IMG/VR virus record: IMGVR_UViG_3300031519_000152 | Location: 1 to 29,138 of that record | Reading direction: 5' to 3' (one strand) | DNA from: a virus | Taxonomy: Duplodnaviria > Caudoviricetes | Length of the DNA stretch: 29,138 nt | Part shown: one piece after another, positions 1 to 29,138 of the stretch | Layout: every line of letters starts with the position of its first letter | Position numbering within the stretch: the stretch's first letter is position 1 | Program-made: the position numbers and the translations under genes | The notes under the pieces: model-generated | The model's database searches: none | Told to the model about the DNA's origin: nothing | The model's input: only the letters and a program-made list of their open reading frames with translations

Positions 1-882
1 ATCTGTTCCAGCGGTTGCTAATTTCAATACATTTGAGCCCGGAAAGTGAATACCAGTATCTAAATCCGAAAAGCACGTTAATGCTGGTAATCCTGCAGAA
101 CCGCTAGCAAACCTTGCTCGACCATTGACTTCTAATGTGCTATTCGCCTGTAAACTTGTTACTCCTATACCTACGTTACCAGCAAATGTAGTGTTTCCTT
201 CGTGAGTAACAGTTAGTTTATCCGAACCATCTTTGCTTAAAGTAAGCAGATTACCAGTTCCATCGCCTTGAACATGAAGTACATCTCCATTTGAACTTGC
301 GTTATCAGAACGGATAGAGACAACTGAATGAGTATCTACTCCAGTATGAACTGCATTTGTATAAAAAAAGCCAGTAGCAGTATTAGTTGTAGTATTGACT
401 ACTGTAAATTTCCTTGATGGAGAATCAGTTCCTATGCCTACGTTACCTGAAGCATCAATCCTCATTTTTTCAGTAGTACCCGACTTAAAAGCAATACCGC
501 TTGAACCATTAAGGCTTGATACTACTGCCCTAGTTGTACCACCTTCATATAAATGTAATTCACTTGCACCACTTGATGACCTTAAAGATAAAACTTCTCC
601 ACTTCCACCAACAGTTAAAGTTCCATATTTAGCTCCAGTAGAGATACTAACTTTAGAATTAGTAGTATCAACAATAAAAACATCTCCACCATCGTCATTC
701 TTGCGTACTAATAAAGCTTCTGTGTTGGTGACATCAATAGTTGATGTGCCTTGTATAACTTCATCTACACTAAGAGATATTCCACCTTGTACTTCTAAGT
801 CTCCTGTGATTGTAACATCGCCATCCATTTCCCCACCATTACCGAGGTTTTTTATGGCACTTTGTCCCATTGATCCAAACAT
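1..882 (-). CDS. Fibre protein (tail or head fibre), N-terminal part; runs off the window edge
   Basis: Not in the ORF track. Manual translation from ATG 882 (GGAGA upstream) is open to base 1: MFGSMGQSAIKNLGNGGEMDGDVTITGDLEVQGG...TEKMRIDASGNVGIGTDSP...AGNVGIGVTS...DLDTGIHFPGSNVLKLATAGTD. The GNVGIG repeats and G/S/T richness are typical of phage fibres. Confidence 0.85.
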   Translation of the reverse strand, partial: MFGSMGQSAIKNLGNGGEMDGDVTITGDLEVQGGISLSVDEVIQGTSTIDVTNTEALLVRKNDDGGDVFIVDTTNSKVSISTGAKYGTLTVGGSGEVLSLRSSSGASELHLYEGGTTRAVVSSLNGSSGIAFKSGTTEKMRIDASGNVGIGTDSPSRKFTVVNTTTNTATGFFYTNAVHTGVDTHSVVSIRSDNASSNGDVLHVQGDGTGNLLTLSKDGSDKLTVTHEGNTTFAGNVGIGVTSLQANSTLEVNGRARFASGSAGLPALTCFSDLDTGIHFPGSNVLKLATAGTD

Positions 883-883
883 C

Positions 884-1228
884 TTAAATCTCCACTATTC
901 TAACAGAACCAGTAGTAGTAGATGTGCTGTTATAATTAAAATATATTGTCATCCCTAGTCCTCTAGGAACTGTAAGAAAAAAGTTTGTGTTTGCTGGTAT
1001 TAGAAGATCATTACTTGCATTTACATTTGTTTCTGATGTTGTAAAGTTGTAGTAAAGCTCTACGGCACTATATACTCCAAGTGTTCCTGTAGAACCAAGT
1101 AATGATTTATGTGTTGTGTTTGCAACATCTGCTGAACTTCCTGCTGTTCCTGCTGTTGCTACTGTCCATTGACCACCACTAGTAGTGTTAAGTGCTTCTT
1201 GGACTGAATATGTATGTAGGTCTGCCAT
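884..1228 (-). CDS. Small T/S/G-rich virion protein (hypothetical)
   Basis: 114 aa ORF with GAGGAAG RBS, in the capsid operon, with beta-rich composition. Confidence 0.7.
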   Translation of the reverse strand: MADLHTYSVQEALNTTSGGQWTVATAGTAGSSADVANTTHKSLLGSTGTLGVYSAVELYYNFTTSETNVNASNDLLIPANTNFFLTVPRGLGMTIYFNYNSTSTTTGSVRIVEI

Positions 1229-1282
1229 TTTTTCTTCCTCTCTAAGCTAATGACTAAAGCGTGAACGAGATCGTCTTAGTCT

Positions 1283-1483
1283 TTATTTCTTTTTCTTTTT
1301 TACTTTTTTAACAAGTTTTTTTGCAACTGACTTTACAGTCTTTTTCTTAAATGGAGAATAGTCGTTCTCACTTATTATACGAATATAGCCTTTAGCTTTT
1401 AATTCGTCTAATTTTTCAGGATGCCGTTTAAGTAGCTCATCCTCAAGTCTTTCTATTCTTCCATTTTTAAACCAATATTGCAT
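1283..1483 (-). CDS. Small protein with Lys-rich C-terminus, downstream of the capsid gene
   Basis: 66 aa ORF with GGAGA RBS and a very basic tail (KKLVKKVKKKKK). Confidence 0.75.
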   Translation of the reverse strand: MQYWFKNGRIERLEDELLKRHPEKLDELKAKGYIRIISENDYSPFKKKTVKSVAKKLVKKVKKKKK

Positions 1484-1499
1484 AAAATCTCCAATCTAA

Positions 1500-1525
1500 T
1501 GGGGGCAGGAATAAACCTACCCCCA
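1500..1525 (-). terminator. GC-rich hairpin after the major capsid gene (terminator or stabilising stem)
   Basis: Minus-strand RNA UGGGGGUAGG-UUUAUU-CCUGCCCCCA; the U-G wobble only works on the minus strand. The following U-tract is poor, so read-through is likely. Confidence 0.6.
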
Positions 1526-1540
1526 ATTAAAACTAAGTTA

Positions 1541-2437
1541 CTAGCTTGCGTTAGTAAACTTAACACCTTTCTTATTATCAGAATCATCAATCAATTTAAC
1601 CCCGTATAATAAATCAGATACAACTTTTGTACCTAAAGCATCAACAGAATACTCTGACTGAACCCTTACTTCTTGCTGTGAAGCAAAAACACAAGCTGAT
1701 TTATGAAAGATTGCACCAGGAATTGTAGTTGCTGTACCACCAGTTGAAACTGTATTGCTCATATATACGTCGATTCCATATAATGATCCAACCATTCCCG
1801 ATCTTAGTCCACGATTTCCTTCACCGACAGCATCATTACGAATAAAATACTGTGCTATACCAGCAGATGGGTTAAGTATATCTGCAAATAAAGTTGGATT
1901 AACAACCATAGCACATTCACCGTCCATGTAAGGAATGTCTGCTTCACCTAATGTAGCAAGAGCAGATTCAAATACAGATGCAGTTAATGTATCATCAGCA
2001 GATAATGCCTGAGAAGCATTTAGTCCATCTAACTCACCCCAAATATCAGTATCTACCTGACGAGCAAGAGCTTCACCCATCATTCTTGAATACTTAGCTA
2101 CTAGATCAGCCTCAGACTGAATCAAAGCTACATCTTCAAATAACTTTGCAACATACTTGTGCTTGTTAATTGATAGCTGAGTTGTAGTGGTTGCAGTTGC
2201 ATCATAGGATACATCTGATCCTGCTGATTTATCTGAAGCACTAATTAAACTCATTTCTGGAATGTTGATTGCATCTCCATAGCCTTTTGATCCAACTAAT
2301 GCTGAATAGTCATCTATAAGACCTCTAAATACACTTTTACGCTCAAAGTATTTATAGATACCATCTGCCCAAATTTCTGGGATAAAATGCTGATCTGTTG
2401 TAGTAGTTACTGGACTACCTTGATAATGTATTGCCAT
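1541..2437 (-). CDS. Major capsid protein (HK97 fold, P22-coat-like)
   Basis: 298 aa with N-terminal FIPEIWA, GDAINIP, ALARQVD and GMVGSLYGIDVYMSN, and C-terminal DLLYGVKLI; follows a scaffold-like gene. Confidence 0.9.
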   Translation of the reverse strand: MAIHYQGSPVTTTTDQHFIPEIWADGIYKYFERKSVFRGLIDDYSALVGSKGYGDAINIPEMSLISASDKSAGSDVSYDATATTTTQLSINKHKYVAKLFEDVALIQSEADLVAKYSRMMGEALARQVDTDIWGELDGLNASQALSADDTLTASVFESALATLGEADIPYMDGECAMVVNPTLFADILNPSAGIAQYFIRNDAVGEGNRGLRSGMVGSLYGIDVYMSNTVSTGGTATTIPGAIFHKSACVFASQQEVRVQSEYSVDALGTKVVSDLLYGVKLIDDSDNKKGVKFTNAS

Positions 2438-2442
2438 TTAAT

Positions 2443-2946
2443 TTACCTTTTAATGTATGAATCTAGTATGGATTGCCAATTACTTCTTCGTTGATCTTCT
2501 GGCATAGAAACCCAATCAGCAGGCGTACCTGAAGGTATAGTCCCTTTTCTATCTGGTGGGTTTTGTTTTTCTACTTCAGAAAATTCTTCAACGATGTTTA
2601 GAAGTATATCAGTATCAACACTAGCAAATTTTTCTCTTTTAGATTCAGGAAGTCTAGCTAAAGCTGTTTCACGAAGTCTATTGTCCATATCTTCCCATTT
2701 TTCTTTATAACCTTTATAGGAATCTACTTCTTTTACTAGCTCAGAGTTTAACTCTTGCCATTTCTCTTCTTCTTGTAGCTTTGCTCTTCTTTGATCTTCC
2801 TCTTTTGTTGCAAAGGCTTTCATCTGATCTCGTAAATCATTACGTTCAGTTATTACTTCATTAAGCCTCGTTAGTGGTACATTGTGTGCGTCTTGTGTGA
2901 CGGATTCCTGTTTTACATCTGGCTCGATGTTTTGTTCTTCGGACAT
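2443..2946 (-). CDS. Capsid scaffolding protein
   Basis: Acidic coiled-coil 167 aa protein with VPLTRLNEVITERN motif, directly upstream of the capsid gene; GAGG RBS. Confidence 0.8.
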   Translation of the reverse strand: MSEEQNIEPDVKQESVTQDAHNVPLTRLNEVITERNDLRDQMKAFATKEEDQRRAKLQEEEKWQELNSELVKEVDSYKGYKEKWEDMDNRLRETALARLPESKREKFASVDTDILLNIVEEFSEVEKQNPPDRKGTIPSGTPADWVSMPEDQRRSNWQSILDSYIKR

Positions 2947-2987
2947 TTTTACCTCTTAAGTGAGTTGGTTAATTGCAAGAATAAACC

Positions 2988-3037
2988 TTGCATTAAATAG
3001 ATAGTATAATGTAAGTTATAAAAGTAATCTAATGCAA
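2988..3037. promoter_or_regulatory. Overlapping divergent sigma70-like promoters for terL (+) and scaffold/capsid (-)
   Basis: Plus: TTGCAT(2988-2993)-N18-TAAGTT(3012-3017). Minus: TTGCAT(3037-3032)-N18-TACATT(3013-3008). The region is bounded by the inverted repeat CTTGCATTA/TAATGCAAG. Confidence 0.55.
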
Positions 3038-4345
3038 GAAAAAAATTACGAATTTAAAAGAAAATGGTTTGACTATCTAGGATACGAACCACACAATGGG
3101 CAATTAGCACTTCATTACCCTCAGAAACAAGATGCTAGATTTCAAGTAGTAGTCTGTGGAAGAAGATTTGGGAAAACTTGGGCAAGTGCTATGGAGGCAA
3201 CCTTTGTTGCATCTCAGCCTAATAAACGTATTTGGCTTGTAGGGATGTCCTACAGAAAGGCTAGATTAATATTTAGAGAAGTGTGGCAACGAATGGTTAT
3301 AGGTCATGGAGAAGATGTAGATAAAGCATCTGAAAAGGATATGTACATCCGTTTCAAATGGGGTACTACTGTTGAGGGAATGTCGGCAGATAATCCAGAT
3401 TCTCTTGTGGGTGAAGGTTGCGACCTCTTGGTTATAGATGAGGTAGCCAAGATGAATAAAAAGATTTGGGATATGTATTTATCTCCAACAGTTGCAGGAA
3501 GAAAAGGAAAAGTTATTTTTATTACAACTCCAGAAGGAAGAAACTGGATATACGATTTGTTTAAACTAGGAGCAAATGATCCGTTATGGTCAAGTCATAC
3601 ATCTCCATCTTGGGTAAACCAGTATGAGTTTCCAAAAGGGTTAGATGATCCTGCTATTATAGAAAGAAAAAGAAATATGTCAAAAGAACTATTTGGTCAA
3701 GAGTTTGGGGCAGAGTTCTCTGTATTTGAGGGAAAGGTTTGGGATTTTCATAGAGATGAAGATGTTGGAGATTTCCCGTATAATCCTAATCTGCCTACTT
3801 ATTGCACTATTGACTTTGGCTATCGTATGCCCGCTGTAATGTTTTGTCAAACATACTGGGAAGATAATGTGGAGCATATTAGAGTATTTGACTCTATCTT
3901 GCATAAACAGAATATAAAGACAGAAGATTTAATAAAGATGATAAAGACTAAAGGCTATCCTGTAGCCAGTTACTATGGTGATCCTGCTGGAGCGAATGTT
4001 CAGGGGCAGAGTGGAGCAGGGGATATGGAAATCTTTAGAAGAAGTGGGATTAAAGTAATATCAACTAGAGATCGAATGAGTAGGAATATCGTAGCTAGTG
4101 TTGCCTATACAAGAGGTTTTTTTGAAAGTGCTAATGGTGTAAGGAGAATCCATGTGGATAAAAGATGTGCAGATGTAATAGAAGATTTTGAAGAATATAG
4201 ATACCCAGAAAGTGAAGATGGCAAACCAATTAAAGAAGAGCCTGTTAAGGATGGATACCACGATCATGGAAATGATGCCTTTAGGTATTTTATTATTAAC
4301 AGATTCCCAATGAAAAACACAGAAATGAAAAGGATTCAAAGATGA
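3032..4345 (+). CDS. terL: Terminase large subunit
   Basis: Walker A CGRRFGKT, Walker B LLVIDE, coupling motif ITTPEG, nuclease IDFGY and C-terminal DHGNDAFRY. Confidence 0.95.
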   Translation: MQEKNYEFKRKWFDYLGYEPHNGQLALHYPQKQDARFQVVVCGRRFGKTWASAMEATFVASQPNKRIWLVGMSYRKARLIFREVWQRMVIGHGEDVDKASEKDMYIRFKWGTTVEGMSADNPDSLVGEGCDLLVIDEVAKMNKKIWDMYLSPTVAGRKGKVIFITTPEGRNWIYDLFKLGANDPLWSSHTSPSWVNQYEFPKGLDDPAIIERKRNMSKELFGQEFGAEFSVFEGKVWDFHRDEDVGDFPYNPNLPTYCTIDFGYRMPAVMFCQTYWEDNVEHIRVFDSILHKQNIKTEDLIKMIKTKGYPVASYYGDPAGANVQGQSGAGDMEIFRRSGIKVISTRDRMSRNIVASVAYTRGFFESANGVRRIHVDKRCADVIEDFEEYRYPESEDGKPIKEEPVKDGYHDHGNDAFRYFIINRFPMKNTEMKRIQR

Positions 4346-5649
4346 TCAATCAAATGATGAAAGATAAGCTACTAGAAACAAAACTTATGATGTCTCATGG
4401 CAGGAGAAGTGAAATTAGAAAGTATTTGGATTACTATTCAAGTACATCTACTGAAAGTTATATAAATAACTACTTTAGTGGTGATGCTTTTTCAGAAATC
4501 CCGCCAAGTCTTACTAACTTTACGAGAAAATTTGTAAACAAAATTAGTAGAATATACAGTTTAGGTGCTAAGAGAAACGCTGGAGACATGACTGAACGTT
4601 ATGAGCTTTTAACTCCTACTAAAGATGTTAGGATGAAGCACTCAGAAAGAATGACTAGATTATTGGGAACTGTAGCTAATCGTATTCATTGGAGAGAAGG
4701 ATCATTTGATTATAGACCTATATACTACTTCGAGACTTACTTTGGAGAAAATCCTTTTGTTCCAGAGGCTATTGTGTATCCATTGTTGAATAGTACGGCA
4801 GACTTAGCTAATGCCGACAATCTTCAATGGGAATATTGGGATGCAGAGACATACGGCATTTTAAACGAAGAGGGGAATATGATTGAGGAAATGGAAAACC
4901 CTTATGGAATATTACCTTTTGTATTTACCCATAGAGAAGATCAAATAGACTCTTTCTTCGTAGAAGGAGCATCCGATATTGTAAATTGCAATGAACAAGT
5001 AAATATTGCTTTAACTGAAATGAACTTAGGCATGAGATTTAATATGTTTGGACAGCCTTGGGTTACAGGGCTAAGAGCAGACCAGAGTATGCTTAGAGCA
5101 GGATCAAATACAATCCTAGATATGGGAGAAGATGGTGCTTATAACATCACTAGCCCTAATGGTAATATAGAAGAAGCTATCAATAATATTAAGTTTCAGA
5201 TAGAGCTTGTAGCATCTAATAATCACTTGTGGATACAATGGGCAGAAAGTGGTGGTGAAGTTCCTAGTGGTATATCACTTATGATTAAAGATATGGAGCG
5301 TAAAGAGGACTATTACGATGATATAGCTTTATGGAGATTATACGAACAAGATTTTTATAGGGTAGAGCGTGCTATAGCAGAATATAATGGTATTGCACTA
5401 CCAGAAGAGTTTGGCGTAGACTTCCAAGAAGTAGAATACCCAAAGACAGTTCAAGATCAGATTCTCAAAGATGAGTTTGATATAAAAAATAATCTCGTAA
5501 CTAGAGCTAAAATTATGGTTAGAGATAATAAAGACTTAACAATTGAACAGGCACAGGCAATTATAGATGAAAACAAAAAAGCAAACAAAAAAGAAGGAAC
5601 TGAGTCACTCTTTACTAACTTCCGTAAAGAAACTGGACAAGATCAATAA
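4342..5649 (+). CDS. Portal protein (SPP1-like)
   Basis: 435 aa, ATGA-coupled to terL, with ENPYGILPFV and SGISL motifs typical of SPP1 gp6-like portals. Confidence 0.88.
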   Translation: MINQMMKDKLLETKLMMSHGRRSEIRKYLDYYSSTSTESYINNYFSGDAFSEIPPSLTNFTRKFVNKISRIYSLGAKRNAGDMTERYELLTPTKDVRMKHSERMTRLLGTVANRIHWREGSFDYRPIYYFETYFGENPFVPEAIVYPLLNSTADLANADNLQWEYWDAETYGILNEEGNMIEEMENPYGILPFVFTHREDQIDSFFVEGASDIVNCNEQVNIALTEMNLGMRFNMFGQPWVTGLRADQSMLRAGSNTILDMGEDGAYNITSPNGNIEEAINNIKFQIELVASNNHLWIQWAESGGEVPSGISLMIKDMERKEDYYDDIALWRLYEQDFYRVERAIAEYNGIALPEEFGVDFQEVEYPKTVQDQILKDEFDIKNNLVTRAKIMVRDNKDLTIEQAQAIIDENKKANKKEGTESLFTNFRKETGQDQ

Positions 5650-5812
5650 TGTTGAGTTCGAGTTTAATGGAGATTTAGATTTTATTATTAAAAACCCTTT
5701 AGCTTGGGCAGATAGTCAAGTTAAAAGAGCTATTCTTGAAAATACAGATAAGTACCTAGAGTCTAAAGCGTTAGGAAAGGAATTTTGGAATGAAGTTGAA
5801 AGTAAAAGTTAA
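5567..5812 (+). CDS. Hypothetical protein (head block)
   Basis: 81 aa ORF filling the gap between portal and the next gene; overlaps portal by 83 nt, so the start is uncertain. Confidence 0.55.
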   Translation: MKTKKQTKKKELSHSLLTSVKKLDKINNVEFEFNGDLDFIIKNPLAWADSQVKRAILENTDKYLESKALGKEFWNEVESKS

Positions 5813-6215
5813 TTTTGATTTTGGTAAAATGGCTAGGGCTATTCCTGAAGCTATTTCAAGATATACTGAGGGATTTGCAGTTAAGTCGGCAGAAGCATCA
5901 AAAAAAAATATAGATTCTGGGCTTCAGCCTGACTTGCAAGATTCTACTAAACAAATCAGAAGCAAAAGAAGCCAACCTAAGAATCCACCATTGAAAGCTA
6001 GTGGGGCATTATACAATAGTATTAAGCAGGAAGGGAATAAATTAACGATGCTACCTTATGGAAATTTACATCATAAAGGTTTTACAACAGGGAGTTCTTC
6101 TTGGATTCCAAATAAAAAAGTTCCAGCAAGACCTTTTATATCAACTTCAGTAAAGAATAGAAAAAAAATAACAACTCAATTTATGCGAGTTCTTAAAAAA
6201 GCATTAAGGAAATAA
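5790..6215 (+). CDS. Phage virion morphogenesis protein (Mu gpG / tail completion-like)
   Basis: Basic 141 aa protein with PLKASGALYNSI, YGNLHHKG and VPARPFI motifs; AAGGA RBS. Confidence 0.75.
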   Translation: MKLKVKVNFDFGKMARAIPEAISRYTEGFAVKSAEASKKNIDSGLQPDLQDSTKQIRSKRSQPKNPPLKASGALYNSIKQEGNKLTMLPYGNLHHKGFTTGSSSWIPNKKVPARPFISTSVKNRKKITTQFMRVLKKALRK

Positions 6216-6216
6216 A

Positions 6217-6684
6217 ATGCCAAAAACCAAGGAGAAATTAGATGAAAAAGACAGAAGAGTATTATTTTCAATTGCTACTACAATGTCTCATGATGTTAGA
6301 GTCTTTAGTGAACGAATTAGACAAGAAATTGGAAGACTCGTTGGAGCTGGGGTCAATGAACAATCAATTGCTGGGATTCTTAGCCAAGACTTTAGCACCT
6401 ACGGCAGAATCTTCGGAGAATTTAGAAATGCCATTAAACGTGGAATTGTGGGAGGAATTAATCAAGCATTCAGGCGATCTGGGGATATGGGGGGAAAGCT
6501 GAAATGGGTTGCAATATCTAAGAATGTCTGTAGTGATTGTGAGAAAAGAGCTGGCGAAATTGATACTTGGGAAGGTTGGGAGGCTAGAGGTATGCCAGCT
6601 AGTGGATGGAGTGTTTGTAAAGAATATTGTTATTGTCAATTAATGCCTGCTGATATGAATGTTAAGGATAGTATGAAGTTATGA
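6217..6684 (+). CDS. Mu gpF / SPP1 gp7-like head morphogenesis protein (short form)
   Basis: C-terminal KWVA...VCSDC...G...P...CKEYCYCQLMP resembles the Cys-rich Mu F domain; lies downstream of portal. Confidence 0.7.
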   Translation: MPKTKEKLDEKDRRVLFSIATTMSHDVRVFSERIRQEIGRLVGAGVNEQSIAGILSQDFSTYGRIFGEFRNAIKRGIVGGINQAFRRSGDMGGKLKWVAISKNVCSDCEKRAGEIDTWEGWEARGMPASGWSVCKEYCYCQLMPADMNVKDSMKL

Positions 6685-6842
6685 AGAAATACTTAATTAT
6701 GCAATGTCTTTGTTTAGGGTGTAATTGGTTTTGGGAAGTAGTGTCTACTAAATTCAATAACAAAAAAGAACAATGCCCTAATTGTAAAGGATTTTCTGTA
6801 AAAACAGCTTTAAAATTACCCATAGTCTCAGAAGAGGCATAG
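6681..6842 (+). CDS. Small zinc-ribbon protein (53 aa)
   Basis: Below the ORF track cut-off. ATGA-coupled, AAGGA upstream; MKKYLIMQCLCLGCNWFWEVVSTKFNNKKEQCPNCKGFSVKTALKLPIVSEEA has two CxxC pairs. Confidence 0.7.
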   Translation: MKKYLIMQCLCLGCNWFWEVVSTKFNNKKEQCPNCKGFSVKTALKLPIVSEEA

Positions 6843-6844
6843 TT

Positions 6845-6962
6845 ATTAGATATATCTATTATATATATGTAATATATATGTACCTCGTCTCAGCCCACTA
6901 ATTTAACTTATATAGGCATTAAAACTGCATAGAGCAAACGTACCCCATGTCATACAAGAACA
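6845..6962 (-). repeat. Origin-like cassette, copy A (inverted homologue of 13784-13905)
   Basis: The reverse complement reads TGTTCTTGTATGACATGGGGTA-N42-GTGGGCTGAGACGAGGTACAT followed by an AT tract, matching blocks and spacing inside the initiator gene. Confidence 0.6.
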
Positions 6963-7612
6963 CTAGTCTTTACGTTTAATGCTTTTTCTCTTGCTTCTAC
7001 TTTGTCCTGCCAAATTTTTCTTTGAGCTTTTGTTTGTCTACCTTGTGCTGGTTTTTCTACCCCTACGGCTTCTGCTCGCTCTCTCCAATGCCTAGCCTCT
7101 CTCCGTTTCTTATTCCTAGCTTGTTTATCCTTTAACTGTTTCATCTCTTGCCGTTTTGAGAGATTCTTTGGGGGTAATACGGGACGTTCTGGTAAGACTG
7201 TGAACTCAGGCTCGACTTCTTCAACTTCTGCATCAATTACGGCAATTTCTTGCATATCTGATGATTGCGTATTTAAAAATTTTTCAAATGGACTCTGATT
7301 GTTTGCTACTTCTACTCGTTTAATGAGTTTACCTGAATGTTCTAGCACTAATCTACCAGCCTGTACATTACCAGCCTCTGCTTCTCGTATCATACTATGT
7401 AATACATTGGGTAGTTTAGCTCCAAATGTAACCATATACTTCTGATAAAATACTTCTACAAACTCAGGGTCTTTCATCCAGTTGTGAAGTGTAGCTTTTG
7501 TGACTCCGATTTCATTGGCAAGTTCTTCCATTTTGGTATTCGGATTAGATACAAGTATATCAATTGTCCTAGCTTTCTCAGGTTTCCAATTTGTTGGTAA
7601 ATTAACACTCAT
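6950..7612 (-). CDS. terS: Probable terminase small subunit (N-terminal HTH)
   Basis: Start moved to ATG 7612 (AAAAGGA RBS, promoter upstream). HTH KMEELANEIGVTKATLHNWMKDPEF, then AEAGNVQAGRLVLEHSG, typical of TerS; basic C-terminus. Confidence 0.7.
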   Translation of the reverse strand: MSVNLPTNWKPEKARTIDILVSNPNTKMEELANEIGVTKATLHNWMKDPEFVEVFYQKYMVTFGAKLPNVLHSMIREAEAGNVQAGRLVLEHSGKLIKRVEVANNQSPFEKFLNTQSSDMQEIAVIDAEVEEVEPEFTVLPERPVLPPKNLSKRQEMKQLKDKQARNKKRREARHWRERAEAVGVEKPAQGRQTKAQRKIWQDKVEAREKALNVKTSVLV

Positions 7613-7640
7613 TTCATATAGTCCTTTTAAGTTATGGTAT

Positions 7641-7670
7641 ATTATACAACCACTTGGTACTTTTATACAA
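7641..7670 (-). promoter_or_regulatory. Sigma70-like promoter of terS
   Basis: TTGTAT(7670-7665)-N18-TATAAT(7646-7641), about 30 nt upstream of ATG 7612. Confidence 0.6.
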
Positions 7671-7856
7671 GAGACTTTATAGTCTATTATTCCATCTAAA
7701 TCCAAATAAGGCATAATACATAGTATACAACATACAAACATAAAACGGAGTTTTATTGGACTTTCTTTTTAAAACTTTTTTTCTCAACCCCATGCAAGAC
7801 TTTGTTTTCATTTTATTTATGAGGAATGGCAGTTAACCAACACCTAAAAATCTTCA

Positions 7857-7982
7857 TACGCCCCCATGAGCGTTTTGAGCGTGGCGTAGTCTGTGAGTAG
7901 AACGTTATGAGCGTTTTAAAATTGGCGTAGTGCTGGCGTAGTGGTATTTACTTTTGGCGTATAGTGTGAGATGATTACGCCA
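7857..7982. repeat. Array of TGGCGTA(GT) and ATGAGCGTTTT repeats
   Basis: TGGCGTA at 7882, 7923, 7934 and 7955, inverted at 7976-7982, partial inverted at 7857-7862; ATGAGCGTTTT at 7866 and 7907. Confidence 0.8.
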
Positions 7983-8066
7983 ACCATTTAATCTACTACT
8001 CAAAAAAAATAAAAGTTAAAACTTTTAAAGAATGCCAAATTTAAAATTGTTGTTGTTGTCCCCCCA

Positions 8067-8090
8067 CTAATTGAGACTCATTATCATTAG
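8067..8090. promoter_or_regulatory. Fur-box-like site
   Basis: TGAGACT-C-ATTATCA (8072-8086) matches 12 of 14 positions of the 7-1-7 Fur consensus TGATAAT-N-ATTATCA. Confidence 0.5.
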
Positions 8091-8326
8091 ATCGCATTTG
8101 GCTCTAAAATGCACCAAATCCGAGAGATATTGAATAGTCATATATGTATTAATTAAATGCTCTGATCTAGCCACCAGCAGAGTTTCACGAGGGTGAACAT
8201 TCTTTAAAATTGCCTCATTTTATGGATCATTAAAAAAAGATGGTTTCTTATTGAGAAAACTCTTGACATCGGTAAAAAAATTCGCTTTCTTCAATACCTT
8301 AATACATGATAAAGCCCATTTCGTCA

Positions 8327-8349
8327 AATAGTTAAGTTTAATAACTATT
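8327..8349. promoter_or_regulatory. GTTAA-N5-TTAAC palindrome, site 1
   Basis: AATAGTTAAGTTTAATAACTATT (one core mismatch), just upstream of the early promoter. Confidence 0.6.
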
Positions 8350-8361
8350 CAAGAAAAGTGT

Positions 8362-8389
8362 TTGCACTCTTAAAAATTTGTTGTATCTT
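8362..8389 (+). promoter_or_regulatory. Candidate early promoter
   Basis: TTGCAC-N16-TATCTT, followed by a small GGCA-ATGA-TGCC hairpin (8398-8409) and the AAAGGA RBS of 8434. Confidence 0.45.
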
Positions 8390-8433
8390 ATCGGGTCGGC
8401 AATGATGCCCGCAGTTCAGACAAAGGAAATAAC

Positions 8434-9108
8434 ATGAAAACAGCAAGTAAAATAAAAGAAGTTGTGAAAAAGAAAGCTAGTAAGAAATCTCCAGTTAGGT
8501 TGGTTGATTTTCCTGTAGATGTAAAAAAGCCCAGTAAAGCTGTATTAACTCAATCCAAGGAAGTAACAGCCAAACAAGTAAAGGAAGTTATCGAAATGGG
8601 TTTGAATACAATGAACATCGAGAAGACCATGACCGATGTAATTGTAAGAGACTTTGATAACAGAAACGAAAATGATTCTCTTCTAACTACTGAGTTAAAT
8701 GAAATTTTTAAAACTGGTGATGAGAGAAAAGTAACAAAGGTTAAGAAATGGGTTAAAACTAGACTTCAAACACTTATCAAGAACCCACCAATACAAGAAC
8801 GTCTACTAGGTGAAAAAGTCAAAGAGCAACAAATCACCATTAAAAAAGTCACTAAGCCAATGGTGGACAATGTCGAGGGTATTTACTTAGATAATTTTAA
8901 TGAGTCTGACCTAGGGCAATTCAAAACAATTAGAATCAGTAAAGTAAAAGAGGAATTAACAATTGCCGAGGAGCTTTTAAAATGGATGAGATCAAAGAAA
9001 AGTGACGGGCTTTTCACAGGCGATAAAACACAGATGAAAGATATTGACTGTTATGACCTTGAAGCGGTTATCGCAATCGCTGAAAGCATCAAAAAGAACG
9101 GGCTCTAA
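8434..9108 (+). CDS. First early gene, hypothetical protein (224 aa)
   Basis: Long ORF with AAAGGA RBS, Lys-rich; no family recognised. Confidence 0.85.
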   Translation: MKTASKIKEVVKKKASKKSPVRLVDFPVDVKKPSKAVLTQSKEVTAKQVKEVIEMGLNTMNIEKTMTDVIVRDFDNRNENDSLLTTELNEIFKTGDERKVTKVKKWVKTRLQTLIKNPPIQERLLGEKVKEQQITIKKVTKPMVDNVEGIYLDNFNESDLGQFKTIRISKVKEELTIAEELLKWMRSKKSDGLFTGDKTQMKDIDCYDLEAVIAIAESIKKNGL

Positions 9109-9195
9109 ATCCTGCTGATGATGGGGGGTTTTCAATTGAACCCCCCGAAACAAGAAAAGTTTATTAACTTAACTTTTTTTGTCTAGGTATCAATT
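9109..9195 (+). ncRNA. Type I hammerhead ribozyme
   Basis: Stem I CCUG(9111-14)/UAGG(9184-87); core CUGAUGA(9115-21) plus one extra U; stem II GGGGGGUU/AACCCCCC; GAAA(9147-50); 12 bp stem III (9150-61/9171-82); GUC cleavage triplet at 9181-83. Confidence 0.9.
9155..9177. promoter_or_regulatory. GTTAA-N5-TTAAC palindrome, site 2 (coincides with ribozyme stem III)
   Basis: AAAAGTTTATTAACTTAACTTTT (one core mismatch). Confidence 0.55.
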
Positions 9196-9217
9196 AAATA
9201 AATAAAGGAAAAATAAA

Positions 9218-9598
9218 ATGCAATTAACAAAAAAGTTTTTAATAGCAACAGAAGATAACAAAATACTAGGAACGATAGACCTGCCAAATGGTTTTGACTT
9301 GGTGAATATTGATTCTGAAGAGTTAGAAGAAATGAGAATCCAATTTATAGAAAAGTTTTTTAATGATCTTTTTGATGATCGATCCCATGGCTATTTAGTC
9401 AAATTCGATTTTCTATTTCCTTTTTTAAAGGGAAGTGCCAGTGGAATTGGAATTTGGGATCGTGAGATAGGGGTAAATTTTAAAACCGCTCAAGCTTTCG
9501 CAAATGTTGAAATTTATGGCGATGATGGGATGATGACTTTCCATATAATAGAAATTGAGACATTAAGAAATTTAACTCAAATCAGTAACTCAATCTAA
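9218..9598 (+). CDS. Hypothetical early protein
   Basis: 126 aa, AAAGGA RBS, acidic. Confidence 0.8.
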   Translation: MQLTKKFLIATEDNKILGTIDLPNGFDLVNIDSEELEEMRIQFIEKFFNDLFDDRSHGYLVKFDFLFPFLKGSASGIGIWDREIGVNFKTAQAFANVEIYGDDGMMTFHIIEIETLRNLTQISNSI

Positions 9599-9608
9599 AG
9601 GGGACAAC

Positions 9609-9923
9609 ATGAAACAAACAGTAAATGAATACCAATTCAGAGACGCTTTTCTAGGCTCTGACACTTATAAGAATAAATTTTCATATGATGGATTAACTGC
9701 TCTTTTTGAATGGATGGAGGAATATGAAGAAAGCACAGGATCAGAATTAGACTTTGATATGATCGCCATTTGTTGTGAGTTTTCAGAGTATGAAAACTTA
9801 GAAGAGTTTAAAGAGTCTTATTCTGATGGTGAAGTAAACAGAGTTACAAGTCCCGAACAATTGGAGGACTGGACAACAGTGATCATGATTGACGATGAAT
9901 CTTTTATAATTCAGGACTTTTAA
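9609..9923 (+). CDS. Highly acidic early protein (DNA-mimic candidate)
   Basis: 104 aa, 27 D/E versus 6 K/R by manual count; FSYDGLTALFEW and DMIAICCEFSEY motifs; AAGGGGA RBS. Confidence 0.8.
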   Translation: MKQTVNEYQFRDAFLGSDTYKNKFSYDGLTALFEWMEEYEESTGSELDFDMIAICCEFSEYENLEEFKESYSDGEVNRVTSPEQLEDWTTVIMIDDESFIIQDF

Positions 9924-9945
9924 AAGATTATAAACAACCCTTAAC

Positions 9946-9972
9946 AAGCTGACTCATTTAGTCGGCTTTTTT
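9946..9972 (+). terminator. Rho-independent terminator-like hairpin
   Basis: AAGCUGACU-CAUUU-AGUCGGCUU followed by UUUU; flanking ACCC/GGGU can extend the stem, so it could also be a processing stem. Confidence 0.7.
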
Positions 9973-9996
9973 GGGTATAAATACAAAGGGAATAAA

Positions 9997-10077
9997 ATGA
10001 AATTATTTATTAAGATCATAGAAATTTATATATTTTATATTTTTACAATTAGTTTATTAATTAGAATAATTTTTTAA
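9997..10077 (+). CDS. 26 aa hydrophobic peptide
   Basis: AAAGGGA RBS then MKLFIKIIEIYIFYIFTISLLIRIIF; below the ORF track cut-off. Confidence 0.5.
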   Translation: MKLFIKIIEIYIFYIFTISLLIRIIF

Positions 10078-10078
10078 A

Positions 10079-10101
10079 AATAGTTAAGGGGCTTAACTTT
10101 T
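10079..10101. promoter_or_regulatory. GTTAA-N5-TTAAC palindrome, site 3 (covers the RBS of 10100)
   Basis: AATAGTTAAGGGGCTTAACTTTT, perfect core. Confidence 0.6.
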
Positions 10102-10564
10102 GAAATACTCAGAAATAAGAAAAGAAATTGACAAGAATTATAAGCATGATACAAATTTTTGTACTGTGGTTGCGTCCTCTGTGGCTTTTGATTTGCCATT
10201 TGAATTAGTGCATGAATTTTATTCAGAGCATGGGCGAGAATTAAGGAAGGGATTACTGCCCGACAAAACCGATGAAATGATTTTAAAACTTGCTGAAATT
10301 ACAGGTTATAAAGTGAGTTGTTTTTCACCCGACAGAAAGCACAAATATTTAACGGGGTTTTCTAGGTGGGTGAATCATAAAGGCGAAATTTTAACCCAAT
10401 TAAAGCACTCTTTAACGCCAAATAATGCCGAGGCTTACTTGCCCCTAGGTAATTACATTTTAGGCGTAAGAAGGCACGTTTTAGGCGTTGAAAATGGTAT
10501 TGTTCAAGATTGGACACAGGGCAAAAAACATAAAATTAACAGGGTTTGGAAAATAGAAATTTAA
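10100..10564 (+). CDS. Phage protein with a putative Cys-His-Asp (papain/C39-like) triad
   Basis: TTG start with AAGGGG RBS; NFCTVVASSVA...GR...G...RHVLGVENGIVQDW. Confidence 0.7.
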   Translation: MKYSEIRKEIDKNYKHDTNFCTVVASSVAFDLPFELVHEFYSEHGRELRKGLLPDKTDEMILKLAEITGYKVSCFSPDRKHKYLTGFSRWVNHKGEILTQLKHSLTPNNAEAYLPLGNYILGVRRHVLGVENGIVQDWTQGKKHKINRVWKIEI

Positions 10565-10587
10565 TTAATCAAAAAAAAGGAGAAAAT

Positions 10588-10755
10588 ATGCAAGTTTATA
10601 TTTTCAATAATAGAAATGATACTCATTATTATAAATGGTTTGATGGTGGTTTTAATGAGTGTAAAGAGTGGGTTTTAACTAATTTAGAGCCTATTGAATG
10701 GTGGGTTTATAATAGACCTAGCACTTTATATGCCGTTATAAATAGGGGGTTATAA
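10588..10755 (+). CDS. Hypothetical early protein
   Basis: Start moved to ATG 10588 behind an AAAGGAG RBS. Confidence 0.7.
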   Translation: MQVYIFNNRNDTHYYKWFDGGFNECKEWVLTNLEPIEWWVYNRPSTLYAVINRGL

Positions 10756-10956
10756 ATGAAGTTATATAATACAGATTATTTATTAAAAAATAAAGAGGGT
10801 GAATTTGAAAGGTTTGGAAGTGGAGATTATATTATATACTCTTCTGCTTGCCGAGTAGATGAGGTAATGATGGAGGGTGATTTATGGGTTAAGACAACTG
10901 ATTTAGAACCTAAAATAAAAAATGAGTTAATAAATCAATTAAAAGAAATAAAATAA
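10756..10956 (+). CDS. Hypothetical early protein
   Basis: 66 aa, AGGGGG RBS, abuts the previous stop codon. Confidence 0.75.
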   Translation: MKLYNTDYLLKNKEGEFERFGSGDYIIYSSACRVDEVMMEGDLWVKTTDLEPKIKNELINQLKEIK

Positions 10957-11002
10957 TCAATGATATATATAATATATTAAAAAATAAAAAAGGGGTTATA
11001 AA

Positions 11003-11185
11003 ATGGACAAAAATCAATGTAGATTATTAATTAAACTCACTAAAGCAAAAATAGAACAAATCACTTTAGACTTAATTGAATATAATAAAGCATGGAATAA
11101 GTGGGATGTATATACAGTTGAACAAAATGCAAAAAAAGACTTATGTATACGAACATTAGAATCTTTAGGGGAACTTGTAAAATGA
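11003..11185 (+). CDS. Hypothetical early protein
   Basis: 60 aa, AAGGGG RBS. Confidence 0.7.
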   Translation: MDKNQCRLLIKLTKAKIEQITLDLIEYNKAWNKWDVYTVEQNAKKDLCIRTLESLGELVK

Positions 11186-11409
11186 AAGCGAGAATATTAA
11201 GTAAGAAAATTACTCAACAAATTTTAAGAAATTTAAAGCATAATGGTATAAAAGTTGAAAAAGTAGATGAAGGCTTTTATAAATGTTATGATTATTATTT
11301 AGATGATAACCATGAAGTTATAAAAGAAGAGGTTTTTAGTGCTATGATTGGAAGAGATAACTATCTATGTAGATATAACCCTTTATATTTCGACAAAGAA
11401 ACTTCTTGA
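11182..11409 (+). CDS. Hypothetical early protein
   Basis: Start moved to the ATGA overlap at 11182, behind an AGGGGA RBS. Confidence 0.7.
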   Translation: MKARILSKKITQQILRNLKHNGIKVEKVDEGFYKCYDYYLDDNHEVIKEEVFSAMIGRDNYLCRYNPLYFDKETS

Positions 11410-11434
11410 CATTTATATTTAAGGGTTATAATTT
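11406..11434 (+). promoter_or_regulatory. Sigma70-like promoter
   Basis: TTGACA(11406-11)-N17-TAATTT(11429-34), upstream of an AAGGAG RBS. Confidence 0.65.
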
Positions 11435-11459
11435 AAGACTTAATAAGGAGAACAGACAC

Positions 11460-11615
11460 ATGGAATTAATACTTATATTTATATTTACCGCTTTAGTTTT
11501 TATGGTATTATATGTAAAAACAAACAGTAATATATGGCGTTATAATTACTATCAAGAAAAGAAAAATGCTGACTACTGGAGAGATACAGCATTAAAACTG
11601 CAAAAGGAGAGATAA
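11460..11615 (+). CDS. Small membrane-anchored protein
   Basis: Start moved to ATG 11460 (AAGGAG RBS); N-terminal hydrophobic helix MELILIFIFTALVFMVLYV. Confidence 0.7.
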   Translation: MELILIFIFTALVFMVLYVKTNSNIWRYNYYQEKKNADYWRDTALKLQKER

Positions 11616-11616
11616 A

Positions 11617-11829
11617 ATGAATATAGAAATAAAAGAAGAGGATATAATCGAACTTGTAATGACTAGCTGGAGGTTATTAAAAAAGATAGATCATAGCCAT
11701 ACAAATATAATGAATAATACTGATGGGCGAGGTGATCAAGACATGATCCCATATAAAGACATCGAGAAAGAGTACGATGAATTATTTAACCTAACGACTA
11801 ATTTTTTTCATAAAGGAGAGATAAAATGA
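11617..11829 (+). CDS. Hypothetical protein
   Basis: 70 aa, AAAGGAG RBS. Confidence 0.75.
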   Translation: MNIEIKEEDIIELVMTSWRLLKKIDHSHTNIMNNTDGRGDQDMIPYKDIEKEYDELFNLTTNFFHKGEIK

Positions 11830-11993
11830 AGAATAAAGTAACTAAAAAGCAATGCCTAGAGGCGATTGAATACCTATTTACAATGGGGTATACTATGGAA
11901 ATGAACAAAGATAAAAGATATTATACTGAGATACTATTGAAAAAAGTAGCTAATGATTATAATATTGTTTTAGAGGGAGTCGATGATGAGTAG
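11826..11993 (+). CDS. Hypothetical protein (55 aa)
   Basis: Below the cut-off. ATGA-coupled with AAAGGAG RBS; MKNKVTKKQCLEAIEYLFTMGYTMEMNKDKRYYTEILLKKVANDYNIVLEGVDDE. Confidence 0.7.
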   Translation: MKNKVTKKQCLEAIEYLFTMGYTMEMNKDKRYYTEILLKKVANDYNIVLEGVDDE

Positions 11994-12396
11994 AACTAAG
12001 TTAGCAATGGATGATTATTATACTGGTATATCTAACGATGATGATTATTTTTATTATCATCAAGTAGAACGGCAAGAGCGTATTAAATGCAATTACGATT
12101 CTAAAACGGCAGATGAAAGTATAAAACATTGCACTAAATGTAACAAGTGCTTTGAACGTACTTTGATGCGAAACTATCGCAAAAAAAATAAGATTGTTAT
12201 ATTTTATGATGACTTCCCAACATTCGGCAAAGAAAAAGAAACTTGCGTTGTTTGTAGTGGTGGCGAGTATCAAAAAATTATGTATGGTGATATATTTTGT
12301 TATAAAATTATTGAACCAAAGCATAAAGTATTTGGAGATGATGAGCATCAAAAAATACATAACCAGTTAAGCAAATTAACAATATTAAATAGTTAA
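11983..12396 (+). CDS. Zinc-finger-containing hypothetical protein
   Basis: CTKC...CVVC pairs; GAGGGAG RBS. Confidence 0.75.
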   Translation: MMSRTKLAMDDYYTGISNDDDYFYYHQVERQERIKCNYDSKTADESIKHCTKCNKCFERTLMRNYRKKNKIVIFYDDFPTFGKEKETCVVCSGGEYQKIMYGDIFCYKIIEPKHKVFGDDEHQKIHNQLSKLTILNS

Positions 12397-12410
12397 TAGA
12401 CTTAACTTTT
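12362..12410. promoter_or_regulatory. GTTAA-N5-TTAAC palindromes, tandem sites 4 and 5
   Basis: Perfect cores GTTAAGCAAATTAAC (12366-80) and GTTAATAGACTTAAC (12392-406), directly before the RBS of 12426. Confidence 0.65.
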
Positions 12411-12425
12411 AAAAAGGAGAAGTAA

Positions 12426-12707
12426 ATGAGTAAAAAAATAAATATAGAAAAAGACGCTGAATACTTTAGGGATTTAGTTTTTGACCTATTCGATAAATTT
12501 TTAAGTAAATTTGGGAAAAAAGATATGGTTAAAGCTCAAGAAGTATTAATACCAGTTGTCTTGCATACAATATTAGCTGACAACTTTTGTCATTTTTATA
12601 ATACAGACGATGAATCTATAGATGATTATCTTAAAATGATAAAAGAAATGGTGCTAGAATGTAAGAAAATGCAGTACGATCAAGATACTATTCACGCTCA
12701 CGCTTAA
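12426..12707 (+). CDS. Hypothetical protein
   Basis: 93 aa, AAAGGAG RBS. Confidence 0.8.
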   Translation: MSKKINIEKDAEYFRDLVFDLFDKFLSKFGKKDMVKAQEVLIPVVLHTILADNFCHFYNTDDESIDDYLKMIKEMVLECKKMQYDQDTIHAHA

Positions 12708-12720
12708 AAAGGAGAAGTAA

Positions 12721-13023
12721 ATGAGTTACTATAATACAACCAGTATAAAAGGAGATGCCTTAAAAACATCTCGATCTAATGCAATTAGTCAAGAAGCTTT
12801 GATTTACGGGTTCTTCTTAGACTATAAAAAGCCCTTGAGTCCTTCAATGATTCTTGTTAAATTAAACCTCAGATGCCCTATAACGTCTATTAGGAGAGCA
12901 GTTACAAATCTTACTTTAGATAATAAGATTATAAAAACTGATAAAACTACTAGAGGGTTATATGGGAAACCCGAGCATCTCTGGAAGGTCAAAACAGATG
13001 CTGACGACCTAAGAGGTTTATAA
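12721..13023 (+). CDS. Winged-helix DNA-binding protein (putative)
   Basis: PLSPSMI...PITSIRRAVTNLTLDNKIIKT...GLYGKPEHLW fits a wHTH pattern; AAAGGAG RBS. Confidence 0.65.
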   Translation: MSYYNTTSIKGDALKTSRSNAISQEALIYGFFLDYKKPLSPSMILVKLNLRCPITSIRRAVTNLTLDNKIIKTDKTTRGLYGKPEHLWKVKTDADDLRGL

Positions 13024-13163
13024 TGCCATATCCAATGAAGAAGAAAAAAAAGAAAGATTGGTTTGATACTCATGTTGAAATTATAGGATTAGATGAGAAA
13101 ACCAATAAATTAGTTAAAGAAAAAATAAAGGCTAAATTCCATGTTGAGACTAAACAAAGTTGA
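13023..13163 (+). CDS. Small basic hypothetical protein (46 aa)
   Basis: TAATG-coupled with GAGG RBS; MPYPMKKKKKKDWFDTHVEIIGLDEKTNKLVKEKIKAKFHVETKQS. Confidence 0.55.
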   Translation: MPYPMKKKKKKDWFDTHVEIIGLDEKTNKLVKEKIKAKFHVETKQS

Positions 13164-13359
13164 TAACTCAGAAAAAAGCAAGGTTAAAAAACATTGTGCT
13201 AATTATGATGCAGGGTTTAAATGTATAGGTGTTATAATTAGTAACAAACTTCAACAAAGAGTTGATTCAGAGTTACAAAACAAGCCTTGTTTAATTGCGA
13301 ATGGAGAGAAATGTAATTATTATAATAAATGCGTAAAACCTATTGCAGATAGCTTATAA
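13141..13359 (+). CDS. Cys-rich hypothetical protein
   Basis: 72 aa with five Cys (HCANY, KC, PC, KCNYYNKCV). Confidence 0.65.
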   Translation: MLRLNKVDNSEKSKVKKHCANYDAGFKCIGVIISNKLQQRVDSELQNKPCLIANGEKCNYYNKCVKPIADSL

Positions 13360-13371
13360 TTGTATTATCTT
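13343..13371 (+). promoter_or_regulatory. Sigma70-like promoter of the replication module
   Basis: TTGCAG(13343-48)-N17-TATCTT(13366-71). Confidence 0.5.
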
Positions 13372-13400
13372 CTAATGCCTCAAAAGGATAAAATATTAAC

Positions 13401-13444
13401 AAGTGGATTCATAGGGGGGTTATTTCCTTTTCTCCCCTCCACTT
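13401..13444 (+). ncRNA. Leader hairpin displaying an anti-Shine-Dalgarno loop
   Basis: AAGUGGA/UCCACUU plus GGGGGG/CUCCCC stems with loop UUAUUUCCUUUU; 13419-30 is the exact reverse complement of 8422-33. Confidence 0.55.
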
Positions 13445-13460
13445 ATAAAGGAGAACAGTA

Positions 13461-14264
13461 ATGAAATTTGGATACTTCGGGTACATCCCATCTTATATTA
13501 GGCACAATACAGATTTGTTGCCTATGGTAAAATTAATTTATGCAGAGATTACAGCAACCATGGAGCAGGATGGTTATTGCAAGAAAAATAATTCATACTT
13601 TATGAAAGTTTTAGGCATCTCAAGGACTACAATATCAAGGGCAATTACAACCCTAAGAGAATCTAATTTAATATATATAGTTATCGAACAAGAGAAAACA
13701 ACCAATAGATTTATAAATAGGTTTATAACTCTTACCCTACCCCATGTACGGGTGGGGGTTAACAATCAGATTGATATACCCCATGCTCTTGTGCGACAGG
13801 GGGGTAATGAGGTAGAGGGCGATGTAGTGCCTAATTCATCTGATGAAGGTGAGCAGACAAGAGGTACATTATTATATAATAATAATGATATAAGATATAT
13901 ATATAGTGATCGTGTAGGCACTATTGAATGTAATAAATCAATCAATGAAAATCAGTTAGTATATTTGAAAAGAATTGTTTTAGATTTCTATACTACCCAA
14001 AATAAAAACTTTCCCGAAATTGTTAAATCAGATTGGCACAAAGATAAAAATCTAACCAATGATAGTATTAATGTTTTGTACGATTTAATGACCATAGATA
14101 AGTGGGATGAGGGTAAGGTAAGGAATGTTATAAATTGGATCGTTAAGGATAGTTTTTGGGCTTCTAGGTGCTATTCCTTACGAGTGCTTAGAGGTAAAGC
14201 ATCCAATGGTCAAAGAAGGTTTACAAATATGTATGCAAGTTACATTGATAAAGGGGGTAAGTAA
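13461..14264 (+). CDS. Replication initiator / replisome organiser (N-terminal wHTH)
   Basis: YIPSYIRHNTDL...KLIYAEI...GYC..NNSYF...LGISRTTISRAITTL is typical of phage replication-protein HTH N-termini; low-complexity linker; upstream of the helicase. Confidence 0.8.
   Translation: MKFGYFGYIPSYIRHNTDLLPMVKLIYAEITATMEQDGYCKKNNSYFMKVLGISRTTISRAITTLRESNLIYIVIEQEKTTNRFINRFITLTLPHVRVGVNNQIDIPHALVRQGGNEVEGDVVPNSSDEGEQTRGTLLYNNNDIRYIYSDRVGTIECNKSINENQLVYLKRIVLDFYTTQNKNFPEIVKSDWHKDKNLTNDSINVLYDLMTIDKWDEGKVRNVINWIVKDSFWASRCYSLRVLRGKASNGQRRFTNMYASYIDKGGK
13738..13905 (+). other. Putative replication origin inside the initiator gene (cassette copy B)
   Basis: TACCCCATG at 13738 and 13777, related inverted copies ending at 13806, 13814 and 13866, then an AT tract at 13868-13905; lambda O-type layout. 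Confidence 0.6.
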
Positions 14265-15937
14265 TGACATTTGAGGAGAATGGAATATCAGTAAGAAATA
14301 CAAGTGGGCAAGAAAAAACGCAATGCCCAAAATGTTCACATACAAGAAGAAAGGGTTCTGATCCTTGCCTATCAGTAAATATAGATGAGGGTGTATGGCA
14401 TTGCCATCATTGTGGTTGGAAAGGTTCATTGAATAAAAAGTTAAGTAACTTAACAATTCCAAAACCAATTGTAAAACCCGATCCACCAAAAACAGAATTA
14501 CCTGAACAAGTTTACAAATGGTTTGAAGATCGTGGTATATCAGATACTGTGGTAGATGCTGAGAAGATCGGATACAATAATAGATGGATTCAGTTTCCTT
14601 TTTATAAAGATGGAGAAGTGGTTAATATTAAATCAAGAACGGCAGATAAAAAGTTTAGGCAATCTAAAAATGCTGAGAAATGTTTTTATAGATTTGATCA
14701 TATGAAAGGTATGGAAACTATCATTATAACTGAAGGAGAGATGGATGCTTTGTCTTTAGTTCAAGCAGGATTTACTAATGTTGTAAGTGTTCCCGATGGT
14801 GCTACTGCTCCAAACTCTAAACCAAGTGACCTAAAGTTTAGCTATTTGTTATCAGCAGAAGAACATTTAATGAATGCTAATACTGTTATATTATGCACTG
14901 ATAATGATGGAGCAGGAAAACATCTTAGAGATGAATTATCAAGGCGTATAGGTAGAGAGAAATGTTATCGAGTTACATACCCCGAAGATTGTAAGGATAT
15001 GAATGAGGTCTTGGTTAAGCATGGAGAGGAGTGTATATTAGATATAGTTAGTAATACGCATCCCTACCCTATTGAGGGTGTAGTTACTATAGAAGATATT
15101 GAAGATGATGCTATTGACTTACTTGAAAATCCCGAACACCTTGGTTTATCTACTGGTTGGGTTGCTTTAGATGGCACATATAGAGTTAGTCCATCTGAAC
15201 TTACAGTTGTTACTGGTGTACCTAACATGGGTAAATCTGAGTGGTTGGATGCCCTAATGATTAATATGGTACAACATCACTCTTGGAAGTTCGGCGTATT
15301 TTCAGCAGAAAACTTTCCAGTAAAACACCATTTATTAAAATTAGTTAGTAAATTTAATGGTAAACCTTTTTGGGGTGATGATAAAATGGATAGTGTAACT
15401 GCGAGAGCAAGTATGAGAGTTATGAATGAACATATAAAGTTTATAGGCACTCAAGAAGATTCTGTTACTATTGAATCTATTCTTGAACAGGCTAAGATAT
15501 TAAACTATAGATATGGTCTAAATGGTCTAGTTATTGATCCATGGAATACATTAGAACACAAGTACAGGAAAGGAGAGAATGAGACTAATTATGTATCTAG
15601 GGTATTAGCACAGATGAATGCTTTTGCTAAAGTTAATGAGATACATATTTGGCTTGTGGCTCATCCTAGAAAGATGGAAAACGATCTGAATGGAAAGGTG
15701 CAAGTGCCAACATTATATTCCATAGCTGGTTCTGCGAATTTTTTCAACAAGGCAGACAATGGTATAACTATACATAGACATAAAAGTGATGACCATGACT
15801 ATGTTGGAGTTCATGTGCAAAAGGTTCGTTTTCAATATAAGAATGGTAAACCAAACAAAGCTAAATTAAGCTACGATATAAGGAGTGGTAGATATGGAGA
15901 ATACTTTGAAGAAGTTAAAGAAAATCTATTTGGATAA
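14264..15937 (+). CDS. DNA primase-helicase (T7 gp4 / Twinkle-like)
   Basis: Zinc finger CPKC...CHHC, TOPRIM ITEGEMDAL and DNDGAG, helicase Walker A GVPNMGKS, LVIDPW, LVAHPRK. Confidence 0.93.
   Translation: MTFEENGISVRNTSGQEKTQCPKCSHTRRKGSDPCLSVNIDEGVWHCHHCGWKGSLNKKLSNLTIPKPIVKPDPPKTELPEQVYKWFEDRGISDTVVDAEKIGYNNRWIQFPFYKDGEVVNIKSRTADKKFRQSKNAEKCFYRFDHMKGMETIIITEGEMDALSLVQAGFTNVVSVPDGATAPNSKPSDLKFSYLLSAEEHLMNANTVILCTDNDGAGKHLRDELSRRIGREKCYRVTYPEDCKDMNEVLVKHGEECILDIVSNTHPYPIEGVVTIEDIEDDAIDLLENPEHLGLSTGWVALDGTYRVSPSELTVVTGVPNMGKSEWLDALMINMVQHHSWKFGVFSAENFPVKHHLLKLVSKFNGKPFWGDDKMDSVTARASMRVMNEHIKFIGTQEDSVTIESILEQAKILNYRYGLNGLVIDPWNTLEHKYRKGENETNYVSRVLAQMNAFAKVNEIHIWLVAHPRKMENDLNGKVQVPTLYSIAGSANFFNKADNGITIHRHKSDDHDYVGVHVQKVRFQYKNGKPNKAKLSYDIRSGRYGEYFEEVKENLFG
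14436..14458. promoter_or_regulatory. GTTAA-N5-TTAAC palindrome, site 6 (intragenic)
   Basis: AAAAGTTAAGTAACTTAACAATT, perfect core, in the linker after the primase zinc finger. Confidence 0.5.
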
Positions 15938-16112
15938 GGTATATGCAATGCCTGAAGATGCAGGAACAAATATGGACTATGGAATCCGTAAGATGGCTCA
16001 AAGAAATCAAGAAGAGTTTGATAAGGTATGGATTAAGCATAGAGAAGGAAAAGCTACATTCAAAGAATGGGAAACGGCTTTAGATAAATGGTTAAACTCG
16101 GAGTTAGTATGA
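15885..16112 (+). CDS. Hypothetical protein
   Basis: 75 aa ORF overlapping the helicase end; exact start uncertain. Confidence 0.65.
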   Translation: MVDMENTLKKLKKIYLDKVYAMPEDAGTNMDYGIRKMAQRNQEEFDKVWIKHREGKATFKEWETALDKWLNSELV

Positions 16113-16276
16113 ATTGTCCATATTGCCTATCAAAGCTAATTTGGACTAGTGATTTCGATTATGAAGATTGTAATTTACAAGGGCAAGGCGTTGTCACTAT
16201 GTATCATTGTCCCTCTTATAGTTGCGATACAGAAATAGAAGTACATCATACAATTACAAAAAAAGAAGAGGACTAA
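16109..16276 (+). CDS. Small zinc-ribbon protein
   Basis: Start moved to the ATGA overlap at 16109 (GGAG RBS); MNCPYC...HCPSYSC. Confidence 0.7.
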   Translation: MNCPYCLSKLIWTSDFDYEDCNLQGQGVVTMYHCPSYSCDTEIEVHHTITKKEED

Positions 16277-16277
16277 A

Positions 16278-17042
16278 ATGAAAGTTAAAAGATATATTGT
16301 AACACCTGACAAACATTTTCCGTTAGCTGATATGAAAGCTATAAGTGTTGTTTGTCAAGCAATTGAGATTATAAAACCAGATGGTTATATTGATCTGGGT
16401 GACACAGGGGAATGGGCAAGTGTTTCAAGGTTTCAATATAAGAATAAAAAACAACCACCACTTGAAATCCAATTGCCTATTATATGTAAAGAAGTAGAAG
16501 AAGTAAATAAAGGCATGGATATTATTGATGAATCTTTAAACAGGGCTAAAGTAAAAGATAGACATTTTGTTCAGGGTAACCATGAAGAATGGTTGAATAA
16601 TTTTGTAGAAGAACATCCTTATTTAGCTAAAGATTTTCTTGTACCTAATGCACTTAAACTAAAAAAGAGAGGTTACAAATTTCACAAACTTGGTAAAATG
16701 CTCAAAATCGGAAAACTCAACTTTTATCATGGACATCATTATGCTAGTGTTCATCATGCTCGTAATCATCTCATACGTCTTGGGGGCAATGTTATGTATG
16801 GACATCATCACGACATACAACAATCTAGCGTCACTCATATAGATGGAGTTAAATCAGCTTGGTCTATTGGTTGCTTAAAAGACATGGGTTCTGAGGCTAA
16901 TGGATGGTTAGGGAATAAGCAACATAATTGGCAACACGCTTTTGCTATTGTAGATTTTTACCACTCAGGGTTTTTTACTGTTCATGTGGTTCAAATTGTG
17001 AATGGCAGGACTTCTTTATGGGGACAAGTCATCAAAGGATAG
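16278..17042 (+). CDS. Calcineurin-like metallophosphoesterase
   Basis: PDKH, LGD, GNHE, HG and GHHH motifs in the canonical order. Confidence 0.9.
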   Translation: MKVKRYIVTPDKHFPLADMKAISVVCQAIEIIKPDGYIDLGDTGEWASVSRFQYKNKKQPPLEIQLPIICKEVEEVNKGMDIIDESLNRAKVKDRHFVQGNHEEWLNNFVEEHPYLAKDFLVPNALKLKKRGYKFHKLGKMLKIGKLNFYHGHHYASVHHARNHLIRLGGNVMYGHHHDIQQSSVTHIDGVKSAWSIGCLKDMGSEANGWLGNKQHNWQHAFAIVDFYHSGFFTVHVVQIVNGRTSLWGQVIKG

Positions 17043-17045
17043 CAC

Positions 17046-17074
17046 TTGAATCTTATAATAAGGATAGTTAATTT
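17046..17074 (+). promoter_or_regulatory. Sigma70-like promoter
   Basis: TTGAAT(17046-51)-N17-TAATTT(17069-74), upstream of a GAGG RBS. Confidence 0.5.
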
Positions 17075-17095
17075 CAAATAAGAAATGAGGTACAT

Positions 17096-17230
17096 ATGTT
17101 TACACAAGGTCGATTTAAAGTAGAGTTTCCAGAGTCAATGTCTCAAGAAGACATACTTAAAATACAAGAGCAATTGATACGTTTATTAGAGCGTAATCAA
17201 TGCAAGGTGACTAGAAAAGATGAATCGTGA
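17096..17230 (+). CDS. Hypothetical protein (44 aa)
   Basis: Below the cut-off. GAGGT RBS; MFTQGRFKVEFPESMSQEDILKIQEQLIRLLERNQCKVTRKDES. Confidence 0.65.
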   Translation: MFTQGRFKVEFPESMSQEDILKIQEQLIRLLERNQCKVTRKDES

Positions 17231-17480
17231 AGTCTACTGGGGTACAATTTGTTGGGATGGTTATGACGAACATACCGAAGGAGAATATACCATCACAAGG
17301 TATAGTCTTGCTGATCTACTGGAAGGAATAGAATATTATATGGAATATTTTAAAGAAAGGTATCCTTATGTAGAATCTGCCTCTAGAGACATAGATAATA
17401 TAGAAACAGACATTACCATCATTGCACAAGAATTTATTAAAAACAAAACAGAGGAAATAAATGGAAAACAATACGTTTAA
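17220..17480 (+). CDS. Acidic hypothetical protein
   Basis: 86 aa, AAGGTG RBS. Confidence 0.7.
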   Translation: MNREVYWGTICWDGYDEHTEGEYTITRYSLADLLEGIEYYMEYFKERYPYVESASRDIDNIETDITIIAQEFIKNKTEEINGKQYV

Positions 17481-17991
17481 ACTAAACTCAGAAGATCGAC
17501 ATAATATTGAGTTAATGTACGATGAGCCAAAAATAGGTACAAACACTTATGGTGCATACTACCTTTATGGAGTAAAGAAAAACAAGCAAGATATGAGTTT
17601 CTTTGCTACAGCCAATTTGCATGAAAAGTTGTCTGATTGGGGTAAGGGATCAAAGCTAACTATTGTTAGAGATGAGTATGCCCCTAATAAGTTTGGTTAT
17701 AATCTAGAAGTAGTAAGTGGTAATCGTAAAGGTAAAGTAAGCCCTGCACCTCAAGCTAGTTCTAATGATTCTATAGATAACAGGACTCACGATATCCATA
17801 AGCAAGTATGCTTAAAGTTGGCAGTAGATTTGTTAGGTGAAGTTAAAGGTGTAATAACAGATGCTCAGTTAATTATGGTTGATGCTAATATGAACCATCT
17901 ACTTAATGTACTGGAAAATACAAGTAGTCAAAAAGTAGATGCTGAGAGTGTTGTAGTTGATAGTAATAGTGAAGAAGATTTTCCCTTCTAA
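17461..17991 (+). CDS. Putative single-stranded DNA-binding protein
   Basis: Beta-rich N-terminal domain, flexible linker and acidic C-terminal tail SNSEEDFPF like SSB tails; lies in the replication module. Confidence 0.65.
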   Translation: MENNTFKLNSEDRHNIELMYDEPKIGTNTYGAYYLYGVKKNKQDMSFFATANLHEKLSDWGKGSKLTIVRDEYAPNKFGYNLEVVSGNRKGKVSPAPQASSNDSIDNRTHDIHKQVCLKLAVDLLGEVKGVITDAQLIMVDANMNHLLNVLENTSSQKVDAESVVVDSNSEEDFPF

Positions 17992-18348
17992 ATGAAAAAA
18001 GCCTTATCTAAAAAACTCGATACTGCTTGGTCTAAAAAAGTTCGTGAATATGGGATGTGTGAAGTCTGCCATAAGACCTCAAGACTTAATGCCCATCATT
18101 TTTATTCACGAGCAATTAGAGCAGTTCGCTGGGATATAGATAATGGTTTTTGTCTCTGTGTTGGATGCCATGTGTTCTCCTCCTCTTTCTCTGCCCATAA
18201 AACCCCTGCTGAATTTGTAGAATGGGCAATTGAAAAGCGTGGCATCCAATGGTACGAAGATTTAAAAGAACGTAAGAATTGTATGACTAAATTTTCAGAT
18301 TTTGATGTAGATGGGTTATTGGAAATTATTAAAAAAAAAGTTATTTGA
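17992..18348 (+). CDS. NinG/Rap-like HNH-type nuclease
   Basis: KKLDTAWSKKVR...CEVC...AHHF.SR....RWDIDNGFCLCVGCH. Confidence 0.8.
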   Translation: MKKALSKKLDTAWSKKVREYGMCEVCHKTSRLNAHHFYSRAIRAVRWDIDNGFCLCVGCHVFSSSFSAHKTPAEFVEWAIEKRGIQWYEDLKERKNCMTKFSDFDVDGLLEIIKKKVI

Positions 18349-18358
18349 CTTAACTTTT
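18336..18358. promoter_or_regulatory. GTTAA-N5-TTAAC palindrome, site 7
   Basis: AAAAGTTATTTGACTTAACTTTT (one core mismatch), directly before the RBS of 18373. Confidence 0.6.
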
Positions 18359-18372
18359 AAAAAAGGAAAACT

Positions 18373-18633
18373 ATGAAAAAAGATATTAAAAGGTTAAAGG
18401 ACTTGAGACAGAAGGTTTCAAATATTTGGAGACATACAGAGATGGAGTTAGATGATTTGTCTAGGGCTGGTTTAAAGAAACAATTATTTGCTGTAAGTAG
18501 AGATATAAATGATTTAGTTGTAGAGTTAAGTACAGAAATTGAAACATCCAAGGGTTACACTTGTTCTCATTGTGAATCAGATGAAGTGTCTGTTTGTGAG
18601 CCTTGCTTGGATGATATGGAAGAAAAGATATAA
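18373..18633 (+). CDS. Hypothetical protein with coiled coil and C-terminal CxxC pairs
   Basis: 86 aa, AAAGGA RBS, CSHC...CEPC. Confidence 0.75.
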   Translation: MKKDIKRLKDLRQKVSNIWRHTEMELDDLSRAGLKKQLFAVSRDINDLVVELSTEIETSKGYTCSHCESDEVSVCEPCLDDMEEKI

Positions 18634-18786
18634 TGCCTTATAATGTGATATACTATTCTTGTCTGACTATCGCACAAAGCGTAGGAAGGAATATTCGCAA
18701 TCAGTTGAGCCTTAATTGGCTAACTGCGAAAAGAGTGGTAAATGAAACTATTTCTGGGTTGGCGTTTGGAAGTAATATAAGGCATT
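18632..18786 (+). ncRNA. Candidate multi-branched structured RNA (about 155 nt), family not recognised
   Basis: 11 bp closing stem 18632-42/18776-86, 10 bp stem 18651-60/18731-40, and three inner hairpins; G-U pairs favour the plus strand. Confidence 0.6.
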
Positions 18787-18813
18787 TGAAAATTAAAATA
18801 ACAAGGAGTTAAT

Positions 18814-18945
18814 ATGATGAGTTACTATCTATGGGAAGTCTTACAAACACAAGCGTTTGATGTTATATTACAAACACTTTATATTGTAGGAATATGGACA
18901 TTTATTACACTAAGGTTAAACAGAATAGAAGAGAAGTTATCGTGA
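18814..18945 (+). CDS. Small membrane protein (43 aa)
   Basis: AAGGAG RBS; MMSYYLWEVLQTQAFDVILQTLYIVGIWTFITLRLNRIEEKLS. Confidence 0.65.
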   Translation: MMSYYLWEVLQTQAFDVILQTLYIVGIWTFITLRLNRIEEKLS

Positions 18946-18947
18946 TT

Positions 18948-19088
18948 ATGTTTGATATTGCAGGATGGGTGGCAAATATCCTCATTCTTGGTCTTGGTAT
19001 ATTTTTTTGGGTTATCTCTTTAGGTATACTTGCCTATGTACTAACAGGGTTAATAGATAAAGTTTTGGAGTACAGATATGACAGTTAA
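18948..19088 (+). CDS. Small membrane protein
   Basis: Start moved to about 18942-18948, after the previous stop; long hydrophobic segment. Confidence 0.6.
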   Translation: MFDIAGWVANILILGLGIFFWVISLGILAYVLTGLIDKVLEYRYDS

Positions 19089-19398
19089 GGACTTTATCGA
19101 ATGGGCAGGAACAATGCAGTTTCAAGAGAATAAGATTATGCTTGAAAAAGGTAAAGAGTATACTGTTTCTAATAATGATAAGTTTAAAAACTTTAAAAGT
19201 ATTGGAGAAAGAATAAACCTTAATGCTGAAACTGTTGCTCTTGTATATTTATTAAAGCACATGGATTCTATTCGTAATTATGTATTGCATGGCAGAGAAT
19301 CAAGCGATGAAGATATTATGGGCAGAATACATGATGCAAGAAACTATTTATTATTATTAGGTGGCATAATTGAAGAAAGACGGAACAAGAAAGTATGA
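19078..19398 (+). CDS. DUF1599 / nucleotide-modification-associated domain-like protein
   Basis: KGKEY...DKFKNF...LKH...RIHDARNYL pattern of all-alpha NTP-pyrophosphatase-like phage proteins. Confidence 0.6.
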   Translation: MTVKDFIEWAGTMQFQENKIMLEKGKEYTVSNNDKFKNFKSIGERINLNAETVALVYLLKHMDSIRNYVLHGRESSDEDIMGRIHDARNYLLLLGGIIEERRNKKV

Positions 19399-19615
19399 TT
19401 CTATTCAATGGGTTATTGATGCCCTTGATAATGAAATAGTAGAAAAGAAATCAAGAGAAAATCATAAAACAGATGAGATTAGGGCAGATGAGAATTTGTG
19501 GTGGTGTCCTGAATGTAAAAAGAAATGGAACTGGTATGAAGGCGAAGTATGGAGTTCCTCAGATGTTAAACTATGGGATGCTAAAGTATGTCCAAATTGC
19601 GATTCCCCTGCTTAA
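19370..19615 (+). CDS. Zinc-ribbon hypothetical protein
   Basis: CPEC...CPNC; TTG start, uncertain. Confidence 0.65.
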   Translation: MKKDGTRKYDSIQWVIDALDNEIVEKKSRENHKTDEIRADENLWWCPECKKKWNWYEGEVWSSSDVKLWDAKVCPNCDSPA

Positions 19616-19941
19616 TTAAAGATGGTAAAATGACTCTTCAGAATAAAGAAGAGTTTAATAACACGATTGCCAAGTTAAGTGGGGATTATTATATAGAGTT
19701 GAAAGAAACAGGGGTTCGTTCCTCTCAACAAAATAATTATTATTGGAAGATCGTTAATATACTTGCCGATGATCTAGGTTATACTGAACAGGAAATGCAC
19801 TCAACACTAAAGAATCACTTCGAGGTGGAGAGTACAAAAACACTCACAACAAAAGAGTTTGCCAAGTTAATAGAACAGATTATAAGATGGTCTGCTATTG
19901 ACTTGGGAATTGTTATACCTGACCCTAAAACTCTTCAATAA
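19588..19941 (+). CDS. NinB-like protein
   Basis: RSSQQNNYYW...MHSTLK...STKTLTTKEFAKLIEQI...GIVIPDP. Confidence 0.75.
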   Translation: MSKLRFPCLIKDGKMTLQNKEEFNNTIAKLSGDYYIELKETGVRSSQQNNYYWKIVNILADDLGYTEQEMHSTLKNHFEVESTKTLTTKEFAKLIEQIIRWSAIDLGIVIPDPKTLQ

Positions 19942-21154
19942 ACGATAAGCTAGTATTCCAAACTCTATTAGCAACCTGAGTAAACGATGGTTCGTTATTT
20001 AATCTACACCATAAAAAACTATCTGTAGCCGTAGCAGTATCTTTATCGTATTGCATTAGCAATGGAAACATTCCTGAGTGTGTTTTATGAATTAAGTTTG
20101 GTACAATCGTATTATTTGTCTGAACTTCTCCTCTACCAAATAATTCATCTGCATATACATCTGTATCATCTAGATAACTAAACCCCATTTCTAAAGTTTT
20201 TCTTCCAGATTTATCGTGCTTTCCTACTGATGTACTTCCTGCTATTTCAAATGGTTCTAAGAACCAACTTGCTCCTTTAGTAAAAGTAGAGTGAGTGTAA
20301 GTTTGTCCACCAACTGAATTTTGCCTTTTAACCCCATCGAAAATAAACTTCTTTTTTATATCTAGGTCTGGTGAATGGGGAAAAGTATGCATTTCTCCAA
20401 TTAAAATAGCACCTATTTGAATGTCTGATGCAAAAGTACCAGTATTACTACCACTAGGATCAACTACTATTTTTAAATATTGATTATCGCTTGTAGCACT
20501 AAAAGAAGCTAAACTCCAACCATTGGTGCTAAATGTAGTATATCCTGTAAAAAATATATTTACTCCACCATTGTGCGTAGATGCACTCGAACTATTAAAT
20601 CCTCTAATAACAGTTAGTGTATCTGAGTTAATAGACCTAACATACATCTGCTCACTGTCAACTTTTATAATATCTCCTGCTGAAAATCTACTACCATGAC
20701 CACTTTCTACAGTAAGGTCTGTCCCCCCAGTATTCGCCATATTTACTTGCAAATTAGTTCCTGTATCGATATCTGATTGTGCATTAGTATTAACAATATC
20801 GGTTAAAGTAGATTGTTTAGCAGATGAAAAGTCGGAAGAATCATCTGTTTGGAGACTTATTTTTGCTCCTGCTTGATTTAAATTGTGTCCTAAAATTGCT
20901 ATAAAATTAGAGTCTTGTGTTGCATCTGTTCCTATAGTAGTATTTATATTTAGTTTAAATCCTACTGAAGCACCTCCACAATCAATAGTTTGCAAATTAC
21001 TTGGTTTCATATCAAAAAATTCATGTATTGATGATCCCGATAACATACTTGCACCTGAAGATGTAATGTCCGATGTAGCCATTTTACCATTAGATAGTAG
21101 CCAGTTGATGTTGTCTATGTATAATTTTGGTGTTGCCGTTCTTTGATAACTCAT
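19925..21154 (-). CDS. Tail / tail-tip structural protein
   Basis: 409 aa S/T/G-rich last gene of the tail operon; contains the common phage beta module IIKVDSEQMYV...LTVIRG...H. Confidence 0.7.
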   Translation of the reverse strand: MSYQRTATPKLYIDNINWLLSNGKMATSDITSSGASMLSGSSIHEFFDMKPSNLQTIDCGGASVGFKLNINTTIGTDATQDSNFIAILGHNLNQAGAKISLQTDDSSDFSSAKQSTLTDIVNTNAQSDIDTGTNLQVNMANTGGTDLTVESGHGSRFSAGDIIKVDSEQMYVRSINSDTLTVIRGFNSSSASTHNGGVNIFFTGYTTFSTNGWSLASFSATSDNQYLKIVVDPSGSNTGTFASDIQIGAILIGEMHTFPHSPDLDIKKKFIFDGVKRQNSVGGQTYTHSTFTKGASWFLEPFEIAGSTSVGKHDKSGRKTLEMGFSYLDDTDVYADELFGRGEVQTNNTIVPNLIHKTHSGMFPLLMQYDKDTATATDSFLWCRLNNEPSFTQVANRVWNTSLSFIEEF

Positions 21155-21163
21155 ATTTTCCTC

Positions 21164-23305
21164 TTAACTAATTGTTCCTATTTCTCTAGCTTTAAATTTT
21201 AATACACTTAAAGTTCTTGTTATTGAAGTTACCATAAATGCCACATTAGTAAAAGACTTAGCAAAGATTTTTTCAGGATACATATTAGAAAAATCAATAA
21301 TGTCTCCAATATCTAAATTAAAAAACTTAGGGTTTATTAAATTTGCACTTACTTCTACTTTAGGTTCTCCATGTATATTATGATAATATGCAAAGAAATC
21401 ATCATTATTATTGGCATTTTCTACAAGAACTGAGCTTGTGTAAGCATCTATAGTAGGAGCTACATAAGCATCTAAACTAATGTCTGATATATTTTCTTTA
21501 GCGTTAATGCCATAATTAGTTCTTGTGGTAGATGAAGATGCTCTTACTCCTGTTTCATATCTTTTTCCTGTAGGGTATTTATTGTAATTAATATCTGATC
21601 TAGTTTGTAAATCTTTATAATTTGTAAGCGTTACAGTAGGATTAGATATGTCTGCTTTAGTAATTGTATAATCAGAACTACTATAACTGTTTTTAATATG
21701 AATATATTGGGGTTCTGCTGTATTGCCTCTTTTAAATCGAAATATAAATCCACCTTCATATTGTAATTGATTTAAAATGCTTTTAAGTGATTTAACATCC
21801 AATAACCAGTACCTAATTAACCAAGCTGATTTACTACTCGCTAAGTCTGTCCACCCATCAATAGTGCTTGTATCAGCCGTTATATCAGCAAATCTATAAA
21901 GCATATCTCGATGTGCTTCATGTATTTTTGTAATAGCTAATCCCGTAGAGCCACCATCTACTAATTCCCATCCTGTTGCTGGTAATCCATCTCCACCACA
22001 ATAAGCAAACTCTATATCTCCTTCTTCACTTACAACCCTTGCTTTTGATGAGACTTCAGTAATTCTTATTTTAGTGTCTGTTGTCCCATTGTATGGAGTA
22101 GAAGAATTTACGGCAGTATATCCTATAGCTATTTTTATCGTTTCTGGAAAATTAATATCTAACTCTTCTCCATCATCCCCAATAGAAGCGTAAGTTTTTG
22201 TATAAGTAGTTGTCACAAAACCACTTGTAGAAGCAGTTTTTGTTTCTACAAGTTCAAAAGAATCTCCTGTTCCAGTCCAGTCTATATATATCCTAGAACT
22301 ATATTCACTTGTAGTCAAATTTTGAACTACATGACTTGAACTAAACTTAACTGTTAATACTAAATCTTTGGGTATGCCTTTAGGTTTAGGAAAAATATAA
22401 TCTATATCTGTATTTGCTTTAACTATAGTTATCCCTTCAGTACCAGAAGATAATGCTTGAGCAAATTGAGCATAGTTTCCTGTATTATTATCTAAAACAT
22501 CATCTTCATTAGTCCATGCATTATGATGGTCTGTTACTTCCGTTGGTCTATATTTGAACGATCTCGTAAAAGCAGAATCAGTTGTTGAGTAAAAATGATC
22601 TGCAAAGCTAGAATTAGTATTAGATATAACATCCCCAAAAGGAATAAAAGTATCTAAATTTTTATCATAAAACGCTAATTCTGCATTAGTAGTAATATCA
22701 GCAATACTTGTAGTAAATTGCTCTTCTCCACCCCTCGACTGATGATAGGGGGCAGGAAAATAATCTACACTTGTTAAATCTTGTGTAAACTGAGGTGAAG
22801 AATATGTAGTATTTGCGTTTTTTGTATAGTTACCATACTGAATAGGTACATAATTATTTTTTGATGTTTTATTTGTAGGTAATTCAATATTACTAAATGG
22901 ATTAAATGTTAGCATTTCAATAGTTATTTTATCAGAGTCCCTTGAGATACTAGATACTTTAAAATACCCTATAACATTAGGTGTCTCACTATTAATCATG
23001 GACTTAACAGTTACATTTTGATTAATAAAGTATATTGAACCACCAAAAAGTATTTCACTTATTAAACCATCGTTATACTGAAAATCTGGAATAGTTATAG
23101 ATACATTAGATGTTTTTGCCGTAGAACTACTTAAATTTATAGATTCCCTTATACTGGGCTTGTTTAGTATAGCACCATAATAAAAATTACTAGATACTGT
23201 ACAATCAGCAAAAGACAATCTTAAAGTAGTGCTACTAGTTCCTGCAATGTCAAATAACCAGTTTTCAACAATACTTGCTACTTTTATCTCATTGCCATAA
23301 GCCAT
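21164..23305 (-). CDS. Tail tip / hub-like protein
   Basis: 713 aa directly after the tape measure gene; C-terminal LDIGDIIDF motif typical of hub proteins. Confidence 0.7.
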   Translation of the reverse strand: MAYGNEIKVASIVENWLFDIAGTSSTTLRLSFADCTVSSNFYYGAILNKPSIRESINLSSSTAKTSNVSITIPDFQYNDGLISEILFGGSIYFINQNVTVKSMINSETPNVIGYFKVSSISRDSDKITIEMLTFNPFSNIELPTNKTSKNNYVPIQYGNYTKNANTTYSSPQFTQDLTSVDYFPAPYHQSRGGEEQFTTSIADITTNAELAFYDKNLDTFIPFGDVISNTNSSFADHFYSTTDSAFTRSFKYRPTEVTDHHNAWTNEDDVLDNNTGNYAQFAQALSSGTEGITIVKANTDIDYIFPKPKGIPKDLVLTVKFSSSHVVQNLTTSEYSSRIYIDWTGTGDSFELVETKTASTSGFVTTTYTKTYASIGDDGEELDINFPETIKIAIGYTAVNSSTPYNGTTDTKIRITEVSSKARVVSEEGDIEFAYCGGDGLPATGWELVDGGSTGLAITKIHEAHRDMLYRFADITADTSTIDGWTDLASSKSAWLIRYWLLDVKSLKSILNQLQYEGGFIFRFKRGNTAEPQYIHIKNSYSSSDYTITKADISNPTVTLTNYKDLQTRSDINYNKYPTGKRYETGVRASSSTTRTNYGINAKENISDISLDAYVAPTIDAYTSSVLVENANNNDDFFAYYHNIHGEPKVEVSANLINPKFFNLDIGDIIDFSNMYPEKIFAKSFTNVAFMVTSITRTLSVLKFKAREIGTIS

Positions 23306-25383
23306 TACGCTAAGTCCATCTTTTGTGCTTTTTTAATGGCTGGTATAATTGTATCTATTACTGTTTCATCTACTAATGGGGCAGATATATTTAAAGTAAT
23401 TCCAGCACCGCCACTTTGATTCATTTGATTAAGTGTTTCTGTGCCTATAGACTCTACAGCATTTCTTGACATTATAAATTCACCTCGCTCTGCTTCAATC
23501 ATTGTACCACCTTGTGAATGTCTGCGACCACCTATTAAACCACCTTGTTCATACTTTGGTGGTGGCGTAGCTAAAGCTATTCCTTGTTGTATAGTGCCTA
23601 ATCCTGCGATAGCTAAAGATAGTGGTATATTAGGTAAGGCTTCTGTCATAGCTTGAGCTGTGTCTAAAGTTATTTGAGCGATTGTAGACATTTTTTTCAT
23701 CATAAAGAGTCTTTTTTCTTCTTTTGCAAACTCTTTTTTGACATTTTTTTCCATTGTTTTTCTTTCTTCAGCAGTACCTTGCTCATAAGAAAGAGAGTCT
23801 TTTAACGCCTGTATTTCATTGTCTCTTCGTCTTTCTACATTTTTTTGGTATTCAGACGTAACTAAATCAAACCCTTGTTTAATTTTATTAACTACTTCCA
23901 TTTCATTAGCTATTCTTTCGTTTTTTTCTTTATCAAAGATAGCTTTTCTTTGTTCAGCAAAATAAGTTTCAGATTCTAGATTATGTTCATTATTAATTAA
24001 AAATTGACTCTCTAATATGTCTAATTCTCCTATTTGAAAATCTACACTATCCTTAAATATAGTCTTTCTTGCATTAGATGATAATTTTAACATACTTTCT
24101 AAATTTTTTAATCTTAATTTTTCTTTTTCATTTACTTCTACTATAGAGTTAGTATCTTCAGAAGTAGGTGCAGTAGGCACTACATCAACAGAAGGTAGAA
24201 ATTGAGCATTATAATCTTTGGTAGTTTTTGTTAATACTTTTAGTGCAGTATTCATGTTATAGTAAGCATCTTCAGCCTTATCTAAAATTAAAAAAGGAAA
24301 TCCCCTTCCAATCATGTCATTATCTAGCAGTTTAGCTTGATCTCTTAATTGAATTAACTGCTGTTCAACACCTAAAGCAGAATCTACATTAATGTTTAAT
24401 TCTTCAGAATACTTTTCTATCATTTTTTTACTATTTTCTACTGCTAAAGTGTATTCCAATGTAGCACTTTTGTTGTGATTGAATATATCCAACAAAGAAG
24501 TTAAATCGTTTAATAAACCAGAAGTTTGAACTGATAATCCACTTATAACTGGAGAAAGAGTATTACCGATTGCTGTAGAAAAATTGGCACTAGATGTAGC
24601 TAGTTGATCTAGTTTATCTTGGGTGCTAGGTAATTCATCCCCTAGTTGAGATACTTTTGCTCTAGCAGATTCCATTGTAGCTTCTAAAAATGCTTGTTTT
24701 TTCTCAGCATCTGTTAGTTTATCTGTTGTTTTACCTAGTTCTTTTGCATATTTTTTATATGCCTCTTCTGATTTTACAATAATACCAATGTTATCTAACA
24801 TAAGTCTTGATTGCCTACCTATACCAGTAACTAAAGATTCTACAGAACTAGCAGTATCTCTACCTAATGCTCGACCTAATCTTTGAGCAATATCAAACAT
24901 TTCAGCCATTTCATCTGAATTTTTACTAACTCCCAACACCATAGCATTATTTGCCTGTTGAAATAAATCAAACTCGTTCATAGTATCGTTTGTTGCTTGT
25001 TTTAATTTATTTAACGCTATCCCTGCTCCTTCCCCACTATCAGATAAAGTATTAAATGCAGTCTTCATTGAATCTACCTTCGCTGATTGAGATGCAAATT
25101 TTCCCATAGCCCTTATTGCAAAACCTACAGCAAAGTTAAATAGAAGCATTTTTGATCTTAAAACAGCAATAGTTCCACCTAAAATTCTAGTTGTATTAAT
25201 GGCTTTTTTGTTTGTTTTATTTAATTTCCCTTGTACATCTTTAACTTTTTTACTTTCAGCAACCAGTTTAGCTTGTCCTTTGACTAAAGATTTAGTCGCA
25301 TCATCTAACCCTTTAATTGCTTTTTCTAGTTTATCTGCATCAACTGCTTTAAAACTAATTTCTACTGTATTTTTATCTGCCAT
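23305..25383 (-). CDS. Tail tape measure protein
   Basis: 692 aa, helical and Ala-rich; GIGRQSRLMLDNIGI and C-terminal GGLIGG..HSQGG...AERGEFIM; follows the tail chaperones. Confidence 0.88.
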   Translation of the reverse strand: MADKNTVEISFKAVDADKLEKAIKGLDDATKSLVKGQAKLVAESKKVKDVQGKLNKTNKKAINTTRILGGTIAVLRSKMLLFNFAVGFAIRAMGKFASQSAKVDSMKTAFNTLSDSGEGAGIALNKLKQATNDTMNEFDLFQQANNAMVLGVSKNSDEMAEMFDIAQRLGRALGRDTASSVESLVTGIGRQSRLMLDNIGIIVKSEEAYKKYAKELGKTTDKLTDAEKKQAFLEATMESARAKVSQLGDELPSTQDKLDQLATSSANFSTAIGNTLSPVISGLSVQTSGLLNDLTSLLDIFNHNKSATLEYTLAVENSKKMIEKYSEELNINVDSALGVEQQLIQLRDQAKLLDNDMIGRGFPFLILDKAEDAYYNMNTALKVLTKTTKDYNAQFLPSVDVVPTAPTSEDTNSIVEVNEKEKLRLKNLESMLKLSSNARKTIFKDSVDFQIGELDILESQFLINNEHNLESETYFAEQRKAIFDKEKNERIANEMEVVNKIKQGFDLVTSEYQKNVERRRDNEIQALKDSLSYEQGTAEERKTMEKNVKKEFAKEEKRLFMMKKMSTIAQITLDTAQAMTEALPNIPLSLAIAGLGTIQQGIALATPPPKYEQGGLIGGRRHSQGGTMIEAERGEFIMSRNAVESIGTETLNQMNQSGGAGITLNISAPLVDETVIDTIIPAIKKAQKMDLA

Positions 25384-25812
25384 TTTTCATTGCCTTTGCT
25401 TTCTGTCTCTCTAATAAATTATTTAGTAAAAAACTCTTTTCAACCCACTTTTTAGGCTGTTCTCCATAAGAGCCATTATATGCAGGCACATTAAAGTTCC
25501 TTACATACATAAATCTTGATATATCTTTTTGTGCTTTTTGATCCATAATTACGTTACTACAAGCAAAAAAGGGTAGCTGTGCCATTACCGAACTTGCGAT
25601 ATTGAAACTACTACCCTTTTCATTCTCTTTTTTTGTTTCTGCTATTATTAAGTCGATAACTCCCCAGACATCATCTTTTGATGTAAAGGTTCTTGTTTCA
25701 TATTTTCCCTCGATTAAGACAGGAATTTGAGCCTTATAGGGGTATGTATGGTACATACAACCCTCACATTGTTTCTCAATTAGGAAGTTACTTTCTAATG
25801 TAAGGGATTCTA
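25373..25812 (-). CDS. Tail assembly chaperone, T part (probably expressed as a G-T fusion by -1 frameshift)
   Basis: The 25373-25756 frame stays open upstream through the end of the G gene (GVESLTLESNFLIEKQCEGCMYHTYP) and is the -1 frame relative to it. Confidence 0.7.
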
Positions 25813-26064
25813 CTCCCCCAAGCGTTGAAACTCTTGAACTGCTAAAGACAACTCATTCTTTTCATTATCGCTAAGTGCTTTGATAAAATCATCATCAGCA
25901 CCCTTAACACCTTTGCGAATCCAAGCTGTTCTTGCTTTTGCTAAGTTGGTAATAGCCACAATTTCATTACCTTCATATCTCATTTGAGGTAAATCATTAC
26001 AGAAATCAATATCATCTACTGACATCTCTTTAAGTTCTACTTCTATTCCAGATTTAAGTTTCAT
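25810..26064 (-). CDS. Tail assembly chaperone, G part
   Basis: 84 aa between tail tube and tape measure genes; ends LGE* on TTG GGG GAG TAG. Confidence 0.8.
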   Translation of the reverse strand: MKLKSGIEVELKEMSVDDIDFCNDLPQMRYEGNEIVAITNLAKARTAWIRKGVKGADDDFIKALSDNEKNELSLAVQEFQRLGE

Positions 26065-26066
26065 AA

Positions 26067-27083
26067 TTATGCCACAATCACTTCTAATAGAGAGTCACTA
26101 CTCGAATCTGATACTCCCTGCATAATTACATTAACTTTTAAATAATCATCTTCTTGGAAAGATGGTTGTTCGCTAATAAAAGATTTTGCTAAATTAATAC
26201 CAAAAGTATCAGCACTTCCCCAAGTAGCATGATCAGCTAAATACAATCCTTTAGCTGGAACAGTCTGAGTTCTCCAATTATCTAAAAAATCTATTGTATT
26301 TGTGTCGTATTTAACAACGCAATTAGCCATGACTTTAAAATCAGGAATTGATCTTTGATATGCTTCTGGTAATCCATAGTCACTACCAGATACTTTATTG
26401 CCTAAAAATATAGCAGGATTTTCTATAGTTAAACCTACTGAATCTAAAATAACATCAGTATCATTAACCATTTTATCATCTGTAAAATGAGATAAGTATC
26501 TAAAATTGGTGCTATATGCATTAACTGTACTTGCAGACGATGCTGAAGAAGAAAATGGAGACCTAGTTTGAGCTGTTAAATCAAATGTAAATCTTCCACC
26601 ATTTTCAGAAGAATTAGCATTTATAGTTAGTGAAGTTATTATACAACCTTTAAGTGTATAAGAAGAATTAAAAGCACTTACTCCCTTAATATGAAAAGCA
26701 ACAGTATTATGACTACCACTACTTGTTGCTCCATGAAGAAAAGATACAGGAGCATGATTATATAAGACTTTTACAACATTACTGGCGTGTTCTACCCCAG
26801 TAGCATTTTCCATTAATATCGGTAGTAATTCTGAGGTTAATACTCCACTTACACTAAATTCATGTACTGCTCCAGCTTCGTGTCTCAGTAAATCTCCTGT
26901 ATTGACAATTCTACCTTGGCTTCCTGCTCTCTGCTCTGTTATTCTTAAATCATTAATAGTAGGTAAACTAATTGCCTCAACCTCTATTCCTGTAAATGTT
27001 GATGGTGCAGTACCTACTGTTGTTTCTTCTGCTATACCAACTGTAAATTCTTTTGGTGAAAACGCTGATGTGTTTGCTGACAT
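26067..27083 (-). CDS. Major tail (tube) protein
   Basis: 338 aa S/T-rich, N-terminal VGIAEETTVGTA and GCIITSLTINA; canonical position; AAGGAG RBS. Confidence 0.8.
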   Translation of the reverse strand: MSANTSAFSPKEFTVGIAEETTVGTAPSTFTGIEVEAISLPTINDLRITEQRAGSQGRIVNTGDLLRHEAGAVHEFSVSGVLTSELLPILMENATGVEHASNVVKVLYNHAPVSFLHGATSSGSHNTVAFHIKGVSAFNSSYTLKGCIITSLTINANSSENGGRFTFDLTAQTRSPFSSSASSASTVNAYSTNFRYLSHFTDDKMVNDTDVILDSVGLTIENPAIFLGNKVSGSDYGLPEAYQRSIPDFKVMANCVVKYDTNTIDFLDNWRTQTVPAKGLYLADHATWGSADTFGINLAKSFISEQPSFQEDDYLKVNVIMQGVSDSSSDSLLEVIVA

Positions 27084-27259
27084 TACTTAGACTCCTTTTT
27101 TTCTTTTTTTAATGATTTTACTTCTTCTACGAGAGATAGAAGTTTAGTTGGTATAGAATCTACTTCAACTTCCTTACCATTATTTAAATCATAAATAAGC
27201 TGTCTATCCATTCCACTAGGCACGCTTTCCAACTTTCCGTTTTTTGCTTTTATCTTCAT
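27083..27259 (-). CDS. Small hypothetical protein (58 aa)
   Basis: Below the cut-off. AAGGGAG RBS, TAATG-coupled to the tail tube gene; MKIKAKNGKLESVPSGMDRQLIYDLNNGKEVEVDSIPTKLL... Confidence 0.75.
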   Translation of the reverse strand: MKIKAKNGKLESVPSGMDRQLIYDLNNGKEVEVDSIPTKLLSLVEEVKSLKKEKKESK

Positions 27260-27276
27260 ATCTCTCCCTTGTTACT

Positions 27277-27711
27277 TTAAGATATATTTCCTAAAAATAA
27301 GCCTTTCCATTCCCATCTAATAACATTAAGTCCTTCTATAGTAGATTCAGCTTCTTGTTTTTCATTAATTCTAGCTGTATCGAATCTACCATTAAAAAAG
27401 GTGTTATTTTGATTGTTAAAAAAAAGAGCTTCTATATGTGATGCTTGACGAAGTATATGTTCCCAAGTATCTTTTTTTACTGTTTTTTCCTTAAAAGTAT
27501 ATGATACATCTAAGATATATTCTCTAGTCTCACCTACTGCATCATAACTAATTAAATCTGTTCCTATTGGGTTAAGCCTAATAGATTGGCTACCCATGTC
27601 TTTAAAATCTCCTGTGTAGACTGGAATACTTCCTGCAAACTCTGCATTTAAGAAAGTACGAATTGTGTCTAAAATCTTTGTTTCCCAAATATTGACAAAT
27701 GTTATAGGCAT
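27277..27711 (-). CDS. Putative tail terminator / completion protein
   Basis: 144 aa; size and position upstream of the tail tube gene. Confidence 0.6.
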   Translation of the reverse strand: MPITFVNIWETKILDTIRTFLNAEFAGSIPVYTGDFKDMGSQSIRLNPIGTDLISYDAVGETREYILDVSYTFKEKTVKKDTWEHILRQASHIEALFFNNQNNTFFNGRFDTARINEKQEAESTIEGLNVIRWEWKGLFLGNIS

Positions 27712-28661
27712 TATCTACGAGACATCCTTATAGAATATGGCATCCCTGCATCTAGTGCAGATTCATTCTTGCCAAAAAACTCTATTTCCCATTTATCATT
27801 AATGGTTGCTGTATCTGCTGTATCTCCTGCAAAACGAATATCAACTCCACTAGCTAATGTTTGATACTGCCCATTAACAGTATCTACATAGTCTGCATTT
27901 TCGCTATTATTCATTCTTTCAGCACCGAGGTTATCTCCATCTTTTAACCATACAGAGTATTTAGCAGTTCCTAAAGCTCCTGCTGTTGTAATCTTAACTC
28001 CAATACGATCATAAATATCATGGTATTCTCCTCTTGTGTCTACAATACGGATACTTCCACTTACAGATACTTCTCTGATTACTCCTTTAGCTGAATCACC
28101 AGTTACTTGCCAAGATAGTTTCGTACTTCCTTCATTCAACGATAGTATGTTCTTTTCTGACTCTTCAAATAAAGCATCTGATATTTCAGATGTGGGTTGA
28201 GATGCACGAATTAAAAAACTACAAGCTAATAAAGCTGTAGTCCTGACTATGATATAGTCGTAGTTACCATCTTGGTCTTTGAATTGTTCTCTAGGCAGTT
28301 TGCCATCTAATCTTGAATCTAAATACTTACTAGCATTAGAGATGTAACGAGTTCTTGTGGAATCCCAATCATCTCCAGATTCCATTAACATATCATTAGG
28401 GTTAGTAGCACTATTATTGTAATAAACTACATCGTTGGTATCATCATAGAACCATTCACCATTAGAATCGACATCAGTATATGCAGATTGAGCATTACCT
28501 AAATTCTCTCCATTAGCAAATAACTGAGTAACTAAACCTACATTGTGTGCTTTGTATCTATTACTAGAGTCTATTACCCATCCATATATAGGAGTCTTTG
28601 TATCAAACTCGTCTATGGAAGGGTATATATCTTTTAAATCTCTGTTCGTGCAGTAAGCCAT
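27711..28661 (-). CDS. Putative head-tail adaptor with extra domains
   Basis: Starts MAYCTNRDL and contains ISNASKYLDSRL, both typical of adaptors; AGGAG RBS. Confidence 0.6.
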   Translation of the reverse strand: MAYCTNRDLKDIYPSIDEFDTKTPIYGWVIDSSNRYKAHNVGLVTQLFANGENLGNAQSAYTDVDSNGEWFYDDTNDVVYYNNSATNPNDMLMESGDDWDSTRTRYISNASKYLDSRLDGKLPREQFKDQDGNYDYIIVRTTALLACSFLIRASQPTSEISDALFEESEKNILSLNEGSTKLSWQVTGDSAKGVIREVSVSGSIRIVDTRGEYHDIYDRIGVKITTAGALGTAKYSVWLKDGDNLGAERMNNSENADYVDTVNGQYQTLASGVDIRFAGDTADTATINDKWEIEFFGKNESALDAGMPYSIRMSRR

Positions 28662-28697
28662 ATCTCTCCTAATTTATAACTCAAACCTTTCTTATGC

Positions 28698-28720
28698 AAT
28701 AGTTAAGTCAATTAACTTTT
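28698..28720. promoter_or_regulatory. GTTAA-N5-TTAAC palindrome, site 8
   Basis: AATAGTTAAGTCAATTAACTTTT, perfect core, between endolysin and adaptor; abuts a minus-strand TTGCAT-N17-TAAATT (28699-28671). Confidence 0.6.
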
Positions 28721-29111
28721 AATCTAATATTTCTATATGAACTAAATCCATAAATGTTTGGTCTTTAGTCTCACCATCACTATCCCAATCTCCACCCCAT
28801 CGAATCTTTAGATTGAGTTGTTTGGCAATCCCTCTAACCATGCCACCCATATAATAAAACCTATTACTCTCTTCCCAGTTAATTGGGTAAGGAGCTAAGT
28901 CTACTGCTTTGCCTAGCTGATGATTACTCTTTTTATTGATACCATCAAGCTTACTCTTTCCATCTTTAAAATATTTGTTTTGAGTTTCGGCTGACCTAAC
29001 TCCTTCAATAATCGTAACATCCATGACTTTGATTAATTCATTTAGTACATTGACTAACCTTGAATCTACACCTTTCAATCTTGCACGACTTCTTTTCCCA
29101 AACTTATACAT
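28719..29111 (-). CDS. Endolysin, M15-family L-alanyl-D-glutamate peptidase (T5-like)
   Basis: FGKRSRARLKGV, IIEGVRS, SNHQLGKAVD, RWGGDW and DLVHIE zinc-peptidase motifs. Confidence 0.9.
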   Translation of the reverse strand: MYKFGKRSRARLKGVDSRLVNVLNELIKVMDVTIIEGVRSAETQNKYFKDGKSKLDGINKKSNHQLGKAVDLAPYPINWEESNRFYYMGGMVRGIAKQLNLKIRWGGDWDSDGETKDQTFMDLVHIEILD

Positions 29112-29138
29112 TACTTCTTTTTTTTACCCTTGATTACT

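What the first reader, a model, noticed from the sequence alone, without database searches (positions are those of the whole stretch)
9109..9195. Complete type I hammerhead ribozyme between the first two early genes
Seen: immediately after the stop of 8434-9108 the plus strand reads CCUG-CUGAUGA-U-GGGGGGUU(UUCAAUUG)AACCCCCC-GAAA-CAAGAAAAGUU(UAUUAACUU)AACUUUUUUUGUC^UAGG. All conserved core nucleotides and three stems are present, with one extra U between A9 and stem II. Loop II AAUUG (9134-38) is complementary to CAAUU (9191-95) just 3' of stem I, a possible pseudoknot. Established: this is the hammerhead consensus, an extra nucleotide at this position is known from natural hammerheads, and loop II-stem I contacts boost activity. 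Inference: cleavage after C9183 splits the early mRNA, leaving gene 1 on one piece and a 5'-OH transcript starting 34 nt before ATG 9218, a self-made substitute for the RNase III processing used by T7.
Basis: partly seen in the sequence, partly recalled or inferred. Interest (0 to 1): 0.9.

Follow-up and report, generated by a model that had tools for sequence, protein, structure and literature searches.

The report
Phage hammerhead in swappable processing slot
A small self-cutting RNA (hammerhead ribozyme) sits between two genes of an uncultured phage, and related phages fill the very same gap with a nuclease-site-like hairpin or a stripped-down tRNA look-alike instead, which suggests that its job is to cut a long phage message into separately protected pieces.

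Summary
9111-9187 is a complete type I hammerhead (intact core, three stems, extra U after A9, predicted cut after C9183, 34-nt leader); 0 of 200 shuffled windows gave its like. Rfam misses it. Homologues of the upstream gene gave 70 distinct 3' junctions: 42 hammerheads, 16 bulged hairpins of RNase III-site or terminator type, 6 anticodon-less tRNA mimics, 4 plain hairpins, 2 empty. In 55 of 65 the next gene is also homologous, and the fillers swap repeatedly on the tree. Stem I and the loop II/3' tail pseudoknot covary. The extra U is not a family trait (10 of 42 have an insert). Phage hammerheads, such pseudoknots and the mRNA-processing idea are in print (Perreault 2011), so the ribozyme is a new member of a known kind; the three-way swap I did not find in print, and it makes that idea testable. 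This scan reported such swaps before on other genomes. No cleavage or RNA data; host unknown; the window's copy has a G-U pair weakening stem I.

The parts
8434..9108 (+). orf1, 224 aa, unknown function; marker gene whose 3' junction holds the element
   Evidence: no PHROG/Pfam hit; unnamed viral clusters only; homologues in 122 sequences
9111..9114 (+). stem I, 5' strand (G9114 = position 2.1, wobble with U9184); starts 2 nt after the stop codon
   Evidence: G-U here in 1 of 42 family members, A-U in 36
9115..9121 (+). catalytic core C3-U4-G5-A6-N7-G8-A9
   Evidence: consensus in 41 of 42 slot hammerheads, U4C in one
9122..9122 (+). extra U between A9 and G10.1 (position 9a)
   Evidence: 10 of 42 have an insert (9 U, 1 A); 9 changes on the tree
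9123..9146 (+). stem II (8 bp) and loop II; 9134-9138 is the 5' strand of the pseudoknot
   Evidence: (pair probabilities about 1.0)
9147..9150 (+). G12-A13-A14-A15.1 core strand
9151..9183 (+). stem III (11 bp plus A15.1-U16.1), ending in G16.2-U16.1-C17; predicted cut between 9183 and 9184
   Evidence: cleavage triplet GUC in 34, GUA in 6, AUA in 2 of 42
9184..9187 (+). stem I, 3' strand; first bases of the predicted 5'-OH downstream product
   Evidence: stem I 100% paired in 20 aligned members, 2 of 4 pairs with changes on both sides
9190..9195 (+). 3' tail that pairs with loop II (pseudoknot; 5 conserved pairs 9191-9195, a sixth not conserved)
9204..9209 (+). Shine-Dalgarno-like purine run of orf2
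   Evidence: sequence; located by script; can pair with 9110-9113 in the uncut RNA
9218..9598 (+). orf2, 126 aa, unknown function; follows the slot in 6 of 65 junctions, replaced by other genes in close relatives
9609..9923 (+). orf3, 104 aa, phrog_9974 (unknown function)
9937..9976 (+). bulged hairpin (lower stem 9937-9940/9973-9976, internal loop, 9-bp upper stem 9946-9954/9960-9968, 5-nt loop): the window's own copy of the element that replaces the hammerhead in relatives
   Evidence: no Rfam family at gathering score
10100..10564 (+). orf4, 154 aa, phrog_3754 (unknown function); its homologue directly follows the slot in 55 of 65 junctions

Best explanation
A genuine type I hammerhead ribozyme that cuts the phage's polycistronic message just after the orf1 stop codon. 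Steps: (shown by sequence and comparison) core, stems and a 5-bp loop II/3' tail pseudoknot are kept by selection, on the coding strand, at a fixed place; (established for the class) the pseudoknot docks stems I and II and the RNA cleaves itself 3' of C17, leaving a 2',3'-cyclic phosphate and a 5'-OH; (inferred) the orf1 piece keeps stems II and III as a protective 3' end, and the downstream piece starts with a short leader (34 nt here, 16-38 in the family) carrying its own ribosome-binding site, so the two pieces decay and are translated independently; (inferred) the junction is a general processing/insulation slot, which other lineages fill with an RNase III-site-like hairpin or a tRNA mimic that host nucleases would cut.
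For: Only descriptor hit in the window, 0 of 200 shuffles. 42 of 70 distinct orf1 junctions hold a type I hammerhead whose C3 lies 4-12 nt after the stop (5-7 nt in 37). Core consensus in 41 of 42. Pseudoknot, which the descriptor did not ask for: own loop/tail complementarity 4.53 nt vs 3.49 +/- 0.15 for permuted partners (0 of 5000) and 3.53 for the next 12 nt, over 34 distinct pairs; in 20 aligned members 92 of 98 cells paired in five pairs, four of the five with changes on both sides. Same two flanking genes with different fillers: of 55 orf1-orf4 junctions 34 hammerhead, 12 bulged hairpin, 5 tRNA mimic, 3 plain hairpin, 1 empty. At least 11 changes of filler on the orf1 tree against a minimum of 4; one clade for hairpin carriers rejected, p-AU 8e-42. 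103 element matches on the coding strand, 0 on the other. No + strand sigma-70-like site in 9109-9217. Literature: tandem phage hammerheads cleave polycistronic RNA in vitro and in E. coli, pseudoknots raise the rate, a halovirus transcript end maps within 3 nt of a hammerhead cut (PMC3088659); an extra U at 9a raised the rate 3-4-fold in a viroid hammerhead (PMC3705267).
Against: No cleavage, expression or end-mapping data. Stem I of the window's copy has only 4 bp with a G-U next to the core; nested-fold probability 0.02, with an alternative pairing to the ribosome-binding site; close relatives with A-U reach only 0.02-0.16 too (pseudoknot energy is not modelled). 4 of 18 consensus hammerheads tested in PMC3088659 were inactive. 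The slot is dispensable or simple in some lineages: 2 empty, 4 plain hairpins of 70. The bulged hairpin may be a weak terminator (4-6 U in the 8 nt after the last G-C pair; scored terminator-like), and its lower stem shows little covariation. The tRNA mimic would leave orf1 RNA without a 3' hairpin if cut 5' by RNase P, so the products of the three fillers are not identical. Stem II and III pair counts are partly built into the descriptor; permutation tests do not correct for relatedness.
Confidence: 0.7

Rival explanations
1. Regulated switch: cleavage is conditional. A ribosome terminating on orf1 covers stem I and part of the core, and in the uncut RNA the 5' strand of stem I can pair with the downstream ribosome-binding site, so cutting couples orf1 translation to release of the next gene.
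For: C3 is 5-7 nt behind the stop in 37 of 42; window SD predicted 0.35 unpaired before and 0.86 after cleavage, and 16 of 41 members open by more than 0.1 against 1 that closes; weak stem I. Ribosome footprint size is recalled, not from a call.
Against: 24 of 41 members show no such change; a shorter RNA is more open for trivial reasons; pseudoknot not modelled; tight spacing may be plain genome compaction; the downstream gene and leader are swapped among close relatives (L168, L170).
Confidence: 0.12
2. What is selected at the slot is a stable structure after orf1 (3' exonuclease barrier or partial terminator); the hairpins are never cut and the hammerhead's cleavage is secondary.
For: All filled junctions share a strong structure right behind the stop; 4 are plain hairpins; the bulged hairpin has a U run and is called terminator-like.
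Against: Catalytic core and pseudoknot, needed for fast cleavage only, are conserved; the hammerhead has no U tract after its G-C-rich stem II and is not called a terminator; the bulged hairpin keeps a fixed geometry (5-nt loop in 30 of 32) and a lower stem beyond the U run (at least 3 bp in 29 of 29; mean 3.9 vs 2.7 and 3.15 in controls); the tRNA mimic keeps a T-loop and 5+6 bp stems.
Confidence: 0.1
3. Mobile or recombination cassette: the elements are short repeated modules that spread between junctions and serve as crossover points for gene shuffling (as PeSL cassettes of T4-like phages), with little benefit from cleavage.
For: Several copies per genome and repeated swaps; gene content changes right behind the element among near-identical phages; PeSL precedent (PMC2839356, abstract).
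Against: Copies diverge in sequence while keeping structure, the reverse of what homologous recombination needs; no mobility gene nearby; strict coding-strand orientation. It may explain how fillers are exchanged without explaining why they are kept.
Confidence: 0.06
4. Chance match or dead relic in this genome.
For: No Rfam hit; unique G-U at the core-proximal pair of stem I.
Against: 0 of 200 shuffles; orthologues with compensatory changes; Rfam also missed the hammerheads of 11 related loci and 20 other phage loci.
Confidence: 0.02

Closest known systems
Type I hammerhead ribozymes of phages and prophages (Perreault et al. 2011, PMC3088659)
   Same: Type I topology, consensus core, intergenic position next to small phage genes, several per operon, pseudoknot between the stem I and stem II regions, proposed processing of long transcripts into operon- or gene-length mRNAs; one halovirus example lies 13 nt before a start codon.
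   Different: This family is not detected by Rfam 15; stem I begins at the upstream stop codon; the 9a insert toggles; exchange with nuclease-site-like elements at one orthologous junction is not described in the parts of that paper I read. Its alignments (pages 651 on of Dataset S1) and figures could not be seen, so overlap with its sequences is unchecked.
Hammerheads with an extra residue between A9 and G10.1 (CChMVd plus strand; Penelope-like element hammerheads)
   Same: Insert at the same position; U there raised the rate 3-4-fold (PMC3705267, passage); a nucleotide between 9 and 10.1 is conserved in PLE hammerheads (PMC4209133, passage).
   Different: Here in a DNA phage, present in only 10 of 42 orthologues and changing 9 times on the tree.
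RNase III processing sites of phage T7 early mRNA (R1.1 type)
   Same: Functional analogue, and structural analogue of the bulged hairpin: internal loops limit cleavage to one bond and leave a protective 3' hairpin (PMC1540722, passage).
   Different: The hammerhead needs no protein and leaves 5'-OH, not 5'-phosphate; the bulged hairpins here have about 13-14 bp, less than the two helical turns typical of E. coli substrates, and were not tested; this phage has no T7-type RNA polymerase among the 51 ORFs scanned. That T7 early mRNA is cut between genes by RNase III is recalled.
RNase P model substrates (acceptor stem + T arm) and non-tRNA substrates such as phage C4 and M3 RNAs
   Same: The tRNA mimic in relatives has acceptor-like and T stems, a T loop and often ACCA; such hairpins are cut by RNase P (PMC11143913, passages).
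   Different: Sits between coding genes, has no anticodon arm, 5+6 bp with one unpaired base; not in the window; only weak Rfam similarity (tmRNA 3' end, mascRNA).
PeSL cassettes of T4-like phages (PMC2839356)
   Same: Small exchangeable intergenic modules in variable early regions.
   Different: PeSLs are promoter plus terminator; here no promoter in the slot and a catalytic RNA.

Membership tests
Hammerhead ribozyme (class) | Core C3 U4 G5 A6 N7 G8 A9, G12 A13 A14, A15.1-U16.1, H17 (as defined in PMC3088659 methods) | tested here: met
Hammerhead ribozyme (class) | Three stems with pairs next to the core (1.1-2.1, 10.1-11.1, 15.1-16.1) | tested here: met
   2.1-1.1 is a G-U wobble; an extra U lies before 10.1
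Hammerhead ribozyme (class) | Stems supported by covariation in homologues | tested here: met
Hammerhead ribozyme (class) | Tertiary contact between the stem I and stem II regions | tested here: met
   pseudoknot covariation and permutation test, (predicted pairing, not probed)
Hammerhead ribozyme (class) | Site-specific self-cleavage 3' of H17 | not testable with these tools
   no RNA run listed
Type I topology | Stem I open, stems II and III closed by loops | tested here: met
Rfam hammerhead families (release 15) | Score at or above a family's gathering threshold | tested here: not met
   also none in 11 related loci and 20 other phage loci, so it is filed under the class, not under an Rfam family
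Intrinsic terminator (hammerhead region) | G-C-rich hairpin followed by a U tract | tested here: not met
   no call in 9109-9217 on either strand
RNase III site, T7 R1.1 type (bulged hairpin 9937-9976 and relatives) | Long irregular helix with an internal loop, lower stem continuing past it | tested here: inconclusive
   upper stem covaries; lower stem above controls but short and little covarying
RNase III site, T7 R1.1 type (bulged hairpin 9937-9976 and relatives) | RNase III-dependent cleavage | not testable with these tools
   host unknown
RNase P substrate (tRNA mimic in relatives) | Coaxial acceptor and T stems with T loop and 3' RCCA | tested here: inconclusive
   11 pairs 100% paired in 12 sequences, 5 with changes on both sides; ACCA complete in only some
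RNase P substrate (tRNA mimic in relatives) | Cleavage by RNase P | not testable with these tools
   no experiment possible

The most novel reading that the evidence does not exclude
One orthologous gene junction of a widespread, uncultured phage group is a modular RNA-processing slot that evolution fills interchangeably with three unrelated cutting devices: a self-cleaving hammerhead, a new family of RNase III-type bulged hairpins, and an anticodon-less tRNA mimic cut by RNase P. The ribozyme would then be the host-independent version of mRNA punctuation, and the natural swaps would reveal the long-unknown role of intergenic ribozymes in phages; its position on the stop codon might further tie cutting to translation of the upstream gene.
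Probability: 0.5. Interest if true: 0.8.

Novelty: new member of a known kind. Interest (0 to 1): 0.6.

Why it matters
The roles of self-cleaving ribozymes in bacteria and phages are described as largely elusive, with polycistron processing suggested but not defined (PMC6765202, section read). Here nature has run the swap experiment: between the same two genes one finds a hammerhead, a bulged hairpin, a tRNA mimic or nothing. That yields matched natural alleles for a direct reporter test of what the cut is for, two RNA elements without an Rfam family, and a phage hammerhead family that standard annotation misses.

Tried and rejected
Rfam: no hit in the window, in 11 relatives, and only a twister in 20 of the 37 pattern loci. 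Single-protein scan with orf1 in viral contigs found nothing; TerL and then an orf1 alignment did. No RNA holder listed; the one run held contigs of a diverged relative and says nothing on expression or ends. Host: no cultured relative (DNA search chance-level; TerL best 30-33%, capsid best 26-29% among listed rows, orf1 none); one 3.3-kb contig in a Flavobacterium bin is too little to name a host. ARAGORN did not call the tRNA mimics as tRNAs (1 spurious call in 18 loci). Promoter scan at chance level (12 vs 9.9 +/- 3.2). The extra U as a defining novelty: rejected. A sixth pseudoknot pair: not conserved, 7 of 20 paired. Terminator reading of the hammerhead hairpins: rejected. The 53-aa minus-strand ORF 8992-9153 was not followed. 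Search of the Perreault supplements for the motif was blank but uninformative, since only 300 of 1018 pages are held and the alignments start at page 651. Weinberg 2017 (PMC5737381) main text has no passage on tRNA-like or RNase III/P elements; its supplements were not searched. Earlier scan notes by place and by sequence: nothing.

Full report
Context. The window is a whole 29,138-base contig of a tailed phage: capsid, terminase subunits, tail, endolysin, primase/helicase and a replication initiator have PHROG or Pfam matches. From 8434 a plus-strand run of small unknown genes leads to the replication genes; I call it early by this content only. No cultured relative was found and the host is unknown.

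The observation. A type I descriptor finds this site alone on both strands; 16 of 200 dinucleotide shuffles gave a loose hit and 0 of 200 a hit with stems of at least 4, 6 and 6 bp. Rfam 15 does not see it, but it also saw none of the hammerheads in 11 related loci or in 20 of the 37 unrelated phage loci described below, so this is a gap of the models. Against a robust fold: nearest-neighbour folding keeps stems II and III at about 1.0 but gives stem I only 0.02, preferring a pairing of 9110-9113 with the ribosome-binding site. The core-proximal pair of stem I is G-U here, in 1 of 42 family members. Pseudoknot energy is not modelled, and five relatives tested also give low values (0.02-0.16).

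The motif is common in phages. An exact pattern built on core, extra U and stem II hit 37 viral loci; 32 of 37 parse as type I hammerheads, 30 with stem I of at least 5 bp, and by eye many show a start codon and a loop II/tail complement just downstream (duplicates included).

Orthologues. TerL gave 80 kept loci of 204 at 84-100% identity; an alignment of 16 orf1 proteins gave 48 viral and 54 metagenome loci. Of 184 sequences searched, 122 encode an orf1 homologue. Dropping L167 (the window itself by length and identity) and two truncated loci leaves 119, some fetched twice, with 70 distinct 3' junctions. Classes: 42 type I hammerheads (39 by script, 3 added by eye), 16 bulged hairpins, 6 tRNA-like elements, 4 plain hairpins, 2 empty (hairpin classes by eye from predicted folds). 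Among the 42: core consensus in 41; cleavage triplet GUC 34, GUA 6, AUA 2; insert after A9 in 10; a U-U mismatch at 10.1-11.1 in 4; the first four pairs of stem I paired in all 42 with several pair types; C3 lies 4-12 nt after the orf1 stop, 5-7 nt in 37. Leaders are 16-38 nt, median 25, in 41 of 42. Pair counts in stems II and III and the first three pairs of stem I are partly imposed by the descriptor; the pseudoknot was not. For it, 34 distinct loop/tail pairs give a mean complement of 4.53 nt, against 3.49 +/- 0.15 for permuted partners (0 of 5000) and 3.53 for the next 12 nt. In an alignment of 20 of the 42 (short stem I subgroup, chosen by eye) five pseudoknot pairs are paired in 92 of 98 cells, four with changes on both sides; a sixth holds in 7 of 20; slid registers fall to 26-43%. 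These tests do not remove relatedness. The extra U is absent from L168 and L169 (98-99% orf1 identity), present in L170, and changes 9 times on the tree: tolerated, not defining.

The slot. The gene after the junction could be read in 65 of 70; it is an orf4 homologue in 55 (34 hammerhead, 12 bulged hairpin, 5 tRNA mimic, 3 plain hairpin, 1 empty), orf2 in 6, orf3 in 1, other in 3. So the same two genes flank different fillers; the window has orf2, orf3 and a bulged hairpin (9937-9976) between its hammerhead and orf4. On a maximum-likelihood tree of the 70 orf1 proteins (214 columns) the hammerhead label needs 9 changes (7 forced by well-supported branches), the bulged hairpin 4, the mimic 3, all classes 11 against a minimum of 4; a single clade of hairpin carriers is rejected (p-AU 8e-42). 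Long branches are flagged, the tree is unrooted and cannot tell gain from loss. The bulged hairpin occurs in 32 distinct copies with a 5-nt loop in 30; in 29 aligned (3 left out: two other loop lengths, one near-duplicate) the 9-bp upper stem is 98.9% paired with 6 pairs changed on both sides; a lower stem beyond the U run is at least 3 bp in 29 of 29 and above two controls, but its 3' side is nearly invariant, and 4-6 U follow the last G-C pair, so a weak terminator is not excluded. The tRNA mimic (12 of 19 T-loop hits aligned; left out two apparent full tRNAs, one chance hit, three divergent, one near-duplicate) has 5 + 6 bp, 100% paired, 5 of 11 pairs changed on both sides; a similar pattern occurs in 33 viral loci. 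Patterns for the three elements matched 103 times on the coding strand and 0 times on the other around orf1 in the 70 loci (patterns were derived from coding-strand copies).

Mechanism. Shown: conserved core, stems, pseudoknot, position and strand. Established for the class: pseudoknot docking of stems I and II and cleavage after H17 (PMC3088659). Inferred: the orf1 piece ends in stems II and III, the downstream piece starts with a 5'-OH and a short leader; that 5'-OH ends resist 5'-monophosphate-dependent decay is recalled, and my search for a paper on it gave nothing useful. Inferred: the other fillers do a like job through host RNase III (internal loops give one cut and a protective 3' hairpin; PMC1540722) and RNase P (acceptor plus T-arm hairpins are substrates; PMC11143913). 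The products would differ in detail, and plain hairpins and empty junctions show that a cut is not always needed. I put real self-cleaving activity at about 0.9 and the processing/insulation role at 0.7; rivals are a translation-coupled switch (0.12), a mere decay barrier or terminator (0.10), a shuffling cassette (0.06), chance or relic (0.02).

What is known. Perreault 2011 (PMC3088659; I read parts 1-5 of 8 of the text, the supplement list and part 1 of Dataset S1; no figures or alignments) reports hammerheads flanking prophage genes, proposes processing into operon- or gene-length mRNAs, shows cleavage of polycistronic constructs, finds pseudoknots in all three types and notes U10.1-U11.1 mismatches. 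The 9a insert is known from passages of PMC3705267, PMC1636495 and PMC4209133 (the 2001 primary paper was not read). PMC6765202 (passages and section 13) calls bacterial ribozyme roles largely elusive. PMC1540722, PMC11143913 and PMC5737381 were seen as passages, PMC2839356 as abstract. Searches listed no paper whose title or abstract start describes hammerheads exchanging with RNase III-like or tRNA-like elements at orthologous phage junctions; the library lacks most subscription papers and some supplements could not be seen. This scan has reported such swappable cassettes on other genomes, one with a later check that partly failed; I noted the swap here before reading them and do not count them as support.

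Verdict. A real type I hammerhead, new member of a known kind. Interest 0.6.

Noticed in passing
window 9937-9976 (+): Bulged hairpin of a family with 32 distinct copies in relatives, no Rfam family; RNase III-like site or weak terminator.
   Followed up: yes
L199:874-927, L192:972-1025, L082:9418-9471, L086:9235-9288 and 9347-9400; L221-L253: Anticodon-less tRNA mimic (acceptor-like stem, short linker with GG, T arm), also in unrelated phages and sometimes several per contig; absent from the window.
   Followed up: partly
L184, L139, L151, L180 (orf1 3' junction): Hammerhead subgroup with U-U mismatch at 10.1-11.1 and a GUA cleavage triplet; L217 has a U4C core variant.
   Followed up: partly
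L087:13087 and 13741; L095; L097; L183; L141-L148: Two hammerheads flank orf1 on both sides, which would release it as a single-gene mRNA.
   Followed up: partly
L005:47-101 (-): Twister-P5 ribozyme (61 bits) about 1.4 kb from a type I hammerhead on the same strand.
   Followed up: no
window 9997-10077 (+): A 26-codon hydrophobic ORF after the bulged hairpin, below the ORF list's size limit; relatives seem to have similar short ORFs (by eye).
   Followed up: no
window 10100-10564 (+): orf4 is the usual partner of orf1; Atlas gives a weak lead to Peptidase_C39 (11% of one cluster) and DUF261 (32% of another).
   Followed up: partly
window 1541-7741: Unusual order of packaging genes: capsid on the minus strand, TerL block on the plus strand, TerS-like gene on the minus strand; TerL-TerS layout conserved in relatives.
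   Followed up: no
window 13403-13443 (+): G-C-rich hairpin just before the replication initiator gene.
   Followed up: no
window 8362-8416 (+): Promoter-like hexamers below the scan's threshold and a short hairpin ahead of the orf1 ribosome-binding site; similar hexamers seen by eye in L059 and L061.
   Followed up: no
L121:3580-3630, L175:4540-4590 (+): Apparent full-length tRNA genes in the early region of two relatives.
   Followed up: no

Follow-up and report, generated by a model that had tools for sequence, protein, structure and literature searches.

The timing of phage gene expression is usually ascribed to proteins, whether sigma factors, activators or translational repressors like T4 RegA. 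The phage antisense RNAs P1 c4 and P4 CI, which block translation of genes of the phage itself, arise by cleavage of the leader of their own operon. Several other RNAs and leader elements invite comparison with the leader analysed here, and the account of them that follows, like the comparisons later based on it, is drawn from parts of the cited sources. The cuckoo or alpha-r14 small RNAs of Alphaproteobacteria, NfeR1 and CcsR/RSs0680, have variable stems and a fixed loop which is described as resembling an anti-Shine-Dalgarno (anti-SD) sequence (PMC4615179, PMC10746234), and NfeR1 represses translation independently of Hfq, by pairing with ribosome-binding sites (RBSs) via its anti-SD loops (PMC10746234). 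The mycobacterial 6C RNA uses a C-rich loop seed to pair, without a chaperone, with the G-rich RBSs of several mRNAs (PMC6486639), and UCCC loops are described for RNAIII of S. aureus (PMC4615179). Among phage RNAs, P22 sar and lambda OOP and aQ are cis-encoded, have long perfect complementarity to one target and act in lysis-lysogeny control (PMC12197685). In the parts of this 2025 review considered here, every phage antisense RNA is either encoded in cis or directed at genes of the host or of lysogeny, and none resembles the present leader (PMC12197685). Cluster K mycobacteriophages carry the SAS, a conserved 13-bp repeat overlapping the RBS for which an RNA or protein partner has been suggested (PMC3203893), and T4 gp32 binds a pseudoknot in its own leader (PMC10690425).

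The present analysis concerns a predicted RNA hairpin in the putative leader of the replication operon of an uncultured phage, represented by the 29,138-nt record IMGVR_UViG_3300031519_000152. The whole of this record is referred to as the window, and related loci are denoted by L-numbers. An initial annotation had read the loop of the hairpin as the exact antisense of the RBS region of the first early gene, and had proposed that it acts in trans, together with a hammerhead fold after that gene, to shut the gene off once the replication promoter fires.

Genome and leader region

The window genome is that of a tailed phage, in which PHROG and Pfam searches find head, tail and terminase genes; the same searches found no integrase or repressor among the 44 window proteins scanned. 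The closest cultured phage is distant, with 34% for the best helicase match, and a host search gave one match, which lies in an unclassified genome bin without a 16S gene. An early block of small ORFs begins at 8434, and the features that bear on the leader are collected in Table 1. The 72-aa protein encoded just ahead of the leader, for which PHROG and Pfam searches gave no match, has five invariant cysteines and lies directly before the replication module in nearly all relatives; its gene is the usual upstream neighbour of the hairpin motif and occurs also without it. The early genes (8434-13100 in the window, compared with L001, L005, L007 and L043) are freely exchanged between strains that are more than 90% identical elsewhere, and each swapped cassette begins with a stereotyped A-rich RBS.

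Table 1. Coordinates of the features discussed in the text (window positions).
Feature	Position	Strand	Remarks
RBS of ORF 6217 (late block)	6206..6215	+	10-nt loop complement; counter-example to early-only targeting
RBS of early gene 1	8422..8433	+	12 nt, -14.6 kcal/mol as free duplex; predicted accessible
Early gene 1, 224 aa	8434..9108	+	homologues 30-38% identical, first in the early block of relatives
RBS of early gene 2 (9218)	9204..9211	+	8-nt loop complement
Intrinsic-terminator-like hairpin	9946..9968	+	3' of early gene 3; intergenic, coding strand
72-aa cysteine-rich gene	13141..13359	+	3' end contains the -35 element
Promoter-like site	13343..13371	+	-35 TTGCAG 13343-48; 17-bp spacer; -10 TATCTT 13366-71
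Leader hairpin	13401..13444	+	outer stem 13401-07/13438-44; 5' bulge 13408-13; inner stem 13414-19/13432-37
12-nt loop	13420..13431	+	UCCUUU anti-SD-like core at 13425-30; predicted unpaired
Initiator's own SD (AAAGGAGA)	13447..13454	+	could pair with 6 nt of the loop, or 8 if G-U is allowed
Replication initiation protein (initiator), 267 aa	13461..14264	+	PHROG 19658, E 1e-15; Pfam HTH_36
DNA primase/helicase, 557 aa	14264..15937	+	PHROG 239, E 2e-97
RBS of ORF 18373, downstream of the leader	18361..18369	+	9-nt loop complement

The interrupted 13-bp stem noted earlier upstream of the initiator is recovered in the predicted fold, which consists of a 7-bp outer stem, a 6-nt 5' bulge, a 6-bp inner stem and a 12-nt loop. 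The 46-nt piece containing it has a folding energy of -17.3 kcal/mol (z -2.5), while the z score of the whole 90-nt leader is -0.2. The replication promoter that had been claimed at 13343-13371 holds as a promoter-like site, with a predicted transcription start at about 13377: in 16 of 17 hand-chosen loci the hexamers and the 17-bp spacing of the pattern TTGCAR-17-TANNNT are kept while the letters of the spacer change, but the site was not evident by eye in several other lineages which carry the motif. It is too far from consensus to be listed by a promoter scan, which in 7700-20000 returns 60 sites compared to 59 in shuffled sequences. Contigs from RNA runs cover the leader at a depth of only 2-4, so that start, strand and level are unreadable from them; one of these contigs ends at 13396 and one covers the promoter. 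A terminator scan did not call the leader hairpin as an intrinsic terminator; the loops measure 9-16 nt, the U-run 3' of the hairpin is missing in many homologues, and no conserved terminator was found after the hairpin.

A leaderless ORF of 28 codons (13375-13461) begins at the predicted transcription start, spans the hairpin and has a stop codon that overlaps the start codon of the initiator; L002 and L007 preserve this coupling through another overlap. This ORF was considered as the cause of the conservation described below and was rejected, because its ATG is present in only 7 of the 13 loci checked. The same leader contains AAAAGGA at 13382-88, which could pair with the loop and which is found in the clade of the window and in L047 and is absent from most other lineages. 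An 11-nt copy of the loop sequence, without the flanking stem, lies at 9414-9424 inside the coding region of early gene 2.

Conservation of the leader hairpin

Relatives were collected mainly by protein (initiator, 72-aa gene, gene 1 and helicase), and the search is therefore independent of the loop, apart from two DNA-pattern scans which made use of it. The motif was defined as a stem of at least 6 bp with 5 G-C pairs and a loop containing CCUUY, no more than 460 nt upstream of the initiator. Of 82 distinct initiator loci, many of them near-identical strains, 51 satisfy this rule, whereas none of 290 windows drawn at random from these loci and none of the 82 minus-strand zones does so; L047 and L096, where the motif is recognizable by eye, escape it. 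Of the other loci, 13 show a strong hairpin that lacks the core and 18 show no strong hairpin, so that the core is present in 51 of the 64 loci with a strong hairpin. The loop is not the chance pyrimidine tract which the initial annotation had offered as a fallback.

The stems show compensatory changes. Pairs were counted on a loop-anchored alignment of 28 distinct inner stems, which had been selected for pairing, so that the share of paired positions is fixed by construction. Position 3 is occupied by six pair types, and the 14 G-U pairs compared to 1 A-C pair point to an RNA of the plus strand. A minus-strand structure with GGA loops, of the kind found in CsrA-type sites, was rejected on this excess, on its weaker fold and on the empty minus-strand zones. 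A covariance model built on a MAFFT alignment was set aside, since only 3 pairs survived the alignment. The stems change wholesale across lineages while UCCUU remains constant: the UCCUUU core is kept among 24 distinct loops, with U before CCUU in 23 of them, and about half of the loops read CCUCCUUU, the sequence of the anti-SD core of 16S rRNA.

Two architectures recur, a nested one, to which the window belongs, and a tandem one with a second hairpin whose loop is U-rich. This second hairpin precedes the anti-SD hairpin in L053, L054-56, L062, L063, L068, L088, L121 and L129/L130, and in L088 and L130 its loop ends in UGUUUCC and is complementary to early RBSs of the GGAAACA type in the same genome. 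In L096 (9290-9345) and L108 (7670-7720) the core lies within a loop of 25-31 nt and the initiator's SD lies in the loop of a small hairpin with a co-varying stem, an arrangement that is possibly a kissing pair or a decaying form. In L061 the core is absent from its usual place, a hairpin with a CCCUUUU loop is found 3.5 kb further downstream (11588), and the AAAGGA-rich early RBSs are kept.

The motif is not bound to the initiator gene. In 13 of 30 loci the next gene after the hairpin is not the initiator, or the initiator is more than 120 nt away, and the state of the loop changes twice on the tree of the terminase small subunit compared to six times on the initiator tree, which implies that the loop tracks the genome backbone more than the gene behind it. 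Furthermore, 10 of the 15 matches to a 24-letter pattern fall in a phage group without any match to the four marker proteins of the family. In L202, the annotated locus of this second group, the hairpin (5557-5580) lies between the genes for SSB and for a UvsX-like recombinase, an exonuclease and a DnaB helicase; hairpins of the L202 type also occur in nine similar loci (L204, L206-209, L211-214). An Rfam search of the window at E<=1 gave two irrelevant sub-threshold matches, and six relatives searched at the gathering score gave none. The element is thus a conserved structured plus-strand RNA motif at the head of replication modules, with the loop as an open anti-SD seed, and from sequence comparison it appears to be an uncatalogued motif with strong comparative support in two phage groups.

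The match to early gene 1

The complementarity on which the initial annotation was based is present in the window. Bases 13419-13430 are the exact reverse complement of 8422-8433, adjoining the ATG at 8434, and the 12-mer occurs at these two places only; the description of the loop itself as the exact antisense requires a small correction, because G13419 closes the stem, and 11 of the 12 matched bases are in the loop. When the loop is scanned against the RBS-bearing ORFs of the window, gene 1 is the best partner, followed by 6217 (10 nt), by 17461 and 18373 (9 nt each) and by 9218 and 4342 (8 nt each); the matches at 9218 and 18373 had been reported before, and those at 6217 and 17461 had not. 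A shuffle null gives an expectation of 0.01 matches for the 12-mer. This null is the wrong one, because the window contains 118 long-range inverted 12-mer pairs and because 5 of 504 distinct early RBSs pooled from the relatives match the window's loop over 12 nt. By arithmetic from 4/503, the chance of at least one 12-nt match in a genome with 15 early RBSs is roughly 1 in 9.

Comparison with relatives does not bear out a dedicated switch for gene 1. The loop is identical in L001 and L002, whose initiators are 98% and 73% identical to that of the window and whose gene-1 homologues are 38% and 36% identical, and its pairing with the gene-1 RBS is down to 6 and 3 nt. In the ten loci with both the loop and a gene-1 homologue the cognate matches are 12, 6, 3, 7, 7, 9, 8, 7, 9 and 8 nt, and the check that had been proposed, co-variation of the loop with the gene-1 RBS, finds none over these 10 pairs (p=0.39, cognate against swapped); the gene-1 RBS of L063 matches the window's loop over 12 nt and its own loop over 7 nt. 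Loop and gene-1 site vary independently in these relatives, the outcome that the initial annotation had itself named as counting against its model. An early RBS with a 12-nt match to the window's loop is present in 2 of 10 genomes that carry this loop and in 4 of 10 that carry another. Several loop-bearing relatives lack a gene-1 homologue; in L005 and L007 none was found in the early block. The supposed partner of the switch fares no better, since a hammerhead-like fold is absent from L001 and L002. Because the loop is retained without the gene-1 match, co-variation, gene 1 itself or the hammerhead-like fold, a gene-1 switch is not what selection has kept. At the place after gene 1 which the hammerhead-like fold occupies in the window (9110-9195), L001 (6345-6390) and L002 (3233-3278), the closest two relatives with a gene 1, have a tRNA-like half, consisting of a T-arm with a co-varying stem and a 3' end ACCA, where ARAGORN calls no tRNA.

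The loop and the early ribosome-binding sites as a class

The first early RBSs of loop-bearing genomes contain AAAGGA with A, U or C as the next base, and the RBSs of their later genes contain GGAG, which loop-less genomes use throughout. At least three of the first six early RBSs contain AAAGGA in 18 of 23 loop-bearing loci, compared to 2 of 18 loop-less loci. L073-L075, which have AAAGGA early RBSs, were first scored as loop-less; their RBS pattern predicted the motif, which a looser scan then found further on. In L096 and L108, where the core lies in a long loop, AAAGGA early RBSs are absent. When kinship is taken into account, the presence or absence of the loop gives two independent contrasts on the terminase-small-subunit tree, and two state changes are too few for a sign test.

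A swap test, in which the fit of a loop to the early RBSs of its genome is compared with its fit to those of foreign genomes, was restricted to loci with the early block in view, and several scorings of it were run. A first version with 8 loop classes gave p=0.06-0.19. With 15 loop lineages scored by match length, p was 0.009 for the longest match, 0.001 for the top three and 0.004 for the first six RBSs, and these values rise to 0.063, 0.011 and 0.036 without L077; when scored by duplex energy the same lineages give p=0.016-0.28, and 0.11-0.66 without L077. Applied to the whole leader in 22 lineages, the test finds an own-genome match at the first six early RBSs (p=0.0007), with p=0.74 at the last five and p=0.39-0.67 for a control segment. 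In L077 two bases of the loop are changed, and the altered loop has a 12-nt match that reaches the ATG of gene 2 in this genome and a 10-nt match to a second early RBS; these two sites are the only ones among the 504 pooled RBSs that match it over at least 10 nt. L068, L088, L130, L160 and L161 point the same way, while the loops of L063, L053, L073-75 and L144 do not fit their own early spacers. A sister-pair test splits 4 for and 3 against over 7 disjoint pairs, and 6 to 4 over all 10 pairs.

The specificity of the match is limited in other respects. Within the window the RBSs at 6217, 17461 and 18373 match the loop as well as or better than that of gene 2, and GGAG-type sites still pair with the loop through G-U. 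Part of the match may also stem from both partners following the 16S end of the host, because any anti-SD look-alike pairs with SDs. The loop thus modestly matches the earliest RBSs of its own genome as a class, more weakly by energy and after kinship is considered, and this match is real enough to test but is not proven. Of the trans-acting, loop-displayed antisense element originally proposed, what survives is the conserved anti-SD loop and this modest match to a class of early RBSs; the specificity for gene 1 does not.

Proposed mechanism and its alternatives

The reading that we prefer, to which we assign a probability of about 0.4 from the comparison of sequences, is that the loop of the leader hairpin pairs in trans with the AAAGGA-type RBSs of the earliest genes as a class and lowers their translation. 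The replication transcript would start near 13377 from the 13343-13371 site, and the hairpin would fold at once in the new leader, its stem keeping the UCCUUU loop open. Through UCCUUU the loop would then pair with accessible A-rich early RBSs, forming a seed of 7-9 bp via its 3' side, or a longer duplex where the spacer also matches, and gene 1 would be simply this genome's best partner. The terminator-like hairpin at 9946-9968, one of 4 such sites called in the region compared to 4.7 in shuffled sequences, would separate genes 1-3 from the leader, so that pairing with them would be intermolecular. Pairing would block entry of the 30S subunit and repress the early genes after they have been expressed, once the replication genes are transcribed, while GGAG-type sites would pair slightly less well than the early RBSs; the hairpin might act as part of the mRNA or be released from it.

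The main rival, which we consider unlikely, is that the loop acts in cis as a protein-binding operator, governing the translation of the replication operon or its stability, or that it does so by mimicking the 3' end of 16S rRNA and being recognized by a protein of the ribosome or of the phage. The complementarity to RBSs would then be a by-product. The hairpin always heads a replication module, in two phage groups, and lies 2-12 nt before an SD in most lineages, about half of the loops have their common sequence irrespective of the early RBS style, and the autoregulation of T4 gp32 via a leader structure provides a precedent (PMC10690425); but an operator leaves unexplained both the spacer match in L077 and the restriction of the leader's match to the first early RBSs of its genome, to the exclusion of the last, and it is not easily reconciled with the free variability of the bases 5' of UCC or with the swapping of the gene behind the hairpin in 13 of 30 loci. 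Control in cis could also be exerted by RNA alone: opening of the outer stem would let the loop pair with the initiator's SD as an H-type pseudoknot, or refold onto it, and the replication operon would be shut down. The pairing of the loop with the initiator's GGAGAA that had been suggested is indeed possible, the geometry of the window fits (linkers of 3, 1 and 9 nt; 8 bp with one G-U), and 14 of 30 loci pair over at least 8 nt when G-U is allowed. Over these 30 loci, however, the loop shows no co-variation with its own SD (p=0.13 for Watson-Crick pairs, 0.51 with G-U), and it is kept in 6 of them (L047, L063, L121, L142, L150 and L159) where the adjacent SD is weak or absent and pairing is 0-3 nt; in addition, L132 and L136 have the same RBS and different loops, and in L053-L056 the linkers are too short for the long stems. 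A cis switch is accordingly improbable, as is the cis anti-SD offered as a fallback in the initial annotation; the loop is not tied to its downstream SD and survives the loss of it.

It is likewise improbable that the loop is a broad anti-SD seed directed mainly against host mRNAs, which would bring about a translational take-over at the replication stage and affect the phage early genes incidentally. The commonest loop, CCUCCUUU, complements the canonical SD, and the loops of 6C and NfeR1 are described, in the parts of the sources drawn on, as acting on many mRNAs (PMC6486639, PMC10746234), but such a loop would also bind the AAAGGAG used by the phage's own later genes, and one short leader hairpin would probably be a weak agent against a whole transcriptome. 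There is little probability, too, that the hairpin is a structural or processing element at the 5' end, serving mRNA protection or weak attenuation, with a pyrimidine-rich loop that only avoids misfolding: strong hairpins without the CC core do occupy the same place in L069-71, L091, L099 and L126-127, and a short U run follows some hairpins, but the U-tract is absent in many, avoidance of misfolding does not predict a fixed CC beside G-rich arms, and most loci with a strong hairpin in the zone have the core (51 of 64). Very improbable is a dedicated antisense switch for early gene 1 that acts with the hammerhead; gene 1 is the loop's best partner in the window, and L077 shows the same 12-nt geometry, but on gene 2, and against such a switch stand the variation of the gene-1 RBS under an identical loop, the result over the 10 cognate pairs, the 12-nt matches in more non-carrier than carrier genomes and the missing hammerhead.

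A wider reading of class-wide pairing, which is possible but on the doubtful side, is that these phages, described as a lytic-looking family, time their genes by RNA only. The leader of the replication mRNA would double as a trans repressor whose loop is tuned in each lineage to the dialect of the early RBSs, early genes would thereby be tagged by their SD and spacer, later genes would use the less sensitive GGAG dialect, and the hairpin would have arisen in, or spread to, the second phage group. If true, this would amount to an early-to-middle switch free of protein, in which the leader that heads the replication mRNA also silences a class of early RBSs, and it would supply the stereotyped RBS motifs of early genes with a concrete partner. 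Should the target class prove wrong, there would remain an apparently uncatalogued structured RNA of 45 nt in two phage groups.

Comparison with known systems

A literature search, in which subscription papers were mostly lacking, found no description of such a phage leader, and the part of the candidate catalogue of PMC10690425 that was searched gave no match; the motif may be among its unnamed candidates. The T4 gene 32 leader resembles the present one in being structured and in immediately preceding a replication gene of the phage, but in the phage hairpin family the downstream gene is interchangeable and there is no pseudoknot co-variation. With sar, OOP and aQ, and with c4 and CI, the hairpin would share, if the preferred model holds, the use of a phage RNA to block translation of the phage's own genes and so order development; unlike sar and OOP, the loop lies on the same strand as its target, 5 kb away, matches it over at most 12 nt and has many predicted targets. 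The SAS is the nearest unexplained parallel on the target side, in that a class of phage genes is marked by a stereotyped motif in the RBS region, but the early RBS style here is loose (AAAGGA and an A-rich spacer) and differs between lineages.

The closest likeness is to the bacterial RNAs which act through a loop seed. The phage hairpin combines, as the cuckoo RNAs do, a variable stem with a fixed anti-SD loop, and two features of the class of trans RNAs that block RBSs through such a seed, a stem kept by compensatory change and a conserved seed predicted to be unpaired, are present in it. It is not a member of the cuckoo family, however, since motif, number of modules and Rfam all fail: the cuckoo RNAs are described as separate bacterial sRNAs, each with 2-4 neighbouring hairpins whose loop reads CCUCCUCCC, whereas the phage element has one hairpin (two in some relatives) with UCCUUU, is located in the leader of a replication operon and has no Rfam match. 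The cuckoo loop motif is found in 0 of the 24 distinct loops of the phage family, and no set of 2-4 adjacent hairpins with the same loop was seen, the window having one nested hairpin and some relatives two with unlike loops. Like 6C and RNAIII, the phage loop presents a C/U seed complementary to G-rich RBSs, a pairing which is here predicted; those RNAs are, in the accounts drawn on, independent, host-encoded and provided with longer C runs, while the phage element has two or four C and is predicted to be part of an mRNA leader. If the model holds, the phage hairpin would work in the way that cuckoo/NfeR1 and 6C RNAs do. Pairing of a loop seed with RBSs has bacterial precedent, and by this analogy what would be new here is the occurrence of this known type of RNA at the head of a phage's replication transcript.
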